NCBI GenBank assembly: GCA_042576705.1
Contig: JBHPEY010000001.1
Location: 1,045-65,044 of the forward strand
Length of the DNA stretch: 64,000 bases
Reading direction: 5' to 3'
Source of the DNA: Nanobdellota archaeon
GTDB taxonomy: Archaea; Nanobdellota; Nanobdellia; Woesearchaeales; UBA11576
Shown: positions 1 to 64,000 of the stretch, in pieces
Layout: every line of letters starts with the position of its first letter
How positions within the stretch are numbered: position 1 is the first letter of the stretch
Program-made: the position numbers and the translations under genes
The notes under the pieces: generated by a model
Seen by the model: the letters and a program-made list of their open reading frames with translations, nothing else
What the model was told of the DNA's origin: nothing
Database searches by the model: none

Positions 1-90
1 TTAGCCGACAATAAAGATAATCCCGACTTCATCAGGATTATCGAACATTAGCAGCAAGCTGCTAAGTGTCGGCGAAATGCCTTTATCCCA

Positions 91-163
91 TGGGGCCACG
101 AGGATTTGAACCCCGGTTAGAAGGCCCCCAGCCTCCAGTGATACCAAGCTACACTATGGCCCC
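91..163 (-). tRNA. tRNA-Pro (anticodon GGG), no intron
   Basis: The reverse complement GGGGCCATAGTGTAGCTTGGTATCACTGGAGGCTGGGGGCCTTCTAACCGGGGTTCAAATCCTCGTGGCCCCA folds as a cloverleaf. It has acceptor GGGGCCA/TGGCCCC, anticodon stem GGAGG/CCTTC with loop CTGGGGG, and T arm CGGGG-TTCAAAT-CCTCG. CCA is not encoded. Confidence 0.85.
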
Positions 164-212
164 GTGTGTATCACTAGAATCTGAGGTTTTATTTAAAGGT
201 TGTTTATAATAT

Positions 213-2696
213 CTAAGAGACCACCCTGCTTACATGGTCTGTCTTGTGTACACGTATCACATTCTCTACGAAACTCTCTATCTTGGGCTCGTGGCTCACT
301 ATTATCGTCTGCTTCATGTTGAGCTGGTCCAATACTTCCCTTACTTTGTCCAGCTGTTCGCTGGAGAACCCATCAGTGGGTTCATCGAGCATGATTAGGT
401 TCCTTGTGTGGATGTTGGTCATCAGGTCGTTGATGACCTTGTTCAGTGCCAGGCGGTATGCGAGGGCAACGCTGGTCTTCTCACCCCCGCTGAGATGTGT
501 GAGGTCTGTGTCATAGCCGTTCTGTGTCACGATGGGTGCGAAGGAATCGTCTATCCTCACTGATATGCTCTCGTCCTCTATCAGCGTGTTGAGCCAGGTA
601 GCGAACAGCTCGCTGAACTGGGAATGGACCTTTGCCATTATCTGCCGCTCCATGACGCCCATCAGGTTGATGAACATCTTTTCCAGCCACTCCTGCACGC
701 TGTTGAGCTGTTCCAGGGTCTTTCCTGCTTTCTCTTTCTGTGTGATGTCCTTCTGGATCGATATCATGAACCTGTCGAGGCTCTCCAGCTCCTTGTTGAA
801 TTCGCTCAGCCTTATCTCCAGGTGCTTTTCGTCATCTGTGATCTTTTCCAGTGCTTCTTTTCTCAGCTGATACTCTTTCTCTACATCACTTGATCTGGTG
901 ATCTGCTCGTTGAGGGTGAGTTTATCATTGTTGATCTGTTTCACTTCTTCCTTCAGCTGCTCCTGCATCTTAGTGAGCTGTTCTTTCCGCTGCTCCTTCT
1001 CTGCCATGGAGGCCAGGTTGTGCTTCTTCTCCTTCAGCTTCAGGTTGTACTCGTTGATCTCCTTGAGGAGCGATCTTTTCTTTTCCAGCTCTGCGGTCAT
1101 CTGCTGGATCATCCTGTCGTCCAGCTTCTCCAGGTCCTGCATCAACTTCAGCTTCTCCTGGTCAAGGTCTGCGTGCAGCTTTCTTGCGTTCTCGAGTTCG
1201 GTGGTGATCGTCTTCAGGTTATCCACTTCCACTTTCACTGCTGCGAGCCTGCGCTCTGTCTCTGTGAGGGTCTCCAGCTTCTGGTTGTGCTGCCTGAGCC
1301 TGGACTCGATGTCCTGTCTGTCTTTGTTCATCTGGTCAAGCTCTGCATCTGCCTTCTCTATCCGGTGGTCCTCTTCTTCTGCGATCGAGCGCTTGTGGAC
1401 CTCTGTCACGTCCTGCCTGCATGTGGGACAGGTGTCAAGGGATGTTATCTTCTCCTTGATGTCCTGGGAGTGTTTTTTCTTTGCAGAGAGTTCTGCCATT
1501 ATCTTCTGGTTCGCTTTCAATCGGGTATCCATCTCTTGGAGAGACTTTGTGATCAGCTCCTTGTCCTTGAGTTTTTCCAGAAGTTCGTGGTAGAGAGCCT
1601 CTTTCTCTTTTGAGAGCCTGGCTCTTCCATCTTTTGTTTCGATGTCTCTTTTGAGATCGGTTATCCTTTCCTGTATCTGCTTCTGCCTCTCCTTTAGTTG
1701 GGTGTTCCTTGTGGAGAGTTCGTTCATGCGCTTTTCCCTGTCTGCTATATCTTTCTCGACTTCAGTGATCGGCGGGAACATCTTTTCTTCAAGGAATATG
1801 CTCTCCAGCTTTCTCTTCAGGATTGTGATGGCCTGTTCTGTCTCCTCCAACTCTGAGTTGTTCTTGCTTCTGTTCTTCACGATCTCCATCAGCCTTGCGT
1901 CGCAGACCTGTGACCTGTTCTTCAGCTCATTTAGCTGCTTCACAGCCAGCTCTTTCTCTTCCAGACCCTTCCTGGAGGAGGCCTTCTTTTCTCTTATCTC
2001 TTCTACTGCAGGGAGGATATCCTTCTTTTTCCCATTGACTGTTTCCAGCTCCTCTTTCCTCTTCCTGAGCTCTGTCTTTTTCTCGTCGATGCCCTGCATC
2101 ATGCCCTGCAGCTCTTTTTTCCCTTCTTTTATCTGGCGCACGTATGCTGTCGCGTTCGCTGCTATGCGCTTGTAGCGGTCGATGCCAAAGACCTTCCGCA
2201 GGGTGTCGATGCGGTGCTCCTCTGCTTCCATGATTATCTGTTTCATCTCCTCCTGCGGGGTGTAGACTGTGTATCTATATACAAGAGAGTTTGATTTGTT
2301 GAGAAGGTCTTTCGGGTAGTTGAGCAGGGAGATGATCCTTGCCTTCAGCTCTGTGGCAGTTCCTTCTGTCTTCGACCCATTGATGCTTATGAAACCGGCT
2401 TCCTGGGATATGGAACGCTGCTGGCGCTTCAGCCTTCTTTTTATAGTCACTTCCTTGTCATCTATAGACAGCTTCAGCTCAACCTCTCCATCATCTGCGC
2501 CTTTCCTGAGCAGGGCGTCTCCTGATATTGAATCCCGCCTTGCGCCGAACAATGCGAACTCTACTGCCTGCAGTATAGAGGACTTGCCGCTGCCTATGTC
2601 CCCTGCCAGAAGGGTTGAACCCTTCGGAAAGCTTATATACTGCTCAGTGTAGCTCCGGATATTCCTTAGCGATATGGATTTTAGTATCATAATCAT
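213..2696 (-). CDS. rad50: Rad50 DNA double-strand-break repair ATPase (SMC-like)
   Basis: This lies in ORF 213..2834, and the conserved N-terminus begins at an internal Met (MIMILKSISLRNIRSY). It has Walker A AGDIGSGKSS, a very long coiled-coil middle, zinc hook CPTC, signature LSGGEKTSVALAYRLAL and Walker B LIMLDEPT. Confidence 0.9.
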   Translation of the reverse strand: MIMILKSISLRNIRSYTEQYISFPKGSTLLAGDIGSGKSSILQAVEFALFGARRDSISGDALLRKGADDGEVELKLSIDDKEVTIKRRLKRQQRSISQEAGFISINGSKTEGTATELKARIISLLNYPKDLLNKSNSLVYRYTVYTPQEEMKQIIMEAEEHRIDTLRKVFGIDRYKRIAANATAYVRQIKEGKKELQGMMQGIDEKKTELRKRKEELETVNGKKKDILPAVEEIREKKASSRKGLEEKELAVKQLNELKNRSQVCDARLMEIVKNRSKNNSELEETEQAITILKRKLESIFLEEKMFPPITEVEKDIADREKRMNELSTRNTQLKERQKQIQERITDLKRDIETKDGRARLSKEKEALYHELLEKLKDKELITKSLQEMDTRLKANQKIMAELSAKKKHSQDIKEKITSLDTCPTCRQDVTEVHKRSIAEEEDHRIEKADAELDQMNKDRQDIESRLRQHNQKLETLTETERRLAAVKVEVDNLKTITTELENARKLHADLDQEKLKLMQDLEKLDDRMIQQMTAELEKKRSLLKEINEYNLKLKEKKHNLASMAEKEQRKEQLTKMQEQLKEEVKQINNDKLTLNEQITRSSDVEKEYQLRKEALEKITDDEKHLEIRLSEFNKELESLDRFMISIQKDITQKEKAGKTLEQLNSVQEWLEKMFINLMGVMERQIMAKVHSQFSELFATWLNTLIEDESISVRIDDSFAPIVTQNGYDTDLTHLSGGEKTSVALAYRLALNKVINDLMTNIHTRNLIMLDEPTDGFSSEQLDKVREVLDQLNMKQTIIVSHEPKIESFVENVIRVHKTDHVSRVVS

Positions 2697-2714
2697 AAGA
2701 AAAAGTCCGCGGGG

Positions 2715-2722
2715 TATAAATA
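2715..2722 (-). promoter_or_regulatory. TATA-box candidate for rad50
   Basis: The minus strand reads TATTTATA about 22 nt upstream of the internal Met start at 2696, consistent with a leaderless transcript. Confidence 0.4.
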
Positions 2723-2878
2723 GGTTTTTTACTATATGTTTGAGACAACTTGTTCTGTCGACGAGTAGTCTCCTGTTGATGACAAATTTTGGCTGGTGTG
2801 TTACTACCGCAAAATTTATATACAAATACCCCATTCGGGAATGATAAAAACTAGTGATTCAATTACTGAGGTGGTAAG

Positions 2879-3790
2879 ATGAGTAGGAAGATAATGAATG
2901 TTCTAGCGGTTTTAGGTATAATGATTATGGCACTTTCGATTCTTGGTTGCCAGGGATATGAACCTCCCAAATACAAATCCCCTGCAGGGGAAGGTGACGA
3001 GGATGTGGAAGAGGTTGAGATCGATGTCACAGATGTCGAGGATGATGAGGAAGACTTCTGGGATGAGGAAGACGAAGAAGTTGTTGTAGTTGAGGATGAT
3101 GAGGAAGACTTCTGGGATGAGGAAGAGGACCTGGATGAGGAAGAGGATGTTGTTGTAGTCGAGGATGATGAGGAAGATGTAGAGGAGACCACGTCAACAT
3201 CACCTACAGGATATGTCGCAGCAACAGAATCTGATGACGATGAAGAGGCAGATTCCAAGAAAGCCCCTTACAGGTCTGTAGTCGAAGAGGACCTCCCGAC
3301 CCTGACTGTAACTGAAGGCGAGCTTGTCAAGCTCACTGTCAAGGCGACAGACGCTGACGGCGACTCGCTCACCTATGATTTCGGCACACCGCTGAATTCT
3401 GAGGGCAGGTGGAACACAAGGAACGGGGATGCAGGAGTCTACTATCCTGAGATAAAGGTCTCAGACGGCAAGGAGACAGTCATAAAGACAATAAAGATCG
3501 TTGTAGAGCCGAAGAACAACAAGCCAGTGCTGCAGTTCATACCTAATGTCGAGGTCAATGAGGGCGACACTGTGCGGCTGACAGCAAAGGCAACTGACGC
3601 AGACGGTGACAAGCTGACCTATTCCTTCAGCGGATGGATGACCTCTGACACAAAGGTCGCAGGTTATGCAGATGCAGGAGTGCACAAGGTCACAGTGTCT
3701 GTCACAGATGGCATCTCAACAATCTCGCAGGACGTGACAGTGACTGTCAAGGATGTGAACCGGGCTCCGGATGTGGAGATCGAGTTCTAA
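2879..3790 (+). CDS. secreted lipoprotein with acidic tandem repeats and two cadherin/Ig-like repeats
   Basis: It has a signal peptide ending in lipobox-like LSILGC. D/E-rich 18-aa repeats (EDDEEDFWDEE..VVVV) follow, with a 54-nt DNA period from about 3038. Two roughly 90-aa repeats each contain KATDADGD-LTY-F, as in cadherin-like Ig domains. Confidence 0.75.
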   Translation: MSRKIMNVLAVLGIMIMALSILGCQGYEPPKYKSPAGEGDEDVEEVEIDVTDVEDDEEDFWDEEDEEVVVVEDDEEDFWDEEEDLDEEEDVVVVEDDEEDVEETTSTSPTGYVAATESDDDEEADSKKAPYRSVVEEDLPTLTVTEGELVKLTVKATDADGDSLTYDFGTPLNSEGRWNTRNGDAGVYYPEIKVSDGKETVIKTIKIVVEPKNNKPVLQFIPNVEVNEGDTVRLTAKATDADGDKLTYSFSGWMTSDTKVAGYADAGVHKVTVSVTDGISTISQDVTVTVKDVNRAPDVEIEF

Positions 3791-3975
3791 ATATTTTTTT
3801 TACCTTTCTTTTACTTTTACCAGCAATGTGGGCGGCCTGCTCACTTGCCACCTTTTTTATCTCTCTTATAAACGTCCAGGATTACTTAAAAAATTAAAGG
3901 ATAGGTTTATAAAAGATAATCGCCAGTCAATATCCTGTTAAAATCATATTCCAAATTCCCAAAGAGGTAATCAAC

Positions 3976-4716
3976 ATGTCAGAAGAGAATGATTTTACAC
4001 AAAAAGTCGTTGATGATATTGTGGAGAGCGTAAAAGAGACAACTGATTCTGCTCCGCCTAAGAACTTCGGAAAGCTCGTACCTGCCTTGATAGAGAAGGG
4101 AATTGAGTCTGTGAACCTGTCCATGTTTGACCAGCCGACACGTGAGCAGCTTTTGAACGAGGTAGGGGATGAATGTTTGCGTAAGGGAAAGATCAATCAG
4201 GCTGTAAAGGCTTTCATGTTCATAGGGAATAAGTCTAAGCTTTCTAAGATAGGTCAGAATTATGAGAATATCGGCCTTTTTTCTGACGCTGTCGACATGT
4301 ACGTGCTTGCAGAGGATAATGCTAATATCGCGCGCGTGGGTGAGAAATGCATGAGTGAGAGCAAGTTTGTCGATGCTATCAAGTCATTCAAGGCATTGAA
4401 TGATCGGCAGAAGCTGCTGCAGGTCGGTGAGGAGTGCATGAAAAGGGAGAAGTGGGACTCTGCGCTCGAGATATTCTCGTTTTTAGACAGCAAGGAGAAA
4501 TTGGTTGAGCTCGGTGACAAGTGCTTCAAGCATCCTTTCTTCAATTATGCGGGGAAGGCTTACCAGCTTGCTGGTGATTCTGAGAGGCTGACGAAATTGG
4601 GTGATGAATGCATCCGACAGGGGCTTGTCAAGACTGCTTTTGATATCTATACAGCAGCAGGGAACGAGACCATGGCACAGTTCATCAAGGAGAACTTCAT
4701 GAATAAAGGGCAGTAA
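3976..4716 (+). CDS. hypothetical helical-repeat protein
   Basis: It contains five to six tandem repeats of about 37 aa with a recurring L-x-x-[LV]-G-[DE]-[EK]-C core (IARVGEKCM, LLQVGEECM, LVELGDKCF, LTKLGDECI). I recognise no catalytic motif. Confidence 0.7.
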   Translation: MSEENDFTQKVVDDIVESVKETTDSAPPKNFGKLVPALIEKGIESVNLSMFDQPTREQLLNEVGDECLRKGKINQAVKAFMFIGNKSKLSKIGQNYENIGLFSDAVDMYVLAEDNANIARVGEKCMSESKFVDAIKSFKALNDRQKLLQVGEECMKREKWDSALEIFSFLDSKEKLVELGDKCFKHPFFNYAGKAYQLAGDSERLTKLGDECIRQGLVKTAFDIYTAAGNETMAQFIKENFMNKGQ

Positions 4717-4744
4717 TGAGATAATTTTGTTTTGCTTTTTCTTT

Positions 4745-4818
4745 GATTCTTGATTCAGCTTTGGTTTTAGATGTAGCGGTTAGTTTGACAATATGTGTAG
4801 TATTAGCACCAAAGCTGA
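4745..4818 (+). repeat. module-A hairpin element (solo copy)
   Basis: The left arm gattcttgattcagctttggt and right arm gcaccaaagctga form an inverted repeat of about 11 bp around a roughly 40-nt loop containing gtttgacaat. It starts 29 nt after the stop of the upstream + strand gene. The same module occurs at 9441, 41335 and 62830. Confidence 0.7.
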
Positions 4819-5029
4819 TCTATCGTCCAGCGGTTTGACATGCGCGAAACCTTTTTCAGGATTCTACGGCTTAATCAAATAAGAATAAGGCCGCAACATC
4901 CCCAATCAGGCTTGCGCATTGTGGCGACTCAAGAATTCTTCCCAAATTTCGAGCCACATATGAATCTACTGGGCATCGCATTCAGATATTTAGGTCGAAA
5001 TTTGTTTATTTATCAAAAGAAAAAGTTCT

Positions 5030-6061
5030 TCACTCATTCGAAAGCTTCTTCAGCTTCTTCTCCAGCGCGCCCATGACCTGCTTCAGCACTGACCTGTTCT
5101 TTGTCTCGTCGACACCGAACTTCTCGTAGATCTCTCGTGTCGTCAGTGATGCGCCTCCTGCGTACCAGTGGCCGCCGCCTGAGCCGAACAGCTCCTTTAT
5201 TATCTCACCTACATTGTTCGCTGCGCTTGAGCTCCTTCCTGATACATACCACTCCCGCTGTTTCGCTTCCTCTACCTTTGCCAGGATTATGCTCATTGCA
5301 CAGCCTTCGAAGCTGTTCAGGACATCTGCGAGCTGGGGGACCATGCCGGGCTTTGTCACCTTGGCCACTCCTACACGATATTTTCCCACTGTCTTCTCAT
5401 CCATCTTCCTCAGGATGTTCAGGATCTCAATCGGGTAGCGTTTTGATTCTATCTTGCTTATCTCATCGAGGTTTGCCAGCCTTGAGAGGAAGGGTGTGGC
5501 CCTGTGGTCTATCTCTAGGTCATTGCCTTTCAGGTAGCGTTTTGTGTCTACCCGCATCCCGTAGAGCATGAGCGTCGCCAGGCCTTTTTCGTTGTCTGTC
5601 AGTTCTACGCCCAGGTTCATCATGTGGTCAGTGACCAGTGCTATTGTCGATCCTGCCTGCCTGGTGTCGTAGAAACCTACCCTGTCCAGGTTAAAATTAG
5701 AGTCCTTTGTCGGGTGATGGTTTATCACTATCGCAGGATTTCCAGCTATAGGGTATGCGTTGGACCCTTCCGGGTAGACATCCACGAAAGCCAGGATCGA
5801 GTCATCATCTGTCTCCTCTGGCTTGTGGATGAGCTTCTTCAGGTCCAGGCTGTTGTAGAGTATGTTGTTCTGAGGATATCCCCAGTCCTGGTGGAACTCG
5901 CCGCACACTACTGCCTCCAATCCGAAATGCTTTGCGATGTGAGCAAGTCCGAAGGCGCTCCCTATCGAATCATAACAGAAACCGGTGTGGCCGACGATGT
6001 ATAGCTTCTTTTCGTGGCTCTTCAGGTTATTGAGCATGCTGGCGAGTTCTTCTGATTCCAT
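5030..6061 (-). CDS. DHH/DHHA1-family phosphoesterase (NrnA/RecJ-like)
   Basis: Motifs are GHTGFCYDSIGS, DVYPEG, INHHP (the DHH position) and C-terminal GGGHWYAGGAS (DHHA1 GGGH). The start is placed at the Met (MESEEL) about 27 nt from TTTATAAA at 6085-6092. Confidence 0.75.
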   Translation of the reverse strand: MESEELASMLNNLKSHEKKLYIVGHTGFCYDSIGSAFGLAHIAKHFGLEAVVCGEFHQDWGYPQNNILYNSLDLKKLIHKPEETDDDSILAFVDVYPEGSNAYPIAGNPAIVINHHPTKDSNFNLDRVGFYDTRQAGSTIALVTDHMMNLGVELTDNEKGLATLMLYGMRVDTKRYLKGNDLEIDHRATPFLSRLANLDEISKIESKRYPIEILNILRKMDEKTVGKYRVGVAKVTKPGMVPQLADVLNSFEGCAMSIILAKVEEAKQREWYVSGRSSSAANNVGEIIKELFGSGGGHWYAGGASLTTREIYEKFGVDETKNRSVLKQVMGALEKKLKKLSNE

Positions 6062-6153
6062 AAGAATCACGGCGCAGGGGGTGTTTATAAAACATCATCT
6101 GTGATTGTTTATCTTTTTAGAGTTTTAGAATGAGATTTTCTCTTTTTGGATTG

Positions 6154-7197
6154 TCAGTCTTCATCTGCGCGCTGAAGGGCTACAATCCTTCTCAGGCAGA
6201 CGCATAGCTCATAGCCTTCCTTTTCACCCTGTTCTATGCTGTCAAGGTAGACGCGGTTTTCTGGATGTATCTTCCTGACATGGTGGCAGGTGCCTACGTG
6301 CAGTTTAGTTGACTCTTTTGATGCCAGTATCTTGTCTGGCTCGTCAAGTTCGTATTCTTCTTTTGGTGCAGCATCCTCTTCGTCTGGTTCTTCGTCGCCT
6401 TCTTCATCATTATCAGCTTCTTCTGCGTCTTCGTCTGGTTCTTCATTGCCTTCTTCGTCATCATCCTCTTCAGTAGTGTCTTCTTCATTGTCCTTTTCGA
6501 AGTCTTCTATGTGCTCTTTTACCTCTTCAGTCTCTGTGTGTTCTTCAACATCTTTTGTCTCTTCGCGCTCCACGTGAGTTTCGCCCAATGCTTCCTCGAG
6601 GCCTTTCGGTTCCTGTTCTTCAAGGTCCTCGTCTTCCTGCTCTTCAGGGGGAATCACTTCTGCTTCTACTTCTTCAGGTTCTTCTTCCTGATCCTCATCT
6701 TCGTCTGTGTCTTTGGCTGTTTTATCTTCATCAGTATCTTCTGTCTCTTCAGGTCCTTCCTCTGCTGTCTCTTCCTCTTTATCTTCTGTCTCCTCTTCAG
6801 ACTTCGCGCTGAATGCCTTGTCAATCTTTGCAGTCAGTGCCTTGCGCTTCTTCTCCAGCTCTTCACGCTCTTCATCAGTGAGCCTTGTCTTCCTGACACC
6901 TACATCGCGCAATGATTTGCCGAACTCCTTGTCCATTATGTCCTTCTTCTCAAACAGGACATTGCAGCTCTCGCAGAAATACTTGTAATAATCATTACCC
7001 TTGACATCACTGCTGCAGATAGGGCAGCCGTTCTCAATATGGAATATGAATTCCTTCTCGACCTCTTCATTCTTCAGGTCCTTGTTCCTCTTGACCTGTT
7101 CTTCAAACTCGATGAACTGCTCGAAATCGATCAGCTCGTCCTCGTCAATCCCGAGATCACTGAGTTCCTTGTCCTTTTTCCTCTTTCTAAAGGTCAT
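6154..7197 (-). CDS. highly acidic protein with N-terminal zinc ribbon and C-terminal Ada-like metal-binding motif
   Basis: The N-terminus has CPICS..(17)..CESC. A D/E-rich low-complexity stretch of about 200 aa follows. The C-terminus HVGTCHHVRKIHPENRVYLDSIEQGEKEGYELCVC resembles the Ada N-terminal zinc-binding domain pattern (C..I.PENRV.F.S..EA...GY.PC..C). The start abuts the stop of the upstream glycosyltransferase. Confidence 0.65.
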   Translation of the reverse strand: MTFRKRKKDKELSDLGIDEDELIDFEQFIEFEEQVKRNKDLKNEEVEKEFIFHIENGCPICSSDVKGNDYYKYFCESCNVLFEKKDIMDKEFGKSLRDVGVRKTRLTDEEREELEKKRKALTAKIDKAFSAKSEEETEDKEEETAEEGPEETEDTDEDKTAKDTDEDEDQEEEPEEVEAEVIPPEEQEDEDLEEQEPKGLEEALGETHVEREETKDVEEHTETEEVKEHIEDFEKDNEEDTTEEDDDEEGNEEPDEDAEEADNDEEGDEEPDEEDAAPKEEYELDEPDKILASKESTKLHVGTCHHVRKIHPENRVYLDSIEQGEKEGYELCVCLRRIVALQRADED

Positions 7198-7198
7198 G

Positions 7199-8659
7199 TT
7201 ACATCTTTTTTTGGGGCTCTTTGTAGCCGCCTTTCTGGTTCTTCAGGTCTGGTTTGCTCCTGCCTTTCTTTGTGTTAGGCCGGTTTCCTTTAAATGGTTT
7301 TTTCTTTCTCTTGTCGGGTTTGCCTTTTTGCTGGCTTTTTCCCCAGAACTTCTTCGGGATAAGGCCTGTCACCCTTGACATGAAACTCTGCTCATTGTCG
7401 AAATCGTTAAGTATGGGGATCAGGCTGTCATCAAGGACATCTGACGAGTAATGCTTGCTGAAGAGCTCAAAGTTGTTGTCAGTCATCTCTTTTGTCTTTT
7501 CCTTGTCCATGATAACTTCGTAGGCATCAGAGACAAGCTCCGCATCCACCTTCTGGTTCATTGTTATGAACCTGAATCCCTTGTCCCTGAATTCCTTCAG
7601 GTTAGGGAATGAGTCCACAACCAGGGGCTTTCTGTATGCTGCTGCCTCTATCACAGGGTTTCCGAAGGCATCGCTCGCATTAGGGTAGAGGACCATGTCT
7701 GCATGGAGGTATGCGTCATGGATCGAATAGAACTTCTGTTCAGGGTTCTGGTGACGGCCTATGAATATCCTGTCATTCGCGAAGATTATCTGCACGTTCT
7801 GCTTGTTCATCTTCTTGACGACCTCCTCGAAATAGTTGCCTCTCGAATACACCGGGGCGCCTGTAAGGATAAGGACATTGTCCTTCTTCATGATATCATT
7901 GATCTCTGCGACAAGCTTTATGCTGCGCTCCACGAACTTGTTGCGCTTGACCCTTGTAGGCTGTAGGAATATGAGCTGGTCATCCCTTATGCCAAGGGAT
8001 CTCCTGAAATCCTTGTTGTAATCGTCATGCGTGTGGAGCTTGTCCATATCTATGGTGTTGGGAATTATCTTCGATTGTATCTTCCTGTGCTCTGCAAGCT
8101 TTTGCTTTGCGCTTGCGGTGCTTGTTATGTGCACGATGTTCTTCAGGTCAGGGGGCATCTTTGACGTGAGTTTCGGGAAGTTGTTGAACTTTGAGAAGTA
8201 TGGAGCGTCCCAGGGGACGTAATGGTAGCGGCTAATCGTTGGCATATTGAGTTCTTTGACAATTTCAGTGAGGGCTATGCTCAGCGGGAAGTTCTTCGGT
8301 GAGATCAGGGCGTCTTCTATGTTCAGTATCTGGATCTTGTTCTGGACAAGGTAGTTCTTCAGCGGGCCCTTGATCCTTTTCACGAGGTTGTTGAGGAGAA
8401 TCTCTACGGCTTTGCGTCCCTGCTTGTCCAGCTTTGAGCTGAACATGATGCGCTTGACGCCTCTCACTTCAGGGTGTTTGTAGTCTATCTCAGGCAGGGC
8501 AAGATTCGGAGTGTCGGTGGGCTCGCCGAACTTGCCTGTTATCAGGTGTACGTTATAGCCCAGCTTGATGTACTTGTCTATCCACTTCTCTGCTTCGATG
8601 CTGATGGCATCTACGCACTTCAGGCGGGAAGCGATGACAGCCAGGTTCTTCTTGTTCAT
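7199..8659 (-). CDS. GT-B fold glycosyltransferase (family 1/4-like) with basic C-terminal tail
   Basis: The C-terminal half has the GT1 pattern LILTGAP...ADMVLYPNASDAFGNPVIEAAAYRKPLVV (the E-x7-E region). The tail is K/R-rich. The start is placed at the ATG (MNKKNLAV) about 28 nt from a TTTTAAAG box. Confidence 0.75.
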   Translation of the reverse strand: MNKKNLAVIASRLKCVDAISIEAEKWIDKYIKLGYNVHLITGKFGEPTDTPNLALPEIDYKHPEVRGVKRIMFSSKLDKQGRKAVEILLNNLVKRIKGPLKNYLVQNKIQILNIEDALISPKNFPLSIALTEIVKELNMPTISRYHYVPWDAPYFSKFNNFPKLTSKMPPDLKNIVHITSTASAKQKLAEHRKIQSKIIPNTIDMDKLHTHDDYNKDFRRSLGIRDDQLIFLQPTRVKRNKFVERSIKLVAEINDIMKKDNVLILTGAPVYSRGNYFEEVVKKMNKQNVQIIFANDRIFIGRHQNPEQKFYSIHDAYLHADMVLYPNASDAFGNPVIEAAAYRKPLVVDSFPNLKEFRDKGFRFITMNQKVDAELVSDAYEVIMDKEKTKEMTDNNFELFSKHYSSDVLDDSLIPILNDFDNEQSFMSRVTGLIPKKFWGKSQQKGKPDKRKKKPFKGNRPNTKKGRSKPDLKNQKGGYKEPQKKM

Positions 8660-8845
8660 GGCAATGGACACTATTTGAGTGCTTTTAAAGGTTATGGAAT
8701 GGTTTTGTTTAAAAAGGTGGGTACTGCCTTCCTGCGAGTCAATATCTTTATAAATAACCTCTTTTTCCTATGTTTCAGCCAAAGATGTGGGCGATGGCTT
8801 GCCTGAATTTGGCTGTGTAATAGCATAATAATGGAGGCCTAGAAA

Positions 8846-9424
8846 ATGGGATATTTGAAGTATATGAGGAAGGCTTGGCAGAAGCCTAAAAAGACCAATC
8901 CAGAGCTCTGGAAGGAAAGACTTCTCAAGTGGAGGCGTGAGCCGGTCACTGTGCGGATTGAAAGACCTACACGGATTGATCGTGCACGATCATTAGGGTA
9001 TAAGGCAAAGCCTGGGATCATCGTGGTCAGACAGAGAGTGATGCGCGGCGGAAGGCTGCGTGAGCAGTTCAAGGCAGGAAGGCGCAGCAAGGCTATGCGA
9101 AGGAACAAGGTCGTGAACATCAACTACAAGCAGGTCGCAGAGCAGAGGGCTGCGAAGTGCTACAAGAACTGTGAAGTGCTGAACTCATATTGGGTGTGCA
9201 AGGACGGGACATACTCATGGTATGAGATCATCCTTGTCGATCGTGATCATCCACAGATACTGAAGAACAAGGAGCTCAAGTGGATCGCTTCAACAAAGCA
9301 CCAGGGCAGAGTCCATCGTGGACTGACTTCGGCAGGGAAGAAGTCGCGCGGGATGAGGAACAAGGGCAAGGGTGCAGAGAAGGTTCGGCCCAGTAACCGG
9401 GCGCGTAAAGGGCTTTTGAAGTAA
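8846..9424 (+). CDS. rpl15e: 50S ribosomal protein L15e (eL15)
   Basis: MGYLKYMRKAWQKPKK...LWKERLLKWRREPVTVRIERPTRIDRARSLGYKAKPGIIVVRQRVMRGGR is the canonical eL15 N-terminus. A GGAGG sequence lies 9 nt upstream of the ATG. Confidence 0.95.
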   Translation: MGYLKYMRKAWQKPKKTNPELWKERLLKWRREPVTVRIERPTRIDRARSLGYKAKPGIIVVRQRVMRGGRLREQFKAGRRSKAMRRNKVVNINYKQVAEQRAAKCYKNCEVLNSYWVCKDGTYSWYEIILVDRDHPQILKNKELKWIASTKHQGRVHRGLTSAGKKSRGMRNKGKGAEKVRPSNRARKGLLK

Positions 9425-9440
9425 TTTATTTTTCTTTTTT

Positions 9441-9734
9441 GATTCTTAATTCAGCTTTGGTTTCAGATGTAGATGTAGTCATGAAGACGGGGACAGAATG
9501 AGCACCAAAGCTGAGGTATCGTTCTGTAGTATTGGATGGAACAAGCCTGGTTGGGACGCGGTCACTACGCTGCGCTTCGTTCTGAGGTTAACAATCCCTG
9601 CGGGATTCTTAACAGACGCAGCTGCTTTATCTGAATTTATTTAGGCAGCAGCATAAGTAAAATAAACGATATAGGGAAAAAGGCCTTCGGCCTGAACGAA
9701 TGACAGACAGTCTTAGAACCTGAGTTCGTGGTGG
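9441..9734 (+). repeat. composite intergenic element (module A + GCTGC hairpin + module C)
   Basis: Module A arms lie at 9441-9461 and 9502-9514, followed by gtattggatgga-caagcctgg. A hairpin gctgctttat..ttaggcagcagc spans 9621-9652. Module C, aaacgatatagggaaaaaggccttcggcc..tgacagacagtcttagaacctgagttcgtggtgg, spans 9661-9734. The element begins 17 nt after the rpl15e stop. Confidence 0.8.
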
Positions 9735-9770
9735 TCTTGGACGCAGACTTCTTGGTCGCGACTAAATAAA

Positions 9771-10997
9771 TCATCTCTTCTCGCAGGTCAATTCGCCATA
9801 CTTCTTGAACTCCTTGATCACGCCGTCGACATGCGCTTCGCCTACGCGTATCAATGGCTTTGTCCCAGGATACATATCCATGTGATAGATGAAGTTCTCT
9901 GTCATCAGTCGGTTCCGCTCGTGGATTATGCCCATTGCACTGCCTGCTGTCTCGGCGAACCTGGTGAGAAGGGTGCTGTCTTTAGCTTTTGGATTCAGGT
10001 TCGCGCCCATGTGGCGCATCGAGGCGCCGATTATGTACATCATAGGCCCTTTTGTTATCGCGATGCCACCCATCACTGCTAATAGTGTGTTGCTTGCCTT
10101 TGATACGCCTTCCCTCCTGCCATCATCATACCTGCCCTCTATGTAGATGACTGGCAGGCCCTGCTTGTATGCGACCGTGCTGATGTCTGGCTCCTGCGCG
10201 CCCAGTCCCCAGATGAATGGAAGCAGTCCTGTGAACAGTATCTTCTCCTCGATGTTCGGCTGCTCGCTGGTGCCTTCGCTTAGGACCATATCGTTCTTTT
10301 CAGAATCCAGGATGCGCCTGGCAGCCTCTGTTGAGCTCTTGTTGTAGTAGTGCGCCTCGCCGAGGAGGGTGAACCTGTATCTCTGGTCTTTCCTCTTCAG
10401 CTCGCAGGATGTGGCTGTCACATTTACAGCTCCAGGGTTCTGGGTCTCCTTTGTCGCATTGTAATGCCCAAAACACAATGCACCTACAACTGCGTATGTC
10501 GAGAGGAAGATGCCCAGCTTTCTCGGCAGCCTCTTCAGCCCGCGCTTCAGCCTGGCAGGGATGTTCCTGAAGTAATCTACAAACCTCGAGGGTATTGACC
10601 TGAAATGGCCTGCAGTCCTCTTCTGCTCGGGTCTTCTGTCAGGCTGTATCTGCCGCTTCCTCTTTTCGTAGGCATATGAGACCATGTTTGTCGCGCAGCC
10701 TATGCCCAGCAGCCATGGCTGGACAAAAACCGCAGCCAGCTGCACAGGAAGGGTCATGTTTGTTGCGCAGTCGCTTATCACATCCTCAAGAAAGTTCTTT
10801 TTAGAAGGTTCTTTTTCTACAACATCATCTATGCTCGACGGGTCAGCGGGTTGGGATTCCTGCTCCCAGCGTCTTGCAGTCGGGATGATGAAAGGAAGCA
10901 CAGCCCTTTGCCCGAAGGAATAAATTGTGTGCTTGCCATAATGCCTGGGACCTTTCCTGCTGCCGCTGTCCTTATCACTACCTTTAGCGAGGTTCAT
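9771..10997 (-). CDS. hypothetical membrane-associated protein, possible TraB/Tiki-superfamily domain
   Basis: The central region is hydrophobic. The C-terminal domain has LLGEAHY and RVGEAHVDGV motifs reminiscent of the GxxH...GxxH pair in TraB/PrgY/Tiki proteins. TTTATTAAAT lies about 28 nt upstream of the ATG. Confidence 0.5.
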   Translation of the reverse strand: MNLAKGSDKDSGSRKGPRHYGKHTIYSFGQRAVLPFIIPTARRWEQESQPADPSSIDDVVEKEPSKKNFLEDVISDCATNMTLPVQLAAVFVQPWLLGIGCATNMVSYAYEKRKRQIQPDRRPEQKRTAGHFRSIPSRFVDYFRNIPARLKRGLKRLPRKLGIFLSTYAVVGALCFGHYNATKETQNPGAVNVTATSCELKRKDQRYRFTLLGEAHYYNKSSTEAARRILDSEKNDMVLSEGTSEQPNIEEKILFTGLLPFIWGLGAQEPDISTVAYKQGLPVIYIEGRYDDGRREGVSKASNTLLAVMGGIAITKGPMMYIIGASMRHMGANLNPKAKDSTLLTRFAETAGSAMGIIHERNRLMTENFIYHMDMYPGTKPLIRVGEAHVDGVIKEFKKYGELTCEKR

Positions 10998-11122
10998 GCA
11001 TGCTGCACGGCCAGCTACGCTTTATTAAATCTCTCTGGAGAAATCTTTTCAAAATGCAAAACATGAAAGCATCGGCGAGCAGAAGTCGGTGGTGCAAGAA
11101 TGTCTTTCAGCCAGAGCTCTTC

Positions 11123-11647
11123 TTATCTACTGACTTCAAGGACGATAGACCTTACCCGTATAGGCACGCCTTTATCGACATCGTACACATCGTCCTCGAA
11201 CTGCAGGGTGAAACCATTGGGTCGAGGGGTGATATCCTTCACTATGGCCTGCTCGTATACCTTTATCAGTTCCTCGAAATCGGAATCCTTCGGCGAGATC
11301 CCCAACACTATAGAGTCATCTGTGTTCGTGGTCGATTGGTACATGAATCCCCTTGCCGCATCACTTGTCCCTGTGTCGAAAGCAGGGCCGTAATTCGTTG
11401 CCAGCCAGTCAAAGTCATTCTGCGTGTCGAATGTCGCGTGGTCGAAGACCTCCTTAAGGCTCTGGGCAAAACAGTAGACCAGTGATTCTATGCCGTCAAC
11501 CTTTTCGCCATCAAATACTGTTGTCTTTGCCTTGGCTACTGCGTTCTTTGCTATCTTCAGGTAATGCTGCAGGGTGCGGTCTGCGTCTATCTTCAGCCTG
11601 TGTGACATCTGTCTTGTCTTCTTCTGATACGTATCTGCTCTTGACAT
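11123..11647 (-). CDS. hypothetical protein, tandem paralog 2
   Basis: The start is an internal Met (MSRADTY) 4 nt after the stop of the upstream paralog. It shares D-F-x-W-x4-Y-G-x-A-F-x2-G-T-x5-G-F-x-Y-x-S and a terminal FED with 11652..12182. Confidence 0.6.
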   Translation of the reverse strand: MSRADTYQKKTRQMSHRLKIDADRTLQHYLKIAKNAVAKAKTTVFDGEKVDGIESLVYCFAQSLKEVFDHATFDTQNDFDWLATNYGPAFDTGTSDAARGFMYQSTTNTDDSIVLGISPKDSDFEELIKVYEQAIVKDITPRPNGFTLQFEDDVYDVDKGVPIRVRSIVLEVSR

Positions 11648-11651
11648 CAAA

Positions 11652-12182
11652 TCACCAGGGCAACTCCATGACCAGCTTCCTGAATGTCTTTCCACTCGCG
11701 TCCTTGTGGTCCTCAAAGAGCGTGTCCACACCAGCCAACGGCTCTATTAGATTCTGCTTGACAGCACCTTCGTATGTCACGATGAACCTATGCTGGCGGA
11801 TTGTCCTTGGGACTAGCTCCAATGCTATAAGGCCCGGCATGATTTCACCTGACCTGTATTCAAAACCATTCGCAGGGGGCTGAGTACCTAATGAGAATGC
11901 CTTGCCATACCTCTGCACTGCCCAGTGGAAATCAGGGTCGTTCTTTGCAAGCCTGTTATCATCAAGTATCTCTGTGAGGCCCTCAATGTAATGGCTTGCG
12001 ATGCATTCGATCGCCTCTGCTTTCTTGTTGTTGTAGTTCCTGCGCCTCAGGCCGCGCTTGGCGCTCTCTTCAGCGGAAATGATTGCGAACTCTATAGAAC
12101 TCCTGGCCCTATGGTCAAATTTGTTCTCAAACATACTAGCTACTGAATCGTACATATTAGTGTAAATAGTTCTCCTTGCCAT
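11652..12182 (-). CDS. hypothetical protein, tandem paralog 1
   Basis: This is a 176-aa ORF. The motif DPDFHWAVQRYGKAFSLGTQPPANGFEYRS aligns with NDFDWLATNYGPAFDTGTSDAARGFMYQS of the downstream gene. Confidence 0.6.
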   Translation of the reverse strand: MARRTIYTNMYDSVASMFENKFDHRARSSIEFAIISAEESAKRGLRRRNYNNKKAEAIECIASHYIEGLTEILDDNRLAKNDPDFHWAVQRYGKAFSLGTQPPANGFEYRSGEIMPGLIALELVPRTIRQHRFIVTYEGAVKQNLIEPLAGVDTLFEDHKDASGKTFRKLVMELPW

Positions 12183-12291
12183 AATATCCCTCTTAATTTG
12201 TTACTTTGAAGGGGTATTTAAATGTTTTTGTCAGTTTTTATCTCATAACATTTATAAATCATTATTGCTATTGTTTTAAAGTGAGGCTGTT

Positions 12292-12471
12292 ATGTTTACA
12301 GAGGTGGATGACATGAAATACAGATGCTTAGGGTGTGGCTATAAATTCCGGCCAAAGACTGAACGGACGCCTAACAGGTGCCCTTTCTGCTCGTCGTCTG
12401 AGATAAAAAGGGATGAGAATGCGCAGGACCTGCTGAACTCTGTAGGGAAAAGGCAGATACCTGACTCATGA
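12292..12471 (+). CDS. small zinc-ribbon protein (59 aa, below ORF-track cutoff)
   Basis: My own translation gives MFTEVDDMKYRCLGCGYKFRPKTERTPNRCPFCSSSEIKRDENAQDLLNSVGKRQIPDS, with CxxC-x15-CxxC. TTTATAAA lies at about 12252-12259 and GTGAGG lies 6 nt before the ATG. The HD gene follows 23 nt downstream. Confidence 0.55.
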   Translation: MFTEVDDMKYRCLGCGYKFRPKTERTPNRCPFCSSSEIKRDENAQDLLNSVGKRQIPDS

Positions 12472-12494
12472 GAGATGTCTGGACGGTTGCCTAA

Positions 12495-13235
12495 ATGCGA
12501 TTATTGAATCCAGGCTTTACAGACAAGAAGGACTTTTTAGTATTCTGCGAAGTAGAAGATGCTGCGTTGAAGCTGCTTGAACGTGATCTTTCGAAGTCAA
12601 AGAAGGAATTGTATTATCATTCTGTGGGTCATACGCTTTCTGTGCTCAAGCATGCGTTGAAGTTCGGCAAGGCAGAGGGGCTGGAGTCCCGGAAGCTGTT
12701 GCTGCTTGCAGTGGCTGCGCTTTTCCATGATACCGGATATGGGGATGAGTATGAGAAGAACGAGTTCTGGGGGGCCAAGCGGGCCAAGCTGGTTCTGCCT
12801 AAGTATGGTTTCTCTTCGGAAGAGATTGAGACGATCAAGGATATCATCATGGCTACGCAGCTGCATGCTGACATGAAGGCGCGTCCGCGGAATCATCTTG
12901 AGAGCGTGATGTGCGATGCTGATCTTGTCAATGTGGGGTTTCCTACCAAGAAGTATGTTGAGATCAGTGAGAAGTTGAGGAAGGAGTTCGGTGTTGAGGA
13001 TGAGGTGATCTGGATCGAGAGCCAGTTGAAGTTCTTTGATGCTCATGAGTTCCATACAGAGTCTGCGCTTAAATGGGGGATGAAGCAGAAGGCGCGGAAT
13101 CGGAAGTTCTTGGAGAAGAGGTTGAAGAAGTTGAGGAAGGTTCGAGAGAAGGCTAAGGAGAAGGAAGAGAAGGAGGGTAAGGAAGAGGAAAAAGCTGAGA
13201 CTGAACCTGCTGAAAAAGAAAATCTTTCTAATTAA
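12495..13235 (+). CDS. HD-domain metal-dependent phosphohydrolase with K/E-rich tail
   Basis: YYHSVGHTLSVLKHAL...LLLLAVAALFHDTGY supplies the H...HD signature, with CDADLVNVG downstream. The C-terminal roughly 50 aa are lysine/glutamate-rich. Confidence 0.8.
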   Translation: MRLLNPGFTDKKDFLVFCEVEDAALKLLERDLSKSKKELYYHSVGHTLSVLKHALKFGKAEGLESRKLLLLAVAALFHDTGYGDEYEKNEFWGAKRAKLVLPKYGFSSEEIETIKDIIMATQLHADMKARPRNHLESVMCDADLVNVGFPTKKYVEISEKLRKEFGVEDEVIWIESQLKFFDAHEFHTESALKWGMKQKARNRKFLEKRLKKLRKVREKAKEKEEKEGKEEEKAETEPAEKENLSN

Positions 13236-13247
13236 TGAGCTACTTCT

Positions 13248-13429
13248 GGAGCAAAGCTGAGCCCTACTACGCTTTTTGCTGCGCAAAAAGCTCCGTTCGT
13301 CGCCAGGCTCGCCCACTATTGTTGTTTCTATAGGGCCTGTCCCCCCGGAGGGGCCGACCCCCGACGACGGCCTGTATTCATTTGTTTTAAGGGGCTCGCG
13401 GAGGGCGACGACGGTCTCAGCTTTGCTCC
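13248..13429. repeat. long imperfect palindromic element (MITE-like)
   Basis: Terminal inverted repeats are ggagcaaagctgag (13248-13261) and ctcagctttgctcc (13416-13429). Inner arms cgttcgtcgccaggctcgccc and gggctcgcggagggcgacgacgg also pair, around a GC-rich centre gggcctgtccccccggaggggcc. The element starts 13 nt after the HD gene stop. Confidence 0.65.
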
Positions 13430-13512
13430 TGGTGCTATTTGTGGAGGTGCTGTTTACTGTGCTTTAAAACCAAAGCAAAAACTTAAATACGATTAACTGT
13501 GGTGTTTACTGT

Positions 13513-13923
13513 ATGAAGTGCGTGCGGGTTAATGTTCGGAAGCTGGAGGTTGAGTCGTTCTCTCTTAAAGATGGGGCTGAGCTTAAGCTGTTCTTTGATG
13601 ATGGTTCTAAGAAGTGCCTGTTGTATTCTGCGGCGCTTGCTAATGTCGAGGAGGATGTGAAGAATATCATACTCAAGATACATACCTATGAGAAATCAGA
13701 GAATAAGGTGTTTGATGCTGATGATGTGCTGGATTCGTTTGTGTCTGTGGTGATTGAGCATGAGGAGGAGCTTCTTGAGAAGATGAGGACGTTCCTTGGG
13801 CGGTTGCGGGATGAGAAGGCGCGGCTGCAGAATTTTGGTTCGCATTCTGGGTATATCGAGTCCCTGAACAAGATGCAGAAGAAGTGTATCGAGTTCCGTA
13901 AGGGTGTCGTGCGTAATGAGTGA
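13513..13923 (+). CDS. hypothetical protein upstream of PIN gene
   Basis: This 136-aa ORF ends 6-12 nt before the PIN gene start. I see no recognisable antitoxin fold (no RHH, AbrB or HTH motif). Confidence 0.5.
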   Translation: MKCVRVNVRKLEVESFSLKDGAELKLFFDDGSKKCLLYSAALANVEEDVKNIILKIHTYEKSENKVFDADDVLDSFVSVVIEHEEELLEKMRTFLGRLRDEKARLQNFGSHSGYIESLNKMQKKCIEFRKGVVRNE

Positions 13924-13935
13924 GACTGGGTGAAG

Positions 13936-14406
13936 ATGAAAGAGCTTATCTCTGCGTTGGAAGAGGGTTCTGATGTTGATTATCTTCTTGATACGTGCTT
14001 TGTGTTGTTTATGATTGAGAGAGGTCATACGCATAAGCTTGAGTCTTTCTGTGAGAACAATAAGGTCGGGATGTCTAGTTTCAATCTTGCTGAGATCGAC
14101 CATGTGCATCGTGGGTTGAAAGGGACTGTGAATCATCATCTACGGGATTTCTTGAAGAAGAGGTTGATCGTGAATGTTCTTGTTGATGTGCGGCCTGGTG
14201 AACGGGAGCGGGAGAAGGAATATGTCTCTGATTTTGATGAGGATTTCCTGCGGCTGGTGCGTGATCCAAGTGACGCGGTGCTGCTTGTGCAGGCGTTACG
14301 GCTGCATGCCACTGTGTTGACACGGGACAAGCATCATATATTTACAGCGGTTGCTGAGAATTATGTCGGGCAGTATGGGATATCTGTGCTTAATGATTTT
14401 CCTTAG
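13936..14406 (+). CDS. PIN-domain ribonuclease (VapC-like)
   Basis: The acidic quartet pattern is present: YLLDTCF (D), MIERG (E), DPSDAVLLVQAL (D) and VLTRDKH (D). The track start at 13930 is GTG; the first ATG is at 13936. Confidence 0.75.
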   Translation: MKELISALEEGSDVDYLLDTCFVLFMIERGHTHKLESFCENNKVGMSSFNLAEIDHVHRGLKGTVNHHLRDFLKKRLIVNVLVDVRPGEREREKEYVSDFDEDFLRLVRDPSDAVLLVQALRLHATVLTRDKHHIFTAVAENYVGQYGISVLNDFP

Positions 14407-14455
14407 AATTCTTGAAATGATTTAAAAAAATATTTTGAAAATAAAAAAATAATTC

Positions 14456-16663
14456 TTAATCTCTTGGGCTCGTGAAAGCAACGATCAGTATCACGACGAT
14501 GCCAATTATCGCCAGCACGCTCAGCACTGAAAGGAGTGCCAGATAACTTGTTGAGTCTGAGAAGCCGCTCTTCTCTGTCATGTCGGTTATCTTTGTCGGT
14601 GTGCCTGCGACAACGCCCTGGGTTGTCGGGGCAGTCTGTCCGCCGCTGTAGAGGATCTGCACGCTTGATGTGGTTGAGCTTGCAGCATCATCTGCTTCAC
14701 TTGCTTCGCTTGACTTGCTGTCATCGCTTGTGCTTGATCCGCTTGTCGTGCCTGAGCTTGAACCGGATGAAGTGCTTGATCCGCTTGTCGTGCCTGAACT
14801 TGAGCTTGACGAGCTTGAGCTTGAACTTGGAGAGCAGGTCACTTTCACGTCGACCCTTCGCTCATCTGTCTGCTTGTTGCCGTCATCCCTGTACAGCTTG
14901 CCCACGATCGTGTAGGTGCCTGCACCGAGTGTTGCAGGGACCTTTATGGATGTCTTGTAGTCGAACTCCATGCACTCGTCCTCATCCGGATCGATTGCGT
15001 TGCAGCCATCATCCTCATCATAGGCACCCATCTCGAACTCCACCCTCTGCTGGAGGTTGAAGTCATCGCCGAGCAGCTTTAGGACTGTCTCGTCCTCGCC
15101 CTTCTTGCCGGTGTTCTTACCATCAGCATATATCGTCAGGGTGTTTCCGCAGCTCACTGAAGATGTTGCGTCGAGCCTTGAGAATACGATCTCAGCCTTG
15201 CTCTCCCTTTCAACATCGATTGAGAAGTTGAAGCTCGCTGTGTGGGTCGCGCCGTTGTCATCTTCACCTTCTGCAGTCAGCTCCATGATAAGCTTGCCAT
15301 CATCAGAGTCCCAGTCGATCATCTCGTCTTCAAATATATCTACCCACTCGCTGTCATCGCCTGCGTCAATATCGAAATTATCAGAATCCTCATCGATATC
15401 ATCGCCGTCCTCGCCAGCGCCGTAGAAGATCGCTGTGATGGTCACGTCTTCCATATCATTGTCATTATCATCATCGTCAAGCGTGTTCTTCATCTGGATC
15501 TTGAGAGTGAACTCATCACCAGGCGTTGCCTCGTCATCAGCAGTGCTGTCCTCATTGACAGAGTCATATGAGTTGTCTGCGATGCTGATCTTGACAGTGT
15601 CGAACTCAAGGCCGGATTCTGCATTGACCTTGATGTCTGATGTCTTTGAGAACTCAGCTGAGTTGAAGTTCAGTGTCCCGACCTTGAACAGACCTGAATC
15701 TGCGTTGTCAGGCACTTCTGTGCTGACAGTCACCTGGAATTCCTGTCCTGGAGTCAGTGTTGAAGGGATAGTCCCTGTGACAGTCGTATCACCATCGCTT
15801 GATGTGACTGTGACAGCTGTAAGCGTGTAGTCGCCAGAGTTCTTTATGGTGACTGATTTTGAGACTGAAACGCCTCTCTCGCTCTCACTGTGTATCACAG
15901 CAGGAAGATCGACCTTGTACTCAGGGTCTTTCACAATGACAGATGCAGTGATGCTCTTGGTGGTTCCCATGTGGGTCAGGCTGACCTGGCCGCTGTAGGT
16001 GCCGGCTGCCTGGGTCGTGCCTGGGCTGAAAGCGATATTGAATGAGTTGCTCGCAGCGTGGTTTATGTTCACGGAACCTGTAGTACCGCTTGTAGGAGCA
16101 ATCGTGTTGGAGCCTGAAGTGAACGGGCTCGCTATCGTGTATGTCAGGCCTGTGATGTCTGCATTTCCTGTGTTTGCCACATCGACAGTGATCTGGCCTG
16201 AGTTCCCCTTGACAATGGAAGGTGTGTTGCTTGCTGCGGAGAAATCAGGGACTGCATTGACAGTCACCTGGAGTGCTGCTGAATCCTTGTGGGAATCGTT
16301 ATGCACTGCGTTGATAGTGCCTGTATAGACACCTGCCTTCTGGCCTGAAGGTATGCTCAGTATGATTGCATTAGGATAGATCTCACTGGCGATCAGGCTG
16401 AAAGAGCTGCTGAAGAATGAGACGGAGCTCTTTGGCATTGTGCCGGACGCACCTGTCAGATCGGTAGCGTTCATGATTATATTGTCAAGCTGCTGTGCTC
16501 CAGTGTTCTGGATAGTAGCTGCCATAGACGTATTTGTGGCGCCAGGATTGCCTGAGATCAAGATTGAGGCCTCCTGTATATTGATGTTGCCGACCGCTAC
16601 AACGCTTAATACAAGCGCTAATGCGATGAGCATATACAAAAACAGTTTATTCTTCATTTTCAC
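14456..16663 (-). CDS. large surface (S-layer/adhesin-like) protein, signal peptide plus C-terminal TM anchor
   Basis: The N-terminal signal is MKMKNKLFLYMLIALALVLSVVAV. Repeated beta-rich T/S/G/N-rich domains are followed by an acidic D-rich insert and a Ser/Thr linker with a 42-nt DNA repeat at about 14730 and 14772. The terminal TM segment is LALLSVLSVLAIIGIVVILIVAF. GGAGG lies 8 nt upstream of the ATG. Confidence 0.8.
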   Translation of the reverse strand: MKMKNKLFLYMLIALALVLSVVAVGNINIQEASILISGNPGATNTSMAATIQNTGAQQLDNIIMNATDLTGASGTMPKSSVSFFSSSFSLIASEIYPNAIILSIPSGQKAGVYTGTINAVHNDSHKDSAALQVTVNAVPDFSAASNTPSIVKGNSGQITVDVANTGNADITGLTYTIASPFTSGSNTIAPTSGTTGSVNINHAASNSFNIAFSPGTTQAAGTYSGQVSLTHMGTTKSITASVIVKDPEYKVDLPAVIHSESERGVSVSKSVTIKNSGDYTLTAVTVTSSDGDTTVTGTIPSTLTPGQEFQVTVSTEVPDNADSGLFKVGTLNFNSAEFSKTSDIKVNAESGLEFDTVKISIADNSYDSVNEDSTADDEATPGDEFTLKIQMKNTLDDDDNDNDMEDVTITAIFYGAGEDGDDIDEDSDNFDIDAGDDSEWVDIFEDEMIDWDSDDGKLIMELTAEGEDDNGATHTASFNFSIDVERESKAEIVFSRLDATSSVSCGNTLTIYADGKNTGKKGEDETVLKLLGDDFNLQQRVEFEMGAYDEDDGCNAIDPDEDECMEFDYKTSIKVPATLGAGTYTIVGKLYRDDGNKQTDERRVDVKVTCSPSSSSSSSSSSSGTTSGSSTSSGSSSGTTSGSSTSDDSKSSEASEADDAASSTTSSVQILYSGGQTAPTTQGVVAGTPTKITDMTEKSGFSDSTSYLALLSVLSVLAIIGIVVILIVAFTSPRD

Positions 16664-16880
16664 ACCTTCCTCCGTAGTGTAGCGTAATATCTAGTATTAG
16701 CATGCCTCACAAGCCAATAGAAGCGTTTAACCGTGCTCTAAAGGCCAAATAACTCTTTTTTGCGTGTAAAAGCCCCCAAAAATAATTTTACTTGGGTTTT
16801 TTGTTGTTATCTTACAGTGGTATTCGATATATAAATGTTTGGGTAATTTTAAATATTTAAGTTTGTTAAAAATATTCAAT

Positions 16881-17168
16881 ATGGCTCAAAAATCACAATG
16901 TCTGGATGATCTGACAAGACAGGTCACAACGCCTATCTTAGATAAATTCGCAGAAATGATGCTGGAGATCACAGCTTGCTTAGGTGACGCTGCACCCCAT
17001 ACGTCCCTAGAATTCGCTGAACAGATCGGCAGATATATGGAATCTGGTAGCCTTACAGAAGAAGGAAAGGACTTCTTGGTGGGTTACATAAATGAGCAGC
17101 GAACTGTTAAGGATACATATTATTCCTTTATGAAAGCTGTCGGCAAATCAATCCTTGAACGTCGCTAA
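16881..17168 (+). CDS. hypothetical protein
   Basis: The ORF is 16839..17168 and its first ATG gives MAQKSQCLDD... I recognise no motifs. Confidence 0.4.
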   Translation: MAQKSQCLDDLTRQVTTPILDKFAEMMLEITACLGDAAPHTSLEFAEQIGRYMESGSLTEEGKDFLVGYINEQRTVKDTYYSFMKAVGKSILERR

Positions 17169-17169
17169 T

Positions 17170-17766
17170 TCACCTCTTCTGCTTCCTGAGATGCCTGTGG
17201 GCTTTCTTTATGTATCCCATGTATTCTCTCTGGACTATCCTGTGAGGCTTCCTGTAGATGCTCATCTGCGGGCCCTTGAACTCAAAGCCCATGATGTATG
17301 AGGTTGATCTGCCTTGGAGGATGCGCTCCACCAGCTTTTTCTCCTGCGCTGTTGACTGGCCAGAGGTGCCCACGTATGAGACAATGTCTGTGTGCTGGGT
17401 GAACCTGCCGTCCAGGCCTGCGTCTGTGTATTCTTTCTGTAATGCGAAGCCAGAGCCGTTCTTGTGGTTGACTGAGATGTAGATGGTGTCTTCAGGGCCG
17501 ATCCTGCAACTGCCTTTGTTGTCTTTTCCTGGCAGGTCGGTGTATGCGATCTCATACTCTGCAGTGGTGTTCGAGAACCTTGCGTGATACTTGTTGCTGT
17601 ATGCCTGGCGTTGCTGGCAGGTTGTCTTGCCGCGCTGTTTCAGGCTCAGGGTCTGTTCATCCTTTGCCTTGACCTGCTGGATGAGGCGCTTGACAGTGGA
17701 TGATACCCTTGCGTCTGCTGTTGATGCGAGAAGTGTTGATAATATTACCAGTGTTGCGTGTCTCAT
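17170..17766 (-). CDS. hypothetical secreted protein
   Basis: An internal Met start gives the signal-like N-terminus MRHATLVILSTLLASTADA. The upstream part of the track ORF lacks coding character. Confidence 0.55.
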   Translation of the reverse strand: MRHATLVILSTLLASTADARVSSTVKRLIQQVKAKDEQTLSLKQRGKTTCQQRQAYSNKYHARFSNTTAEYEIAYTDLPGKDNKGSCRIGPEDTIYISVNHKNGSGFALQKEYTDAGLDGRFTQHTDIVSYVGTSGQSTAQEKKLVERILQGRSTSYIMGFEFKGPQMSIYRKPHRIVQREYMGYIKKAHRHLRKQKR

Positions 17767-18114
17767 TATTCCCCCTGTGTGATTTTTAGGGGTTTTTTGG
17801 TTAAAAATGTTGTGTGGTTTTAGTTGCCTTATGTGGCTGGGAGGGTGTTTTATCTGGGTTTTATGTAAAATCACTGAACCGAAAGGTTTAAATACTAGGT
17901 TTCTCTTATTTGTTGATACTAGTATACAAAAGTCTACAATAACAACATCGGTCACAACGGGCTACTAAAGCGATTTCATGGGTCACAATCTACTTCAGCG
18001 TTTACATTATACTAGTTCGGGTTACATGTAGGGGAAATAGGGATTTTTCTATTTCTCTTCAAGGGTTTTCATCAACGTTGTAGGAAGCGTTGACAAAAAA
18101 AGAGGTTGGACATT

Positions 18115-20826
18115 ATGAAAAGAGGTGTTATTGTAGTACTAGTGATGTTACTTGTTCTACTTTCTACTTCTGTTGCTGCTCTGCTTTCTGTTGATCTCTC
18201 TCCTGCTTCGGCTTATGAGACCAACAGCGTTGGCTTTGAGCTGAACGTGTCTAACTTTCGTAATGCGTATGAGATAAACTCACTTAGCGTTGATGCTTCT
18301 GGGTTCTCTGTATCTTCGCTTGTTGATTATGTTGGGTGGACTGAGTCATATAATTCTAGTGTTGCGTCTTGGACAGATGGTAGCATTGCCAATAATGTCG
18401 TGCTTGCTGTGTTTGAGTTCCTTGCTGAGGCGCCCATGGTCTCTGAGGACCAGGCTGGTGAGGCTACTGTGACTCTTGTCGATTCTTTTTCTGTCCCGCA
18501 TTCATTCACTTTCCCGCTTACTATATTGAACGATGACACACCACCAGTCATGACTGATGTCGTGCCTGTCGACGGAGCATATGTCAAGGAAGGCATACCT
18601 GACTATGCAGTCAGTGCTAACATAACTGACCCTGAGACTGGCATCGAAAATGCGACATTCCACTGGGTACGGTGCAATTACGACGAAAACATAACGCCGA
18701 CTGATCACACCCTGCAGTTGGCGCAAAATCAGGGAGTGTACCAAACCACCATAGACCTCTCCGGTTATACGGATACAAACCAGGTCTGCTTTGACTTTAC
18801 CGCATATAATCGCGGCGGAGATCAGTCATCGCAGACTGGTACACTCACCATAGATGGCGTTCCACCAGAAGTAACATTGGTTTCTCCCGTCGACCGGGCT
18901 ATAATAGGCCTTAGCAGGAACTTCAGCTTCTTCGCTGCTGACAACACGGAAGAGACAGTGACCTGTAGCATGTACGTAGACGGCATAGAGTACATACAAG
19001 ACATCGAAGCGCAGCACATGGATATAGTATCAATTGGGAGTGCTGACGTAGTTGAAGGAGAGCATACATGGAGCATAGCGTGCAGAGATCCTGCCGGCTG
19101 GGAAGCCGCCAGTGCAACATGGACTTATACATTAGACAAAACACCACCGAGTATAGAGATGACTGCTCCAGAGAACAACACCATCATAGCAGAAACAGAG
19201 ACCCTGCTCTTCAGTGTGACAGACAATTTTTCTTTGTATAAGGTCTGGCTCATGGTAGGCGGGAATGAAACAGAGGTAGATGGAGAGTTCACAATTGATG
19301 TGCATACCTGGCCAGATGGACCGAACGAATTTGCGGTCCGGGCGAGTGATTCTGTCGGTAACCAGGCTGAGCGGACCTATCGAATATTAATTGACAGAAC
19401 AGCTCCCCAAATTGCACTGGTCGCTCCTGAGACAAATAGCACGAGCGATGTCCATGTAGCCATAACATACAGAGTGCTGGATGACTACGACGAAGAAATG
19501 GACTGCAGAGTATACGTAGATGAAGAGGGACAAGAGCAACATGTAGCGCAGGACGAAGCGGAGACTGTATGGCCTACACTCATGGCCATAGGAGAGCACA
19601 GGTGGAATGTTCAGTGTGTCGACGATGCAGGAAACACCGGAACAAGTGATGAAAGACAACTGACTGTAGTAGATATATCAGGCCCAGACATCGCAATGGA
19701 CAGCGTTGATACCGTGACAAGGGGCGATCCCGTAGAAATAAGCCTTGAAGTCATAGACGTCAGCGGAGTAGATGCAGTGACTGCTGAATTGATTGAACCT
19801 GATGGTCATCACCAAACCATCTCCCTAGAGAAGTTGGGTGATACCTACACAGCAGCGGTTGAGACTACGATAGAATCCGATGTTGGCACGTATACCTTGC
19901 AGGTGTACGCAGTTGACACACTGAACTTTTCTAATCAAGAAGAGTTCACATTTGATGTAACGTATAGGTATGTTGTTGCGCTGGAGCTTGATTCCAGCGA
20001 TGTGGCGCCTGGGACAGATGTAATCGCGTCAGGCGTTGTGGTGTATGACAACGGGAGCGTGGTGCCTGAGGATGTCGTGGTGCTCTCTTTGCCAGGCAAT
20101 GTGAGCGAAGACGTTGTGCTCGGTGATGATGGTGCTTTTTCGCATACCTTTTCAGCACCTGAGACCGATGGTGCGTATGACATCGTCGTTTCTATTGTCA
20201 GTGTGGGAAATGGAATGGAGTTCACGAGCACAGAGCAGCTGACTGTCGCCACGCCTGAACAGCCTCAGGTAAGAGGTGGTGGAGGAGGACACGGCGGCGG
20301 GAGCGGAAGCAGCGGTGTCGCTGACACTGACAGCAGTGGTGGTTGCGAAGCTGACTGGAGTTGCACTGCGTGGACAGAGTGCTCATCAGGGCAGCAGAAG
20401 AAGATATGCGTAGACCTTAACCACTGCAATAGTGATGATGTAAAGCAGATCAAGGAACGATCATGCAGGATGCCAGAGAAGACGGAGGAAACAGAAAATG
20501 ATGGAAGTAGAGAAAGAGTCGCAGTCTCTGCGGCTAGAGAACCACTACCAGACCCAGAGGAGCATACGGTTGACACGATTGAGGAAGACCAAGGAACTAC
20601 AGCAGGCATTGGTAAAGCCACTGGCTTCATGAGCAGGTTTGACATAAGACCCATGAACATCATTTTTGCCCTCCTGCTCATGACAGTACTGGTGGGAACG
20701 CTGTATAGGTATGGCTGGGGCAAGGGTGACCGCAGGCGGAAACCTGCTGCCGTCGACATGCTCGGCGGAAGGAAGAAGCTCAACCTTGAGGATTATCTCG
20801 AGGGCAGGGCGCGAAGAAGGATATGA
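18115..20826 (+). CDS. large surface protein with multiple Ig-like domains, Cys-rich module and C-terminal TM anchor
   Basis: The signal is MKRGVIVVLVMLLVLLSTSVAA. About six Ig-like repeats end in D-x-[AV]-G-N-type strands (ASDSVGNQAERTY, CVDDAGNTGTSD, AYNRGGDQSSQT). A G-rich linker and the module CEADWSCTAWTECSSGQQKKICVDLNHCNSD follow. The TM segment is IIFALLLMTVLVGTLY. The track start at 18106 is TTG. Confidence 0.8.
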   Translation: MKRGVIVVLVMLLVLLSTSVAALLSVDLSPASAYETNSVGFELNVSNFRNAYEINSLSVDASGFSVSSLVDYVGWTESYNSSVASWTDGSIANNVVLAVFEFLAEAPMVSEDQAGEATVTLVDSFSVPHSFTFPLTILNDDTPPVMTDVVPVDGAYVKEGIPDYAVSANITDPETGIENATFHWVRCNYDENITPTDHTLQLAQNQGVYQTTIDLSGYTDTNQVCFDFTAYNRGGDQSSQTGTLTIDGVPPEVTLVSPVDRAIIGLSRNFSFFAADNTEETVTCSMYVDGIEYIQDIEAQHMDIVSIGSADVVEGEHTWSIACRDPAGWEAASATWTYTLDKTPPSIEMTAPENNTIIAETETLLFSVTDNFSLYKVWLMVGGNETEVDGEFTIDVHTWPDGPNEFAVRASDSVGNQAERTYRILIDRTAPQIALVAPETNSTSDVHVAITYRVLDDYDEEMDCRVYVDEEGQEQHVAQDEAETVWPTLMAIGEHRWNVQCVDDAGNTGTSDERQLTVVDISGPDIAMDSVDTVTRGDPVEISLEVIDVSGVDAVTAELIEPDGHHQTISLEKLGDTYTAAVETTIESDVGTYTLQVYAVDTLNFSNQEEFTFDVTYRYVVALELDSSDVAPGTDVIASGVVVYDNGSVVPEDVVVLSLPGNVSEDVVLGDDGAFSHTFSAPETDGAYDIVVSIVSVGNGMEFTSTEQLTVATPEQPQVRGGGGGHGGGSGSSGVADTDSSGGCEADWSCTAWTECSSGQQKKICVDLNHCNSDDVKQIKERSCRMPEKTEETENDGSRERVAVSAAREPLPDPEEHTVDTIEEDQGTTAGIGKATGFMSRFDIRPMNIIFALLLMTVLVGTLYRYGWGKGDRRRKPAAVDMLGGRKKLNLEDYLEGRARRRI

Positions 20827-20835
20827 TGTGATAGC

Positions 20836-21687
20836 ATGGTATTAGAGAAATACTTCAAGGCAGATGCTGTAGAGCACAGGCCGCACATCGCTTTCTTTTT
20901 CGGTTTCGTGTTCACGGTCATATCATTCTTTATCTCGTATATACTGTTCAGACAGTTCATGTCGCTCGCCATAGTGTTCATGGCAACCCTGCTGTTGACA
21001 CCCACACTTGTGATGCTGTTGAAGCATGAGGAGAGGATCGAGCGCAGGTTCGGCATCAAGCATTTCTTCAGGAACCACAAGGCGATATACGAGGCATATA
21101 TCTTCGCATTCCTTGGTGTGTTTCTCGCGTTCGTGTTCCTTGGGCTTGCTTATCATGACAAGCCGCACATGTATGGGCAGCTGTTCGACTTCCAGACAAG
21201 GTTCCTCAGTTTCCAGCAGGGATTGAGTGTGGAGGGTGTGCAGGATTTTGTCGCAGGGAATGTCCAGTTTGGTTCCGGACAGTTCTGGGGCATGCTTGCC
21301 AATGACATGATAGTCCTGGTGCTGTGCTTTGTGCTGTCTTTTGTCTATGGTGCGACAGCCATATTCCTGATAATATTGAATGGCAGTGTCTTTGCCAATT
21401 TCATCGTGTTCGTGATCAGGACCTTGTCCACGAGTTTTGTGCAGGGTTTGCAGGCGTTTGTGTTTTTTCTTATCCATATGATTCCTGAAGTCAGTGGATT
21501 CTTGATTGCTGCTATTGCTGGTGGTGTTGTGTCCAAGGCAGTGTTGACCGAAAAGAAGGGATCGAAGGCGTTCAGGAACGTGTTCAAGGACGCTACAATA
21601 TTGATGCTTATCGCTATCGGGCTGGTCGTGTTGTCTGTGCTGTTAGAAGTGTTTGTTACTGCGAAGCTTTTCCAGACTTTCTTTTGA
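20836..21687 (+). CDS. SpoIIM-like (DUF95) integral membrane protein
   Basis: It has about six TM segments, and the C-terminal motif FLIHMIPEVSGFLIAAIAGG is like the H-G-x-x-E...G motif of the SpoIIM family. It starts 9 nt after the surface-protein stop. Confidence 0.65.
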   Translation: MVLEKYFKADAVEHRPHIAFFFGFVFTVISFFISYILFRQFMSLAIVFMATLLLTPTLVMLLKHEERIERRFGIKHFFRNHKAIYEAYIFAFLGVFLAFVFLGLAYHDKPHMYGQLFDFQTRFLSFQQGLSVEGVQDFVAGNVQFGSGQFWGMLANDMIVLVLCFVLSFVYGATAIFLIILNGSVFANFIVFVIRTLSTSFVQGLQAFVFFLIHMIPEVSGFLIAAIAGGVVSKAVLTEKKGSKAFRNVFKDATILMLIAIGLVVLSVLLEVFVTAKLFQTFF

Positions 21688-21994
21688 GGATCCTGTCTGT
21701 CACATTGTTCTCTTCACAGAACTTCCTGAGCTGCTCCAGATAGTCGGATATCTCATAACCCATGTGGAAGGCATCCTCGATCACTTCGGTCAGCATCCTT
21801 GCCCTTCTTTCAGGAGACATGTGCTGATAGCCGTGTAAGGTGTCATCTACATACCTGTTGTAATCAGGGTCCTTGAAACTACCCATCTCTGCTCTGCGGC
21901 GCTGGCCTGTCTCGTCAAGATGTCTTAGGTGAGCTTCAAATGATTCGTATAATGGTCTTTCTGTCATTCTATCATCAACTCCGTAACATATCAT
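21656..21994 (-). CDS. hypothetical protein (downstream member of a two-gene cassette)
   Basis: This is a 112-aa charged, helical-looking ORF. Its start overlaps the 3' end of 21975..22631 by 20 nt. Confidence 0.5.
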   Translation of the reverse strand: MICYGVDDRMTERPLYESFEAHLRHLDETGQRRRAEMGSFKDPDYNRYVDDTLHGYQHMSPERRARMLTEVIEDAFHMGYEISDYLEQLRKFCEENNVTDRILKRKSGKASQ

Positions 21995-22631
21995 ACACCG
22001 ATGCCAATATCTCCTGGGACTTTATCCTGTTCTTCAATTCGTTCCTACCTATACCTTCCATCGGAGGATAATCCAACTCAGAGAAATATTTCTGCCCTTC
22101 ACTTTCGAAAGAGACTGTGCCGACAAAGTGCTTGTCGAATATATTCCTGTTCAGCCTCAGATCAGAGCGCCATAATGTGTCTCGATTATCATTAATACCT
22201 TTGATTATTTCCTGATCACCCTTGTAGTCAGACGCGAGACCGAAAAGGCTTACATGAAGATTTTCCCATCTGTCTGTGATGTTGCGGCCATCTCTTTCCA
22301 GATCGAACACCATGACTCCTCCAGGAGAATCACCAGGTTTACATGAATACCGGGTTACCAGCTCACACATGGCCAGAAGCTGGAACAGCCGTTTCCTTGA
22401 CTTCTCCTTATCATAGAATGTACCGATGTTAAGATATCCTTGTTTCTGTTCCAGGATAGACCTCAGATTTCTCCTAGGGGTCCCGTGCAGTCCAAAATAA
22501 GGCACTTCTTCAGACAGATGATATTCCAATAATACCTCTATGTTATCTTTGGATGTTGCCACAAACCTTTCATAAGGCATTGTACAGATCTCTTCTTTGC
22601 TGGGTAGCTTGATGTCTTGTAGAATCGCCAT
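21975..22631 (-). CDS. hypothetical protein with HGT motif (possible ART/Tpt1-like fold, speculative)
   Basis: This is a 218-aa ORF. PYFGLHGTPRRNLRSILEQ resembles the [YF]-HGT-x5-I-L motif of KptA/Tpt1 and ADP-ribosyltransferase-fold proteins. There is no other support. Confidence 0.55.
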   Translation of the reverse strand: MAILQDIKLPSKEEICTMPYERFVATSKDNIEVLLEYHLSEEVPYFGLHGTPRRNLRSILEQKQGYLNIGTFYDKEKSRKRLFQLLAMCELVTRYSCKPGDSPGGVMVFDLERDGRNITDRWENLHVSLFGLASDYKGDQEIIKGINDNRDTLWRSDLRLNRNIFDKHFVGTVSFESEGQKYFSELDYPPMEGIGRNELKNRIKSQEILASVYDMLRS

Positions 22632-22876
22632 ATTGCACCTTATCTAAATATCATCAGCCAAAAGAATTGTGATTTCATTTATAAAGGTTTTGGTTTATGA
22701 CTACTTGTTGGTAGTCATTTTCGTAATCTTTTTATATAAGAAATGCGTAATTATGGGCATTCCTGTATAAGGAAGCTCTGGTGAGAAGCATGATCCGGAT
22801 GTGAGGATACAGGGTACAACAAACCGTGTTGAGGGGTCGTTCAGGCCCTGATTTTTCTTTTTTATATCCTAAGCAG

Positions 22877-23851
22877 TCATTTTCGCTTTACTTTCTTGCT
22901 GTAATGCCCTTCCGGTTTTATGTACCTGTGTATCGGATGGTCTTTCTTTGCATAAGCTGGATGTTTCTTTACATCCTCTGTCTTGACCTCTATCCTCTTC
23001 GCTTCCTTGTGTTTCTTCAGGAAACTGAGGTCATCCCTCAGCTGTCTTGCTATGTGCTCCCTGTCCTTCAGGTGTTCGGCAAAACTCCTCATCGCGAAGC
23101 TCAGCATGAAGATGAATGCGCAGAGCGCTATGGTCATCGTCGAGAACATGCCTGACACCGCCATCACCTTTATTGCGTTGCCTGATATCGACGTCACTAT
23201 CACGTCGGCCAGTATGAGCCTCAGGAGGATGAAGTAGCCTATCATGACAAGCGCGCTGTTGAAGAACGTGTCAGTGATGATGAGTGTCTTGTAGAATATC
23301 TCCTTTTTTGCCCAGACCTTGATGAATGCTGTTATTATCAGGATCACTCCTGCGGCGAGGAAGAGATTGCTGTAGAAATCCCAGATGAAATCCTGCGGGA
23401 GGGTCGCTGGATCGAGCGCTTTCCCGACAAGCCAGTTGCTCATGACTATTGCAGAGGAGATCTGCAGTATGATGATTACGATGAACGCAGCTGCTGAGGA
23501 TATCAGCAGGACCCTCGATGTCTGCAGCAGAAGGGAACGCGTGTCCCTGAATGAGGTGACCTTCATGCCCGCGCCGATCAGGAGAATCATGATCGATATG
23601 ATTGTTATTGCCCAGAAATCAATGGGAACCAGGATGTGATTGAAAGGGAAGTCTGTCGCGAGGTGGTCAAGCATTCCCAGCACTTCGGCCATACCTGTGT
23701 TTATTGTGTTGAGGATTGTGAATCTCCATGAAGAGACCATGAGAAGCCTGTTGAATGCTATTACAATCAGGATTAGTGTGAGTGAGACTGTGAGAAGTAC
23801 ATCTGCTGTCATGGACCGTGCGTGATGGACGGTCAATCCCCTCTTTTTCAT
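22877..23851 (-). CDS. polytopic membrane protein with basic C-terminal tail
   Basis: The start is placed at MKKRGLTV, about 26 nt from TTTATATA (23874-23881, minus strand). It has about eight hydrophobic segments and a lysine-rich cytoplasmic tail. Confidence 0.65.
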   Translation of the reverse strand: MKKRGLTVHHARSMTADVLLTVSLTLILIVIAFNRLLMVSSWRFTILNTINTGMAEVLGMLDHLATDFPFNHILVPIDFWAITIISIMILLIGAGMKVTSFRDTRSLLLQTSRVLLISSAAAFIVIIILQISSAIVMSNWLVGKALDPATLPQDFIWDFYSNLFLAAGVILIITAFIKVWAKKEIFYKTLIITDTFFNSALVMIGYFILLRLILADVIVTSISGNAIKVMAVSGMFSTMTIALCAFIFMLSFAMRSFAEHLKDREHIARQLRDDLSFLKKHKEAKRIEVKTEDVKKHPAYAKKDHPIHRYIKPEGHYSKKVKRK

Positions 23852-23929
23852 GGGGGTTGTTTTATGTTTTTGGTATATAAATGTTATTGCCTGATTGTAC
23901 ACAACAAGATATAGCAAATCTGAGGCCGC

Positions 23930-24044
23930 CGCTGCCCCTTTTGCGAAGCGTCTTTATACAAATTCATGAGGGCCGCCGGGGGGACGTCCCTTACGGGGAC
24001 GGCGGCCTTATGCGGTAATACATTAAGCGCTTCGCCTGGCAGCG
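23930..24044. repeat. GC-rich nested-helix element
   Basis: Three nested complementary pairs are present: cgctgcc (23930-36)/ggcagcg (24038-44), gcgaagcg (23943-50)/cgcttcgc (24028-35) and ggccgcc (23971-77)/ggcggcc (24001-07). An inner gtccc/gggac hairpin is also present. Confidence 0.5.
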
Positions 24045-24180
24045 CACGGAGGTTTTTGTGAAGCGTAGCGGAACAAAAACCGGAGCAGGCCTCGGATTTG
24101 CGTCCTGAAGAAGGAGTTTTCTGAATTCTTGTGCGGATCCTGTCGCTTTCAGTACAAAGCTTAAGACGACATCTTTGGAA

Positions 24181-24260
24181 AAAGGAACGATATAGGGGAA
24201 AAGGCCTGCGGCCAAAAACGATAGTCAGACAGTCTTAGAACTTGAGTGCTTGGTTGCAGC
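24181..24260 (+). repeat. module-C element (solo copy)
   Basis: aaaggaacgatataggggaaaaggcctgcggccaaaaacgatagtcagacagtcttagaacttgagtgcttggttgcagcg matches module C of the composite elements. Confidence 0.75.
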
Positions 24261-24288
24261 GGCCTGCTTCGTGGGAACAGCACCTGAG

Positions 24289-24510
24289 CTATCTGATTAT
24301 CCTCTCGATGATCCCGTGGCTATTACCTGTCGTTATCATCAATGCAGAGGAGAACGTGGCAATCATGTGCAGCTCTTTATGATAGGTGCCTGTCAGAAGA
24401 AATACCAACCACCAAACCAATAGTAGTGCACCTATCAATATCACTGCCTTGAATGCCTGTCCTGCTACCAACCCCCATTGGTAGCGTCTCACGTAGCTTG
24501 TTTCGGTCAT
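24289..24510 (-). CDS. possible small membrane protein
   Basis: This 73-aa ORF has one clear TM segment (AVILIGALLLVWWLVFLL). There is no homology evidence. Confidence 0.35.
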   Translation of the reverse strand: MTETSYVRRYQWGLVAGQAFKAVILIGALLLVWWLVFLLTGTYHKELHMIATFSSALMITTGNSHGIIERIIR

Positions 24511-24895
24511 AAAGAAAAGGATTCTGCTTGCACATAGAGGCTATGTGCAAGCAGGTCCAAACCACCCCCAAAGAGTATGAAAAAATTACACAACTTATCT
24601 TCTTTATGTGAGCATGAATGGGACCAAATTCGGTTCGAGGGGACCTCGAACCACCCCACCGTGCTTCTCATTTGACCTAAAACATCATAGGTGCATCTAG
24701 TATATAAAACTTCCGAATTTTCCCTCACTTCCGTAATTTCCTTTACTTGATTTGATGCTCTATACGGCTTTAGGTTGTGTTTTTGTGGTTTCGAAACCTT
24801 CACGAAATGAATGGGTATTTATAAATAGAAATTGAATTCAGTATAGGGATTTGGCTACTGTTTTAGGAGGTGTAACAAAAAGAAATTGGAAAACA

Positions 24896-24944
24896 ATGCA
24901 ACCGTTCGGTTGCAAGGTTGGCTGCGGTTCAAACCTTAGCCAAC
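24896..24944 (+). mobile_element. module-B two-hairpin mini-element (solo copy)
   Basis: The sequence is aatgcaaccgttcggttgcaaggttggctgcggttcaaaccttagccaac. Hairpin 1 is TGCAACC-gttc-GGTTGCA. Hairpin 2 is GTTGGCT...AGCCAAC with an inner GGT/ACC stem. The same unit occurs at 41493 and 62896. Confidence 0.6.
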
Positions 24945-24956
24945 TATTGAAAATAA

Positions 24957-25277
24957 TTATGCCTTGTTAGGCTCGTAACCTGCAGCTTCAAGTCCGCTCA
25001 GGTACTGCTGGATCTGCTGTTCATCATAGCAGCCATCCTGGAACACTACAGCGACTTCTTTGCCTCTCTTGATCCTTGCAGCGTATTCCTCACCACCGTT
25101 CTTGAAGTATATCGCCTTGTTGTCGATGCTAGGTTTCAGGCCTCTTCCCTGAAGATTCTTGATCGCTTCAAACTCCTTCTGCGAAAGTTCGCCGATGCAT
25201 CTCATTTGCATCATAGCCTTCGGTTTCAATGGCTGTATCTCTTGGTCATTTCTCCTCATCTCAAAACACCTCAACAC
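24957..25277 (-). CDS. hypothetical protein downstream of rps7
   Basis: This is a 106-aa ORF (alternative start MRRNDQ at 25259), 15 nt downstream of the S7 stop on the same strand. I recognise no motif. Confidence 0.5.
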   Translation of the reverse strand: MLRCFEMRRNDQEIQPLKPKAMMQMRCIGELSQKEFEAIKNLQGRGLKPSIDNKAIYFKNGGEEYAARIKRGKEVAVVFQDGCYDEQQIQQYLSGLEAAGYEPNKA

Positions 25278-25291
25278 TATATGTTGTCTAT

Positions 25292-25891
25292 TTATCTAGA
25301 ACTGTCGGCTTGTCTCTCAAGTTCAAGCTTCTTTGATATCGCCCCGGACTGTCCGGATTGATTGAAAGCATTGATTATCTCATCTGCAACTGCAGCGACG
25401 ATAGATTTCTTTGAATTGAACGCCTTCTGGCAGGCGCTTTGGGTCATGTATTTCATGGCCTGGTCTGTCCTTCTTTGAGGCGCGACCTCGACGGCCTTTG
25501 GATACTTTGCGCCGCCATACTCGATCGTGACTATCTCTTCCCGCGGAGCAGCGTTCTCTATTGCCTTGATCAGCACGAGAACAGGGTTCTGGTTGGTCTT
25601 CTTCTCCACAATCTCTAGCGCCTGTTCCATTATCTTGAAGACTGTGTTGCCCTTGCCAGTCGTGTGGCCTGAGCTGATTATGTGCTTCTTGGACTTGTGG
25701 CCGCAGTTCATCAATCGGTTCATGAACCTCTCGACTACGAATACGTGGATAGACTTGTGGAATCGGAACTTCGCAGAGCGTCCGCCTGTGTCCGGCACTA
25801 TCCTCGGTTCGAGGTTCATGACATTCTTCAGGCCAGGATCATCTATCTGGATCCCTTCCATGCTCCATCTGTTGAATACTAGAATTGACAT
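25292..25891 (-). CDS. rps7: 30S ribosomal protein S7 (uS7)
   Basis: The archaeal uS7 pattern is present: PDTGGRSAKFRFHKS, NRLMN..HKSKKH, AIENAAPREEIVTIEYGGAKYPKAVEVAPQRR and KKLELERQADSSR. Confidence 0.95.
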   Translation of the reverse strand: MSILVFNRWSMEGIQIDDPGLKNVMNLEPRIVPDTGGRSAKFRFHKSIHVFVVERFMNRLMNCGHKSKKHIISSGHTTGKGNTVFKIMEQALEIVEKKTNQNPVLVLIKAIENAAPREEIVTIEYGGAKYPKAVEVAPQRRTDQAMKYMTQSACQKAFNSKKSIVAAVADEIINAFNQSGQSGAISKKLELERQADSSR

Positions 25892-25893
25892 TT

Positions 25894-26331
25894 TTATTTC
25901 CTTGCTTTCTCCAATTTGCCTTTCAATAGGGCACTGAGTGATTGATCATTGACTTTCAGGACCTGCCATCTGACACCAGGGATGTCTCCTTTCGACCGTC
26001 CCATGTTGCCGCCGATGCATTCGATCACGACCTCGTCGTGCTCGTCAACAAGCTTTGTAGCGCCGTCTCCTGGCAGGAAAGCTGTTATCTGCTTGCCATT
26101 CTTGATCAGCTGGACCCTTGCGCATTTTCGCATGGCAGAGTTTGGCTGCTTTGCCTCGAGCTGCACTTTCTCAAGCACGATGCCTTTGGCCTGCGAAGCT
26201 CCAACAAGCGGGTCAGACTTCTTCTTGAGGTCCAATGCCTTACGGATGAACCATCTCTCGCTCCACCTACCTGTTTTACGCCTTTTGGCGTTTTTAACGC
26301 CTGCTCTGAGTCCATTTGCTTTGTTTCCCAT
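25894..26331 (-). CDS. rps12: 30S ribosomal protein S12 (uS12)
   Basis: The internal Met start gives [11 protein letters not shown]..., with [30 protein letters not shown] and [21 protein letters not shown] lies about 26 nt upstream. Confidence 0.95.
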
Positions 26332-26353
26332 ACTGTTGCGGAAAAAAAGGGTG

Positions 26354-26361
26354 TATATAAA
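26354..26361 (-). promoter_or_regulatory. TATA-box candidate for the rps12-rps7 operon
   Basis: The minus strand reads TTTATATA centred about 26 nt upstream of the rps12 ATG at 26331 (leaderless geometry). Confidence 0.5.
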
Positions 26362-26413
26362 GGTTCTGGTGCTTGTGCCTGGTTTCCTTATAAACATGAG
26401 AAATATGAGAATT

Positions 26414-27295
26414 CTAGGGAATCACGATGTCTCCGACTACCGGCCTGTGGTCTGACATCTCTGCCCATATCGTGTGGTAGTTCTCTATCCTCAGCGGGTC
26501 TGAGGCCAGGATGTGGTCCAATGAGTCCTTTGGCTTGTGGGAACGGAATGTGGGAATGCCTGCCTTGGGGTTCTTGACAAGCCCTGATCCAACTATCCTG
26601 TCAAAGGCAGGGCTGCCCGGGCCTGAGTTGAAATCTCCCAGCAGCACAAAAGGGCGTTTCTTTGTCTTCAGGTAGTTCAAGAGGATAGCTACCTCTTCTT
26701 TCCTGTTACCTTGTGAGTGATGGTCAAGATGGGTCAGGACAATGTTCAGCTTCTTCCCTGGCCTGTACTCCACATCGAAATCCATGAATGTCTTGAAGAT
26801 ATGCTTTATCCTCTGCGCGTATGTCGTGCCGTACTGCCTGTTGTAGTTCAATGTCAGGGGGTATTTGCTCACGACTGCGTTACCCACGTCAATAATTCCT
26901 GGCGCCTTGAACAGGCTCTCTTTTATGACGTGGTTGTAGCAGAGGTGCTTTGCAATGTGCTCTGCCTGGTCTATGTAGTGCGTGCGGGTCGAGTCGAAGT
27001 CGACCTCGTTCATGCAGAGCAGTTCTATGTCTTCGGATTGTGACATGGCACCTATCTGGCCAAGGTTGAAGAGGATTGCGTCCCTGCTCCGCATCTTCCA
27101 GAACTCATCATAGTTTCCCCTTGCGTTCGCGATGTTGTAGGACATGACACGCACTTTCTCTTCCAGCTTTGCGGCGTGGTAGCAGTCCATGTTCATGTCT
27201 TTCAATGATATCCTATAGCAGCCAGAAGTCGCGGCGAGCGCAGCAATGCCTGTGTATCCTAGAAAACTCCGTCTATTTACCTTTTTTTTTGACAT
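26414..27295 (-). CDS. endonuclease/exonuclease/phosphatase (EEP) family lipoprotein with Tat-like signal
   Basis: The N-terminus is [26 protein letters not shown] (a twin-arginine-like RR plus a lipobox Cys). EEP motifs are [32 protein letters not shown] and [10 protein letters not shown]. Confidence 0.8.
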
Positions 27296-27444
27296 CTTCC
27301 TTTAGCGAGTGCAAAAAATGAACAGATATGATGAAAAGATGAAACATTCTTTTAATAATTTGTTCAGGTGTGAAACAGAAAATCGATTATGTCGTGATCA
27401 AACCTGCATAAAATCAAAGAAACAGAAAAAATCACGGAATCTGT

Positions 27445-27921
27445 TCAGACAAATACTATAGATATCATCTTTCCTATGAAATGCGTCGCTATGATGACAA
27501 TCAGTGCAATGCCCCAGTGTTCTCCTATCACTTTCCATGCCTTTTTCTTCTGGTTCCTTGCCATGCGGTAGCTCAGGAATCCTAATGCAAGGAATGCCCA
27601 GATGGCTCCGATCATCACTGCTGTCGAAAGGTCCAGCAGCAGGACAGGGATGAGGAAGGTGAGGGCGAAGAAGAACTTTGAGAAGAAGGTTGCCAATGTG
27701 GACTGCCATATCTCTTTTGTTGAATGTTTGCATTCGGACTCTTCTGATATGTGTATTCCCAGAGCATCGCTGAATGCGTCTGCGATAGCTATTGTCAGGA
27801 TGCCTCCTATTACTGCTATCTTTGAATGGGTGCCTGAGTTAAGGCCTACCATCAATCCTAATGTGGTGATTATGCCTGAGGTCAGGCCGAAGCTGAATCC
27901 TACTTTTAGTGAGTGCTGCAT
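27445..27921 (-). CDS. VIT1/CCC1-family-like membrane protein
   Basis: GFSFGLTSGIITTLGLMVGL...IAIADAFSDALGIHISEESE and three further TM segments resemble the short archaeal VIT-family proteins. TATTTAAATA lies about 27 nt upstream. Confidence 0.55.
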   Translation of the reverse strand: MQHSLKVGFSFGLTSGIITTLGLMVGLNSGTHSKIAVIGGILTIAIADAFSDALGIHISEESECKHSTKEIWQSTLATFFSKFFFALTFLIPVLLLDLSTAVMIGAIWAFLALGFLSYRMARNQKKKAWKVIGEHWGIALIVIIATHFIGKMISIVFV

Positions 27922-28003
27922 ATCGGTATCTTAGGGTCGGGGGTATTTAAATATTGCCCAGTGACAAGAAAGATATAAATATGAATTCCTGGATTACTCT
28001 GTC

Positions 28004-29530
28004 ATGGATAAGATAATAGTTCTTGATTTTGGAGGGCAGTACTGCCATCTCATCTCCCGGCGGGTAAGGGATCTTGGGGTGTATTCTGAGGTGCTGCCTA
28101 ACAGCACGACAAAGGAGGACCTGTTGAAGATTTCAGGTATCAAGGGCGTGATACTTTCCGGCGGGGCTGCTTCTGTGTATGATGATACTTCTCCTAAGTG
28201 CGGTGCTGAGATGCTTGAACTCGGGGTGCCTCTGCTCGGCATCTGCTATGGGCACCAGCTCATCGCGCAGCTTGCTGGAGGGGAGGTCGAGACTGCTTCT
28301 TCTGGAGAGTATGGTGAGACAGAGATGCAGGTCATCAGTGGTGGTGAGCTTCTTGCAGGGCTCGATAAGGAAGAGACTGTGTGGATGAATCACAAGGATG
28401 TTGTCAAGACACTGCCCGGTGGTTTCTTGACTCTTGCCAATACTATCCATTCACCTGTAGCTGCGTATGCTAATCCTGACAAGAAGCTCTACGGGGTGCA
28501 GTTCCATCCTGAGGTCACGCATACAGTGCATGGTGATAATGTGTTTGAGAATTTTGTGATTGATATCTGCGGTGCGCAGAAAGGATGGGACAGCTCGAAT
28601 CTTGTGCGGATGATATCTGACGAGGCGAAGCAGACTATCGGCAGCAGGAAAGCAGTGCTTGGGCTTTCAGGTGGTGTTGATTCATCTGTCGCAGCGGCGA
28701 TGCTCGCACCTGTGCTGGGAAAGAACCTCACTGCAGTATATGTGGATACAGGGCTGATGAGGCACAAGGAGACTGATTTCATCAGGCGGATTTTCGAGGC
28801 GTATGATTTTGATCTTCGCATCGTCGATGCCAGTTCGCGCTTCTTTGCTGCGCTGAAGGGTGTTCTGGATCCTGAGCTGAAGCGGAAAGCGATCGGCAAG
28901 ACATTCATCGATGTGTTTGATGAGATTGCTGCAGAGGTCGGGGCTGAGGTGCTTGTGCAGGGGACGATATATTCTGACCGAATAGAGAGCGGCATAACAA
29001 AACATTCTGATAATATCAAATCACACCATAATGTCGGGGGCCTGCCCAAGGACATGAAGCTTGAGGTGTATGAGCCTCTGCGTGAACTGTACAAGGATGA
29101 GGTCCGTCGGCTCGCGCGCGAGATAAAGTTGCCTGAGGAGATAATAACACGGCACGTGTTTCCCGGCCCAGGTCTTGGAGTGCGGATTGTCGGCGAGGTG
29201 ACGCCTGAACGTGCTGATGTGTGTCGGCGTGCAGGGTATATCGTAGAGGATGAGCTGCACAAGGCAGGGCTGTATGAGAAGGTGTGGATGGGTTTTGCAG
29301 TACACCTGCCAATCAAGAATGTCGGGATACAAGGGGATTCGCGGAGCTACAAGAGCCCTATCATCGTGCGGATCATCGAATCCAAGGATGCGATGACTGC
29401 TAATTATTCTAAATTGCCTTATGAGGTGCTTGATGCTATATCTACCAGGATAACAAATGAGGTCAAGGAAGTCAACAGGGTGGCTTATGATATATCGAAT
29501 AAGCCTCCTGCGACAATGGAATGGGAGTGA
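28004..29530 (+). CDS. guaA: GMP synthase (glutamine-hydrolysing), fused GATase + ATP-PPase
   Basis: Motifs are MDKIIVLDFGGQYCHLISRRVRDLGVYSEV, LGICYGHQL, the PP-loop GLSGGVDSSV and the C-terminal YDISNKPPATMEWE. Confidence 0.95.
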   Translation: MDKIIVLDFGGQYCHLISRRVRDLGVYSEVLPNSTTKEDLLKISGIKGVILSGGAASVYDDTSPKCGAEMLELGVPLLGICYGHQLIAQLAGGEVETASSGEYGETEMQVISGGELLAGLDKEETVWMNHKDVVKTLPGGFLTLANTIHSPVAAYANPDKKLYGVQFHPEVTHTVHGDNVFENFVIDICGAQKGWDSSNLVRMISDEAKQTIGSRKAVLGLSGGVDSSVAAAMLAPVLGKNLTAVYVDTGLMRHKETDFIRRIFEAYDFDLRIVDASSRFFAALKGVLDPELKRKAIGKTFIDVFDEIAAEVGAEVLVQGTIYSDRIESGITKHSDNIKSHHNVGGLPKDMKLEVYEPLRELYKDEVRRLAREIKLPEEIITRHVFPGPGLGVRIVGEVTPERADVCRRAGYIVEDELHKAGLYEKVWMGFAVHLPIKNVGIQGDSRSYKSPIIVRIIESKDAMTANYSKLPYEVLDAISTRITNEVKEVNRVAYDISNKPPATMEWE

Positions 29531-29665
29531 AGGCTTTTTCTATGTGTTTTTTGCAATTATCGAGTGCTGTTAGTGCTTTTTTGCGTAAAAATAGCTGGAA
29601 AGTGTTTTAAAACAGACTCAGGACTGTTGTGTTATCTTTTCTTATCGCTAAAGGTGTTGAGATTG

Positions 29666-30475
29666 ATGTACAACAGGACATTGAACAGGAAACAGCTCGT
29701 GCTGACAGTGCAGGACCTTGATCACCGGTTGGAGGTCGCTGATATTGAGATCCAGCAGTGCTGTGCGCGGATGTCAGGATGGATAGACAGGTACACGCAG
29801 ACGCTTGAAGTGCTGATGGGGACAGGTCTTGCGATCGAGCAGAGCAGGATCGCCAATCCAGCCAGCACTCCGTACCGCATGATGTCAGGTAACATGGTCT
29901 TCGGGAACCTTGTGCTGTCGCCTAACCTTTCCATAAACCAGAGAGACAGGATCGAGTCATTCGTCGGGGTCAGTTATGCGTCTGCCGAGGTCATGAAGCA
30001 GGAGCTGGATGAACTCAATGAGAAGAAGGAGTCACTGCGGCAATCGCTTCTTGAGACCACTGTGGCCCGGGCGCTCAGGGTGCGCGGGCGGTCTGACAAG
30101 GCATTGGTGTTCGTGGAGTCTGTCGGGACGATGGTGTCGCAGTGGGATGTCAACATGTATTTCAACATACATGAGGGGGGAGATATCATTGACCTTATGC
30201 GACTGCCTTTTTTCCTTCAGAGATTCAGGCTTGTCTCGCGGGATGAGAGGGGGGATTCTGATGTCTTTTATTTCAGGAACATCAGCAGGAAGCTGTCTGA
30301 CCAGGATGTGTTCAACTATGCTGCGAAGTGGCTGCAGGAGAATTATGATCGCGGGCATCCTGCTGTGGTTGCGCAGCGTGAGTTCCTTCTGAATTACATG
30401 GGCATGACGCGCGAGAATCCTTTGACGGGGAGGGAGATACATAGGAATGTGGCTGTGGAGACCTATGATACCTGA
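29666..30475 (+). CDS. hypothetical protein
   Basis: The start is an internal Met (MYNRTLNRKQ) of ORF 29564..30475, giving 269 aa. I recognise no motif. Confidence 0.55.
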   Translation: MYNRTLNRKQLVLTVQDLDHRLEVADIEIQQCCARMSGWIDRYTQTLEVLMGTGLAIEQSRIANPASTPYRMMSGNMVFGNLVLSPNLSINQRDRIESFVGVSYASAEVMKQELDELNEKKESLRQSLLETTVARALRVRGRSDKALVFVESVGTMVSQWDVNMYFNIHEGGDIIDLMRLPFFLQRFRLVSRDERGDSDVFYFRNISRKLSDQDVFNYAAKWLQENYDRGHPAVVAQREFLLNYMGMTRENPLTGREIHRNVAVETYDT

Positions 30476-30513
30476 GCGATAATGTTATTAATGGTGGCTT
30501 ATTCTTTTTCTTT

Positions 30514-31623
30514 ATGGTTGAACCTAAGTGTCCTTATTTCGGGAAGTGTGGTGGGTGCAGTTCGCAGCATATCGATTATTCTTTGCAGGTTGAGAACAAG
30601 AAAAAACAGCTTGTCGGTTTGATCGGGTCTGATGATGTTGCTGTGTTCTCTGGTGAGCCTTATGGCTATCGTAATCGGATGGATTTTGTGTTCCATGATC
30701 GTGGTGTGGGTTTCCGCAAGAAGGGGGATTGGAAGACGATAATTGATATCAAGGATTGTCCTATCGCTAATGCGCGTGTCAATTCTTTGCTGGGTGAGGT
30801 GCGCGAGGCTTTTTCGTCTCCTGATTCCTTTGATGTGCGCAAGAAGAAAGGGACTTTCCGTTATGCGGTCATTCGTGCGCCTTCTGGGGGGGCGTCTATA
30901 TCGTTTGTGTTGAATTCTGACTCTTCGCGGATCGGTGAAGCTGTGGAGTTGATAAAATCCTTTGCTGAGAAGAGCAGCGCAGAGAATGTTGTTGTCACTT
31001 ATGTCAAACCTGATACTGATACGAGCATCTCTGATGATTACTTTGTTGTGAAGGGGGATGATACTCTGCGCGAGAGCTATCTTGGGAATGAGTTTATGTT
31101 TCCTGTGCAAGGATTCTTCCAGAACAACCATGCAGTAGCCTCCTTGATGCACAAGCATGTGCGTAAGGTGCTTTCTGGTCATGATACCAAGGATGCGCAC
31201 CTGCTTGATGTGTATGCTGGTGTGGGGACGTTTGGGATAAATAATGCCTCGCTTTTCTCGTCGGTGCATATTGTCGAGGGCTATGAGAAATCTATCGATT
31301 TTGCGAAGAAGAACATAGAGGTCAACAAGGTTGGTGGTGCTTCTGCTGTCGCGCTTGATGATAAGCAGCTTAGCCGACTTGACTTGCCTTCGCAGCTCTT
31401 TGTCATCACTGACCCTCCGCGGTCTGGGATGAATCCCAAGGCAATACAGCAGATCAATCGTCTGGAGCCTGAGGTCATCGTCTATATATCATGCAATCCT
31501 GCGCAGCTCGGCAAGGACCTGTCCAAGTTCCGTCATCATTCTCTGAAAAGTGCTGCTCTGTTTGATATGTTTCCCCAGACACCGCACTGCGAGGCTGTTG
31601 TTGAGCTGGTGAAAAAGGGTTAA
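30514..31623 (+). CDS. RumA/TrmA-family RNA (uracil-5)-methyltransferase
   Basis: An N-terminal Cys cluster CPYFGKCGGC is present. SAM and catalytic motifs are VYAGVGTFG, DPPRSG and VYISCNPAQL, with C-terminal FDMFPQTPHCE. Confidence 0.85.
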   Translation: MVEPKCPYFGKCGGCSSQHIDYSLQVENKKKQLVGLIGSDDVAVFSGEPYGYRNRMDFVFHDRGVGFRKKGDWKTIIDIKDCPIANARVNSLLGEVREAFSSPDSFDVRKKKGTFRYAVIRAPSGGASISFVLNSDSSRIGEAVELIKSFAEKSSAENVVVTYVKPDTDTSISDDYFVVKGDDTLRESYLGNEFMFPVQGFFQNNHAVASLMHKHVRKVLSGHDTKDAHLLDVYAGVGTFGINNASLFSSVHIVEGYEKSIDFAKKNIEVNKVGGASAVALDDKQLSRLDLPSQLFVITDPPRSGMNPKAIQQINRLEPEVIVYISCNPAQLGKDLSKFRHHSLKSAALFDMFPQTPHCEAVVELVKKG

Positions 31624-31680
31624 TATTATATATCTGGAGTTCCTGGAGTGATGTAAACAATCACATGAGGTGTACTAAAA

Positions 31681-31971
31681 ATGGGGTGCTATGTTGTGCC
31701 GGTTGCGGCGGCTATAATACATCATATTCTCAGGAGAAAGGTCAAGCCATGGAGGCATGACAGGCATCATCGATGGCTGAACCTTCTTTTTGGCGGGGCT
31801 GCTATCTTCGGGTTCGTGGACCATCTGTGGAATGGTGAGCTTCTTGCGTTCAGCGCAGTGGACCTTATGCTCGGGCTCATGATAACTGTGACGCTGGTTG
31901 TCTTCTGGGCAGGTATCGCTTGGCTAGACAGCAGGACCGCAAGCCATTCAGCAGAGAAGGCACGAACATAA
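31681..31971 (+). CDS. small membrane protein, hypothetical
   Basis: This 96-aa ORF has three hydrophobic segments. Confidence 0.45.
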   Translation: MGCYVVPVAAAIIHHILRRKVKPWRHDRHHRWLNLLFGGAAIFGFVDHLWNGELLAFSAVDLMLGLMITVTLVVFWAGIAWLDSRTASHSAEKART

Positions 31972-31983
31972 TATTTTTTATCC

Positions 31984-32967
31984 TTAATTCTTGCAAGCAA
32001 TCTGCCTGTCCAGGTCCAGCTCCCTGTCCGAAACTGTACATGCGAACCCATGGGCGCTGCACTTCTTATAGAAATCACACACCTCGCTGTTGCCTGTCGG
32101 ATAATCAATAGCAAGCACGAACCTGCCGTCAGCCACTGCCTTGTCAAGATACCCTAGGACATAAGCTGTCTCTTCTTCATCCTGCCTGCTGTCATCATCA
32201 TACCAGGTGTCTTCTTTCCCGAACCCTACAATGATCTCAGCGTAACTAGGGTATGCGTAAAGCTCAGGAGAGTTCTGCGGCACGACAATGAACGACGGAT
32301 TGACCTTCTGTGCTTCCTGCCTGATTGATCTCACAAAATCAACCATCTCCTGCGCAGCAGAATCACGGCCGCGGTCTTCATAATATCCATAAGCGTCGAT
32401 GATGTCAAGGTAAACCCCATCATACCCTGCCTCTGCAATCTCTTCTGCCCTGTCGAGAATGATGTCCTGCCATCCCATGTCCCAGTACCTGACCTTGTAG
32501 TTCCCTTCCCATCCAGGGTTCTCGCTGTCGATGAATGAGGGACTGCCCGGCTTCCAGGAGTCCTGCCAGTACTCCCTGTAATCCTCTGCCTCTCCGATGC
32601 TCAGGTATGACAGGATTGTCTTGCCGTCCTTCTTCAGGTCATTCAGCTCTTCCTCTGAAATGTCCGCGTCATCGATGTCAATGACAAGCACGTCGGCATC
32701 AACAGCCTTGAGCCCTGGGTATGTGGCCTCCTGCAACTGGTAATGGAAAGAACCGAAATCCTGACCCTGGCTTTTCCCGACGTCCATGACGCTTCCAGCG
32801 CTGTCTGTCTGCTTGTCGTAATCTGAGACATCGACAGGTTCGCTTATCTCTGTAGGTGTCTGTTGGGATGCTGCAGGGCGGGAGGCTGGTTCTCTTTCAG
32901 GAGTGTCTTCACAGCCTATCGTAAGGAATAATGCAAGAATCATGAGTATTATCGCCAGTTTTTTCAT
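31984..32967 (-). CDS. lipoprotein, MJ1477/TM1410-type putative glycoside hydrolase (GH114-like)
   Basis: The signal plus lipobox is MKKLAIILMILALFLTIGC. The core LSYLSIGEAEDYREYW...GNYKVRYWDMGWQDII...AGYDGVYLDIIDAY matches the endo-alpha-1,4-polygalactosaminidase-like TIM-barrel family pattern. Confidence 0.65.
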   Translation of the reverse strand: MKKLAIILMILALFLTIGCEDTPEREPASRPAASQQTPTEISEPVDVSDYDKQTDSAGSVMDVGKSQGQDFGSFHYQLQEATYPGLKAVDADVLVIDIDDADISEEELNDLKKDGKTILSYLSIGEAEDYREYWQDSWKPGSPSFIDSENPGWEGNYKVRYWDMGWQDIILDRAEEIAEAGYDGVYLDIIDAYGYYEDRGRDSAAQEMVDFVRSIRQEAQKVNPSFIVVPQNSPELYAYPSYAEIIVGFGKEDTWYDDDSRQDEEETAYVLGYLDKAVADGRFVLAIDYPTGNSEVCDFYKKCSAHGFACTVSDRELDLDRQIACKN

Positions 32968-33018
32968 GGGAACCTGTTGTGGTGTGTGATATATAAAACT
33001 TACCTGGATGGTATGAAT

Positions 33019-33110
33019 CGGTTGCGCTTTAGTATTTTAAACGATATAAGGGAAGGCCTGCGGCCAAAAGATTGACAGACAGTCTTAGACATCAACTTCG
33101 TGGTTTTGGC
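33019..33110 (+). repeat. module-C element (solo copy)
   Basis: The sequence is ggttgcgctttagtattttaaacgatataagggaaggcctgcggccaaaagattgacagacagtcttagacatcaacttcgtggtt. Confidence 0.75.
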
Positions 33111-33180
33111 GAGGCAGACCTCTTGGCGGGTGTTTGTCTTCTTCGATAGATTTTTAAATCTGTACTGCGCTTGTCAGTCC

Positions 33181-33492
33181 ATGAAAGAGATCCAACAAAG
33201 AATCAAACAGTTCTGCGAGACGCACGGCATGAGCAGTTCTCCGGAGCATCGGGCGCTGGACATGATGTCAGAGATGGGAGAGGTGGCGAAAGAGCTGCTG
33301 AAGATGACTGACTATGGCACCAAGGAAAGGGAGTTCCGCGAGGAGATGAAGGGGGAGCTTGGGGATCTGCTATTTTCCCTTGTGACTCTTGCAAACTCCA
33401 TGGACGTCGATCTTTCTGAAGCGCTTGAGGCTGTGCTCGCCAAGTATGAGAAGCGGATCGAGAAAGGTAGTGCCGGTTCTGAGAATGAGTGA
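33181..33492 (+). CDS. MazG-like nucleoside triphosphate pyrophosphohydrolase
   Basis: The internal Met start gives MKEIQQRIKQF. EMGEVAKELLK...E-x-GDLLFSLVTLAN..VDL..AL...L.KYEKR is the MazG EExxE/D helix pattern. Confidence 0.75.
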   Translation: MKEIQQRIKQFCETHGMSSSPEHRALDMMSEMGEVAKELLKMTDYGTKEREFREEMKGELGDLLFSLVTLANSMDVDLSEALEAVLAKYEKRIEKGSAGSENE

Positions 33493-33525
33493 ACAAAAGA
33501 GAAAAAAATATTTTTGTTTTCTTTA

Positions 33526-34584
33526 TTACCCTTTCTTCGTGTAGATAGTTTGGCTTGGGAATGCGAAGTCCATCTTTGCCTTGTTGAACTGGCTTAGTAT
33601 CTCTGTGTTCACCTGGGTCTGGGTCTCCAGGATGTCCTTTCCCTTTGCTATGTAATAGATGAACAGGATGTTCATCGCAGAATCATTGAACGCGTTGAAG
33701 GAGAGAAGGATCTTCTCCTCGACATTCCTGTTCTTCTTTGCGATCTGCTTCAGCATCTTCATGGCCTGCTCCATCTTCTTGGGCTTTGTGTCATACGTAA
33801 GACCTATGTTCAGGACCACTTTCCTTGAGGGCTCTACTGTGACGTTCTCAACAGGGGAGTTCGTGAATGTGGAGTTCGGTATGGTCACCATCCTTCCTTC
33901 CAGTGTCTGGAGGCGGCTGCTTCTTACTCCTATCTCCTTTATCATGCCGTCGTAGCCTGCAATCTTCACGCGGTCACCTATCTTGAAAGGCTTATCAGTG
34001 AAGATCGTGAAGCCGCCGAAGATGTTCGATATGGTGTCCTTTGCTGCCATGGCAAGGGCGAGACCGCCTATGCCGAGTCCTGCAAGGACTGCAGTCACGT
34101 CATAGCCTGCGTTGTTGAGCGCCACGACAATCGCTATAAGCCATACTATTATCTTGGTGCCTTTCTTGACTATCGGAAGAAGCTGGTCATCAAGGTCTGT
34201 CTTGCTCTTCGCTGCAAGGGGCATGAGATACTCTGTGTACAATGAGTCGAACAGCCTTGTGATGAGCCAGGCTACGTTCATTATTATCAGCACATGATAC
34301 ACCTTTCCCAGCCAGGTAAATATCACCTCAGGCAGGACGAGCTGCTGCAGGCCGAACCATATGCCTACAAGCGCGATGGCGAAGACTATGGGCTCTTCTA
34401 TCATGTCGATTATGATGTCGTCAAGCTTTGTCTTGGTCTTCTTTGTCAGCTTCTTTATGGTGCCCCCGAATATCCAATAAAGGATCTTCCCGAGAACTAT
34501 CGAGCCAAGTATTATAAGAAGCGAGAAAAGCCAGTCATAGACTGTATTGCCGTAATATGTCTGTCTGAGTATGTCTTCTATCAT
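33526..34584 (-). CDS. mscS: small-conductance mechanosensitive channel (MscS family)
   Basis: TM helices are followed by FKIGDRVKIAGYDGMIKEIGVRSSRLQTLEGRMVTIPNSTFTNSPVENVT (the MscS beta-domain). The start is placed at MIEDILRQ. Confidence 0.85.
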   Translation of the reverse strand: MIEDILRQTYYGNTVYDWLFSLLIILGSIVLGKILYWIFGGTIKKLTKKTKTKLDDIIIDMIEEPIVFAIALVGIWFGLQQLVLPEVIFTWLGKVYHVLIIMNVAWLITRLFDSLYTEYLMPLAAKSKTDLDDQLLPIVKKGTKIIVWLIAIVVALNNAGYDVTAVLAGLGIGGLALAMAAKDTISNIFGGFTIFTDKPFKIGDRVKIAGYDGMIKEIGVRSSRLQTLEGRMVTIPNSTFTNSPVENVTVEPSRKVVLNIGLTYDTKPKKMEQAMKMLKQIAKKNRNVEEKILLSFNAFNDSAMNILFIYYIAKGKDILETQTQVNTEILSQFNKAKMDFAFPSQTIYTKKG

Positions 34585-34694
34585 GTCTACCCCCCAGATT
34601 ATTGGTATGAACTTATTTATAAATCTTATCAAATGAGTCTTGGGTCGTATGACAAGCATTAAATAAGGGGCATGATAAAGGTTGAAGCAGAGGT

Positions 34695-35282
34695 ATGAAC
34701 ATGAACAGAACAATAATATCCTTAACGGCTTTCTTTTCATTTCTTTTTCTGGCAGGATGCATGCAGGATGCGAATGTAATGCCGACACAGGAACACATGA
34801 GACTCACTGCATCCCAAAGCTCTAATGTTGCAGAGAAGTATGTGCAGACACTGCCTGAATTCATCAATCATAATGCCCACAACCTCAGGCTGATAAAGGT
34901 CACCCCTGCAGAATGTCCGAACTGCTGGGTGTTCGCATTTCATTTTGACGTAGATGATGACAAGCTTGATGAGAGTGTCGAGGGGTTCCGTGTAGAGATG
35001 ATGGTCCACCAGAACAGCGTGAGTGACGTGCATGTCAGCGAGATCAAGGATGAAGAAGGTGATGCACCAAAGGTCTCGTTCTGCAGGACGGATACTGACT
35101 GCATACCGCTGCCTTCAGACTGTCACCCTACAGAGTGCATCAACAAGAGGTTTGAGGGGGATTACCAGAAACCTGAGGTCTGTACCATGGTGTTCATGGA
35201 GGAGGCTGCATACAGCGCAGAGGACTGTGCGTGCGAGTCAGGGCAGTGCGTGAACAAGAACCTTGGGAAAGGCGCGGTCTGA
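34695..35282 (+). CDS. Cys-rich secreted lipoprotein, hypothetical
   Basis: The signal plus lipobox is MNMNRTIISLTAFFSFLFLAGC. The C-terminal half carries eight Cys residues. Confidence 0.6.
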   Translation: MNMNRTIISLTAFFSFLFLAGCMQDANVMPTQEHMRLTASQSSNVAEKYVQTLPEFINHNAHNLRLIKVTPAECPNCWVFAFHFDVDDDKLDESVEGFRVEMMVHQNSVSDVHVSEIKDEEGDAPKVSFCRTDTDCIPLPSDCHPTECINKRFEGDYQKPEVCTMVFMEEAAYSAEDCACESGQCVNKNLGKGAV

Positions 35283-35305
35283 TTCTGTCTGCGCATATTT
35301 TGATG

Positions 35306-35435
35306 GGTTGCGCTTCAGTAAAATAAACGATATACAGAAAAAGGGCCTGCGGCCAATAACTTTAGCCAGACAGTCTCAGCGAATCAGACTTCGTGGTTTA
35401 TCCAGACGTCTTAGACATTGGGTTCGTGGTGGCTA
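35306..35435 (+). repeat. module-C element with duplicated tail
   Basis: The head is gggttgcgcttcagtaaaataaacgatatacagaaaaagggcctgcggcc. Two tail copies follow: cagacagtctcag..cttcgtggtt and cagacgtcttagac..gttcgtggtgg. Confidence 0.7.
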
Positions 35436-35455
35436 GGCAGGGTGCGCGGGGCGGC

Positions 35456-36532
35456 TTATTCTATCTCTGCTGCCTGCCTGGAATAGATTATGTCAAGGGC
35501 AGAGTATGACTTTGTCAGGATTATCTTGACAATGGAATATACTGCTATCCCCAGGACGAGGCCTATCGCACCGAATATCTGGGCACCCATCAATGTGACA
35601 AGGATGACTATGAGCGGGTGCTCGTTGACAAGCTTGGGAAGAAGGACTGGCTGGGTGAAGACATTGTCGACTATCTGGGCTATTATTATGACACCCAGTG
35701 CAAGAGCTGCTGTGCGGAAGTCCAGGAGCAGGTAGGAAAGGATGACAGGCGATGCTGCGCCGAGAAGAGGCCCTATGTATGGGACTATGTTGAACATGCC
35801 TGCGAGAAGACCCATCGTGATAGGGAATTTCACGCCGAGTATGAAGAATCCTGTTGTGCAGATGCCTGCGACCAAGAGCGATTGGATGACCTTTGCGGTT
35901 ATGAAGTTCTCGATTGAGCGGTTGATATCATACACCATGGAAAGGACTGCCTCGAAATAGCGGTTCGGGACGAAGTTTATTATCTTCCTTACCAGTTTTT
36001 CCCTGTCCTTTATGAGGAGGACAGTTATTATAGGGACTATTATGAGCGAGCTCAACAGCATCGGAAGAAGGTTGGCGACCAATGATTTCAGCTGGTCCAG
36101 AAGATTGTTGAGCCTGTCCCTCACGTCCCCTGACTTGAATGTCATGTCTATGAACGGGATATAATACGCAATAACCTCCCCATCCTCTATGACCGGGCTG
36201 AAGACCTGCTGGTTCACGCGCTGCATGACCTCTGGCCAGTCCTGTGAGACCGAGCTGATCTCTGCCTTGATGCTGGGTGTTATGAAGTAGATTGCGCCGA
36301 GGATTATTATCAGGAATCCCAGCAGAACCATTACAAGCGCGTAGTTCTTCTTCACCCCGTACCTGCCCAGTGATTTTATCGCTGGGTTGAGTATGTACAC
36401 TATCAGCAGCGCGATGAAGACATAACGGAAGACATCCATGAAATACCCTATGAGAATAAATCCCAGAAGGACAAGCATGATGACTACAAGCATGTTCAGC
36501 CATATCTTGTAGTTGGTGTTCAGGGTCCTCAT
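35456..36532 (-). CDS. AI-2E family transporter (PerM/UPF0118)
   Basis: This is a polytopic membrane protein with the family motif GMFNIVPYIGPLLGAASPVILSY. Its start ATG overlaps the stop of the upstream cNMP-binding gene (ATGA). Confidence 0.85.
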   Translation of the reverse strand: MRTLNTNYKIWLNMLVVIMLVLLGFILIGYFMDVFRYVFIALLIVYILNPAIKSLGRYGVKKNYALVMVLLGFLIIILGAIYFITPSIKAEISSVSQDWPEVMQRVNQQVFSPVIEDGEVIAYYIPFIDMTFKSGDVRDRLNNLLDQLKSLVANLLPMLLSSLIIVPIITVLLIKDREKLVRKIINFVPNRYFEAVLSMVYDINRSIENFITAKVIQSLLVAGICTTGFFILGVKFPITMGLLAGMFNIVPYIGPLLGAASPVILSYLLLDFRTAALALGVIIIAQIVDNVFTQPVLLPKLVNEHPLIVILVTLMGAQIFGAIGLVLGIAVYSIVKIILTKSYSALDIIYSRQAAEIE

Positions 36533-36981
36533 TTTCTTTTCGCAAACGTCTCGGTGACGATCCTCAGCAGGTTCTGGTAGACTGTCGAACACAGCCTCGG
36601 GTCGTCATTGAACAGCTTGAAAAGGGATTCCTTGAAGAAATAGCACAGGGTCGTATTGCCTTTTGTGATAGCATCAGTGGTCCTCTTCGAGTCCCTGATA
36701 AGGGCGAATTCACCGAAAGAGTCAAGCGGCGCGTAGGTCGTAAGGAGCTTGTCATTGTCCTTTATCTCCACCTCGCCCCTGAGCACTATGAACAGGCCAT
36801 AAGACGGCTCGCCTTTCCTGAAAAGAAGCTCCTTGTCATGGTAATGGCGTATGTAGCTGGACTTGATCAGCTTGCGGACCTGCCATCTTGACAGGTTCCT
36901 GAACAGGGCGATCTTCCTGAGCGAGTCAGACAGCCTCTGCTTCTTCTGCCTTATCAGATAGTCTTGGAGAGCCATTTTCAT
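36529..36981 (-). CDS. stand-alone cyclic-nucleotide-binding (CAP_ED) domain protein
   Basis: FRKGEPSYGLFIVLRGEVEIKDNDKLLTTYAPLDSFGEFALIRDSKRTTDAIT matches the cNMP-binding beta-roll pattern (G-E...G-x-v-x-v...FGE.al......R.a.a.a). Confidence 0.8.
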   Translation of the reverse strand: MKMALQDYLIRQKKQRLSDSLRKIALFRNLSRWQVRKLIKSSYIRHYHDKELLFRKGEPSYGLFIVLRGEVEIKDNDKLLTTYAPLDSFGEFALIRDSKRTTDAITKGNTTLCYFFKESLFKLFNDDPRLCSTVYQNLLRIVTETFAKRK

Positions 36982-37143
36982 ATGCCTGCATCTATTGTTG
37001 ATATCTATAATTAAAACAACGCCCCCTTTATCACTTTTTAGTGCTAATATTCTATATAAGGTTTATGGTTGGCTGGTTTTCCGAATGATTTATAAAACAA
37101 GGACGCTATGTGCCTGTATCTTATTGATAAAAAAGGTGATCAA

Positions 37144-37416
37144 ATGGCAAAGAAGAAAGCTGTAAAAAAGAGAGTTGTGAAGAAGAAAGCTTCCAAGAAG
37201 AAGCTGTCTGTGAAGACTGCGAAGGCAAAGATGAAGGCTGCGCAGAAGAAGGCTCATGCAGAGCTCAAGAAAGCAAAGGCAAAGTTTGTCGCGCATGAGA
37301 AGAAGGTCAAGGAGTACGCAAAGAAGAATCCTGAGAAGGCTATGGCAATCGCAGCAGGTATCGGAGCAGCGCTTGGGGCTGTCGCGGTCGCAATGGCAAG
37401 GAGGAAAAGGAAATAA
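37144..37416 (+). CDS. lysine-rich tail-anchored membrane protein (YqjD/ElaB-like architecture)
   Basis: MAKKKAVKKRVVKKKASKKK... is followed by a C-terminal TM segment AIAAGIGAALGAVAVAMA and then RRKRK. Confidence 0.5.
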   Translation: MAKKKAVKKRVVKKKASKKKLSVKTAKAKMKAAQKKAHAELKKAKAKFVAHEKKVKEYAKKNPEKAMAIAAGIGAALGAVAVAMARRKRK

Positions 37417-37449
37417 TTTTATTTTTCTTATATTTCATGAGGTGAGTTG

Positions 37450-37809
37450 ATGGCAAGCAGCAAGAAGATAAAGAAATTCTCCAAGAGCACGTTAGGGACA
37501 GGTGTTGAGACTGTCGCAGATTATGTTGACATATTCTCGCAGATGGTGACAGAGTACTTCAACCAGAGGTACAAGATAAAGAAGAAGGTCGAGGATGTCA
37601 AGAAAGGGATACAAGGGGCGTTATACAGTCTCAAGAGAGAGTTCCTCAAGAGCATGGTCGAGGCTTTGTTCCTGTTCACAGGGCTTGCTGCACTCATCGT
37701 GGGACTTGTACTCTTCCTGAACAGGTATGTGCCGCTAGAATACGTGTTTCTTGGGTATGGGTTTTTGGTGACTATAATTGTGCTCATCAAGACAAAGCTC
37801 AAGGCCTAA
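37450..37809 (+). CDS. two-TM membrane protein (YqjE/DUF1469-like architecture)
   Basis: This is a roughly 119-aa ORF. An amphipathic N-terminal half is followed by two adjacent TM helices (ALFLFTGLAALIVGLVLFL and VFLGYGFLVTIIVLI). The track start at 37447 is TTG. Confidence 0.45.
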   Translation: MASSKKIKKFSKSTLGTGVETVADYVDIFSQMVTEYFNQRYKIKKKVEDVKKGIQGALYSLKREFLKSMVEALFLFTGLAALIVGLVLFLNRYVPLEYVFLGYGFLVTIIVLIKTKLKA

Positions 37810-38270
37810 TAAATCTTCTTTCCTTTCATCTTGTTCCATTCATCGAACAGTGCGTCACATTCACGGATATTCAGCTGTTTCATGTGGACTATGTGTCTCT
37901 TAGGCTTTTTCTCCAGCACGTCGTAGATATCCTTGTCTGCAAAACCACCGCGCTTTGCATCATCTCTTGTGCTGCCGTAATAGACGGTCTTTATCCTTGC
38001 CCATATTATCGCACCTAGACACATAGGGCAGGGTTCGCATGAACTGTATAATTCACAGTCAGAAAGATCAAAACTCTTCAGTTTCCTTGATGCCTTGCGT
38101 ATTGTGTCTATCTCAGCATGTTCTGTAGGGTCGTTTGTCTTGAGGACACGGTTGTGCCCCTTTGCAATCACCTTTCCGTTCCGAACAATGACTGCCCCAA
38201 ACGGACCGCCTTCTTTTTTCTTCATCCCTTTTCTCGCTTCATCGACAGCGAGACGCATAAACTCTTCCAT
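37806..38270 (-). CDS. CDA-family nucleoside/guanine deaminase
   Basis: The zinc motifs HAEIDTI and CEPCPMCLGAI are present. The start at MEEFMRLAVDEAR is about 26 nt from the shared TATA. Confidence 0.85.
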   Translation of the reverse strand: MEEFMRLAVDEARKGMKKKEGGPFGAVIVRNGKVIAKGHNRVLKTNDPTEHAEIDTIRKASRKLKSFDLSDCELYSSCEPCPMCLGAIIWARIKTVYYGSTRDDAKRGGFADKDIYDVLEKKPKRHIVHMKQLNIRECDALFDEWNKMKGKKIY

Positions 38271-38292
38271 AGGGTGACCAATCATAGCAGGA

Positions 38293-38300
38293 TTTAAATA
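38293..38300. promoter_or_regulatory. shared palindromic TATA box between divergent genes
   Basis: TTTAAATA (within ATTTAAAT) is centred about 26.5 nt from both the deaminase ATG (38270, minus) and the ribL-like ATG (38323, plus). Confidence 0.5.
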
Positions 38301-38322
38301 GTTTTCCAGACAGGCTGAAATC

Positions 38323-38745
38323 ATGGCAGAAGTTTCAAAGAAAGTGCTGGCGTTCGGGACATATGACTTGTTCCACCCAGGGCATGAGTTCTTTCTGAAG
38401 AAGTGTGCGGAGCTTGGTGAGCTCTATGTTGTGGTTGCGTTGGATTCTACTGTCAAGCACCTGAAAGGGGCTGCGCCTAAAAACCCGCAGGAAGTCAGGC
38501 TTGCTAAGCTGCAGTCAGTCAGTTACGTGAAAGAGGCTGTGCTTGGGAATGAAGGTGACAAATATGCTGTTATCGAGGATATCGAGCCGGACATCATATG
38601 CCTCGGGTATGACCAGGTCAGCTTCACGGATCATCTTGAGAAGGCGCTGAATGAGCGCGGGCTCTATCCTCGGATAGTACGGGTCGAGGAGAGCCACGAG
38701 CCGCACAGGTACAAGTCCTCGCTGCTGAAAGGCGGGCAGGACTAA
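38323..38745 (+). CDS. cytidylyltransferase-fold enzyme, RibL-like FAD synthase
   Basis: VLAFGTYDLFHPGHEFFLKKCAELGELYVVVALD carries the (T/H)xGH nucleotidyltransferase motif. The length and layout resemble archaeal RibL. Confidence 0.6.
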   Translation: MAEVSKKVLAFGTYDLFHPGHEFFLKKCAELGELYVVVALDSTVKHLKGAAPKNPQEVRLAKLQSVSYVKEAVLGNEGDKYAVIEDIEPDIICLGYDQVSFTDHLEKALNERGLYPRIVRVEESHEPHRYKSSLLKGGQD

Positions 38746-38825
38746 TCTTAAATGCGGGTAAACTATTGTTTGGTGTGGGTTGTGTTGCCAAACTTTTAAG
38801 TAATATAGACGTCTTATATTGCAAT

Positions 38826-39116
38826 ATGTCAAAGAACGCAGAGCGCACGATATACCTCTATGCAGATGGAAGTGTCACTGAGAGCAGGCTGGACTGTTTC
38901 GAGCCTATACTGCAGTACCAGCTTACGCGGGACGCGAAGCGCAAGACAATGGGTGGCGAACGACCAGTGAGCGCGGTATATCGCAGGAATGGCGTGACCC
39001 TTGATGAGATAAGGTATGCGTTTGACAGGAGCGACATCGGAGAGCTGGAGAGGAAGGCTGTCCTAGGTGAGCTCGAGGATGCCGGTGGAATTCAGGATCA
39101 GGATTATGCTCAATAG
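38826..39116 (+). CDS. hypothetical protein
   Basis: The ATG start gives MSKNAERTIYLY, within ORF 38766..39116. I recognise no motif. Confidence 0.4.
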   Translation: MSKNAERTIYLYADGSVTESRLDCFEPILQYQLTRDAKRKTMGGERPVSAVYRRNGVTLDEIRYAFDRSDIGELERKAVLGELEDAGGIQDQDYAQ

Positions 39117-39124
39117 GTGATGAC

Positions 39125-39358
39125 ATGAAAGCTAAGATATACACAAAGGTCGGATGCCCTTATTGCACACGGGCAAAGCAGATGCTTGCTGATAAGGATG
39201 TTGAGTTCGAGGAGATCGTGCTTTCTGACGCTGCAGAGTTCGAGAAGTTGAAGCAGGAGACCAATCACATGACTGTGCCTCAGGTGTTTATCGACGGAGA
39301 ATTCATTGGCGGAAGCGATGATCTAGAAGATTGGTTCAATAAGAAAGAAAAGGATTAG
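39125..39358 (+). CDS. glutaredoxin
   Basis: MKAKIYTKVGCPYCTRAKQML...VPQVFIDGEFIGGSDDL contains the CPYC active site and the TVP/GG motifs. Confidence 0.85.
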   Translation: MKAKIYTKVGCPYCTRAKQMLADKDVEFEEIVLSDAAEFEKLKQETNHMTVPQVFIDGEFIGGSDDLEDWFNKKEKD

Positions 39359-39807
39359 TGGCTGTATTGCGCCTGGGGACTTAACTTATCAAGCCTTTTC
39401 CTCAGGTCCTCGATAGGATTCTTTATTCTTGTATCATACCGCAGGTTGCCGCTGACCACATACTGCGCGAGCCTTTCCAGGACAGGCCTGGCGTGGACAT
39501 CTGTACCATACTCAGCAAGCAGTTCCACCGCACATATCTGCCTGTCTGACATATCCTCCTTCAGCGAATCCACGACAATCCCTTCGAGAAGCCTGAGAGC
39601 CTCATCAGGGCTTCGTCTAAGGCTCCTTATGATCACCTGTTGGGTCTGAGCAAATGTAAGGGTTGTCGCTGCCTTGAGATAGTCCGTCCTGGACTTTGTA
39701 TCTTCAGCAACCCCTGCCCTGGTGTAGACAGCATCGAGAATAAGCCTGTCTGTCTTGCCATTGACGCCATTATGGCCGTTTGTACCATTAGATGTATGAG
39801 TATACAT
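39355..39807 (-). CDS. hypothetical protein
   Basis: This is a 150-aa ORF. The track start at 39819 is TTG; the first ATG is at 39807. It looks helical and has no motif I recognise. Confidence 0.45.
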   Translation of the reverse strand: MYTHTSNGTNGHNGVNGKTDRLILDAVYTRAGVAEDTKSRTDYLKAATTLTFAQTQQVIIRSLRRSPDEALRLLEGIVVDSLKEDMSDRQICAVELLAEYGTDVHARPVLERLAQYVVSGNLRYDTRIKNPIEDLRKRLDKLSPQAQYSH

Positions 39808-39928
39808 AGTTACCACCAATGATGATAAGACTGGTATGCTTAAAAAGGTATTTACTGCTTATTTTGCTTAACCCGTTTAAAAAGGTATTTTTTCACTGGA
39901 AAGCTAAAATTGCCTTTATAGCAGATTT

Positions 39929-40372
39929 CTATTCCAGGAGGTCCCTCAGTGCGAGAAGCTTTGCCTTGTGTTCCAGCTCCTTATCTGATATGATGCGGAA
40001 CAGACGCTTGACCTCTGGGAACAGGGTGTTGTTCGAGATGTGCTCATAGTACTCTATGTCTGCGTTGACCTCGTCTATGCAGAGCTTTATGATATCTAAT
40101 GCGCCGGGCTTATCTGTAATTCCTTTCAATATCTTATCATCTATCTCGAATTGGGGTGTGGAGAACTTTATGGCGAGACCGAACTTGATTATAGAATGGA
40201 GATTGAGGTGCTTCAGGGTGTGCATGTCCTTCTTCGTGTCTTCTGCGAGCATGAAGAAGAAGTCCTTCAGCACCTGGTCTTTCGCTTCCTGGCGGAGGCG
40301 GACGTACATGTCGAATGACTTTTCCTCTCTCTTGAGTGCCTCGTATACTGCACCGCGCATCGCAGCGATCAT
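39929..40372 (-). CDS. ferritin-like/rubrerythrin-family domain protein (tentative)
   Basis: It has the periodicity of a four-helix bundle with E-rich pairs (ALKREEKSF, LAEDTKKDMH, DIEYYEH, DKELEHKAKL) suggestive of a diiron E...ExxH pattern. Confidence 0.45.
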   Translation of the reverse strand: MIAAMRGAVYEALKREEKSFDMYVRLRQEAKDQVLKDFFFMLAEDTKKDMHTLKHLNLHSIIKFGLAIKFSTPQFEIDDKILKGITDKPGALDIIKLCIDEVNADIEYYEHISNNTLFPEVKRLFRIISDKELEHKAKLLALRDLLE

Positions 40373-40468
40373 GCTTGGTTCACCTCTTTATATGTGGTTT
40401 GAGGGATTCTTGGTTTATAATTGTTGTGGTCCGCAAAGTATAAATATGCCTGTTTTCCTTGTTCCTGC

Positions 40469-40798
40469 ATGACGCACAAGAAGAGTTCGTCTTATGAGAA
40501 TGTTGAAGGGAAGGTCGAGCAGTACCAGTCACGTGAGTTCTGCAATTCAATAGGGTGTGTCGTGCAGATGGAGATGAATTCTCATGAGAAAGGGAGTGAT
40601 TCCTATGAACAGCTCAAGGAGATGTGTCGTGCAGACTGCAGTCATTCACGGCATGCTTTCATGCAGTGGTTAGGTTCAGAAGGGTATCGCTATCAGGGGA
40701 ATGGTTCTGATGAGATACGTTGTGATGCGCGGACTGCTTATGCTTATCATCAATGGCTCTCTGCGAAGGGAGTGAAGATAGTGAGGGATCTTGAATGA
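40469..40798 (+). CDS. hypothetical Cys/His-rich protein translationally coupled to CYTH gene
   Basis: The start is MTHKKSSSYE. An internal duplicated motif is HAFMQWLGSEGY / YAYHQWLSAKGV. Its stop overlaps the CYTH ATG (ATGA at 40795-40798). Confidence 0.45.
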   Translation: MTHKKSSSYENVEGKVEQYQSREFCNSIGCVVQMEMNSHEKGSDSYEQLKEMCRADCSHSRHAFMQWLGSEGYRYQGNGSDEIRCDARTAYAYHQWLSAKGVKIVRDLE

Positions 40799-41328
40799 GC
40801 CATATCGAGGTCGAGGTGCGGAGTTTTATTACACGGGAGCAGTATGATACGCTGATACAGTTCTTTCGTCAGGAGTCGCGGGCGTTCTCTGTTGATGATC
40901 AGGTCACTCATTATTTCAATGCGCCAGTCGATGTTCGGATACAGAAGAATTCTTTTGGGTCTAAGATGTGGCTGAAGAAGGGGAAGATGCATGATGAGCA
41001 TCGCGAGGAGGTCGAGGTGCGTTTTGACCGCGAGGATTTTGATAATCTTGAGAAGATGTTTTTGCTTATGGGTTATGGTGTGAAGGTGAAGTGGTTCCGT
41101 AAGAGGCATACTTTCTTCTGGAAGGGTTTTGAGGTGTCTGTTGATGATAACAAGGGGTATGGGCATATCCTGGAGATCGAGAAGAAATCTACATCTAAGG
41201 GTAAGATGAAGGCGTTGAAGGAAGTGAAGGGTGCTTTCAAGAAATTGGGTATTGCTGTTACGCCTAAGAAGACTTTTGATGAGAAGTATCAGTATTATCT
41301 GAAACATTGGGAGAAGTTGACGAGATAG
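40795..41328 (+). CDS. CYTH-domain protein (CyaB-type class IV adenylyl cyclase / triphosphatase family)
   Basis: The N-terminal EVEVR (ExExK-like) strand, REEVEVR and GHILEIE motifs are spaced as in CYTH tunnel enzymes. Confidence 0.7.
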   Translation: MSHIEVEVRSFITREQYDTLIQFFRQESRAFSVDDQVTHYFNAPVDVRIQKNSFGSKMWLKKGKMHDEHREEVEVRFDREDFDNLEKMFLLMGYGVKVKWFRKRHTFFWKGFEVSVDDNKGYGHILEIEKKSTSKGKMKALKEVKGAFKKLGIAVTPKKTFDEKYQYYLKHWEKLTR

Positions 41329-41334
41329 TTTTTT

Positions 41335-41624
41335 GAATTCTTAATTCAGCTTTGGTATTTGTTGTAGAAGTTGGTTTGACAATAGATATTGTAGGAGCAC
41401 CAAAGCTGATCTGTCGTTTGGCGGTATTGGATGAGCCAAGCCTGGTGTGGGATTTTTTTGCTGCTTTAAGTGAATTTGATTAGGCAGCAGCCATTGCAAC
41501 CGTTCGGTTGCAGGGTTGTCTGCGGCTGACGCCTTAGCCAACTTTCGGTAAATGAACGATATAGGGAGGAGGGCCTTCGGCCAAATAGAATGACAGACAG
41601 TCTTAGAACCTGAGTTCTTGGGGG
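41335..41624 (+). repeat. composite intergenic element (A + GCTGC hairpin + inserted B + C)
   Basis: Module A arms lie at 41335-41356 and 41397-41409, followed by gtattggatgagccaagcctgg. The hairpin is gctgctttaag..ttaggcagcagc. Module B spans 41493-41542 and module C spans 41551-41624. The element starts 7 nt after the CYTH stop. Confidence 0.8.
41493..41542 (+). mobile_element. module-B two-hairpin mini-element (inside composite)
   Basis: The sequence attgcaaccgttcggttgcagggttgtctgcggctgacgccttagccaac lies between the GCTGC hairpin and module C. It is absent from that position in the copies at 9441 and 62830. Confidence 0.6.
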
Positions 41625-41644
41625 TGGCGGGTTATACAGAAAGC

Positions 41645-41652
41645 TTTAAAAA
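41645..41652 (+). promoter_or_regulatory. TATA-box candidate for tRNA-Tyr
   Basis: TTTAAAAA is centred about 28 nt upstream of tRNA position 1. Confidence 0.45.
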
Positions 41653-41676
41653 GACCCTATAGTTCACTGAATCCAT

Positions 41677-41836
41677 CCCTGCGTAGCATAATGGTGGTGC
41701 GTCCGGCTGTAGCTAATACAGCACCCGCAGACAAGGCACGTTGCCATGGAGGAAAGCGGGACAGCAGTCACCGGAAGGTTGCTGGTTCAAAACAGCGGAT
41801 CAGAAATGGTCTGTTGGGAGATTCCGGCCGCAGGGA
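41677..41836 (+). tRNA. tRNA-Tyr (anticodon GTA) with two introns (anticodon loop ~57 nt; T-loop ~31 nt)
   Basis: The acceptor is CCCTGCG/CGCAGGG with discriminator A, and the D arm is GCAT-AATGGTG-GTGC. The anticodon stem is TCCGG...CCGGA with loop CT-GTA-G[intron]A. The T stem is GCTGG/CCGGC enclosing TTCAAA[31 nt]T. Exons sum to 72 nt. Confidence 0.75.
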
Positions 41837-41837
41837 T

Positions 41838-41845
41838 GTTTTTTT
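41838..41845 (+). terminator. oligo-T terminator after tRNA-Tyr
   Basis: A run of 7 T immediately follows the discriminator base, matching the archaeal oligo-T termination signal. Confidence 0.5.
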
Positions 41846-41905
41846 ATCACTTCTGAGTAGTTATAAAGCGAAAGGTTTATAAAGTGTCAGTCGGCCATAT
41901 ACGCC

Positions 41906-42781
41906 ATGGATTCAGAACGTTTTTTCAAAGAGATATCCGCAAAAGTATTGGAATGTGGTAGGCACTCTCTTGATATCCAGGAGGGAATACGGTCTTTGGA
42001 AAAAGATGAGGATCCTGAGAACCAGGCCGCAAGTGCTTTGACAGAGGCAGATATCAAGGTCCAGGAGGAACTGTTACGATATTTCTTGGATCAAGGATAT
42101 GACTTCAAGATATTTGCTGAAGAGGACACCAGATATGTGGACGAGTTTCCTGAAGAAGGAGACACTCTTGTAAGTCTGGATCCAGTCGATGGTACTTTAG
42201 CATACAAAAACAATCTTCCTAATTTCTGCACGGTACTTGCAGTCTATGAAAAAGGATGTCTGGACGGTGTCATGGTCCATACGCCTGCTTTCGGGAAATT
42301 TTATTGTGCAACGCAAGATGTGGAGAACAGTTGGGTGTGGACACCTACTGAATCAGGAGAATTTTTGAGAGAAGATTTTGTCTACGTCCCAAAATGTGAT
42401 AAGGTCGTCCTCACATACAACCCGAAGAAGATTGATCCAGAGGGTAAACAAGCAGAGAAATTGGATCAGTTGCGAGAATCCGGCTTCGAGGTCCATGAAA
42501 TTGATAAGAAAGGAAAGATGGACCCGAATATAGGGATAAATTCAATACTTAGAGGTGAGATTTCAGCTTACTTCAGATCAAATGTCCCTTGCTTGGATTG
42601 GGGACCCATATCCTTGATAATGGAAAAGGCAGGAGGTGTGGTAAGCGATTACCAAGGACGAAATCCCGACCTGCACAGATATTGGGGCAGGACAGACGGC
42701 GCGAAAGATTCAAGACTTCAGTCAATCATAGTATCAGGAAACTCAACAATACATAATACGCTAGTGGACATACTGAGATAA
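41906..42781 (+). CDS. inositol-monophosphatase/FBPase-family phosphatase
   Basis: The motifs EADIKVQEELL, FAEED and LVSLDPVDGTLAY (the DP-x-DGT metal site) are present, and WGPIS is the WD-like motif. TTTATAAA lies about 26 nt upstream. Confidence 0.8.
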   Translation: MDSERFFKEISAKVLECGRHSLDIQEGIRSLEKDEDPENQAASALTEADIKVQEELLRYFLDQGYDFKIFAEEDTRYVDEFPEEGDTLVSLDPVDGTLAYKNNLPNFCTVLAVYEKGCLDGVMVHTPAFGKFYCATQDVENSWVWTPTESGEFLREDFVYVPKCDKVVLTYNPKKIDPEGKQAEKLDQLRESGFEVHEIDKKGKMDPNIGINSILRGEISAYFRSNVPCLDWGPISLIMEKAGGVVSDYQGRNPDLHRYWGRTDGAKDSRLQSIIVSGNSTIHNTLVDILR

Positions 42782-42822
42782 AATCAATCCCGACTCTCCC
42801 CTAAAACCCTAACCTCTACTGC

Positions 42823-42843
42823 CCGGCCGCAGGGATGTTTTTT
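42823..42843 (+). repeat. 21-nt direct repeat of the tRNA-Tyr 3' end plus trailer
   Basis: ccggccgcagggatgtttttt is identical to 41824-41844, which comprises the T-stem 3' strand, acceptor 3' strand, discriminator and oligo-T trailer of tRNA-Tyr. Confidence 0.7.
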
Positions 42844-42911
42844 CTTTTTGAGCCTTTTTAGCCCTTTTTAAAGCGATATTTTATAAGCAGGCTGTTGTCT
42901 TTTTTTGCATC

Positions 42912-44459
42912 ATGGAAGATTTCGAGAAACTCGGTCTGTCAGACCATACAATCTCTGCTATCAAGCGAAAAGGCTATCTGAAGCCAACTCAGATTCAGGA
43001 GATGGCAATACCTCTTCTTCTGGAAGGCAAGGTGGATGTAGTCGCACAGTCACAGACAGGGACAGGAAAGACTGCCAGCTTTGCACTGCCGATAATCGAA
43101 TTGGCGGAGCCTCGCGCAGGCTATGTCCAGGCAATCATACTAACACCTACCAGAGAGCTTGCACTGCAGGTCTCTGAGGATTTTGAATCACTAAGCGCAA
43201 AAAAACTGAAAGTGCTTGCGATATACGGCGGTGCTTCAATAAACAAACAGATAAATGCGCTGAAGCGGGGGATAGATATCGTTGTCGGGACACCCGGGCG
43301 GATCATGGACCTCATGGAGCGGGGAAACCTCGACATATTCGATGTCAGTTTTGTCGTGCTTGACGAGGCTGACGAGATGCTCGACATGGGATTTGTCGAT
43401 GATATCAAGCACATACTCAGCCACACAGGCAAGGACAAAAGGATGCTGCTCTTCTCTGCTACAATGCCTCGCGAAGTCCTGGGAATAGCAAAGAGATTCA
43501 TGCGCGAGCATAAGATCATCAAGACAGAAGAGCTCATGGTGCGACGCACCGAGCATGTGCGCTATGATGTGAATGCAAAGGACAGGTACGACGCCCTCCG
43601 GAGGATCATAGCGATAAACCCTGATTTCTACGGGCTCATCTTCTGCCAGACAAAAAGTGACGTGGATGTCCTTGTCCGAAAGCTCGTCGAGGATAAATAC
43701 CACGCAGCAGCGATCCATGGGAACTTCTCACAGGGACAACGTGAGAATATACTCATGCAGTTCAAGAAGAGGAAGATGACAATCCTTGTGGCTACAGATG
43801 TCGCGGCAAGAGGAATTGACATAGACGACATAACTCACGTGATAAACTATTCCATGCCGCGGACCCCTGAAGCATACCTGCACAGGACAGGCAGGACAGG
43901 CCGTGCCGGAAAAGAAGGGGTCGGGATGACTTTTGTCATACCATCTGAGCGGCGGAAACTCAGGGCTGTAGAGAAATATATCGGCAAAGAACTTAAGAGG
44001 ACCAAACTTCCTTCAGCAGATGCGGTGATCGATATGAAAAAGCTCCAGATAAAGACAATCATTGAAAAGATACTCGAGAAGAAGTCGGGAGGATTTGAAT
44101 CGACAGCAAAAGAGCTTCTTGCAGACCACCCTCCTGAAAAGGTCGTGGCAGCAGTGCTCAAGTATGCTTTCAGGGAAGAGCTGGAGAGGATAGGCCGCAG
44201 GAACATACCCACAGCTGCTGAACCTAAGAGAGAATCACGTGAAGGTCGTGGTGGACAAGGTGGGAAGCACACATTAAGATTCAAAAAAGGCAGGTTTGAA
44301 CTGTCTGACCGGAGATCATCTGGCAGTCCAAGACATTCGGACAGCAAGGTCAGGGATAAGAAGAAGTATGGTCGGTCAGGAGATGGCGGGCCAAGGAAGT
44401 TCAAGAAAGGCAAAGGGAAGAAAGGCAAGAAAAGGTCTTTCAGCCGTAACAGATACTGA
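42912..44459 (+). CDS. DEAD-box RNA helicase (DeaD/CsdA-like) with basic C-terminal tail
   Basis: Motifs are the Q motif GYLKPTQIQ, SQTGTGKTASF, PTRELA, VLDEADEML, SAT, ATDVAARGIDI and HRTGRTGRAG. A DeaD-type C-terminal extension and a K/R/G tail follow. Confidence 0.9.
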   Translation: MEDFEKLGLSDHTISAIKRKGYLKPTQIQEMAIPLLLEGKVDVVAQSQTGTGKTASFALPIIELAEPRAGYVQAIILTPTRELALQVSEDFESLSAKKLKVLAIYGGASINKQINALKRGIDIVVGTPGRIMDLMERGNLDIFDVSFVVLDEADEMLDMGFVDDIKHILSHTGKDKRMLLFSATMPREVLGIAKRFMREHKIIKTEELMVRRTEHVRYDVNAKDRYDALRRIIAINPDFYGLIFCQTKSDVDVLVRKLVEDKYHAAAIHGNFSQGQRENILMQFKKRKMTILVATDVAARGIDIDDITHVINYSMPRTPEAYLHRTGRTGRAGKEGVGMTFVIPSERRKLRAVEKYIGKELKRTKLPSADAVIDMKKLQIKTIIEKILEKKSGGFESTAKELLADHPPEKVVAAVLKYAFREELERIGRRNIPTAAEPKRESREGRGGQGGKHTLRFKKGRFELSDRRSSGSPRHSDSKVRDKKKYGRSGDGGPRKFKKGKGKKGKKRSFSRNRY

Positions 44460-44556
44460 GAATCTATCATCCACTTTTTCTTAAGGCAAGATTTATAAGT
44501 CTGGATTGCTTAAAAATATGACGTTCTAAGGGATAGAATGACTGTTGTGCGAAATG

Positions 44557-44564
44557 TTTATAAT
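44557..44564 (+). promoter_or_regulatory. archaeal-type TATA-box candidate upstream of the sigma70-like gene
   Basis: TTTATAAT is centred about 24 nt upstream of the GTG at 44585 and about 33 nt upstream of the ATG at 44594. This is the same geometry as at neighbouring archaeal genes. Confidence 0.4.
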
Positions 44565-44593
44565 GTCCTTCGCATTCTTTTTCTGTGTTCGAG

Positions 44594-45760
44594 ATGCCAG
44601 AAGAGAAGGAAAAGACCACGCAAGGGGATGCCATGCTCAAGTTATACATGACTGATGTAGGTGACTTTCCAGTCCTTCGCCGTGCGGAAGAGGTGGCACT
44701 GGCAAAGAAGATAGAGGATAGACACATGCGGTTGGTGTTTGATTTCTGCAGCTATCGGGGCCGGACAACACCTAGTTTTCCAGGCCTCTCTGTGCTGGAG
44801 GTCTCGTTGAGCAAAGCGTTTGAGGATGAAGGACAGCATCAGAGGTACAAGAATCTCAAGCGAAGGCTCGACTACAAGAAAAGGAAGTCTAATCTTGAAC
44901 AGATCTCAGCAGAGATATTCGCAATGATCCCTGAGCACCGCATCGAGATAGTCAGGTCTGCTGCAGAGTACGTGGTAAGGCATGATCAGGTAAACCACGA
45001 GCTTGTCAAGAGTTTGAGGGGCGACCTGAAAGCAGCATACAGTAGACGGAATGAGTTCGCGCAGTGCAACCTCAAGTATGTCATATCAATCGCAAAGAGG
45101 TTCCAGGGACGGGGCATTCTTCTGAAGGACCTTATCCAGGAGGGTAACATCGGCCTGCTGAAAGGCATCGACAGGTTCGATTACCGACTAGGATACAAGT
45201 TCTCAACATACGCGGCGTGGTGGATACGGCATGCGATGGGCAGGGCAATCGCAGACAAGGCACGTGCAGTGCGGCTTCCAGTCTATGTGACTGACTACCT
45301 GAACGACTGCAGGACCCATTATGGCAGACAGTTCAAGGCCCTGGGGAGGATTCCAACACCATATGAGGTGGTGGAAAGCATGATTGAAGGCAAACCCACC
45401 CAGAGACAGATCGACAAGTACATCGAGATGATGCAGGTCCCTACTGTCTACTCGTATGACGAGCCTGTCAATGACGAGGTTGGACATAGCTTCATGGACT
45501 TCCTTGGCGACACGTCTTTTGAGCATACTGTTGATGACATAGCCACGCAAGAGCTGTTCCAGAAAGTAAGAGCTGTGATGTCCAAAGTCCTCACATCCCG
45601 TGAGCGGGAGGTGTTGGAGAAACGGTACCTGCTCGATGAACCTCAGACCCTGAAACAGATAGCGCAGGTCTATGATCTCAGCAGGGAAAGGATACGGCAG
45701 CTGCAGGAGATAGCCCTTGAAAAGGTAAGGCGAAGGATGACAGGGTATAATATGAATTGA
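44594..45760 (+). CDS. bacterial-type RNA polymerase sigma-70 family factor (regions 1.2, 2, 3, 4)
   Basis: Region 1.2 is LKLYMTDVGDFPVLRRAEEVALAKKIE. Region 2 is NLKYVISIAKRFQGRGILLKDLIQEGNIGLLKGIDRFDYRLGYKFSTYAAWWIRHAMGRAIADKARAVRLPVYV. Region 4.2 is LTSREREVLEKRYLLDEPQTLKQIAQVYDLSRERIRQLQEIALEKVRR. The track start at 44585 is GTG. Confidence 0.9.
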   Translation: MPEEKEKTTQGDAMLKLYMTDVGDFPVLRRAEEVALAKKIEDRHMRLVFDFCSYRGRTTPSFPGLSVLEVSLSKAFEDEGQHQRYKNLKRRLDYKKRKSNLEQISAEIFAMIPEHRIEIVRSAAEYVVRHDQVNHELVKSLRGDLKAAYSRRNEFAQCNLKYVISIAKRFQGRGILLKDLIQEGNIGLLKGIDRFDYRLGYKFSTYAAWWIRHAMGRAIADKARAVRLPVYVTDYLNDCRTHYGRQFKALGRIPTPYEVVESMIEGKPTQRQIDKYIEMMQVPTVYSYDEPVNDEVGHSFMDFLGDTSFEHTVDDIATQELFQKVRAVMSKVLTSREREVLEKRYLLDEPQTLKQIAQVYDLSRERIRQLQEIALEKVRRRMTGYNMN

Positions 45761-45824
45761 CTATTTCTTTCAAAGCCGCTGTTCCAAGCATTTTTTGGGA
45801 AATATTTAAAAATGAAACTCTCTT

Positions 45825-46043
45825 ATGCAGTATAAAATGCGGCAGAGCACTGAACAACAGTATGAAACACATCTTGAGATTATGCTGGGAATGGTCAAAC
45901 AGACCCGGAAGCAATCTCCAGAAGCGTGCAGGCTTTATGATCGGCTTGTGCGGAGCAATATAGATAATGCGCGCGAAAGAGGATATTCTTCTTTGGCAGA
46001 CATGTATGTCCCGCTGTTCCAGCAGCAGGGGATTGACATCTGA
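45825..46043 (+). CDS. small hypothetical protein downstream of sigma70-like gene
   Basis: This is a 72-aa, helical-looking ORF on the same strand, between the sigma and UvrD-like genes. I recognise no motif. Confidence 0.4.
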   Translation: MQYKMRQSTEQQYETHLEIMLGMVKQTRKQSPEACRLYDRLVRSNIDNARERGYSSLADMYVPLFQQQGIDI

Positions 46044-46105
46044 AACGGAATGATTCCGACACAAACACCGCAATATTCTTAAACAGGTGTTTTTTTCTTA
46101 TCAGC

Positions 46106-48229
46106 ATGGTTTCTGAAAAAGAGCTGGATTATCTTTTTGTACTTAAAGGGCTCAATGAGATACCTTTCTGTGTAGGTCGTAAGCTGCTGATTGATTTCCT
46201 GCGGGGAGATGATTCCAATGACTCTGTGAAGAAGAATAAATTGCATAGGCTCGAGCATTTCGGCAGCATGGCGTATGAGAAAGATGAGATTGAAGAGATG
46301 ATTGACTCTCTGTTGTTGAATGACATGATACATCTTGCTTCTGTGAATGCCAATAGGTTCTGGAAGGTGATGGAGCTTACATTGAAGGGGAAGAATGAGA
46401 TAGAATCCCCTTCCCTGTACAAGCGGAAGCTTGCGTATAATTACAAGGAGGTCGAGACCATCATCACTGATGCTGAGCGGAAGGTGTTTTCTGCGCTTGA
46501 TGGTTTTCTTGGCCGTTATAATGACGCGCAGAAGAAGGCTGTTGTGAGTGGTGCTAAGGAGATGCTGTGCATCGCAGGGGCTGGATCCGGGAAGACAACT
46601 GTGCTGACCAAGAGGATAGAGTTTCTCGTGAAATACAGGAGCGTCTCTCCGTCGAAGATACTTGCGATAACCTTTACAAGGAAGGCGCGGCAGGAGATGA
46701 TGAGCCGGTTGGGGGCTTATGGCGGTCTTGATGATGTGATGGTGGAGACTTTCAACTCGTTCTGCGAGAAGATGCTTAGACGTCATAATGATCTTGTGTA
46801 TGACAAGCCTGTGCGGGTAATCTCGTATCGTGATAAGTTGACTATCATCAATAAGGCCCTTTCGTCTTTGGATATGAATATCAATCGTGCTATCAATATC
46901 TATTTTTCCCAGGCTCAGCAGAGGAGCAAGACACAGGAGCAATTGGCGAACATATTCATGAATGACTGTTTCTTTATCAGGGATTACTTCAAGTTCAAGA
47001 ACAATCCTGTGGAGTTGAGCTCTTTTGAGGTTCTGGATCTAGAAAATGGCAAGATGGTGAAGCTTGTCATCGGGGTGTGTCGTCATATTGAGAAGTACAT
47101 GCGGGATAAGGGCCTGCGTGATTTTGCGGATCAATTGCTGGATACAATGACGCTGTTTTCGACGCATCCTGAATTGATACCTTCTTTTTCCCATGTGTTG
47201 ATCGATGAATACCAGGACGTGAACTCAACACAGATTGAGTTCGTCGATATGCTCGCTCCACCTAATGTGTTCTGTGTGGGTGACCCTCGGCAGTCTATCT
47301 ATGGTTGGCGCGGGAGTGATGTGCGGTACATATTGAATTTTGAGGATAAGTATCCTGATTCGGAGATCGTGACATTGACCAAAAACTATCGTTCTACAAA
47401 ACATATCGTCGATCTGATCAATCTGTCCATAAAGAACATGAGGCTTGCTGATCTTGAGTCATCTGTCGAGGGTGGGAAGGATATTAAATTACTTACTTTC
47501 GGTTCTGAGGATGCAGAGTTCGAGTTTGTCGTGCAACGGGTGCTTGCCGCGGATGTGCCGCGCAATGAGGTATTTGTTCTTGCGCGTACCAATCGGCAAT
47601 TGAATGATCTTTCTAATGTGATGAAGATGAGAGGGATATCTCATGTTGTCAGGAGTGATGAGGTAAAGAGGACTGTTGTCGCTGGCGAGGGTGATGTTAC
47701 ACTTGCTACGGTGCATGCAATCAAGGGCCTTGAGGCGCGGATGGTGTTTGTGATCGGTGCCAATGGGATGAATTTTCCCTGCAAAGGTTCTGAGCATCCT
47801 ATCATGGAGATGGTCAAGGTCGAGGAGTATGACAAGGAAGAGGAGGAGCGGCGGTTGTTCTATGTCGCTATGAGCCGTGCGCGTGAGAGCCTTTATCTGA
47901 CTTATTCTGGTAAGAGACCTACTAGTTTTGTTACGAAAGAGATGTATGATGTTCTCGAGGAGAAAAGAGTTGATGTCTCGCCTGCTGCTGTCAAGGTGAA
48001 TGTGCAGAAAGGGATGACAGGGGATGTTCTTGGTCGGTTGAAGGAATGGCGTCTTGGGGTGAGTAAAGAGAATGGTGTTCCGGCTTTCATGGTTATGCAT
48101 GACAGGACGTTGTTGGATATGGCGCAGAAGATGCCGATGTCAAAGGATGATCTTTCTGATGTGCATGGGTTGGGTCCTGCTAAAATCATGAAATATGGGG
48201 AAGAATTATTGAAAATAATTAGCTGCTGA
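46106..48229 (+). CDS. UvrD/PcrA-family SF1 DNA helicase with N-terminal winged-helix-like and C-terminal HRDC-like domains
   Basis: Helicase motifs are AGAGSGKTTVL, DEYQDVN, GDPRQSIYGWRGS, LTKNYRS, TVHAIKGLEA and LFYVAMSRARESL. The C-terminal AFMVMHDRTLLDMAQKMPMSKDDLSDVHGLGPAKIMKYGEELL has the HRDC pattern. Confidence 0.9.
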   Translation: MVSEKELDYLFVLKGLNEIPFCVGRKLLIDFLRGDDSNDSVKKNKLHRLEHFGSMAYEKDEIEEMIDSLLLNDMIHLASVNANRFWKVMELTLKGKNEIESPSLYKRKLAYNYKEVETIITDAERKVFSALDGFLGRYNDAQKKAVVSGAKEMLCIAGAGSGKTTVLTKRIEFLVKYRSVSPSKILAITFTRKARQEMMSRLGAYGGLDDVMVETFNSFCEKMLRRHNDLVYDKPVRVISYRDKLTIINKALSSLDMNINRAINIYFSQAQQRSKTQEQLANIFMNDCFFIRDYFKFKNNPVELSSFEVLDLENGKMVKLVIGVCRHIEKYMRDKGLRDFADQLLDTMTLFSTHPELIPSFSHVLIDEYQDVNSTQIEFVDMLAPPNVFCVGDPRQSIYGWRGSDVRYILNFEDKYPDSEIVTLTKNYRSTKHIVDLINLSIKNMRLADLESSVEGGKDIKLLTFGSEDAEFEFVVQRVLAADVPRNEVFVLARTNRQLNDLSNVMKMRGISHVVRSDEVKRTVVAGEGDVTLATVHAIKGLEARMVFVIGANGMNFPCKGSEHPIMEMVKVEEYDKEEEERRLFYVAMSRARESLYLTYSGKRPTSFVTKEMYDVLEEKRVDVSPAAVKVNVQKGMTGDVLGRLKEWRLGVSKENGVPAFMVMHDRTLLDMAQKMPMSKDDLSDVHGLGPAKIMKYGEELLKIISC

Positions 48230-48230
48230 A

Positions 48231-48647
48231 TCAGATTATCAGCAGGTCTCGGTATTTTACCCTTCTCACTTCTCTCTTGGAATCCTCCACAGTTATCCTC
48301 ACGTCATAGATACCAGGCACTGTGTCGAGCGGGACGTCGAAATATAATGTCTCTGTGCGGGGTTCGTCCTTGTACTTTGTCGGGCCTGCGGTCTCGTAGA
48401 TGCCGAGTTCCCAGATCTCCAGGGAGATGCGGACCTTGAATAGGGTCTCGTCTTCTGCTGCCAGGTTGATGCGCAGGGCTGCAGTGTCTCCTGGACGGAG
48501 GATATCGTTCTCGAACATTATGCTGCCGAGGTCCACGTCGTATATGTTCTCAGTGCGCTTTGTCTCGAAAGAATATGCTATCGCTGATGATGCCAGTGAG
48601 ACTAGAAGCAGGGAAATAATGCTTATCAAGATACACCTTTTTTTCAT
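48231..48647 (-). CDS. small secreted beta-rich protein, hypothetical
   Basis: The internal Met start gives the signal MKKRCILISIISLLLVSLASSAIA. Confidence 0.55.
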   Translation of the reverse strand: MKKRCILISIISLLLVSLASSAIAYSFETKRTENIYDVDLGSIMFENDILRPGDTAALRINLAAEDETLFKVRISLEIWELGIYETAGPTKYKDEPRTETLYFDVPLDTVPGIYDVRITVEDSKREVRRVKYRDLLII

Positions 48648-48737
48648 GTCAACCACCTCTGATGTGTCTATTATGCGTTTCTTGGTATAAAAATATTCTG
48701 ATTTGTTCTTAAACACCGGATTGCGGTGTGCGTTAGA

Positions 48738-48745
48738 TTTATAAA
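48738..48745 (+). promoter_or_regulatory. TATA-box candidate for the PPIase gene
   Basis: TTTATAAA is centred about 26 nt upstream of the ATG at 48768. Confidence 0.45.
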
Positions 48746-48767
48746 TGAATAATCGTCTGGATGGTCC

Positions 48768-49541
48768 ATGAAACTCACAATCAAGAAGAGGACATTGAAG
48801 TTCCTGGTGATAGCGGTCCTTGTTTTTTTTGTTGCGATACTGCTGTACAGGATGGCTGGCACGGATCAGGATGATGCTGTGACTGAGACAGAGACAAAGA
48901 AGGCTGAGGCCGAGACAGAGAAGGCTGTTGAAGTGGCGGATGAAGAGGTAGTTGAAGAGGAAGCAGAGGCTAAGAGTGAGGTCGATGCTGAAGAAGAGAC
49001 TGAAAATGAGGCTGCGGTCGAGACAGATACTGAGGCAGCTTCCGAGGATAAAGCTGAATCAAAGGAGGATACTAAAATGAGTTCAGGAAAGAAAGTGCTT
49101 ATGAAGACCAGCATGGGAGATATCACCATCGAGCTGGCTGATGACATGCCCATAACCGCAGGCAATTTCGAGAAGCTTGTCGGCGAAGGGTTCTATGATG
49201 GGGTAGTGTTCCACCGCATCATCGAAGGTTTCATGATACAGGGCGGTGACCCTACAGGGACAGGGACCGGCGGTCCAGGGTACAAGATAAAGGATGAGTT
49301 TTCCGATGACAACAGGAATGAGCGTGGAACGTTGTCGATGGCTAATGCTGGGCCCAATACAGGAGGGAGTCAGTTCTTCATCAACCTGGTGGACAACAAG
49401 TTCCTGGATACAAAGCATCCTGTGTTCGGCAAGGTTGTCGAGGGAATGGATGTTGTCGACAAGATGGCAAAGGTCGAGAAGGGGTCAGGAGACCGGCCTG
49501 TTGAGGATGTGAAGATCATCAAGGCAGAGATGATAGAGTGA
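48768..49541 (+). CDS. membrane-anchored cyclophilin-type peptidyl-prolyl isomerase
   Basis: An N-terminal TM segment (FLVIAVLVFFVAILLY) and an acidic E/A/T linker precede the cyclophilin core FHRIIEGFMIQGGDPTGTGTGGPGY...SMANAGPNTGGSQFFI. Confidence 0.9.
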   Translation: MKLTIKKRTLKFLVIAVLVFFVAILLYRMAGTDQDDAVTETETKKAEAETEKAVEVADEEVVEEEAEAKSEVDAEEETENEAAVETDTEAASEDKAESKEDTKMSSGKKVLMKTSMGDITIELADDMPITAGNFEKLVGEGFYDGVVFHRIIEGFMIQGGDPTGTGTGGPGYKIKDEFSDDNRNERGTLSMANAGPNTGGSQFFINLVDNKFLDTKHPVFGKVVEGMDVVDKMAKVEKGSGDRPVEDVKIIKAEMIE

Positions 49542-49555
49542 AGAAATAGAAAAGA

Positions 49556-49849
49556 TTATTCTTCAAGACCCAAAATCTTTTTCTTCTTTATCCTTAATTC
49601 TGCTATCTTGTTACGCAGTTCTTCTTTCCGCTTACGGTTCTCTACAAGCTCATCATAGAGCTCCTTGTTCTTGTCTATCGATTGCCTGTATAGTACGTTC
49701 GTGTCTCTTATCTCCTGCTTTACCTGGTCAAGTTCGTTCACATCAATGGTCCTTACAGGATTTATCTTGCGATGCTCTAATATCTCTGCAGGGTTGAGCT
49801 TGCCTTCCTGGACAAGCTTCTTCTCTTCTTTTGTCAATGTTATTCCCAT
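49556..49849 (-). CDS. small coiled-coil protein, hypothetical
   Basis: This is a 97-aa K/E-rich heptad-like sequence. Confidence 0.45.
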   Translation of the reverse strand: MGITLTKEEKKLVQEGKLNPAEILEHRKINPVRTIDVNELDQVKQEIRDTNVLYRQSIDKNKELYDELVENRKRKEELRNKIAELRIKKKKILGLEE

Positions 49850-49946
49850 ATTATCACCTTTTTGAGTCGTATACAGGTTTCAACCAAGCAGTTTTATATA
49901 AATGTTTGTCAAGGAAATATGCAAAAGATTTTTAAATCCTGCCTGT

Positions 49947-50246
49947 ATGGGGGCCATCATGAAAAAGATTCACCAGGCACTGATCGTCTCTGCAGTCGTC
50001 ATCGCAGTACCTTTGGTATTCTCACTCCTTTTCTCACCAGGCTCTTGCGATGTGACAGGCATGTGGTTCTCATCGCTCTCCTGCGAGAACCAGGCAGTGC
50101 AGTCTGATGCAGGGCTTGAGTCTGTCACCGGGAGTCTTATCGGGTGGAACTCAGTAGCGAAATATGTCCTGCCAGGGTTGTTTGTCTCTGTCGTGCTTGC
50201 GCTGCTGATATACCAGTTCGCTACGCGAAATAAGAATGACCAGTGA
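49947..50246 (+). CDS. small two-TM membrane protein, hypothetical
   Basis: MGAIMKKIHQALIVSAVVIAVPLVFSLLF is followed by a C-terminal TM segment LPGLFVSVVLALLIY. The start is ambiguous (49947 or 49959). Confidence 0.45.
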   Translation: MGAIMKKIHQALIVSAVVIAVPLVFSLLFSPGSCDVTGMWFSSLSCENQAVQSDAGLESVTGSLIGWNSVAKYVLPGLFVSVVLALLIYQFATRNKNDQ

Positions 50247-50247
50247 T

Positions 50248-51615
50248 CTATCTCTTTGACAGGACAAGCAGGTGCTCCCTGAAGAAATTCATGTTCTTGG
50301 AGACCTTGTTTATGTTCTCTAATGTCCGCTTGTATCTTCCGCGGAAATCATTAGCATCTTCTTTTGTCATTCCCTCGCTGACCTCATACTCTATGCTCTC
50401 GTCGAGAATCGTACGTTTAGTCTCTGTTATCTTGGTGATGCAGAACTCTTCAGGGTTGTTGTAGACAGGACTGCCTTTCTGGAGACCGAATATCGCTGTG
50501 GAGACCAGGTCGATGTGCGCTTCGTTACCCTTTAACCAATCTATTGTGGTGATGGCTTCTTCTTCTGTCTCTGTCGGAAAGCCTAAGATTATGTATGTGA
50601 CATTTGTTATGCCTGCTTTGTGGGACGCTCGGATGACCTTTGTGGCATCTTCAATGTTCGTGCCTTTGCGCATCAGCTTGAGCACGCGGTCTGATGCAGA
50701 CTCTACACCCCACGTCACCACATTCAGTCCTGAGTCGTGCAGGGTCTTCAATGTCTCCTCGTCGAGATCTATTGTCGGCTTAAGCTGACACGACCAGGTT
50801 ATCCCCAGCGGTCCGAACACCTCTGCAATCTCGAGCAGGCGCTGTCTGTGAATCATGTCGTCGACAAGGAATATGTTTTTCTGCCCTGAATTGACTATCG
50901 ACTCCTTTATGTTCTTCAGAGAGAATTCGAAATAAGGGCTTCCTGTGTGATGTGTGCAGAATGCACACTTCTGATAGTAACAGGTGTTTGATGCGCGGAT
51001 CGGGATGACTGGTTCTGGTGTAAAGTAATCATCCATGTTGTAGATGTTGTAGTCAAGTACAGTGCTAAAGTTTAAAGTGTTGTGCTCTATAGGCTTTCCT
51101 ACGATGAAACTCAGGAGCTCGAGTTCATTTCCCAGTGGTGTCGCTACAGTCTTCAGCTTATCATTGATAGCAGGTCCTCCTATCACTGTCTTGATGCCTC
51201 TTTTGCTGAGTTCTTTCAGAAGTGAGTATGCAAAGAAGCATTGGGATGAGTAGACAATGCTGAAAGCCACCATGTCTGGTTTTCCTGCCAATATCGTATC
51301 AAGCAATTCATCGAATAACTCAGGTCTCCCTCCTTCTACCACGTTTTTGTTGTTCCGGGAATATGTCTGCTTGGATACTTTCTTGTAATCATTTGTTATA
51401 TTATCGTATTTTTTTGTATCATAGTTTTTTAGCATCTTCTGGTAGTACTTCTGCTGCTCCGGGAACATTCGCTTGTGGAACTCTATATTGAGATCCAGCA
51501 CCTCTATGGTGTGCTCTTCAGGGAGGTTGTTCTTGAGAAATGCATGTATGTTGGTGATGGAGTACGGCGGCGAGGCTGGTGTACAGAATGGCGGGTATAT
51601 TAGTAATGTTTTCAT
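50248..51615 (-). CDS. B12-binding-domain radical SAM protein
   Basis: The N-terminal Rossmann-like B12-binding pattern is MKTLLIYPP...PDMVAFSIVYS. The Cys cluster is CYYQKCAFC, followed by TIM-barrel-type radical SAM motifs. Confidence 0.75.
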   Translation of the reverse strand: MKTLLIYPPFCTPASPPYSITNIHAFLKNNLPEEHTIEVLDLNIEFHKRMFPEQQKYYQKMLKNYDTKKYDNITNDYKKVSKQTYSRNNKNVVEGGRPELFDELLDTILAGKPDMVAFSIVYSSQCFFAYSLLKELSKRGIKTVIGGPAINDKLKTVATPLGNELELLSFIVGKPIEHNTLNFSTVLDYNIYNMDDYFTPEPVIPIRASNTCYYQKCAFCTHHTGSPYFEFSLKNIKESIVNSGQKNIFLVDDMIHRQRLLEIAEVFGPLGITWSCQLKPTIDLDEETLKTLHDSGLNVVTWGVESASDRVLKLMRKGTNIEDATKVIRASHKAGITNVTYIILGFPTETEEEAITTIDWLKGNEAHIDLVSTAIFGLQKGSPVYNNPEEFCITKITETKRTILDESIEYEVSEGMTKEDANDFRGRYKRTLENINKVSKNMNFFREHLLVLSKR

Positions 51616-51684
51616 GCTTTCTGGGAGAAGGGAAATTTATTTAAGGGTTGCGGCTATTGCGACTGTGTAAAAGGTGGTGACCTT

Positions 51685-52080
51685 ATGACATCAAATGCTC
51701 TTATCGCAATATCATCTGTGGGAATAATTCTCGCAGTGTATCTTCTTTATGTGGAGTATAAGCTCAAGAAGAACAGCAGTTATCATGCAGTGTGCGACAT
51801 ATCTGCAAAGGTATCATGCACCGGGACGGTGACTACAAAGTACGCTAACATGTTCAAGATGTCCAACGCGCTGGTCGGGCTTGTGTTCTACACTGTCGTC
51901 CTTGCGCTGTCGCTCATCGACCAGGCAAGGCTCGCGTTCTATATCTCAGTGCCTGCTGTGCTGTTCACGCTGTACCTGATATACCTGACGTATTTCAGGC
52001 TCAAGAAGTACTGCATTGTGTGCCATGCGACGTATGTTGTGAATGTGCTCATCCTTGTCGTGAGTTATCTTAACAACTAA
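51685..52080 (+). CDS. vitamin K epoxide reductase (VKOR) family protein
   Basis: It has four TM helices, the loop cysteine pair CDISAKVSC and the active-site CIVC in the last helix. Confidence 0.75.
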   Translation: MTSNALIAISSVGIILAVYLLYVEYKLKKNSSYHAVCDISAKVSCTGTVTTKYANMFKMSNALVGLVFYTVVLALSLIDQARLAFYISVPAVLFTLYLIYLTYFRLKKYCIVCHATYVVNVLILVVSYLNN

Positions 52081-52124
52081 GGATGGACAGACACATAAAA
52101 AAGAAGAAAAAAATACTGAAATAA

Positions 52125-53534
52125 TTACTCTGCATTGGCAGTCCGCCAGTTACTTATTTTCTTACCGTCGTCCTGGTTCTCGAAGTCAAAACCGCCTTTG
52201 GGTGGTTCGCTGCGTCGCTCACCACTGTCAAACCTTCTACTAGGTCCTCCCCGTCCATCACTGCGGCTCATCCTCTGTCCGCCGAATCCTGAAGATCTAC
52301 CGCTGTCGCGTCTGCCGCTCATTGGAGGGCGATCATTGTCACGACGCTGTGGCCTGTTGCCTCCACCGTAGTTCTGCCTGTTGAACCTGCCTGGTTGCCG
52401 GGTTGTACGACCAGCATCGAATTTCAGGTTCGGAAACCTGCCTGGCTGAAGCTCTTCAATATCCATGTCAGTCCTTGACAGTATGCTCCTGAAATTATCG
52501 TGGTCTGTGTCGCAAAGGAGTGTTATTGCCTTGCCTTTCTCTCCTGCTCTTGCAGTACGACCGACACGGTGCACATACTCCTGCGGATCCTGAGACAGGT
52601 CGTAATTCATCACGTGGCTGACATCCTTTATGTCAAGTCCTCTTGCAGCTACTGCTGAAGCGACCAGGATAGTGTTGTGGTTCTTGTGGAACTCCTCAAT
52701 CACTTTCATACGCTTGTTCTGCATCATCTTGCCGTGGATCATCTCTGCCTTGAACCCCTGCTTACGCAGATTGTTCGTGACTACCTCGACGGTAGACCTT
52801 GCTGAGCAGAACACTATGACACGATCGGTCTTCTCCTTCCTTAGGAGGTGGACCAGCAATGAGAACTTCTCGAACCGCTTGATGTTGTAGAAGTACTGTT
52901 CCAGATACTCATCTTTCACATATTTGTCTGCCTTTGCAGTCACAGGATCATGCATGTATTTCTTCTCAAGTGACTGTATCTCATGGGATATCGTCGCTCC
53001 GAAGAGAAGCACCTGTCGTTCATTGGAGGTCTGGCTGACTATCTTGTCAACATCCTCTATGAAACCCATGTCCACCATCTTGTCAGCCTCGTCGAGGACG
53101 ACAAATTTCACAGTGCTCAGATTGACGTTCTTCTGCTGAAGATGGTCAAGAAGCCTGCCAGGTGTGGCGACGATGATGTCTGCCTTGTTCATGCCCTGAA
53201 TCTGGGGCTCGTAACCTACACCGCCGAAGATGACTGTTATAGCCCTTGGATTGTATTTTGCGAACTTCTCGAGCTCGCCTGCAATCTGCAATGCGAGTTC
53301 GCGTATCGGTGCCATGATCAGCATCTGAATGCCCTGGCCTGGCACAATCTTCTCCAGAAGCGGTATTCCGAAAGCTGCTGTCTTGCCTGATCCTGTCTTT
53401 GACATCCCTATCAGGTCCTTGCCTTCCCTTATTGCAGGGATGGACTTCACCTGGATGCCGGTAGGCTCTATAATATCCATATCTTTTAGCGCCTTGATCA
53501 AGTCAGGTGCTATACCCATTTCTTCAAAATTCAT
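52125..53534 (-). CDS. DEAD-box RNA helicase with RGG-rich C-terminal tail
   Basis: The internal Met start gives MNFEEMGIAPDL. Motifs are PTGIQ, SKTGSGKTAAF, PIRELA, VLDEADKMV, GAT, ARGLDI and HRVGRTARAG. The tail is rich in R, G and S. Confidence 0.9.
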   Translation of the reverse strand: MNFEEMGIAPDLIKALKDMDIIEPTGIQVKSIPAIREGKDLIGMSKTGSGKTAAFGIPLLEKIVPGQGIQMLIMAPIRELALQIAGELEKFAKYNPRAITVIFGGVGYEPQIQGMNKADIIVATPGRLLDHLQQKNVNLSTVKFVVLDEADKMVDMGFIEDVDKIVSQTSNERQVLLFGATISHEIQSLEKKYMHDPVTAKADKYVKDEYLEQYFYNIKRFEKFSLLVHLLRKEKTDRVIVFCSARSTVEVVTNNLRKQGFKAEMIHGKMMQNKRMKVIEEFHKNHNTILVASAVAARGLDIKDVSHVMNYDLSQDPQEYVHRVGRTARAGEKGKAITLLCDTDHDNFRSILSRTDMDIEELQPGRFPNLKFDAGRTTRQPGRFNRQNYGGGNRPQRRDNDRPPMSGRRDSGRSSGFGGQRMSRSDGRGGPSRRFDSGERRSEPPKGGFDFENQDDGKKISNWRTANAE

Positions 53535-53868
53535 TTTTGTATCTCCTTGGAATGATACGTTACAAAACTCTCTTGTTATTGGGAACCTTTGTTCCTTAGA
53601 GGCGGCCATTTCTTTCAGCATTTTGGATGCTGCAAGCCTTGACATCGTTATGCTCTGCCAAGCGTTTGGCGCCTGAGGGTCTTCACGTTGAAACAGAATG
53701 AGTATAATGTGTTTACACCCTCTGTTTCGGCCTTCCAATTACTTATGTTTCTTAGAGTTGCTCGGTGGTTTATAAGGTTTTCGGTTTTTGTGGTGGTGCG
53801 AGCTGAAGCATAGCAAGGATGTATAGCACCAGATAGCATAATAACGCAAGGAGGGGCTGATTCATGAC

Positions 53869-54015
53869 CGTCCGTGCCCGCAGAGCAAGCTGCCGCCGTA
53901 GCGTAGCGAAGGTGGCTGCTTGCGTGGCCAGACGGAACTTTTGTGAGCGAAGCATTCTAAGCGGAGTACCGGCAGATGCGAAGCATCTGACTGGCTTGCC
54001 GAATCTTTGATTCGG
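53869..54015. repeat. cluster of GC-rich hairpins in a 700-nt ORF-free region
   Basis: A long hairpin pairs gcaagctgcc with ggctgcttgc and is flanked by ccgtc/gacgg. CAGATGC-gaa-GCATCTG spans 53973-53989. CCGAATC-ttt-GATTCGG spans 53999-54015. Confidence 0.5.
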
Positions 54016-54065
54016 GAAGAGAGGCATTACGCGGCCCTTCCGCCGCTTTTTGGGGATTTGATAGG

Positions 54066-54175
54066 GCGGCAACTTCAGTAAAAGGAACTATATCAGGAGA
54101 GTGGCCTGCGGCCTAAAACGATACGCAGATAGTCTTAGAACCTGACTGAGTGGTTGCAGCGACATGGTTCGTGGT
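54066..54175 (+). repeat. module-C element (solo copy)
   Basis: The sequence is gcggcaacttcagtaaaaggaactatatcaggagagtggcctgcggcctaaaacgatacgcagatagtcttagaacctgactgagtggttgcagcg. Confidence 0.7.
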
Positions 54176-54439
54176 TCTGATGGCTCGGGGCTTGATTGCT
54201 GCTGGCTGGGATCGTGATGGCTCAGTTCGTGATTGGCACGGTTTTTTGGTGGAGGCCAGACCCTCTGTAGCCCCTGATAACGCTGTTTTCATAGGTCTTA
54301 GCTGTATTAACAGAAACCTTTTTAAAGGACCAAATTTTAGGTGCGATATGGTCATTAAACCTTTCTACGGCAAATGAGTGCCAAATTGCAGAGTTAACAC
54401 GCGGTAGAGGGAGTACTGGCTTATTCAGCAAAAAAAGGA

Positions 54440-54591
54440 GCCCTGGTAGTGTAGTGGCCTATCATGAAGCCCTGTCGAGGCGTTATGGACAGCATATTAG
54501 CTGTTTCTATCGCCGCATAAAGGCTTCGACCCGGGTTCGACATAAAATGGGTGAAACAGCCCGTTTTCAAACGAAAATCCCGGCCAGGGCG
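54440..54591 (+). tRNA. tRNA-Asp (anticodon GTC) with two introns (anticodon loop ~43 nt; T-loop ~36 nt)
   Basis: The acceptor is GCCCTGG/CCAGGGC with discriminator G, and the D region GTGTAGTGGCCTATCAT is as in archaeal tRNA-Asp. The anticodon stem is AAGCC...GGCTT with CT-GTC. The T stem is CCGGG/CCCGG enclosing TTCGA[36 nt]AT. Exons sum to 73 nt. Confidence 0.8.
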
Positions 54592-54593
54592 TA

Positions 54594-54599
54594 TTTTTT
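54594..54599 (+). terminator. oligo-T run after tRNA-Asp
   Basis: TTTTTT lies 3 nt after the discriminator base. Confidence 0.45.
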
Positions 54600-54627
54600 G
54601 CTTGAAACACTAACATAATGGTCAAAC

Positions 54628-54765
54628 AGGCCGGTAGCTCAGCCTGGAGGAACAAAAACATTTTTCCGGGCAATAGAGCACTCGACTTTTACCTTTCGAG
54701 GAAGAAATCGAGTGGTCGCGGGTTCGAAACAACCTGATAAGGTTGCGCAAGTCCCGTCCGGCCTA
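54628..54765 (+). tRNA. tRNA-Lys (anticodon TTT) with three introns (D-loop ~26 nt; anticodon loop 15 nt; T-loop 23 nt)
   Basis: The acceptor is AGGCCGG/CCGGCCT with discriminator A. The D arm is GCTC-AGCCTGG[26 nt]TA-GAGC. The anticodon arm is CTCGA-CTTTTA[15 nt]A-TCGAG. The T arm is GCGGG-TTCGAA[23 nt]T-CCCGT. Exons sum to 74 nt and introns to 64 nt, giving 138 nt in total. Confidence 0.8.
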
Positions 54766-54790
54766 CTTTAATAGTTCAGGGGAGAAGAAA

Positions 54791-55027
54791 ATGCCAAAAC
54801 AACCAATCCAGCACGTCCTCATCCCAAAACACAAGAAGATTTCTGAAAAAGAGAAAAAAGACCTTCTTGAGAAACATCACATCACTGTCAATGAACTGCC
54901 TTCGATCAACAAGAACGACCCTGCACTCGCAGGCGTCGATGTCGAGCCGGAGGATGTGATCAGGATCGAGAGGGAATCCCCGACAGCAGGGGAGACAGTG
55001 TTCTATCGAGGTGTTGTAGATGAGTGA
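54791..55027 (+). CDS. rpoH: DNA-directed RNA polymerase subunit H (Rpo5)
   Basis: MPKQPIQHVLIPKHKKISEKEKKDLLEKHHITVNELPSI...DVIRIERESPTAGETVFYRGVV is the RpoH pattern. The ATG lies 25 nt after tRNA-Lys. Confidence 0.85.
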   Translation: MPKQPIQHVLIPKHKKISEKEKKDLLEKHHITVNELPSINKNDPALAGVDVEPEDVIRIERESPTAGETVFYRGVVDE

Positions 55028-56507
55028 AAGCTATTCAGACATACTTGTCCAGAAGTTCTTCGAAGGCACCAGCCTCGTCGACTCAGACATAAGCTCATTC
55101 AACAACTTCATAGAGAAAGAGCTCCAGCGGATCGTCGATGCCAACAAGGGCATAGAGCCGACGATTATCCCGCACAATGTCGAGGAGTTCAAGATCAAGT
55201 TCGACAAGATATGGGTCAAGAAGCCTGAGATAACAGAGGCAGACGGGTCGAAAAGGAATGTCTACCCTACAGAGGCAAGACTGAGGAAGATAAGCTATGC
55301 AGCGCCGTGCTTCATCGAGGTGAGCGCACACATCAACGGCGTGCAGAGAGAGAGCTTCACCACGCAGATAGGATCCATACCGATAATGCTCAAGTCAAAG
55401 TACTGCCACCTGTACAAGATGTCCAAGGAAGAGCTGGTCTCTCACGGCGAGGACCCTGCAGACCTCGGCGGATACTTCATAATCAACGGAACAGAGAAGG
55501 TGCTGATCAGCGTCGAGGATTTGGCAGCAAATAGGCTTCTCATAGGCAAGGAGACGATCGGCGTCTCAGAATACAGCGGAAGGATGTTCTCAGAAGGCGC
55601 GTCATTCAAGATACCGCACACGATAGACAAGCTCAAGGACGGGCTTTTCTACCTCACATTCACAAGGGTCCGAAGGATACCTCTCGTCGTGATCATCAAG
55701 GCGCTTGGCCTGACAAAGGACGAGGACATAATGATGTTCATCTCAAAGGAGAGGCAGTTCGATTCAGTCCTGGTCAACCTCTTCGAGTTCGCAGACATAA
55801 AGACCGATGAGGAAGCGATAGACTACGTGGCTAAGAAGACAGGGATAACACAGGCAAAGGAGATACGGATAGAGAGGATGCGGGAGATAATCGACAAATA
55901 TCTTCTTCCTCACCTAGGCACTACACCGAAGGACAGAATATACAAGGCCTACAACCTGTGCAAGCTGTTGAGAAGGTTCATCATGGTCTCTACAGAAGAG
56001 CTTCCTACAGACGACAAGGACCATTATGCCAACAAGAGACTCAAGCTCTCCGGCGATCTGCTCTCAGACCTGTTCACAGTCAATCTGAAGGTATTGATCA
56101 ACGACCTATTATATAATTTCCAGAGGATAGTCAAGAGGGGTAAGTTCCCATCGGTAAAGGTTATCATAAGGGACAAGCTGCTTACACAGAGGATATATTC
56201 CTCAATGGCTACCGGCTCATGGGTCGGCGGAAGGAAAGGAATATCGCAAAGGATACAGCGGCTCAACTATCTCGAGACAATGTCACACCTGCAGAGGGTG
56301 GTCTCGCCGCTGTCAGCATCACAGGAGAACTTCAAGGCAAGGGAGCTGCACCCGACACATGCGGGAAGGCTCTGCTGCATGGAGACACCTGAAGGGACGA
56401 ACATCGGACTGAGAAAGAATCTCGCAGTGCTCGCGCGCGTGTCGCTCGAGACGCCAGAGGATGAGCTGATGAAAAGTCTCAAGAGCCTGGGGCTCAAGTC
56501 AATCTGA
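55020..56507 (+). CDS. rpoB2: DNA-directed RNA polymerase subunit B'' (N-terminal part of split Rpo2)
   Basis: This 495-aa ORF has the archaeal B'' motifs GGYFIINGTEKVLIS, ANKRLKLSGDLL and ELHPTHAGRLCCMETPEGTNIGLRKNLA. Confidence 0.95.
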   Translation: MSESYSDILVQKFFEGTSLVDSDISSFNNFIEKELQRIVDANKGIEPTIIPHNVEEFKIKFDKIWVKKPEITEADGSKRNVYPTEARLRKISYAAPCFIEVSAHINGVQRESFTTQIGSIPIMLKSKYCHLYKMSKEELVSHGEDPADLGGYFIINGTEKVLISVEDLAANRLLIGKETIGVSEYSGRMFSEGASFKIPHTIDKLKDGLFYLTFTRVRRIPLVVIIKALGLTKDEDIMMFISKERQFDSVLVNLFEFADIKTDEEAIDYVAKKTGITQAKEIRIERMREIIDKYLLPHLGTTPKDRIYKAYNLCKLLRRFIMVSTEELPTDDKDHYANKRLKLSGDLLSDLFTVNLKVLINDLLYNFQRIVKRGKFPSVKVIIRDKLLTQRIYSSMATGSWVGGRKGISQRIQRLNYLETMSHLQRVVSPLSASQENFKARELHPTHAGRLCCMETPEGTNIGLRKNLAVLARVSLETPEDELMKSLKSLGLKSI

Positions 56508-56521
56508 GTGGTGATTATAAA

Positions 56522-58324
56522 ATGACTGAAGTCTTTGTCAATAACAAATTCAGGGGAGAAGTCGACGACCCGCAGAGGTTCGTGAGCTCAGTAGTAGAAG
56601 AGCGAAGGAAGAACAACGTCCCTCAGAGCGTCAATGTATTCTATGACGAGAGTTCAGACACAGTATACGTCGACGGAACCAAGGGACGGGTCGTAAGGCC
56701 ACTCATCGTGGTGAAGAACGGCAAGCCTATGATCACAGAGAAGCACATCCAGCAGCTCAAGAAGAAGGAGATAACCTGGGATGACCTGCTCAAACAGGGT
56801 GTGCTAGAGTATCTCGACGCTGCAGAAGAGGAGAATACTCTGGTCGCATTCTTTGAGAAGGACCTTGGTCCTGAACATACCCATCTTGAGATACATCCAA
56901 TCGCGCTGGTCGGGCTCACCACATCGCTCGTGCCTTATGGAAATTACTGCCACTCGACAAAGCTCGCGATCGGTGGGAAGAACCAGAAACAGGCGATAGG
57001 ATTCTACGCAGCCAACTTCCCTGTCAGGATGGACATGGACGTCAACCTGCTCCAGACACCGCAGGCACCTATCGTAGCCACAATCATGCACAAGATATCC
57101 GAATACAATGCCCACCCTGCAGGACAGAACGTCGTCGTCGCAGTCATGGGATACATGGGCTATAACATTGAAGACGCACTTGTGATCAACAGAGGCTCCA
57201 TAGACCTAGGTTTCGGAAGGAGCACATACTATAGACCTGCTATCGCTGAAGAACTTCGGTACGCAGGCGGACTTACCGACGATGTATGCATACCTGACAA
57301 GGACATCAAGGGCTATAGGTCTGAGGTCGATTACAGGTATCTTGAAGAGGAAGGCATAATCTATCCTGAAGCAAAGGTCGGTGAAGGAGACGTCATAATC
57401 GGAAAATCATCACCACCAAGGTTTCTCAGCTCGATGGACGAGTATAATCTCGCTTCCAACATCAGGCGGGAGAGTTCTGTATCATTGAAGCATGGTGAGG
57501 AAGGCGTGGTCGACTTCGTCATGATAACCGAGAACGGCGAGGGCAACAAGCTCGTGCAGGTAAGGCTCAGGGACAGCAGGATACCTGAGATAGGGGACAA
57601 GTTCACGTCGAGGCACGGACAGAAGGGTGTCGTCGGGGTCGTGCTCGACCCATCAGACATGCCATTCAGCGCATCAGGGATAACACCTGACCTGATATTC
57701 AGCCCGCACGGGATCCCATCACGGATGACAATCTCACATCTCATCGAACTGGTAGGAGCAAAGGTGGGAGCGTTGTCAGGAAGGGAGATTGACGGGACGA
57801 CATTCGCAGCAGATGACGAGGGCGACCTCAGGAAAGAGCTGCTCAAGCTCGGCTTCCGAGAGAACGGCACAGAGACATTATACAACGGCCAGTCAGGAGA
57901 GCAGATCTCTGCAAAGATATACATCGGAAACATGTACTATCTCAAGCTGAAGCACATGGTCGCCAACAAGATACACAGCAGGGCACGAGGACCTATCCAG
58001 CTGCTCACACGACAGCCGACAGAAGGACGCGCAAAGGAAGGCGGACTCAGGCTCGGAGAGATGGAGAAGGACACGTTTGTCGCGCACGGAGCGAGCCTGC
58101 TGCTCAAGGAACGATTTGACTCAGATAAAACAGTTGTCCCTATATGCGAAAGCTGCGGCATAATCGCAATCTACAACGAGTTCAAGAACAAGTCATACTG
58201 CCCTATATGCGGGGAGAATGTCGAGATAAACAATGTCGAGATATCATACGCCTTCAAGCTAATGCTCGACGAGTTCAAATCCTTCGGAATCTATCCGAAG
58301 ATGAAGCTTGAGAGCAAATACTAG
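56522..58324 (+). CDS. rpoB1: DNA-directed RNA polymerase subunit B' (C-terminal part of split Rpo2)
   Basis: This 600-aa ORF has the motifs GQNVVVAVMGYMGYNIEDAL, GDKFTSRHGQKGVVG, PDLIFSPHGIPSRMTI, YYLKLKHMVANKIHSRARGP and GGLRLGEMEKD, plus a C-terminal Zn ribbon CESCG...CPICG. Confidence 0.95.
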   Translation: MTEVFVNNKFRGEVDDPQRFVSSVVEERRKNNVPQSVNVFYDESSDTVYVDGTKGRVVRPLIVVKNGKPMITEKHIQQLKKKEITWDDLLKQGVLEYLDAAEEENTLVAFFEKDLGPEHTHLEIHPIALVGLTTSLVPYGNYCHSTKLAIGGKNQKQAIGFYAANFPVRMDMDVNLLQTPQAPIVATIMHKISEYNAHPAGQNVVVAVMGYMGYNIEDALVINRGSIDLGFGRSTYYRPAIAEELRYAGGLTDDVCIPDKDIKGYRSEVDYRYLEEEGIIYPEAKVGEGDVIIGKSSPPRFLSSMDEYNLASNIRRESSVSLKHGEEGVVDFVMITENGEGNKLVQVRLRDSRIPEIGDKFTSRHGQKGVVGVVLDPSDMPFSASGITPDLIFSPHGIPSRMTISHLIELVGAKVGALSGREIDGTTFAADDEGDLRKELLKLGFRENGTETLYNGQSGEQISAKIYIGNMYYLKLKHMVANKIHSRARGPIQLLTRQPTEGRAKEGGLRLGEMEKDTFVAHGASLLLKERFDSDKTVVPICESCGIIAIYNEFKNKSYCPICGENVEINNVEISYAFKLMLDEFKSFGIYPKMKLESKY

Positions 58325-58333
58325 GTGACCAAA

Positions 58334-60922
58334 ATGCCAGAAGAAGTCGAGCCACAATACGTATACAAGAAGGTGCAGAGCCTGGTATTCGGGGTGCTGA
58401 GCCCAAAGATGATCAAGAAGATGGCTTCAGCCAAGGTAGTCACACCTGAACTTTACGACAAGGAAGGATACCCTGTCGATGGCGGGCTGATGGACACAAG
58501 GCTCGGCGTGATTGATCCTGGACTGAAATGCAGGACCTGCGGGTCAAAGCTCAAGGAATGCGTGGGACACTTCGGCTACATCGAGCTGGCGCGCCCTGTG
58601 ATCCATATCAAGTATGTAAATCTCATACAAGTGATGCTGAAAGGCACGTGCAGGGAATGCGGAAAGGTCATGCTTCCCAAGGCAAAGAAGGAGAAATATG
58701 TTGCAGAGATAAAGAAGATAACAGAGGAGCAGAGCTTCGACAAGATGAGGGCCTATGTCAAGAGCGTCGTGATCAAGGACGTGGTATCCCAGACAAAATG
58801 CCCTTACTGCAAGTCAAGGCAGCACAAGGTCGCTATCGAGAAGCCGACCACATTCTTCGAGAATGACAAGAGGCTCAGCCCTATCGAGATACGGACAAGG
58901 CTGGAGAAGGTCAGCGAAGAGGATGTGCACCTGTTCAGCATGGACCCTATCTTTGTCAGGCCGGAATGGCTCGTGCTCACAGTGCTTCCGATACCGCCTG
59001 TGACGATGAGACCATCTATCACACTCGAATCAGGAGAGAGAAGCGAGGACGATCTCACGCACAAGCTCGGCGACATAGTGAGGATCAACCAGAGGCTGTT
59101 CGAGAACATCAACGCGGGCGCTCCGGAGATAATCATAGAGGATCTCTGGGACCTATTGCAGTATCACGTTACCACATTCTTTGACAATGATGTCGCGCAG
59201 CTGCCGCCAGCAAGGCACCGATCAGGACAGCCGCTTAAGACCATCACAGAGAGGATCAAGTCTAAGGAAGGGCGAATAAGGCATAACCTCGCAGGGAAGA
59301 GGACAAACTTCTCATCGCGGACAGTCATATCACCAGACCCGATGATCGACCTCAATGAGGTCGGGGTGCCAAAGATCGTGGCGATGAAACTCACTGTCCC
59401 TGAACGGGCAACAGAGTGGAACATCGATTACCTGAAGAAATTTGTCGAAACAGGACCAAAGGAATACCCTGGCGCGAACTATGTCGTCAGGCCTGATGGG
59501 AAGAAGAAACGTATCACCGATGAGATGAAGGAGCAGATTCTCGAAGAGATCCAGCCAGGATACTGCGTCGAGAGGCACCTCATGGACGGAGACATCGCGA
59601 TATTCAACCGACAGCCATCACTGCACAAGATGAGCATGATGTGCCATGAGATAAGGGTGCTGCCTGCAAAGACATTCAGGCTCAATCCTGCTGTCTGCGC
59701 ACCATATAATGCTGACTTTGACGGTGACGAGATGAACCTGCACATACCTCAGACAGAGGAGGCTCGTGCAGAGGCAGAGATACTCATGAAGGTCCAGACA
59801 CAGCTGATATCATCAGGATTCGGACTCAGCGTGATAGGCTGCATACAGGACGGGATAACAGGAAACTACATACTTACCAAACATCTTGAGATGCCAAGAA
59901 ACAAAGCGATGGACATACTATTCTCACTCGATATAGAAGACAAGTCAGGGCTGCCGAACAAGGACACGATAACAGGAAGCGAAGTGTTCAGCATGCTATT
60001 GCCTAAGGATTTTAATTTCACCGGAAAGGACAAGAGCGGCACTGAACTTGTGATCAAGAACGGTATGCTGATATCTGGAGTGATGGACACTGCTAACCTC
60101 GGCAAGGGTTCTGGAATCATGCTGCGTGATCTTCATAAGAAATATGATGCTGCATTGACCGCAGACTTCATCGCGAAAGCGATGAAACTGGGAATATACG
60201 TGCTCATGCATTTTGGGTTCACGACAAGCATCGAGGACACAGACCTGCCGCCAGAGGCGCGGAAGAGGATCGATAACATACTTAATGACGCTTACAAGGT
60301 CGTGGATGAACTTATCGACCAGTTCCACAAGAAGGCCCTTGAGACCTTCCCTGGAAAGACAATGGCAGAGACACTTGAGCTGAAGATACTCGAGAAGCTC
60401 AACAAGGCAAGGAACGAGACAGGGGAAGTGGTGGACAAGCACTCTACAAAAGAGACCGGCACAATCATCATGAGCAGGTCAGGCTCACGAGGAAAACCGC
60501 TCAACCTCGCCCAGATGGCAGGCTGCGTAGGACAGCAGGCGATGAGAGGAGGAAGGATCACATCCGGATACAAGGGAAGGACGATGTCGTGCTTCCAGAA
60601 AGGAGACCTGAGACCTGACGCCCACGGCTTCATAAGGCACAGCTTCAAGCAGGGCCTCTCACCGGCAGAGTTCTTCTTCATGGGAATGACTGGAAGGGAC
60701 TCACTGATGGATACTGCCTTGCGAACACCAAAGTCAGGATACCTCTACCGAAGGCTGGCGAATGCGCTGCAGGACCTAAAGGTAGAGTATGACTCAACAG
60801 TCAGGGACTCTTCAAAGAAGATCATACAGTTCCAGTATGGTGAAGATTCCATAGATGTCTCAAAATCTGAGAAAGGAACCATAAATGTCAAAAGGATAAT
60901 CGCAGAGGCCACCGGCAAGTAA
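58334..60922 (+). CDS. rpoA1: DNA-directed RNA polymerase subunit A' (Rpo1N)
   Basis: The zinc motifs [20 protein letters not shown] and [10 protein letters not shown], the catalytic [12 protein letters not shown], and [13 protein letters not shown] are present. The track start at 58325 is GTG, overlapping the rpoB' stop. Confidence 0.95.
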
Positions 60923-60935
60923 GGAGGATCAAAAG

Positions 60936-62066
60936 ATGGAAAGCCTGTTCAAAGAATACGAAAAGAAGATTCCGCCAAGCCTGCTTCAGGAAGTAAAGGA
61001 CAACCTGCCTGCAAAGGTCGACAAGAAGAAGGTCCAGGCAATACTTGAGACAGTCCACACAGAGTACGAGAACGCAAAGGTCCACTCTGGAGAGTCTGTC
61101 GGGCTCATCGCAGCAGAATCCATCGGAGAGCAGGGCACGCAGATGACCCTGAACACATTCCATTACGCGGGAGTGGCAGAGATGAACGTAACAGTAGGCC
61201 TTCCCAGGCTGATCGAGATCCTCGACGGCAGGAAGAACATCTCCACGCCGATGATGGAGGTCTATCTCAAATCACCTTATAATAAAGGAAAGGACATCAA
61301 GAAGATCGCACTGTCCATCAAGGAGACAAAGATGAAGGACATCGCTTCAGAGTTCTCGATAAATGTCGCTGAACTGATCGTTGAGGTCGCGCTTGACGAG
61401 AAGAAGATCGGAGAGATCGGGCTTGAGATGAATACAATAGGCAAGGCAGTCGAGAAGGCTGTGAAGGATGCTGAGGTCAAGCTGCGTGACAATATAATCT
61501 CCATCAAGTCCGGCAAGGACGAAGGGCTGAACGAGCTCTACAAGATGAAAGAGAAGATCAAGAAAGTGCATGTGTCTGGCATAAAGGATGTCTTTCAGGT
61601 GCTTCCTGTGCGGCGTGGTGAGGAGTTCATCATAATCACAGCAGGGTCAAACCTCAAGGCTGCTTTCGAGAATGAGTATGTCGATGTCACACGGACCACC
61701 ACCAACAAGGTCTGCGAGGTCTCGGACGTGCTTGGAGTAGAGGCTGCGCGACAGTCAATCATCAACGAGGTGTTCAAGGTCATCGAGAACCAGGGCCTCA
61801 ATATCGACAAGCGGCACATGATGCTGGTAGCTGACATGATGAGCAGCTCAGGCATGGTGAAAGGGATAACAAGGTATGGTGTAGTGAGCCAGAAGGCATC
61901 AGTGCTGGCAAAGGCGTCATTCGAGACTCCTATCAAGCACATCATATCAGCAGCGCTTGTCGGTGAAGAGGACAAGCTGAACTCGGTCGTCGAGAACGTG
62001 ATGCTCAACCAGGCAGTGCCTGTCGGGACAGGATTGCCGGGACTGATAACCAAGATAAAGGAATGA
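60936..62066 (+). CDS. rpoA2: DNA-directed RNA polymerase subunit A'' (Rpo1C)
   Basis: [29 protein letters not shown] (the trigger-loop region) and [16 protein letters not shown]...GITRYGV...VLAKASFE are present. Confidence 0.95.
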
Positions 62067-62085
62067 TCTTAGAAAGGTGTTATAA

Positions 62086-62352
62086 ATGGCAGATCTGATT
62101 GCAGAAATCAAGAAGAACCTCAAGGAAGAGAAGCTCATCATAGGGGCTGACAGAACGTTAAAGGGGCTGAGGATTGGACAGTTTGTTAAGGTGTATCTCG
62201 CTTCTAATTGCGCTGCTGAGCTGAAGGAAGATATTGATCAGCTTGCAGGACTTGGCGAGGTTGAGGTCGCTGAGGTGCCCCTTGTGAATACAGAGCTTGG
62301 AGACCTGTGCAAGAAGCCGTTCTCCATCTCGGTCATGGGACTGTTGAAATAA
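62086..62352 (+). CDS. rpl30e: 50S ribosomal protein L30e (eL30)
   Basis: This 88-aa ORF carries KLIIGADRTLKGLRIGQFVKVYLASNC...LGDLCKKPFSISVMGLL. It sits in the conserved position after rpoA''. Confidence 0.9.
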   Translation: MADLIAEIKKNLKEEKLIIGADRTLKGLRIGQFVKVYLASNCAAELKEDIDQLAGLGEVEVAEVPLVNTELGDLCKKPFSISVMGLLK

Positions 62353-62381
62353 ATGATTAAATTGTTAAAAGGTTTTTACAA

Positions 62382-62810
62382 ATGGGACAAAAAATAGTTT
62401 TTGATGAAGACAAGATGAAGAAGATGGCTCTTTTTGAGTCCATCACAAAGGCTAAACTTAAAGATTTCTTTGATGATCCTGTGCAGGAACGGTTGGTTTT
62501 TATCGTCTCTCCTGGTGAATTATGGCGGGCGCTCGGTAAGCAGGGTGCCAATGCCAAAAGGCTGGAGAGCACGTTCAAGCGGAAGATAAAGATTGTTGAG
62601 TATTCTGGTGACCTGATCACGTTCATAAAGAACATGGCACGTCCGTTGAAGGTTGATGATGTCTCTGAGGAGGAGGGGATCGTCACTATCCGTCATGAGG
62701 ACATGCAGACAAAGGGGTTGTTGATTGGAAAGAATGCGCGTAATCTTCGTAATATGGAAAGTAATATACAAAGGTATTTCTCTGAGTTGAAGGAAATTAA
62801 GGTTGTGTAG
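62382..62810 (+). CDS. nusA: archaeal NusA-like protein (two KH domains)
   Basis: GKQGANAKRLES and IGKNARNLRNMES are GxxG KH loops. The 142-aa length and the position after rpl30e are canonical. Confidence 0.85.
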   Translation: MGQKIVFDEDKMKKMALFESITKAKLKDFFDDPVQERLVFIVSPGELWRALGKQGANAKRLESTFKRKIKIVEYSGDLITFIKNMARPLKVDDVSEEEGIVTIRHEDMQTKGLLIGKNARNLRNMESNIQRYFSELKEIKVV

Positions 62811-62829
62811 TTGTGTGGTTTGATTTGTT

Positions 62830-63135
62830 GATTCTTAATTCAGCTTTGGTGTTGGTAGCTGATGTTAGTTTGACAATGGATGCATGATTCGCACCATTGC
62901 AACAGGTCTGTTGCAGGGTTGTCTGCGGCTAAAGCTTTAGCCAACCAAAGCTGATGTAACATTGGTCAGTATTGGATGGAGCAAGCCTGATTAGGGAATT
63001 TTTTGTTTTTGCTGCTTTATGTGGATTCGTTCAGGCAGCAGCGTCTGCTAAATGAACGATATAAGGAAGAAGGCCTGCGGCCAAAAAAGATACGCAGATA
63101 GTCTTAGAACTTGACATCGTGGTGTTGCGGCAGGA
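62830..63135 (+). repeat. composite intergenic element (A interrupted by B, + GCTGC hairpin + C)
   Basis: The module A left arm lies at 62830-62850. The right arm is split as gcacc[50-nt module B]caaagctga (62891-62954). gtattggatggagcaagcctga follows, then the hairpin gctgctttatg..caggcagcagc and module C aaatgaacgatataaggaagaaggcctgcggcc..cagatagtcttagaacttga. The element starts 20 nt after the nusA stop. Confidence 0.8.
62896..62945 (+). mobile_element. module-B two-hairpin mini-element nested inside module A
   Basis: The sequence attgcaacaggtctgttgcagggttgtctgcggctaaagctttagccaac interrupts the otherwise contiguous gcaccaaagctga arm seen in three other A copies. Confidence 0.6.
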
Positions 63136-63179
63136 CTGCCACCTAAGCTCCATGTCCATCAAGAAATCTATCCACTGCT

Positions 63180-63533
63180 TTATCTGCTCTTGAGCTTTGC
63201 GCGGAATTCCCAGTCCAGGATGAACAGGACACCTGCTATGAATAGAGGGAGCGCGAATGCCATGGCAGGCACTAAGTGGCGTCTTGCTGCCATGAGTATG
63301 TATGCTACTGCAAGGAATGTATATATTATCCCGCCAGGCAGTGGCCAGCGCCATGCCAGGACCAATGCTATCAGAAGTATCATCACAAAGACATTCTCTA
63401 CCAGGGTCATCACTGTGAAGCCGTTCGAGATTATTACGAATATCTCCATCAGGATTATGAACAGGATGCCCAGTATCCTGGGTGTCCAGAAGAACAGCTT
63501 CTGCATGTCGATGCCTTTTGCTCTTTTTTTCAT
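63180..63533 (-). CDS. small polytopic membrane protein, hypothetical
   Basis: It has four hydrophobic segments. The start is placed at MKKRAKGIDMQ, about 27 nt from TTTATAAA (63557-63564); the track start is 63545. Confidence 0.5.
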   Translation of the reverse strand: MKKRAKGIDMQKLFFWTPRILGILFIILMEIFVIISNGFTVMTLVENVFVMILLIALVLAWRWPLPGGIIYTFLAVAYILMAARRHLVPAMAFALPLFIAGVLFILDWEFRAKLKSR

Positions 63534-63790
63534 ATCAGAAGGCATATACCTGGATATTTATAAAGGTTATGATGGGTGTTTTTTGGTGATTTTTTTATTA
63601 TTTTGGGTGTTTTTTCTGTTTTTTCTTATTTGTGTAAGAATATTCTTCGAATGATTTATTATTGTTTGGCGCTTTATTGTCTGTGATAGTTTGAGCTCTA
63701 ATTTAATGGGTTTTTACCACCGCAGAGTGGTTATTTTCAAAAGATTTAAATAGGGCTTTTGACTGTCACGATGTGTTGTTGAGGTATCTC

Positions 63791-64000
63791 ATGAGCAAGG
63801 AGACTGAAATGGATCTACTGGATGTGCCGTATGGCAATCCAGACAACCTGCAGCCTTATGGCGAGCCGGCAGACACTTCTCTATACATAGCACTATCCCG
63901 ATATATCCTTCATTCGACCGACAACAAGAAGGGGCCTACATTATCACCTACATTCTCAGAGTCCTTTGATGAACGAAGCCAGATGAAGATCATTGAGATA
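63791..64000 (+). CDS. hypothetical protein, 5' partial (runs off window)
   Basis: My own translation from the ATG at 63791 gives MSKETEMDLLDVPYGNPDNLQPYGEPADTS..., with no stop before the window end. TTTAAATA lies about 40 nt upstream. Confidence 0.35.
   Translation, partial: MSKETEMDLLDVPYGNPDNLQPYGEPADTSLYIALSRYILHSTDNKKGPTLSPTFSESFDERSQMKIIEI

What the first reader, a model, noticed from the sequence alone, without database searches (positions are those of the whole stretch)
9441..9734. Modular, orientation-locked family of structured intergenic elements at nine or more loci
A recurring set of sequence modules fills most of the larger intergenic gaps.

The modules are:
- Module A is (t)gattcttaattcagctttggt, then about 40 nt, then gcaccaaagctga. 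This is an inverted repeat of about 11 bp, with gtttgacaat in the loop of three copies.
- A conserved linker gtattggatgg-gcaagcctg-t-ggg follows, often ending in an oligo-T run.
- A hairpin gctgctttat...ttaggcagcagc comes next.
- Module C is aa(a/t)gaacgatata-gg-a-a-ggcct(t/g)cggcc...cagacagtcttagaac-tga...cgtggt, with a GGCC-N3-GGCC hairpin and the palindrome AGACAGTCT.

Full composites of about 290-305 nt lie at 9441-9734, 41335-41624 and 62830-63135. An A-only copy lies at 4745-4818. C-only copies lie at 24181, 33019, 35306 (with a duplicated tail) and 54066.

Two properties are unusual:
1. Every copy I found is in the same orientation on the + strand, regardless of the orientation of flanking genes.
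2. All four A-containing copies begin 7-29 nt after the stop codon of a + strand gene: the 3976 gene, rpl15e, the CYTH gene and nusA.

Copies differ by an estimated 20-30%, so they are not recent duplicates.

There are no adjacent transposase or cas genes and no regular spacing. Candidate roles are 3'-end or terminator modules, a family of small RNAs, or a non-autonomous mobile element.
Basis: seen in the sequence. Interest (0 to 1): 0.7.

Follow-up and report, generated by a model that had tools for sequence, protein, structure and literature searches.

The report
Mosaic hairpin repeats between archaeal genes
A small-genome (DPANN) archaeon carries a private family of short, hairpin-rich DNA modules that recombine like building blocks in its gene-free gaps, resembling the mosaic repeats of bacteria, with no relative in any database searched and no function yet shown.

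Summary
Profile searches recover modules A (4 copies), L (3), H (5) and C (7), plus an unreported two-hairpin module D (3), at nine loci. All lie on the + strand, and no other hit comes close.

The window is from a DPANN archaeon (NCBI 'Nanoarchaeota archaeon'). The family matches nothing in Rfam and has no true match in the genome, metagenome, viral, plasmid or phage collections. Two relatives lack it.

The orientation claim is only partly right.
- A diverged A-L unit lies on the - strand, right after the stop codon of a - strand gene. A-L therefore follows its upstream gene (5/5) rather than the + strand.
- A related rod-like family, G, occurs in both orientations.
- Only C, H and D remain strand-locked. 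Their independent loci are few (p about 0.06).

Other features:
- The H and D hairpins show compensatory changes and invariant G·U pairs, which form only on the + strand.
- D is a clean 51-nt insertion found in three different contexts.
- Conservation is strongly block-wise.
- The window encodes no transposase.

Best reading: a lineage-specific mosaic of small, probably once-mobile repeats, akin to BIME, BOX, PATE and SMR elements, lodged at gene 3' ends and probably transcribed. The mechanism is unproven.

The parts
9435..9759 (+). Composite 1. Order: A (9435-9530; stem 9451-9461/9504-9514), L (9527-9558), a copy-specific 60-nt insert with its own hairpin (9559-9617), H (9618-9654), C (9656-9739), partial tail repeat (9734-9759). 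It lies between rpl15e (+) and the - strand gene 9771-10997, a convergent pair.
41330..41629 (+). Composite 2. Order: A (41330-41425), L (41422-41455, ending in T7), H (41456-41492), D inserted between H and C (41491-41543), C (41547-41629). It lies between the CYTH gene (+) and a two-intron tRNA gene (+).
62825..63129 (+). Composite 3. A (62825-62965) carries D (62894-62944) inserted at the foot of its 3' arm. Then L (62967-63000, followed by T6 and T5 runs), H (63007-63044) and C (63046-63129). It lies between nusA (+) and the DUF7670 gene (-), a convergent pair.
4739..4866 (+). A with a degraded L (stem 4755-4765/4808-4818; T5 run at about 4856). The conserved block starts 25 nt after the stop of + gene 3976-4716.
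4895..5029 (-). A'-L', a diverged A-L unit on the - strand directly after the stop of - gene 5030-6070. Parts: T-run plus TTTTGAT (5012-5018), hairpin 4943-5004 (10-bp perfect stem CAAATTTCGA/TCGAAATTTG, 42-nt loop), 28-nt linker, L-like GCAAGCCTGATTGGGGATG (4897-4915).
   Evidence: (I5)
24138..24288 (+). H (24138-24175), C (24178-24261) and a tail that ends at the stop of the - strand ORF 24289-24510. It is preceded by TTTTCTGAATTCTTG (24118-24132), which resembles the 5' block of A.
24894..24945 (+). Solo D module (two hairpins) between two - strand genes.
   Evidence: (D14)
33017..33130 (+). C without H, with one tail repeat, followed by a T8 run. It lies between the promoter of - gene 31984-32967 and the MazG gene (+), a divergent pair.
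35298..35433 (+). C without H, preceded directly by TTTTGAT (35298-35304), with a duplicated tail (35400-35433). It starts about 20 nt after the stop of + ORF 34695-35282 and ends about 22 nt before the stop of - gene 35456-36592.
54038..54250 (+). H (54038-54075), C (54077-54161) and three or four TTCGTGG-type tail repeats ending in a T6 run. Upstream is a unique structured GC-rich region (53790-54036); downstream are multi-intron tRNA genes.
13246..13432 (+). G element, a rod-like structure closed by the 14-bp stem GGAGCAAAGCTGAG/CTCAGCTTTGCTCC. It starts 12 nt after the stop of + gene 12495-13235 and shares the 9-mer TCAGCTTTG with the A arms.
   Evidence: (I4)
23916..24116 (-). Second G element in the opposite orientation, 65-73% identical to the first, immediately left of H+C at 24138.

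Best explanation
This is a lineage-restricted family of small mosaic interspersed repeats. It is built from at least five independently assorting, hairpin-containing modules (A, L, H, D, C) and a related rod-like element (G).

Most likely they are non-autonomous DNA elements that are, or once were, mobile or recombining. They have accumulated in the permissive gaps at gene 3' ends. Their hairpins are read from one strand only, as RNA or as transiently single-stranded DNA.

The A-L sub-unit behaves as a structure placed just after the stop codon and co-oriented with the upstream gene. It is probably transcribed as a 3' extension that ends at the T-run after L.

Shown: repetition, modular make-up, nested clean insertion of D, strand-specific pairing, block-wise conservation, and absence from the databases searched.

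Inferred: mobility, transcription, and any effect on 3' end formation or RNA stability.
For: Dispersal and lineage restriction
- Nine dispersed loci, with a clean gap between true copies and noise.
- Pattern and profile searches found only chance hits: genome contigs, metagenome contigs and viral contigs; plasmids and phages; Rfam.
- Relatives with 78-81% identical L15e lack every module. One of them carries an unrelated rod-like element, closed by an 18-bp stem, in the same gap after rpl15e.

Mosaicism
- Seven arrangements occur: A-L, A-L-insert-H-C, A-L-H-D-C, A(D)-L-H-C, H-C, C alone and D alone.
- Module similarity groupings disagree with one another.
- D is a precise 51-nt insertion. Removing it restores GCACCAAAGCTGA in A of 62830 and restores GCAG|CTTTCGGTAAAT in 41335, which matches the copies without D. 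No target duplication is seen.

Strand-specific structure
- H: 8 pairs, 92.5% of cells paired against 22-65% when the partner is slid, 2 compensatory pairs, and a U·G pair invariant in 5/5 copies.
- D: 18 pairs, 100% paired, 2 compensatory pairs, and one invariant G·U pair.
- In every one of the 12 A, H and D copies the + strand fold is more stable than the - strand fold.
- The whole A stem is replaced in A' while the 42-nt loop is kept.

Position and boundaries
- A-L follows a stop codon in the gene's own orientation in 5/5 cases. T-runs precede A and follow L.
- Four of the nine loci lie between convergent genes.
- A shared left-boundary motif, (T)TTTGAT or TGAAT, appears at A, A', C 35306, and less exactly at 24181, 54066 and 33019.
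Against: - No transposase, recombinase, HUH or reverse transcriptase gene lies in the 64 kb.
- No terminal inverted repeats and no target-site duplications are visible.
- Copies are old (48-85% identity). Conservation is strongly non-uniform: invariant runs of 13-20 nt, matched in 0 of 10,000 column permutations. That points to selection on sequence rather than neutral decay of selfish DNA.
- The covariation statistics are weak because there are so few copies (10/500 and 55/500 shuffles reach the observed scores).
- Whole-composite folds are not much more stable than shuffled sequence (z -0.9 to -2.6).
- The T-run in front of A could stop transcription before it reaches the element.
- There is no expression data and only one window of one genome.
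Confidence: 0.5

Rival explanations
1. The modules are purely host-functional cis-acting RNA cassettes at transcript 3' ends. A-L, and the reverse complement of C for convergent - strand genes, would be structured 3' UTR, terminator or insulator modules that a dedicated protein recognises. They would have spread by duplication or gene conversion, not by transposition.
For: - A-L starts 6-38 nt after a stop codon and is co-oriented with that gene in 5/5 cases, including the - strand copy.
- T-runs precede A and follow L: T7 in 41335, T6 plus T5 in 62830, T5 in 4745.
- On the - strand the GGCC hairpin of C is flanked by T4-T6 runs in five of the seven copies. Four C tails end 0-50 nt from the stop of a - strand gene.
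- Long invariant blocks, including unpaired ones, suggest protein recognition.
- G·U pairs are invariant.
Against: - C also lies in divergent and tandem gaps where it terminates nothing (33019, 54066, 41335).
- D sits inside other modules at different places.
- Nothing is conserved at the orthologous rpl15e gap in relatives.
- Hairpins are not required for archaeal termination (my background knowledge, not tested here).
Confidence: 0.2
2. The elements are IS200/IS605-type non-autonomous elements (PATE-like). They would be moved as single-stranded DNA by a Y1 HUH transposase encoded elsewhere and inserted 3' of a TTGAT-like target on the lagging-strand template. The C end might retain an omega-RNA-like scaffold. 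This would explain the strand lock by replication direction.
For: - There are no terminal inverted repeats and no target duplication (D insertion and boundaries).
- TTGAT or TGAAT lies at the left boundary of A, A', 35306, 54066, 24181 and 33019.
- C, H and D all lie on the G-rich strand of a window with almost uniformly positive GC skew. If this archaeon shows the usual skew, that strand is the lagging-strand template.
- The hairpins tolerate G·T only on that strand.
- Core-deleted, terminal-only forms, heterogeneous PATEs, and small repeats inserted into their palindromes are described for Haloquadratum (PMC3119063).
Against: - The palindromes near the two ends do not resemble each other: the A stem is 11 bp with a 42-nt loop, the other is GGCC-N3-GGCC.
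- The conserved C sequence runs more than 50 nt past its hairpin.
- The sequence 5' of the A hairpin shows no complementarity to TTGAT of the kind seen in IS608 (inspection).
- C-only forms lack any left-end hairpin.
- A' and one G copy lie on the other strand.
- No tnpA or tnpB lies in the window, and Rfam reports no omega-RNA or IS605-type match.
- TTTTGAT itself is not enriched in the window (13 observed, 14.6 expected).
Confidence: 0.15
3. The modules are a paralogous family of independently transcribed small RNA genes. Examples would be a C RNA driven by the internal AAA..AACGATATA box, or A-L as an RNA of about 125 nt ending at the T-run. Such RNAs might act in trans, for example by titrating an RNA-binding protein through the repeated UUCGUGG tail motifs.
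For: - The GGCC hairpin loop varies as U(U/G)CG, which fits the UNCG tetraloop class on the + strand.
- T8 and T6 runs follow C at 33019 and 54066.
- One to four tail repeats end in TTCGTGG.
- G·U pairs are invariant.
- The conserved AACGATATA is preceded by an A-rich stretch, like a weak BRE/TATA element.
Against: - AACGATATA is a poor match to the TTTATAAA-type boxes seen upstream of genes in this window. It would also place the start site downstream of the GGCC hairpin.
- A has no room for a promoter, being 6-28 nt from a stop codon.
- Most C copies have no downstream T-run.
- RNAalifold finds no well-supported structure in C beyond the GGCC hairpin.
- Neither C/D nor H/ACA boxes are conserved.
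Confidence: 0.1
4. The elements are DNA-level polar sites. They would be arrays of short palindromes (GAATT-N3-AATTC, GGCC-N3-GGCC, AGAC-N-GTCT) bound by dimeric proteins involved in chromosome organisation, replication-fork polarity or regulation.
For: - AGACAGTCT and GGCC-N3-GGCC have spacers too short, or only just long enough, for hairpin loops, and they are conserved as sequence.
- The orientation is uniform on a window with uniform GC skew.
Against: - The H and D stems keep pairing through compensatory changes and G·U pairs, which duplex DNA sites do not need.
- AGACAGTCT is AGATAGTCT in two copies.
- Elements of about 300 nt with optional modules are unlike known polar sites.
Confidence: 0.05

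Closest known systems
BOX elements of Streptococcus (boxA-boxB(n)-boxC) and E. coli BIMEs
   Same: - Small, interspersed and strictly intergenic.
- Built from modules that can be absent or repeated.
- Predicted to fold as stem-loops when transcribed.
- Over-represented between convergent genes.
- Found inserted into one another.
- Often have 3' end or terminator-like effects (PMC3049150).
   Different: - No terminal inverted repeats between the first and last module, and no target duplication seen.
- Archaeal host.
- One-strand bias for C, H and D.
- The A-L sub-unit is tied to the stop codon of its upstream gene.
- No sequence similarity.
PATEs (palindrome-associated transposable elements, IS200/IS605-derived) and SMR small mobile repeats of Haloquadratum walsbyi
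   Same: - Archaeal and transposase-free, with no inverted terminal repeats and no target duplication.
- Heterogeneous copies, including core-deleted and terminal-only forms.
- A short conserved oligonucleotide lies at the 5' boundary.
- SMRs of 80-110 bp insert into the palindromes of PATEs without duplication, as D does at the foot of the A and H hairpins (PMC3119063).
   Different: - The palindromes near the two ends are unrelated to each other.
- No IS605-type transposon is available for comparison.
- D has no inverted terminal repeats.
- The conserved right part extends far beyond its hairpin.
REP sequences and RAYT-mobilised REPINs
   Same: Hairpin repeats at gene 3' ends, with proposed roles in mRNA stability and termination.
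   Different: - REPs are 20-40 bp GC-rich palindromes with a GTAG or CGTC tag, usually in inverted pairs (abstract of PMC3733652).
- Here the hairpins are varied, lack that tag at the stem foot and are not paired in inverted orientation.
- No RAYT gene lies in the window.

Membership tests
Classical MITE | Terminal inverted repeats at the two ends of the element | tested here: not met
   The inverted-repeat scan finds only internal hairpins (A arms, G arms, A'). Nothing pairs the left boundary (TTGATTCTTAAT) with the right end of C.
Classical MITE | Target-site duplication flanking the insertion | tested here: inconclusive
   The D insertions can be excised cleanly in silico without any duplication. 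The boundaries of the composites cannot be fixed without empty sites.
Classical MITE | Near-identical copies and a cognate transposase with the same ends in the genome | tested here: not met
   Pairwise identity is 48-85%. No transposase lies in the 64 kb. The rest of the genome was not available.
PATE / IS200-IS605-derived element | No inverted terminal repeats and no target duplication | tested here: met
PATE / IS200-IS605-derived element | Palindromes near both ends that resemble each other or those of an IS605-type transposon | tested here: not met
   The A stem (TCAGCTTTGGT, 42-nt loop), H, D and the GGCC-N3-GGCC hairpin share no sequence. No IS605-type transposon was available for comparison.
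PATE / IS200-IS605-derived element | A conserved 4-5 nt target oligonucleotide immediately 5' of the left end | tested here: inconclusive
   TTGAT lies at A (three copies), A', 35306 and 54066. TGAAT lies at 41335, 24181 and 33019. It cannot be told apart from element sequence, and TTTTGAT is not enriched overall.
PATE / IS200-IS605-derived element | Orientation tied to replication direction; tnpA or tnpB present in the genome | not testable with these tools
   Only one window is available, and its GC skew is uniformly positive. The source assembly is not in the searchable collections.
REP/BIME (RAYT-associated) | A 20-40 bp GC-rich palindrome with a GTAG or CGTC tag at the stem foot, often in inverted pairs, with a RAYT gene | tested here: not met
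   The hairpin sequences lack such tags at the stem foot. GTAG occurs only inside the A loops. All copies lie head to tail. No Y1 transposase gene was found in the window.
BOX-like modular repeat | Ordered modules with optional or repeated internal units, folding into stem-loops | tested here: met
   The order A-L-H-(D)-C is kept. Modules are optional and the C tail is repeated 1-4 times.
BOX-like modular repeat | Complementary terminal modules (boxA/boxC inverted repeats) and target duplication | tested here: not met
   A and C are not complementary to each other.
Any curated RNA family (Rfam 15) | A covariance-model match at or near the gathering score | tested here: not met
   Only tRNA-Pro reaches its threshold. 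The best scores over the elements are 9-19 bits against thresholds of 35-428.
CRISPR array or integron attC array | Regularly spaced identical repeats, or cassette-bounding sites with adjacent cas or intI genes | tested here: not met
   The spacing runs from 2 to 20 kb. The genes in between are housekeeping genes (rpl15e, RNA polymerase, nusA). No cas or integrase gene was found.

The most novel reading that the evidence does not exclude
A-L and C could be a previously unknown class of structured archaeal RNA elements kept by purifying selection. A-L would be a dedicated 3' end cassette placed after the stop codon and recognised by a lineage-specific protein. C would be a strand-locked module with a conserved scaffold and a variable tail: either a guide-RNA-like remnant of an unknown single-strand DNA mobile system, or a protein-titrating RNA. 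In that case this DPANN lineage runs an RNA-based or ssDNA-based system with no described counterpart.
Probability: 0.15. Interest if true: 0.75.

Novelty: new variant of a known kind. Interest (0 to 1): 0.45.

Why it matters
DPANN archaea have small, streamlined genomes, yet about 3.5% of this window is taken up by one private family of structured repeats. That family occupies nearly all of the larger gaps that are truly non-coding.

If the elements are mobile, they imply an unidentified way of moving them, without inverted repeats or target duplications, in a poorly known lineage.

If they are transcribed 3' modules, they would be a rare case of sequence-specific structured 3' end elements in archaea, where termination is thought to need only T-runs.

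Either way, the family offers ready-made markers for strain typing and for finding rearrangement breakpoints in these uncultured organisms. One example is the broken nusA-S12 linkage next to composite 3.

Tried and rejected
- **Rfam.** Both the gathering and the permissive thresholds were run, on the whole window and on three sub-regions. Only noise came back.
- **Public collections.** Exact-pattern scans of genome contigs, metagenome contigs and viral contigs with C, A and D patterns gave only single chance matches. nhmmer showed these cover just the pattern itself.
- **Plasmids and phages.** blastn found nothing.
- **Source genome.** The window's own L15e is NCBI MFC1740913.1 on a 142,917-bp contig, but its DNA is not on record.
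- **Relatives.** Contigs from relatives with 78% and 81% identical L15e contain none of the modules.
- **C/D-box or H/ACA small RNA.** The box sequences are not conserved across copies (inspection).
- **Bulge-helix-bulge intron reading of D.** No complementary flanks exist at the three insertion sites.
- **Small ORF in C.** An ATG followed by a 7-codon frame occurs in only 2 of 7 copies.
- **Promoter reading of AACGATATA.** It is a poor TATA match and is badly placed relative to the hairpin.
- **The 408-aa neighbour (9771-10997) as a hidden TnpB.** It has no Pfam or NCBIfam hit, and I saw no obvious TnpB-like cysteine-rich (zinc-finger) motif when reading the translation.
- **IS608-style pairing between guide and cleavage site at the left end.** None is visible.
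- **Closing helix in C (AACGA/TCGTT).** RNAalifold proposes one, but with only one compensatory case and several broken pairs.
- **Covariance model for A-L.** Not built, because MAFFT puts the A' stem one column out of register. A direct scan for stems after stop codons was used instead.
Full report
**What the window is.** Pfam finds L15e, split RpoB, RpoA'', L30e and a KH-type NusA. The window is therefore archaeal. The L15e protein is 100% identical to NCBI MFC1740913.1, annotated 'Nanoarchaeota archaeon', on a 142,917-bp contig. The next relatives are 81% and 78% identical and Woesearchaeota-like. G+C is 47.8%. GC skew is positive along almost the whole window. The source assembly is not in the searchable DNA collections.

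**Check of the observation.**
- A three-way alignment of the composites shows long identical blocks separated by variable stretches.
- The repeat finder recovers every module.
- nhmmer profiles give A x4, L x3, H x5 and C x7, all on the + strand. A clean gap separates true copies (E <= 9e-6) from noise (E > 0.01), even with filters off.
- Pattern tests give 7 observed against 0 expected for the C core, and 3 against 0 for the A inverted repeat.
- GGCC-N3-GGCC occurs only in the C copies.
- Pairwise identities are 48-85%.

(i) Module D is 51-52 nt and forms two hairpins. It occurs solo at 24894-24945, between H and C in composite 41335, and inside the loop of A at the foot of its 3' arm in composite 62830. 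Deleting it in silico restores the canonical host sequence in both composites, with no duplicated flank.

(ii) The copies at 24181 and 54066 carry H as well as C.

(iii) A diverged A-L unit lies on the - strand at 5029-4895, directly after the stop of the - strand gene 5030-6070. Its layout is colinear with canonical A-L:
- a T-run and TTTTGAT;
- a 10-bp perfect stem with a 42-nt loop, the same loop length as canonical A;
- a 28-nt linker;
- GCAAGCCTGATTGGGGATG, which matches the L of 62830 at 16 of 19 positions. The search found this one extra match against 0.04 expected by chance.

The convergent gap 4717-5029 therefore holds two A-L units facing each other, each behind its own gene.

(iv) A rod-like family G of about 190 nt occurs at 13246-13432 (+), 12 nt after a + strand stop codon, and at 23916-24116 (-).
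- The two copies are 65-73% identical.
- Their folding z-scores are -4.8 and -5.7.
- Their closing stem carries a compensatory change.
- The closing stem of the + copy contains the same 9-mer as the A arms. All ten occurrences of TCAGCTTTG in the window lie in A or G arms, against 1.2 expected.

**Orientation.** A-L follows the stop codon of its upstream gene in that gene's orientation in 5 of 5 cases. G occurs on both strands. C (7/7), H (5/5) and D (3/3) are all on the + strand, and no reverse copy appears even at weak thresholds.
- Three C copies are physically linked to A-L.
- The independent C, H+C and D loci number five (24181, 24893, 33019, 35306, 54066). All five on + gives a two-sided p of about 0.06.
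- The C loci sit in convergent (3), tandem (2) and divergent (2) gaps. Gene orientation therefore does not explain C.
- The + strand is the G-rich strand throughout. The lock could reflect replication direction, but one window cannot test that.

**Structure.**
- H is an 8-bp stem. 92.5% of cells pair, against 22-65% when the partner is slid. Two pairs change on both sides, and a U·G pair is invariant in all five copies.
- D has 18 pairs, all kept, with two compensatory pairs and one invariant G·U pair.
- On the complementary strand those wobble pairs would be A·C mismatches. In all 12 A, H and D copies the + strand fold is more stable than the - strand fold. Part of this may come from the G+T richness of the + strand.
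- The A stem never varies among the four canonical copies, but it is wholly replaced in A' while the loop length is kept.
- In C only the GGCC hairpin is solid. Its loop varies as U(U/G)CG, which fits an RNA UNCG loop on + and equally a DNA GNA triloop on -. The rest of C is conserved primary sequence (AACGATATA, CAGAYAGTCTTAGAAC, TTCGTGG), followed by 1-4 tail repeats.
- Whole composites are only modestly more stable than shuffled sequence (z -0.9 to -2.6).

**Evolutionary pattern.** Conservation is strongly block-wise. Invariant runs reach 13 columns across the four A copies and 20 columns across the three composites, and no run that long appeared in 10,000 column permutations. Similarity groupings also differ between modules. 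For example, in the gapless repeat families C of 62830 is closest to the 24181 copy (88%), while its H is closest to 41335 (86%) (families D8 and D15). That indicates module shuffling rather than duplication of whole composites.

**Context and comparison.**
- No transposase, integrase, reverse transcriptase, HUH or cas gene lies in the window.
- No Rfam family matches.
- Scans of the genome, metagenome and viral collections return only chance hits. Plasmid and phage searches return none.
- Contigs from relatives lack the modules. The 81% relative has a gap of similar size after rpl15e. That gap holds an unrelated rod-like structure closed by an 18-bp stem, and a private repeat motif. Structured elements at gene 3' ends therefore look like a feature of the lineage, with rapid sequence turnover.

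**Left boundary.** Every element type starts next to a T-rich stretch ending in TTGAT or TGAAT.
- The A copies have TTTGAT|TCTTAAT.
- A' has TTTTGAT.
- C-only 35306 has TTTTGAT|GGGTTGCGC.
- 24181 has TTTTCTGAAT|TCTTG, which matches the 41335 start at 14 of 17 positions.
- 54066 has TCTTTGAT|TC.
- 33019 has ATGAAT.

This motif could be a shared terminus, a target preference or a terminator remnant. TTTTGAT is not enriched overall (13 observed, 14.6 expected).

**Interpretation.** The closest analogues are the mosaic small repeats of bacteria and the transposase-free repeats of haloarchaea.
- BOX and BIME elements are modular, form stem-loops, are enriched between convergent genes and nest within one another (PMC3049150).
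- PATEs have no inverted repeats and no duplications. They are heterogeneous and include core-deleted forms.
- SMRs insert into the palindromes of PATEs (PMC3119063).

Membership in any one of these families fails on at least one defining feature. There are no terminal inverted repeats, as a MITE or BOX element would need. The palindromes near the two ends are unrelated, unlike a PATE. There are no tagged palindromes, as a REP would need.

I therefore class this as a new variant of the general kind 'small mosaic interspersed repeats'. It was probably mobile or recombining at some time, and is now constrained in specific blocks. A-L behaves as a transcribed module placed after the stop codon. 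The replication-linked ssDNA model, the pure 3' end RNA model and the small-RNA gene model remain open. All three can be decided with the whole genome plus transcript data.

Noticed in passing
window 44585-45760 (+): A 391-aa protein with Pfam Sigma70_r1_2, r2 and r4 domains. This is a bacterial-type sigma-70 factor gene on an archaeal contig that also encodes archaeal RNA polymerase subunits and NusA.
   Followed up: no
window 41677-41836 (+); 54440-54591 (+); about 54631 to beyond 54745 (+): Three tRNA genes, each interrupted by two or three introns, including non-canonical positions in the D- and T-loops. ARAGORN and Rfam miss them. After in-silico removal of two segments, ARAGORN calls tRNA-Asp(GTC) for the second gene. 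For the first gene it calls a tRNA, but the anticodon depends on the exact splice boundaries (unassigned, Leu-TAG, Tyr-GTA and Thr-TGT all occur; I read it by eye as Tyr-GTA). The first two end in T-runs.
   Followed up: partly
window 62382-62810 (nusA, +) and 25292-26397 (rps7 and rps12, -): In my experience nusA-rps12-rps7 linkage is usual in archaea. Here it is broken. nusA is followed by composite 3 and a convergent DUF7670 gene, while S12-S7 lie 36 kb away on the other strand. A repeat element therefore sits at a likely rearrangement breakpoint.
   Followed up: no
window 53790-54036: A unique GC-rich, highly structured region just upstream of H+C. The + strand folds at -95.9 kcal/mol against -75.9 for the - strand, with 14 G·U pairs and several GCGAAGC-type mini-hairpins. 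It has no Rfam match and no similarity to G. It may be an unknown RNA gene.
   Followed up: partly
window 41516-41538 against 41712-41734: The 5' half of the second D hairpin is 78% complementary over 23 nt (with a 10-nt exact core, TTGTCTGCGG) to part of the anticodon-loop intron of the tRNA gene 175 nt downstream on the same strand (I2). This could be chance or an inverted D fragment.
   Followed up: no
window 22680-22876 (+): Between two - strand genes there are TATA-like boxes, then about 115 nt, then a hairpin followed by GATTTTTCTTTTTT on the + strand. This looks like a small independent + strand RNA gene.
   Followed up: no
L036:1322-1651 and 2336-2440: The relative with 81% identical L15e has its own intergenic repeat motif (ACTTCGCTAGGCGG, three copies, all on the same strand). 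It also has an 18-bp long-range stem closing a rod-like structure of about 225 nt after rpl15e. Neither is related in sequence to the window's modules.
   Followed up: partly
window 24524-24554: A perfect 14-bp inverted repeat with a 3-nt spacer (CTGCTTGCACATAG/CTATGTGCAAGCAG) lies near the 3' end of the predicted - strand ORF 24507-24803 (I13). That ORF call may be wrong.
   Followed up: no
window 9559-9617: Composite 1 has a copy-specific 60-nt segment in place of the T-run after L. It contains the hairpin GTTAACAATCCC-TGC-GGGATTCTTAAC and has no other copy in the window.
   Followed up: no

What the first reader, a model, noticed from the sequence alone, without database searches (positions are those of the whole stretch)
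54440..54765. Adjacent tRNA-Asp (2 introns) and tRNA-Lys (3 introns) with non-canonical D-loop and T-loop introns, abutting the RNAP operon
Both genes fold into complete cloverleaves only after multiple insertions are removed. tRNA-Asp(GTC) has an anticodon-loop intron of about 43 nt and a T-loop intron of about 36 nt. tRNA-Lys(TTT) has a D-loop intron of about 26 nt, an anticodon-loop intron of 15 nt and a T-loop intron of 23 nt.

The arithmetic is self-consistent. The tRNA-Lys exons sum to 74 nt and its introns to 64 nt, giving the 138-nt gene.

Together with tRNA-Tyr at 41677, three of the four tRNAs in this window carry an intron at essentially the same T-loop position (about 58/59-59/60). 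Multi-intron tRNAs with non-canonical positions are established in only a few archaeal lineages, and they require a broad-specificity splicing endonuclease.

tRNA-Lys ends 25 nt before the rpoH ATG. The tRNA pair may therefore be co-transcribed with, or define the 5' boundary of, the RNAP operon.
Basis: partly seen in the sequence, partly recalled or inferred. Interest (0 to 1): 0.6.

Follow-up and report, generated by a model that had tools for sequence, protein, structure and literature searches.

The report
Multi-intron tRNA-Asp and tRNA-Lys genes
Two real transfer-RNA genes (Asp and Lys) of a small uncultured DPANN (Woesearchaeota-type) archaeon are interrupted by two and three short protein-spliced introns; this is a well-supported new example of a known archaeal phenomenon that standard tRNA finders miss.

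Summary
tRNA-Asp(GUC), 54440-54591, has introns of 43 nt (37/38) and 36 nt (59/60). tRNA-Lys(UUU), 54628-54765, has introns of 26 nt (D-loop 19/20), 15 nt (37/38) and 23 nt (59/60).

Removing them gives clean 73- and 74-nt cloverleaves. All five junctions fit bulge-helix-bulge (BHB) geometry in one register only.

The Asp-Lys-rpoH-rpoB arrangement recurs in related genomes. Each of the five introns is absent in at least one relative, with the exons abutting exactly at the predicted junction. Spliced orthologues show compensatory base changes. No intron-less copy exists elsewhere in this 89%-complete genome.

The genome encodes one EndA endonuclease and one RtcB ligase. EndA is colinear with the M. 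jannaschii alpha4 enzyme and lacks the crenarchaeal and Nanoarchaeum specificity loops, so the "broad-specificity enzyme" claim is only partly supported.

59/60 is a hot spot: at least 17 tRNA genes here carry an intron there, as does tRNA-Asp in at least 105 of 301 genomes of the order.

This is a new member of a known kind: 59/60 and multi-intron tRNAs are described in ARMAN-2, Thermoproteales and other DPANN.

The parts
54440..54591 (+). tRNA-Asp(GTC) gene, 152 nt; mature 73 nt, no encoded CCA
   Evidence: The spliced sequence folds as a complete cloverleaf. It is 70/73 identical to an intron-less orthologue (L027 2056-2128) that scores 58.3 bits with Rfam tRNA. Four stem pairs carry compensatory changes across 12 distinct orthologues.
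54440..54477 (+). Asp exon 1 (positions 1-37)
   Evidence: It is directly followed by exon 2 in L003, L004, L006-L010, L012, L013, L017, L021, L026 and L027.
54478..54520 (+). Asp intron 1, 43 nt, canonical 37/38
   Evidence: BHB: H1 5/5, central helix 3/4 (C32.U mismatch), H3 GGCG/CGCC. The intron is absent in most relatives and is 22-43 nt where present.
54521..54541 (+). Asp exon 2 (positions 38-59)
   Evidence: It abuts exon 3 in L015 and L027.
54542..54577 (+). Asp intron 2, 36 nt, T-loop 59/60
   Evidence: The T-stem serves as H1 (5 bp). UUCG(54-57) pairs with CGAA of the intron, 4/4 Watson-Crick. The 3' bulge is AA^U. The 5' bulge lies in a 4x4 internal loop in the MFE fold. Orthologous introns are 17-81 nt, and 14/14 pass the BHB test.
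54578..54591 (+). Asp exon 3 (positions 60-73)
54594..54599 (+). T6 run after tRNA-Asp (archaeal terminator-like)
   Evidence: A T-run at the same place is present in most same-genus relatives. Its function is inferred.
54628..54765 (+). tRNA-Lys(TTT) gene, 138 nt; mature 74 nt with A1-U72, no encoded CCA
   Evidence: The spliced sequence folds as a complete cloverleaf. Nine loci give the identical 74-nt mature sequence despite different introns. 100% of cells are paired and eight pairs carry compensatory changes.
54648..54673 (+). Lys intron 1, 26 nt, D-loop between G19 and U20
   Evidence: BHB: the D-stem (4 bp after an A.A mismatch) is H1, GCCU/GGGC is the central helix, and the bulges are GG^A and AA^U. 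The MFE fold prefers a continuous 11-bp helix that absorbs the 5' bulge. The intron is absent in L015 and L017, where AGCCTGG|TAGAGC is contiguous. 16/18 orthologous introns pass the test.
54692..54706 (+). Lys intron 2, 15 nt, canonical 37/38
   Evidence: CUUU(32-35) pairs with GAAG. The bulges are UA^C and AA^A. H3 is 2 bp closed by a UUCG loop (read directly from the sequence). The intron is absent in L005, L015, L016, L020 and L026.
54729..54751 (+). Lys intron 3, 23 nt, T-loop 59/60
   Evidence: The T-stem is H1. UUCG/CGCA is the central helix, 3/4 paired, with a U55.C mismatch shared by most same-genus copies. H3 is CAACC/GGUUG. The intron is absent in L014, L016, L020 and L025. 16/16 pass the test.
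54779..54784 (+). Shine-Dalgarno-like GGGGAG, 6 nt before the rpoH ATG
   Evidence: GGTG or GGAG occupies the same place in relatives. Its function is inferred.
54791..55027 (+). rpoH (RNA polymerase subunit H/Rpb5), 78 aa, followed by split rpoB (55020-56507, 56522-58324)
   Evidence: PF01191, E=1.1e-23; ORFs listed.

Best explanation
These are the genome's only genes for tRNA-Asp(GUC) and tRNA-Lys(UUU).

[quoted passage not shown] The local tRNA stem (D, anticodon or T stem) provides the outer helix. The four loop nucleotides 5' of the splice site pair with four nucleotides near the 3' end of the intron to make the central helix. The two cuts fall after the second nucleotide of each 3-nt bulge.

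The 59/60 site is the geometric twin of the canonical 37/38 site. In both cases the cut lies between the sixth and seventh nucleotide of a 7-nt loop closed by a 5-bp stem.

The single EndA endonuclease, inferred to be a homotetramer of the alpha4 type, cuts all sites. RtcB then joins the exons, and the CCA end is added afterwards.

Shown here: the gene structure, the BHB geometry, conservation and covariation, and the presence of EndA and RtcB. Inferred: the actual cleavage and ligation, the oligomeric state of EndA, and the order of events.
For: **The spliced products are tRNAs.**
- Spliced sequences give complete cloverleaves.
- Intron-less orthologues are scored as tRNA by Infernal at 58.3 and 70.5 bits.

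**The junctions are where predicted.**
- Each of the five introns is missing in at least one relative, with exons abutting at the predicted junction.
- Intron lengths vary from 0 to 122 nt while the exons stay about 95% identical.

**The genes are under selection as tRNAs.**
- Cloverleaf covariation: Lys has 100% of cells paired and eight compensatory pairs. Asp has 95.6% paired and four compensatory pairs. None of 500 shuffles reached these values.

**The BHB motif is real.**
- 63 of 67 distinct introns pass in the exact register. None pass when the register is shifted.
- In 104 distinct 59/60-interrupted tRNA-Asp T-arms from the order, the central helix is 4/4 paired in 81 and 3/4 in 22.
- In the same set A57 faces T in 57 of 64 cases. 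A C partner occurs only opposite G57, 22 cases against 0.

**The splicing enzymes are encoded.**
- EndA: PF02778 plus PF01974 (101 bits), with the catalytic Tyr/His/Lys aligned to 1A79.
- RtcB: 542 bits.

**These are the only copies.**
- No other Asp(GTC) or Lys(TTT) copy is found in the genome.
Against: MFE folding does not reproduce every BHB:
- Two central helices contain a mismatch (Asp 37/38 and Lys 59/60) and are not predicted.
- The Lys D-loop site prefers a continuous helix.
- The Lys 37/38 site prefers a shifted register.

A strictly specific alpha4 enzyme might therefore not cut all five sites.

The genome is 89% complete, so a second EndA subunit or a second tRNA copy cannot be fully excluded. 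However, relatives at 100% completeness also show a single EndA gene.
Confidence: 0.9

Rival explanations
1. The loci are decaying tRNA pseudogenes that have accumulated insertions such as small repeats or MITEs. On this reading they are not spliced.
For: The intergenic region just upstream (53849-54176) is full of dispersed repeats. The proximal TATA-like motif GATTTATG, found about 27 nt upstream of tRNA-Asp in relatives, is degenerate in this genome.
Against: - The exons are invariant or change only by compensation across genera.
- The insertions sit only at BHB-competent registers.
- None of the five intron sequences has another copy in the genome.
- There is no other gene for these two essential isoacceptors.
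Confidence: 0.02
2. The introns are real, but cutting the imperfect motifs needs something beyond a plain alpha4 EndA. Candidates are a second, undetected subunit, the lysine-rich N-terminal tail of this EndA, or a different nuclease.
For: - Two central helices carry mismatches and one 5' bulge is relaxed.
- Published work ties relaxed motifs to loop-bearing or heteromeric enzymes (PMC3239211, PMC5829648).
- This EndA has a 34-residue Lys-rich N-terminal extension.
Against: - Only one EndA-like gene is found in 40 of 41 relatives, including genomes at 100% completeness.
- The N-terminal tail is not conserved outside the genus. Matches in other families begin at about residue 30.
- Most motifs in the lineage have a 4/4 central helix.
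Confidence: 0.15
3. The tRNA-Lys and rpoH transcripts are independent. The T/A-rich element immediately after tRNA-Lys (CTTTAATAG, 54766-54774) would be the TATA box of the RNA polymerase operon.
For: A T/A-rich element directly follows tRNA-Lys in most relatives across the order.
Against: - In this genome the element starts only 24 nt before the ATG.
- A conserved Shine-Dalgarno-like GGGGAG or GGTG lies between the two. A start site set by that TATA would exclude it from the transcript.
- No T-run terminator follows tRNA-Lys wherever rpoH is adjacent, whereas tRNA-Asp is followed by T6-T8.
Confidence: 0.4

Closest known systems
ARMAN-2 (Candidatus Micrarchaeum acidiphilum) disrupted tRNA genes: pre-tRNA-Cys(GCA) with a 59/60 intron and pre-tRNA-Pro(GGG) with 53/54 plus 59/60 introns (Fujishima et al. 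2011, PMC3239211)
   Same: Both are DPANN archaea. Both have short BHB introns at 59/60 in the T-loop, multiple introns per gene, and a high fraction of disrupted tRNA genes.
   Different: ARMAN-2 uses a three-unit epsilon2 EndA with a specificity loop (ASL), and its Cys 59/60 intron has a relaxed hBH motif. Here EndA is a single about 170-residue alpha unit without the CSL or NEQ loops that I could test. Most 59/60 motifs here have both bulges and a 4-bp central helix.
Multi-intron tRNA genes of Thermoproteales and intron transposition (Sugahara et al. 2008 and Fujishima et al. 2010, as cited in PMC3239211 and PMC4033280)
   Same: Both have up to three BHB introns per tRNA at D-loop, anticodon-loop and T-loop positions, and introns come and go between close relatives. 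Near-identical introns occur in different tRNA genes: here Glu(CUC) and Lys(CUU) share 44 of 45 nt.
   Different: Thermoproteales have a heterotetrameric (alpha-beta)2 EndA with the crenarchaeal loop and a wide spread of intron positions. Here the non-canonical introns are concentrated at 59/60.
DPANN genomes with alpha4 EndA and increased tRNA gene disruption (Kaneta et al. 2018, PMC5829648)
   Same: That paper surveyed a Woesearchaeota genome. It reports alpha4-type EndA in DPANN associated with many disrupted tRNA genes. It also notes that incomplete tRNA sets point to undetected disrupted genes.
   Different: That paper attributes the breadth to an L3 (Nanoarchaeum-type) loop. The EndA here lacks the 6-residue NEQ205 insertion before the catalytic His. 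No gene-level description of these Asp and Lys genes was found in the literature searches.

Membership tests
Archaeal BHB (protein-spliced) tRNA introns | Two 3-nt bulges separated by a 4-bp helix and flanked by helices, with cuts at symmetric positions | tested here: met
   All five sites fit H1/B/H2(4)/B/H3 in one register. Two central helices are 3/4 paired and one 5' bulge is relaxed.
Archaeal BHB (protein-spliced) tRNA introns | Removing the introns restores a canonical, conserved tRNA | tested here: met
   Cloverleaves are complete. Intron-less orthologues are recognised by Rfam. The stems show covariation.
Archaeal BHB (protein-spliced) tRNA introns | The genome encodes the splicing endonuclease EndA and the ligase RtcB | tested here: met
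   EndA at G000:C4 has PF02778 and PF01974. RtcB at G000:C6 scores 542 bits.
Archaeal BHB (protein-spliced) tRNA introns | Spliced mature tRNA and excised (often circular) introns are observed in RNA | not testable with these tools
alpha4-type (homotetrameric) EndA | A single gene encoding one N-terminal domain and one catalytic domain, with no second subunit gene | tested here: met
   The genome holds one 205-aa ORF. There is one EndA gene in 40 of 41 relatives. Extra hits in G005 and G007 are weak and short, and the two hits in G029 are fragments of one gene.
alpha4-type (homotetrameric) EndA | Homotetramer assembly | not testable with these tools
   This is inferred only from the single gene and from similarity to 1A79 (E=2e-33) and to the NEQ205 catalytic subunit (E=6e-37).
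Broad-specificity EndA (loop-bearing: CSL/L1, ASL/L2, NEQ-type/L3) | An inserted basic loop near the active site | tested here: not met
   There is a 9-residue gap against A. pernix alpha at the CSL position and a 6-residue gap against NEQ205 before the catalytic His. The alignment to M. jannaschii is colinear. Loop locations are from PMC3488258 and PMC5829648. The ASL was not examined residue by residue.

The most novel reading that the evidence does not exclude
In Woesearchaeales-type DPANN archaea, a loop-less, single-subunit EndA may service dozens of introns. The T-loop 59/60 site would be the structural twin of 37/38 and act as a preferred landing site for a still-mobile population of BHB introns.

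Supporting observations:
- At least 17 tRNA genes in this genome carry a 59/60 intron.
- tRNA-Asp is interrupted at 59/60 in at least 35% of genomes sampled across 216 genera.
- Two unrelated tRNAs, Glu(CUC) and Lys(CUU), share a 45-nt 59/60 intron at 44 of 45 positions.

If true, intron position and load would be decoupled from EndA architecture, contrary to the usual co-evolution picture.

As a further possibility, RNase Z cleavage of a tRNA-Lys-rpoH co-transcript could create the 5' end of the RNA polymerase operon mRNA.
Probability: 0.35. Interest if true: 0.6.

Novelty: new member of a known kind. Interest (0 to 1): 0.4.

Why it matters
**Annotation.** Standard finders see only about 20 of the roughly 45 expected tRNA genes in this genome. 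Its tRNA set, codon coverage and completeness would therefore be misjudged. The same applies to hundreds of DPANN MAGs.

**Biology.** The locus is a clean natural experiment on intron gain and loss. Five sites in two adjacent genes each have present and absent alleles among close relatives.

**Enzymology.** The lineage pairs a heavy load of non-canonical introns with an EndA that looks like the strict alpha4 type. That makes it a convenient system for testing what really sets EndA substrate range.

Tried and rejected

- ARAGORN with its own intron option (-i) finds neither gene in the native sequence.
- After BHB removal with -i10,140, ARAGORN mis-called Lys as anticodon UUA and missed Asp. 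I therefore removed all introns explicitly instead.
- Rfam at gathering threshold and at E<=1 finds nothing in 53650-54800.

**Corrections to my own coordinates.**
- My first Lys exon coordinates were off by 2 nt at the T-loop.
- They were also off by 1 nt at the anticodon loop.
- Both errors gave the same-length product by coincidence of A-runs. BHB geometry and the orthologues fixed the junctions.

**Limits of the genome-wide screen.**
- It yields many false triple-intron models with introns around 100 nt. Only models with short introns, a TTC T-loop and a high cloverleaf score were kept.
- The genome-wide counts are therefore lower bounds and not a curated catalogue.

**Searches that came back empty.**
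- None of the five Asp and Lys introns has a similar copy elsewhere in the genome.
- A literature search for tRNA genes upstream of archaeal rpoH found nothing relevant.

Full report
**What is there.** The window lies on contig C1 of a 1.70-Mb, 77-contig, 48% GC assembly that is 89% complete. The closest RpoB'' loci come from MAGs labelled Nanoarchaeota or Woesearchaeota, so the organism is a DPANN archaeon.

In 54440-54765, default ARAGORN and Rfam report nothing. Read by hand, the region contains all the parts of two tRNAs, interrupted by extra sequence.

**Gene structures.**
- tRNA-Asp(GTC) spans 54440-54591. Its exons are 54440-54477, 54521-54541 and 54578-54591, 73 nt in all. Its introns are 54478-54520 (43 nt, between positions 37 and 38) and 54542-54577 (36 nt, between 59 and 60).
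- tRNA-Lys(TTT) spans 54628-54765. Its exons are 54628-54647, 54674-54691, 54707-54728 and 54752-54765, 74 nt in all. Its introns are 54648-54673 (26 nt, D-loop between G19 and U20), 54692-54706 (15 nt, 37/38) and 54729-54751 (23 nt, 59/60).

The spliced sequences fold as complete cloverleaves in ARAGORN. Neither gene encodes CCA.

**Splice motif.** I used the standard BHB layout, recalled from general knowledge of archaeal splicing. In this layout:
- the last two exon nucleotides and the first intron nucleotide form the 5' bulge;
- the four exon nucleotides before that bulge pair with intron nucleotides n-5 to n-2;
- the last two intron nucleotides and the first 3'-exon nucleotide form the 3' bulge.

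All five sites fit this layout, with the local tRNA stem as the outer helix.

| Site | Central helix | Paired |
|---|---|---|
| Asp 37/38 | CUGU/GCAU | 3/4 |
| Asp 59/60 | UUCG/CGAA | 4/4 |
| Lys D-loop | GCCU/GGGC | 4/4 |
| Lys 37/38 | CUUU/GAAG | 4/4 |
| Lys 59/60 | UUCG/CGCA | 3/4 |

Plain MFE folding reproduces the Asp T-loop motif. For the others it gives only the outer and inner helices, or an alternative register. The motifs are therefore close to the strict form but not uniformly strict. The 59/60 site has the same geometry as 37/38: the sixth/seventh nucleotide of a 7-nt loop on a 5-bp stem.

**Comparative evidence, which is decisive here.** A DNA search of 40 relatives, plus loci fetched through RpoB'', shows that the Asp-Lys pair upstream of rpoH-rpoB recurs in about 25 related loci, within the genus and in other families of the order.
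- The exons are about 95% identical.
- Intron lengths range from 0 to 122 nt.
- Each of the five introns is absent in at least one relative, with the flanking exons abutting exactly at the predicted junction.
- Nine loci with different introns give the identical 74-nt mature tRNA-Lys.
- Intron-less orthologues are recognised by the Rfam tRNA model at 58.3 bits (Asp) and 70.5 bits (Lys).
- On the spliced orthologues the cloverleaf is kept through compensatory changes. Lys has 100% of cells paired and eight pairs changed on both sides. Asp has 95.6% paired and four such pairs, and its only unpaired position is 13-22. None of 500 shuffles reached these values, and slid registers collapse.
- The BHB register test passes for 63 of 67 distinct introns and for none at shifts of 1-3 nt.

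**Beyond the locus.** A strict pattern for a 59/60-interrupted tRNA-Asp matches 105 of 301 genomes sampled across the order (86 of 216 genera), with no control hits. In the 104 distinct sequences:
- the central helix is 4/4 paired in 81 and 3/4 in 22;
- A57 faces T in 57 of 64 cases;
- a C partner occurs only opposite G57, 22 cases against 0.

This is covariation between an exon base and an intron base, as the BHB model predicts.

**Are these the working genes?** BLAST of the spliced tRNAs against the whole assembly finds only this locus, in exon-sized pieces. The pseudogene reading is therefore very unlikely.

**Splicing machinery.** The genome has one EndA gene (205 aa, N-terminal and catalytic domains) lying next to an RNase Z-like gene, and one RtcB gene.
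- 40 of 41 relatives, including genomes at 100% completeness, also show a single EndA gene. This points to the homotetrameric alpha4 type.
- The protein aligns colinearly with M. jannaschii EndA (1A79), with the catalytic Tyr, His and Lys in place.
- It lacks the 9 residues of the A. pernix crenarchaeal loop.
- It lacks the 6 residues of the NEQ205 basic loop before the catalytic His (loop positions from PMC3488258).

Kaneta et al. (PMC5829648) already report alpha4 EndAs in DPANN together with many disrupted tRNA genes, but they link this to the NEQ-type (L3) loop. I did not find that loop here. Position alone does not require it, and the imperfect motifs may or may not.

**Genome-wide context.** I enumerated BHB candidates, removed one to three of them at a time, and ran ARAGORN on the products. 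This recovers both genes unaided. It also gives at least 25 credible intron-containing tRNA genes, of which 17 carry a 59/60 intron and 14 a 37/38 intron. The window's tRNA-Tyr (41676-41836; introns of 57 and 31 nt) is among them. These counts are lower bounds from a heuristic screen. Earlier notes of this scan on other parts of the same genome (Ile-UAU, Ala-UGC, Trp, Tyr and a 16S intron) reach the same general reading.

**Transcription context (inferred only).**
- tRNA-Asp is followed by a T6 run (54594-54599), which most same-genus relatives share.
- tRNA-Lys is not followed by a T-run wherever rpoH is adjacent.
- The 25-nt spacer carries a Shine-Dalgarno-like GGGGAG (54779-54784), which is GGTG or GGAG in relatives.

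This favours read-through from tRNA-Lys into rpoH, with RNase Z creating the mRNA 5' end. However, the T/A-rich element right after tRNA-Lys could instead be a promoter. I put co-transcription at roughly even odds. RNA data could not be obtained.

**Comparison with what is known, and verdict.** Introns at 59/60, several introns per tRNA, and DPANN genomes rich in disrupted tRNAs are all published (PMC3239211, PMC4033280, PMC5829648). This finding is a very well supported new member of that kind. Three modest points of added interest are the strong 59/60 hot spot, signs of recent intron transfer, and an EndA without the known specificity loops.

Noticed in passing
window 54312-54377: A BRE/TATA-like AGAAAC-CTTTTTAAA (54312-54326) is conserved in nine same-genus loci. 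An ATG (54348) lies 29 nt downstream of the TATA start and opens a 9-codon ORF, MVIKPFYGK* (54348-54377). Most relatives keep it as M-[VA]-I-K-[PS]-F-[YF]-G-[KE]-stop. No T-run lies between it and tRNA-Asp. It could be a leaderless micro-ORF or the start of a roughly 90-nt pre-tRNA-Asp leader.
   Followed up: partly
window 53849-54176: The roughly 700-nt gene-free stretch between the DEAD-box helicase gene and tRNA-Asp is largely built of at least three dispersed repeat modules. Together they have more than 50 copies across the genome at 70-97% identity.
   Followed up: partly
G000:C23:8802-8846 and G000:C29 (minus strand, 14329-14373): tRNA-Glu(CUC) and tRNA-Lys(CUU) carry 45-nt 59/60 introns that are identical at 44 of 45 positions, while the mature tRNAs are only about 66% identical. 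tRNA-Arg(UCU) has an intron with the same ends (AGAACTC...CACGAAAG). This suggests recent intron transfer or gene conversion between different tRNA genes.
   Followed up: partly
window 54592-54627 and the orthologous spacers: In several relatives the Asp-Lys spacer reads as a T-run, a short GC hairpin and then an A-run, for example TTTTTTTCGCC-ACCAC-GGCGGAAAAAAA. This could fold into one long hairpin. In this genome the pattern is weak.
   Followed up: no
L101 50-958 (G000:C4), next to EndA: An RNase Z-like metallo-beta-lactamase gene (302 aa) lies divergently next to the EndA gene, and a macro-domain protein lies downstream. Two tRNA-processing genes are therefore neighbours.
   Followed up: no
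window 54628 and 54764: tRNA-Lys(UUU) of this genus and family starts with an A1-U72 pair instead of the usual archaeal G1-C72. More distant relatives have G1-C72, so the change is compensatory.
   Followed up: yes
G000:C3 (minus strand) 41028-41196: A tRNA-Ile with anticodon UAU and three introns is recovered by the screen. UAU instead of CAU for AUA decoding is unusual but known in some DPANN archaea.
   Followed up: no

What the first reader, a model, noticed from the sequence alone, without database searches (positions are those of the whole stretch)
62896..62945. A 50-nt two-hairpin mini-element (module B) that inserts independently and shows compensatory base changes
Module B, (c)attgcaacc-gttc-ggttgca-gg-gttg(g/t)ct-gcgg....cc-tt-agccaac, occurs three times in three different contexts:
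- A solo copy lies at 24896-24944.
- One copy lies between the GCTGC hairpin and module C at 41493-41542.
- One copy lies inside the right arm of module A at 62896-62945. There it splits the otherwise invariant gcaccaaagctga into gcacc[B]caaagctga.

The composite at 9441 has no B at all. B has therefore moved on its own and can nest in other repeats.

Both hairpins show covariation between copies. Hairpin 1 is TGCAACC/GGTTGCA in two copies and TGCAACA/TGTTGCA in the third, a C:G to A:T double change. The inner stem of hairpin 2 is GGT/ACC, GGC/GCC and GGC/GCT, a T:A to C:G change plus a G:T wobble. That pattern argues for selection on the folded structure, whether RNA or single-stranded DNA.

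An element this small with no terminal inverted repeats does not fit the MITE types I know.

Speculative side note: the T-loop intron of tRNA-Lys (aCAACCtgataaGGTTGCgcaag) contains a hairpin with the same CAACC/GGTTGC stem. This could be chance.
Basis: seen in the sequence. Interest (0 to 1): 0.65.

Follow-up and report, generated by a model that had tools for sequence, protein, structure and literature searches.

The report
51-nt two-hairpin insertion module in archaeal repeats
A 51-base DNA segment that folds into two small hairpins has been copied into three unrelated non-coding spots of a tiny (DPANN/Woesearchaeota-type) archaeal genome, twice inside a larger repeat, so it looks like a new small hairpin-type mobile repeat akin to bacterial REP/BOX modules; how it moves is still unknown.

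Summary
Module B is a 51-nt unit present three times in the window, always on the + strand: 24894-24944, 41492-41542 and 62895-62945. Copies are 80-88% identical, and similarity stops sharply at both ends.

- **Insertion.** Deleting B from two composite repeats restores gap-free alignment with B-less paralogues. The solo copy sits at the edge of a non-coding block that is conserved in the closest relatives, which lack B.
- **Ends.** B has no terminal inverted repeats and no shared target duplication. No bulge-helix-bulge motif lies at its ends, no Rfam family matches, and no transposase gene lies in the 64 kb.
- **Structure.** Both hairpins are predicted in every copy. Two stem pairs changed compensatorily. 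This is suggestive (simulation P about 0.007) but not significant in the tool's shuffle test (57/500), and two copies carry a U·C mismatch.
The nested copy does not break hairpin A. A 4-nt ACCA repeat at the junction regenerates the stem arm.
- **Distribution.** The whole repeat system is lineage-specific and absent from relatives and from the collection scans that could be interpreted.

Best reading: a small non-autonomous hairpin insertion module, like REP/BIME or BOX-boxB in behaviour and probably moved at the DNA level. It is a new family of a known kind, resting on only three copies.

The parts
62895..62945 (+). Module B copy 3 (the finding): 51 nt, nested at the 3' edge of the loop of hairpin A
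   Evidence: 78.1 bits; deleting it restores collinearity with B-less composites
62897..62916 (+). B3 hairpin 1: UGCAACA/UGUUGCA stem plus a U·G pair, loop GGUC; carries the C:G to A:U compensatory change at the loop-closing pair
62918..62945 (+). B3 hairpin 2: outer stem with U·C mismatch, invariant G·U, 1x1 C/U internal loop, and inner 3-bp stem GGC/GCU
   Evidence: as single-stranded DNA an alternative GGCTAA/TTAGCC hairpin is preferred
41492..41542 (+). Module B copy 2, inserted directly after the GCTGC hairpin (GGCAGCAGC|B|TTTCGG) and before module C
   Evidence: (80.5 bits)
24894..24944 (+). Module B copy 1, solo; 12 nt from the stop codon of the minus-strand ORF 24957-25277 and abutting a conserved non-coding block
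   Evidence: 80.7 bits; absent at the orthologous site of L122/L123
62840..62954 (+). Hairpin A of the host composite: arms TCAGCTTTGGT (62840-62850) and ACCAAAGCTGA (62944-62954); the right arm overlaps the last 2 nt of B3
62816..63133 (+). Host composite repeat (A, B3, GCTGC hairpin 63011-63042, module C) between the nusA stop (62810) and the stop of the minus-strand DUF7670 gene (63180); holds the empty paralogous site for B2 at 63042|63043
   Evidence: relatives have only 15 nt between these two genes
41329..41632 (+). Composite repeat carrying B2; holds the empty paralogous site for B3 (GCACCAAAGCTGA at 41397-41409)
9427..9742 (+). B-less composite, empty at both B sites (9502-9514 and 9652|9653); carries a different, unique hairpin insertion of about 65 nt at 9553-9620
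24512..24891 (-). Conserved non-coding block next to B1 (TATA-like boxes, 14-bp terminal hairpin 24524-24554, T-run); it defines the orthologous empty site
   Evidence: no Rfam match

Best explanation
Module B is a 51-nt non-autonomous insertion module belonging to a lineage-specific system of mosaic intergenic repeats in a Woesearchaeota-type (DPANN) archaeon.

**Shown.**
- B is a sharply bounded unit that entered at least three unrelated non-coding sites. These are the loop edge of hairpin A, the 3' foot of the GCTGC hairpin, and the spacer between a stop codon and a conserved promoter/non-coding block.
- It has no terminal inverted repeats and no shared target duplication.
- All copies lie on the same chromosome strand, whichever way neighbouring genes are transcribed.
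- All copies keep two hairpins.

**Inferred.**
- B is copied at the DNA level as a hairpin-forming single strand. The G-rich + strand would be the lagging-strand template.
- The copying enzyme acts in trans and is encoded outside this window. The most likely candidate is a Y1 HUH transposase of the IS200/IS605-RAYT type, which mobilises REP/BIME units in bacteria.
- The hairpins are the recognition structures. Stem complementarity is retained because unfoldable copies cannot be recognised or copied.
- Any effect on neighbouring transcripts (stability, termination) would be secondary.

**Likelihoods.** I put about 0.7 on 'independently inserted hairpin module' and about 0.3 on the specific Y1-transposase route. 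The confidence given is for the combined statement.
For: - **Real, bounded unit.** Three copies where 0 are expected by chance. The boundaries are sharp and ungapped over 51 nt.
- **Paralogous filled and empty sites.** With B deleted, composites 41329, 62816 and 9427 align without gaps at both B positions.
- **Orthologous empty site.** In relatives L122/L123 the conserved block starts 2 nt after the stop codon. In the window, 12 nt plus B1 lie in between. The B model finds nothing there.
- **Not moved by homologous exchange.** B2 and B3 have no shared flanks.
- **Younger or more constrained than its hosts.** B2 and B3 match at 45/51. Host composite windows reach at most 43/51, with a mean of 38.8.
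- **Structure.**
  - The same two hairpins are the minimum-energy fold in all copies, with z-scores -6.0, -3.0 and -2.1.
  - RNAalifold predicts the same hairpins.
  - There are two compensatory pairs and one G:C to G·U change.
  - In simulation, P(at least 2 compensatory pairs) = 0.0066, and about 1e-4 when also requiring no more than 3 broken cells.
- **Orientation.**
  - All 9 repeat loci in the window are on the + strand.
  - B1 is antisense to its minus-strand neighbours, including the rps12 and rps7 genes. B2 and B3 are sense to their upstream genes.
  - The + strand is G-rich even at third codon positions of minus-strand genes.
- **Recent, lineage-specific expansion.**
  - Relatives with 80-89% identical NusA or S7 have no modules.
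  - Scans of metagenome contigs found 0 hits.
- **Enzyme plausibility, from the literature.**
  - IS200/IS605 is the most widespread IS family in archaea (PMC13343696).
  - K07491 (REP-associated tyrosine transposase) was the only transposase KO with strict hits in 256 Nanobdellota proteomes (bioRxiv 10.64898/2026.05.13.725050).
  - REPs include both short hairpins and long hairpin-bulge-hairpin forms (PMC6006769).
Against: - Only three copies, from 64 kb of a single genome.
- No transposase, integrase or HUH gene was found among about 65 ORFs scanned in the window.
- The canonical REP tag GT[AG]G is absent.
- B has only 2 nt before hairpin 1 and 0 nt after hairpin 2. This is tighter than IS608-type ends, whose cleavage sites lie 10-19 nt from the hairpins (my own knowledge).
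- The two hairpins differ in sequence, whereas one transposase usually recognises similar left and right hairpins.
- No conserved target sequence could be established. Left flanks are AAAA, CAGC and GCAC; if 'CA' belongs to the target rather than the element they read AACA, GCCA and ACCA.
- As single-stranded DNA, hairpin 2 does not adopt one common fold on the + strand. As RNA it does.
- Covariation is not significant in the tool's shuffle control (57/500).
- The link between GC skew and replication direction is an inference.
Confidence: 0.5

Rival explanations
1. B is a functional structured RNA module, either a cis-acting stabiliser or processing signal or a small RNA. It would be kept by selection on the RNA fold, and it appears in several places because the host repeats are transcribed and the module was recruited by duplication.
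For: - As RNA on the + strand, all three copies share the identical two-hairpin minimum-energy fold. As single-stranded DNA they do not.
- G·U pairs (31:44 in all copies, 3:22 in two, 33:42 in one) work only on the + strand, and the minus-strand folds are weaker.
- There are two compensatory pairs.
- B2 and B3 lie downstream of +-strand genes.
Against: - B1 is antisense to every neighbouring transcription unit, so B's orientation follows the chromosome strand and not the direction of transcription.
- No promoter or T-run is associated with B consistently.
- No Rfam family matches.
- B is absent from relatives even where the flanking non-coding block is conserved, so it is not an old functional part of that locus.
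- Two of three copies have a U·C mismatch inside the main stem.
Confidence: 0.15
2. No dedicated mobility system exists. B was copied between loci by replication template switching or microhomology-mediated repair at hairpin-induced fork stalls. The same process (quasi-palindrome correction) produced the 'compensatory' changes.
For: - B3's junction has 4 nt of microhomology (ACCA on both sides).
- Insertions lie next to other hairpins.
- Template switching is documented to create and maintain perfect stems and apparent compensatory substitutions (PMC8794818).
- No transposase gene lies in the window.
Against: - Three events would each have copied exactly the same 51 nt with identical boundaries. 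This is unexpected for untargeted template switches.
- B2 shows at most 1 nt of junction microhomology.
- Template switching does not explain the uniform orientation of all nine repeat loci.
Confidence: 0.15
3. B is an ancestral part of the composite repeat that most copies lost by precise deletion, rather than an insertion.
For: The ACCA direct repeat flanking B3 could mediate a precise 51-nt slippage deletion.
Against: - B occupies two different positions in the composite and one site outside any composite. The ancestor would need two B copies plus several independent exact deletions.
- The B2 site has no flanking direct repeat.
- B copies are more alike than their hosts.
- Relatives lack B at the B1 locus.
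Confidence: 0.05
4. B is an archaeal-type mobile intron, cut out by the splicing endonuclease at bulge-helix-bulge motifs and related to the T-loop intron of tRNA-Lys.
For: - The genome has multi-intron tRNAs. tRNA-Lys(TTT) at 54628-54766 is recognised only after three introns are removed.
- Its T-loop intron shares the CAACC/GGTTGC stem with hairpin 1 of B1 and B2.
Against: - A BHB scan that recovers the canonical tRNA-Lys intron (H = 4, L = 7, R = 2) finds no 4-bp central helix with flanking helices at B's ends. This holds for any boundary shift that removes exactly 51 nt, and no arrangement is shared by the three copies.
- The shared stem is a single extra match where 0.14 are expected by chance.
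- B1 lies in no recognisable RNA gene on its own strand.
Confidence: 0.02

Closest known systems
Pneumococcal BOX elements, especially the boxB module (Croucher et al. 2011, PMC3049150)
   Same: - Both are composite intergenic repeats built from modules, with an optional internal module of about 45-50 nt.
- That module folds on its own and can be present or absent without disturbing the rest.
- The repeats are enriched between convergent genes and insert into one another.
- The mobilising enzyme is uncertain, and no clear target duplication was seen for some families.
   Different: - boxB sits at one fixed position between boxA and boxC, often in tandem arrays. B is single-copy, occupies two different positions in the composite, and also occurs alone.
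- BOX elements have terminal inverted repeats (boxA/boxC ends) that resemble ISSpn2. B has none.
- BOX is bacterial and has no sequence relationship to B.
REP / BIME / REPIN elements mobilised by RAYT (TnpA-REP) (PMC6006769, PMC3733652, PMC3116915)
   Same: - Both are small imperfect-palindrome units with no inverted terminal repeats and no target duplication.
- Both include short hairpins and long hairpin-bulge-hairpin forms.
- Both assemble into mosaic clusters, are species-specific, and contain conserved mismatches in stems.
   Different: - B has no GT[AG]G or CGTC tag at the hairpin foot.
- B's two hairpins are head-to-tail and dissimilar. REPINs are inverted doublets of one REP.
- The associated transposase is not known for B.
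- B is from an archaeal (DPANN) host.
- Only 3 copies have been seen so far.
IS200/IS605-derived miniature elements (palindrome-associated transposable elements, PATEs) and single-strand 'peel and paste' transposition
   Same: - Both have subterminal hairpins instead of inverted repeats, and no target duplication.
- Both show strand-specific orientation tied to the replication strand.
- IS200/IS605 is the commonest IS family in archaea (PMC13343696).
   Different: - At 51 nt, B is far smaller than known IS200/IS605 ends, which need guide and cleavage sequences 10-19 nt outside the hairpins (my own knowledge).
- No conserved target tetranucleotide has been demonstrated for B.
- No parent IS with matching ends is known.
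Archaeal BHB introns at non-canonical tRNA positions (proposed to transpose between tRNA genes)
   Same: - Both are short structured inserts that can be removed precisely.
- The same genome has three-intron tRNAs.
- One stem sequence is shared with an intron.
   Different: - B has no bulge-helix-bulge motif at its ends.
- B's hosts are intergenic repeats, not known RNA genes.
- The stem similarity is compatible with chance.

Membership tests
Classical MITE | Terminal inverted repeats | tested here: not met
   The ends CATTGCAAC... and ...AGCCAAC are not complementary to each other. Each end belongs to its own hairpin.
Classical MITE | Target-site duplication of fixed length flanking every copy | tested here: not met
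   Only B3 has a flanking repeat (ACCA). B1 and B2 have none.
REP/BIME (RAYT-associated) | Imperfect palindrome of 20-65 nt forming a short hairpin or a hairpin-bulge-hairpin | tested here: met
   Hairpin 1 has a 7-8 bp stem and a 4-nt loop. Hairpin 2 has an 8-bp basal stem, a 1x1 internal loop and a 3-bp stem. Definition taken from PMC6006769.
REP/BIME (RAYT-associated) | GT[AG]G (or CGTC) tetranucleotide 0-2 nt 5' of the hairpin foot | tested here: not met
   The sequences 5' of the two hairpin feet are CA(T/A) and GCA(G/A)G. On the minus strand the hairpins begin GTTG and TGCAAC. No GTAG, GTGG or CGTC is present.
REP/BIME (RAYT-associated) | A cognate RAYT gene in the genome, usually flanked by the repeats | not testable with these tools
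   None lies in the 64-kb window. The rest of the genome could not be retrieved.
IS200/IS605-derived miniature element | Hairpins at both ends, with no inverted repeats and no target duplication | tested here: met
IS200/IS605-derived miniature element | Insertion 3' of a conserved tetra- or pentanucleotide | tested here: inconclusive
   Left flanks are AAAA, CAGC and GCAC. If the conserved 'CA' is target rather than element they become AACA, GCCA and ACCA. Three sites cannot decide this.
IS200/IS605-derived miniature element | Orientation tied to the replication strand (active strand on the lagging-strand template) | tested here: inconclusive
   All 3 B copies and all 9 repeat loci lie on the G-rich + strand. 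No origin or terminus lies in the window to show a switch.
Pneumococcal BOX (boxB-like module) | An optional internal module of a boxA...boxC composite, at a fixed position and often tandemly repeated | tested here: not met
   B is optional and folds independently. However, it occupies two different positions plus a solo site and is never tandem.
Archaeal BHB intron | Two 3-nt bulges separated by a 4-bp helix at the two boundaries | tested here: not met
   The positive control recovers the canonical tRNA-Lys intron 54692-54706. No such motif occurs at B's ends in any copy.
Integron attC site | RYYYAAC ... GTTRRRY cores at the two ends pairing into one long hairpin, arranged in cassette arrays | tested here: not met
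   B's two ends do not pair with each other. B forms two separate hairpins, and its copies are 17-21 kb apart among housekeeping genes.
Any Rfam RNA family | Match to a curated covariance model | tested here: not met
   At the gathering threshold the window gave only one tRNA. Permissive searches over the B loci gave only chance-level miRNA or sRNA hits with E > 0.4.

The most novel reading that the evidence does not exclude
B would be the smallest self-contained mobile DNA unit yet seen, and the first REP/BIME-like element in DPANN archaea. It is 51 nt long and consists of two dissimilar hairpins with essentially no flanking sequence. In this reading it is copied as single-stranded DNA on the lagging-strand template by an as-yet-unidentified archaeal enzyme. 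It would be part of a recent burst of mosaic hairpin repeats in an otherwise streamlined symbiont genome. The same hairpin stock might also seed the non-canonical tRNA introns of this lineage.
Probability: 0.12. Interest if true: 0.7.

Novelty: new member of a known kind. Interest (0 to 1): 0.4.

Why it matters
- DPANN archaea have tiny, streamlined genomes. My paper searches turned up no description of small interspersed hairpin repeats in them.
- A lineage-specific burst of mosaic repeats with a nested 51-nt module implies an active DNA-copying mechanism in such a genome. It gives a concrete substrate for finding the enzyme, for example an archaeal RAYT-like Y1 transposase.
- Practically, these repeats are insertion markers that separate close Woesearchaeales lineages. 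They can also confound gene and ncRNA calling in intergenic regions.
- The case for anything beyond 'a new family of hairpin repeat' rests on three copies, so its importance depends on a whole-genome census.

Tried and rejected
1. **Genome-contig scan.** The 17-base core GTTGCANGGTTGNCTGCGG was too loose.
2. **Metagenome-contig scans.** A strict B pattern and a module C pattern both gave 0 hits.
3. **Viral-contig scans.** Patterns for B hairpin 2, B hairpin 1, module C and hairpin A gave only chance matches in coding DNA or nothing.
4. **Look-ups of window proteins** (NusA, L15e, L30e) to reach the rest of the contig returned nothing on record.
5. **Relatives.** NusA and S7 homologues are 80-89% identical (loci L112-L116, L122, L123). 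They have no A, B or C modules and no interspersed repeats of their own.
6. **Rfam**, at gathering and permissive thresholds, gave nothing.
7. **Half copies or degenerate copies of B.** None found.
8. **Bulge-helix-bulge intron model.** Rejected.
9. **Link to the tRNA-Lys intron.** It cannot be distinguished from chance.
10. **attC, T-arm-like and C/D-box readings.** Rejected on inspecting the sequence, because the required motifs are absent or not conserved across copies.
11. **A 4-nt target duplication (ACCA).** It holds only for B3.
12. **Transposase, HUH or integrase genes in the window.** None among about 65 ORFs.
13. **B as an intrinsic terminator.** T-runs follow only the reverse complement of B1. 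Those T-runs are native to the locus, because they are conserved in relatives that lack B.
Full report
**1. What is there**

A degenerate pattern for B matches exactly three places, all on the + strand, with none expected in shuffled sequence.

- B1 at 24894-24944
- B2 at 41492-41542
- B3 at 62895-62945

Forty of 51 columns are invariant. The copies differ at 7 (B1-B2), 10 (B1-B3) and 6 (B2-B3) positions. Similarity ends abruptly at both edges and the flanks are unrelated. A covariance model built from the three copies and run over the whole window without filters finds only these three. Motif scans find no isolated hairpin 1 or hairpin 2.

**2. Organism and setting**

The window comes from a DPANN archaeon of the Woesearchaeota/Woesearchaeales type.
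- It encodes archaeal ribosomal proteins (L15e, S7, S12), RNA-polymerase subunits upstream of nusA, and a NusA-like KH protein.
- The best NusA relatives are labelled Candidatus Woesearchaeota. The closest is 89% identical for NusA and 80% for S7.

B belongs to a richer system of intergenic repeats:
- a hairpin 'A' (TCAGCTTTGGT...ACCAAAGCTGA)
- a GCTGC hairpin
- a module 'C' (AACGATATAGGG...GGCCTKCGGCC...CAGACAGTCTTAGAAC)

These occur alone or as composites of about 260 nt at nine loci, and every one is on the + strand.

**3. Is B an independent insertion?**

Five lines of evidence say yes.

- *Paralogous empty sites.* When B is deleted in silico, the composites at 41329, 62816 and 9427 align collinearly with no gap at either B position. 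B2 and B3 are therefore exact 51-nt additions at two different places in the same scaffold. The paralogous empty sites are GCACCAAAGCTGA (41397-41409, 9502-9514, 4806-4818) and GGCAGCAGC|N (63042|63043, 9652|9653).
- *No homologous transfer.* B2 and B3 share no flanking sequence. Homologous recombination or gene conversion between composites therefore cannot have transferred B from one site to the other.
- *Relative age.* B2 and B3 are identical at 45 of 51 positions. No 51-nt window of their host composites exceeds 43, and the mean is 38.8. The composites overall are 70-75% identical. B is therefore either younger than the duplication of its hosts or more constrained.
- *An orthologous empty site for the solo copy.* The closest S7 relative lies on syntenic JGI contigs L122 and L123.
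  - A non-coding block of about 380 nt next to B1 (window 24891 down to 24512, minus strand) is conserved there at 74-90% nucleotide identity.
  - In the relatives this block begins 2 nt after the upstream stop codon.
  - In the window the stop codon is followed by 12 nt, then B1, then the conserved block.
  - The B model finds nothing in those contigs.
- *The host composites are also lineage-specific.* In relatives L115 and L116 the nusA stop and the stop of the convergent DUF7670 gene are 15 nt apart. In the window they are 369 nt apart and the composite fills the gap.
  - Relatives carry no modules and no interspersed repeats of their own in 20-kb samples.
  - The composite at 9427 carries a different, unique hairpin insertion of about 65 nt at a third position (9553-9620). 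Small hairpin inserts into this scaffold are therefore not unique to B.

**4. A correction about the nested copy**

By alignment that is true. However, the junction reads gc[ACCA]TTGC...AGCCA[ACCA]aagctga, so the last two bases of B plus the flank regenerate the complete right arm ACCAAAGCTGA (62944-62954). In the predicted fold the 11-bp A stem is intact, and B sits at the 3' edge of A's loop.

The 4-nt repeat could be a target duplication, microhomology or coincidence. B1 and B2 have nothing comparable, so there is no family-wide target duplication. There are also no terminal inverted repeats, because each end of B belongs to its own hairpin.

**5. Structure and covariation**

As RNA on the + strand, all three copies give the same two-hairpin minimum-energy fold.
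- Energies are -26.9, -22.5 and -19.9 kcal/mol, with z-scores of -6.0, -3.0 and -2.1 against shuffles.
- The minus-strand folds are 2-3.5 kcal/mol weaker, because three G·U positions become A·C.
- RNAalifold independently returns the same hairpins.

Of 19 pairs:
- two show compensatory changes (10:15 C:G to A:U in B3; 35:40 U:A in B1 versus C:G)
- one shows G:C to G·U
- pair 28:47 is U·C in B2 and B3
- pair 3:22 is A·A in B1

The tool's column-shuffle control is not significant (57/500). A star-tree simulation with the observed number of substitutions per copy gives P = 0.0066 for two or more compensatory pairs. It gives about 1e-4 when also requiring no more than three broken cells.

The structure was derived from the same three sequences, so these numbers are indicative only. 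As single-stranded DNA, hairpin 1 is robust, but hairpin 2 folds differently in the three +-strand copies. Replication template switching is known to create and maintain stems and to produce apparent compensatory substitutions in one step (PMC8794818). The pattern therefore does not by itself prove selection on an RNA.

**6. Tests of specific identities**

- *Bulge-helix-bulge intron.* I coded the canonical motif (3-nt bulges, 4-bp helix) and checked it on the tRNA genes at 54440-54770. It recovers the canonical intron of tRNA-Lys (54692-54706; H = 4, L = 7, R = 2). After three introns are removed, ARAGORN calls tRNA-Lys(TTT). At B's ends, no arrangement with a 4-bp central helix and flanking helices exists for any boundary shift that removes exactly 51 nt. 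None is shared by the three copies.
- *The tRNA-Lys T-loop intron.* It shares the CAACC/GGTTGC stem, but this is one extra match where 0.14 are expected by chance.
- *Rfam.* Nothing at gathering or permissive thresholds.
- *REP.* The hairpin architecture fits the published definition, which covers both a short hairpin and a hairpin-bulge-hairpin (PMC6006769). The GT[AG]G or CGTC tag is absent.
- *attC.* The ends do not pair with each other and there is no cassette array.
- *Mobilising enzyme.* About 65 ORFs of the window were scanned against Pfam. None is a transposase, integrase or HUH protein.

**7. Orientation**

All nine repeat loci, including the three B copies, are on the + strand, in convergent, tandem and divergent gene contexts.
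- B1 is antisense to everything around it. The rps12-rps7-ORF106 genes, the conserved non-coding block and a small membrane-protein ORF are all on the minus strand.
- B2 and B3 are sense to their upstream genes.
- Orientation therefore follows the chromosome strand, not transcription.
- The + strand is G-rich over most of the window, including at third codon positions of minus-strand genes (+0.047) as well as +-strand genes (+0.177).

By analogy with bacteria and single-origin archaea, this suggests the + strand has the leading-strand sequence and is therefore the lagging-strand template. That is the strand used by IS200/IS605-type single-strand transposition (PMC6006769). This step is inference.

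**8. Most likely mechanism**

B behaves like a miniature non-autonomous hairpin element of the REP/BIME or BOX-boxB kind. It is a self-folding module that is added to intergenic DNA and to other repeats without inverted repeats or target duplications, in a fixed strand orientation.

The most economical mechanism is DNA-level copying of the hairpin-forming strand by a trans-acting Y1 HUH enzyme encoded elsewhere in the genome. Two literature points support its plausibility:
- IS200/IS605 is the most widespread IS family in archaea (PMC13343696).
- K07491 (REP-associated tyrosine transposase) was the only transposase orthologue with strict hits across 256 Nanobdellota proteomes (bioRxiv 10.64898/2026.05.13.725050).

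Against this reading:
- no enzyme is in hand
- the REP tag is missing
- the two hairpins are dissimilar
- B is much more compact than known IS200/IS605 ends

The rivals, in order of likelihood, are a functional RNA module, enzyme-independent template switching, an ancestral module lost by deletion, and a BHB intron. The first two remain open and the last two are disfavoured.

**9. Limits**

- Everything rests on three copies in 64 kb of one genome.
- The window's own contig is not retrievable.
- The metagenome and viral collections contain no B or C modules.

**10. Verdict**

The covariation argument is suggestive but underpowered, and the splicing idea is not supported. B is best filed as a new family of small hairpin interspersed repeat in a DPANN archaeon. 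It works like REP/BIME or boxB modules but fails the defining sequence features of each, so it is not a member of those families. Interest is moderate.

Noticed in passing
window 54441-54592 and 54628-54766 (+): Two tRNA genes with multiple introns were missed by ARAGORN and Rfam. tRNA-Lys(TTT) has a D-loop intron (about 24 nt), a canonical 37/38 intron (54692-54706) and a T-loop 59/60 intron (54729-54751). ARAGORN calls it only after all three are removed. The upstream gene looks like tRNA-Asp(GTC) with anticodon-loop and T-loop introns (read by eye only).
   Followed up: partly
window 24512-24891 (-), orthologue L122 6281-6640: A non-coding block of about 380 nt is conserved at 74-90% nucleotide identity with the closest relatives. 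That is as conserved as, or more than, the neighbouring proteins. It has two TATA-like boxes, frame-breaking indels, and a terminal 14-bp hairpin (24524-24554) with a compensatory A:T to G:C change, followed by a T-run. No Rfam match was found. It is a candidate unknown ncRNA or leader of the small membrane-protein ORF 24289-24510(-).
   Followed up: partly
window 44585-45760 (+): An ORF of 391 aa has strong Pfam matches to bacterial sigma-70 regions 1.2, 2 and 4 (E = 7e-19 for region 2) in an otherwise archaeal gene context. It is possibly a horizontally acquired bacterial-type sigma factor.
   Followed up: no
window 4738-4863, 9427-9742, 24142-24261, 33026-33111, 35312-35379, 41329-41632, 54037-54161, 62816-63133 (all +): A lineage-specific mosaic repeat system (hairpin A, GCTGC hairpin, module C) is present at eight loci, nine counting solo B1, all in one orientation. 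The GCTGC hairpin itself shows a compensatory variant (GCCGC/GCGGC at 54042-54070, read by eye). The system is absent from relatives. The nusA-DUF7670 spacer is 15 nt in L115/L116 versus 369 nt here.
   Followed up: partly
window 9553-9620 (+): A unique hairpin-rich insertion of about 65 nt (including GTTAACAATCCC-TGC-GGGATTCTTAAC) lies in the composite at 9427, at a third position, replacing the T-run that other composites have there. No other copy exists in the window.
   Followed up: partly
window 35360-35440, 54116-54250, 9700-9765, 33075-33125 (+): Short sub-repeats of the form CAGAC-N-TCTTAG ... TTCGTGGT recur two or three times downstream of module C. Their meaning is unknown.
   Followed up: no
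window 41824-41844 and 42823-42843 (+): A 21-nt exact repeat was found by BLAST on either side of the inositol-monophosphatase-family gene. The first copy lies by a T-run at the end of a non-coding stretch of about 190 nt. That stretch begins after a TATA-like box (around 41642-41652) resembling the one at about 54310-54322 upstream of the tRNA genes.
   Followed up: no
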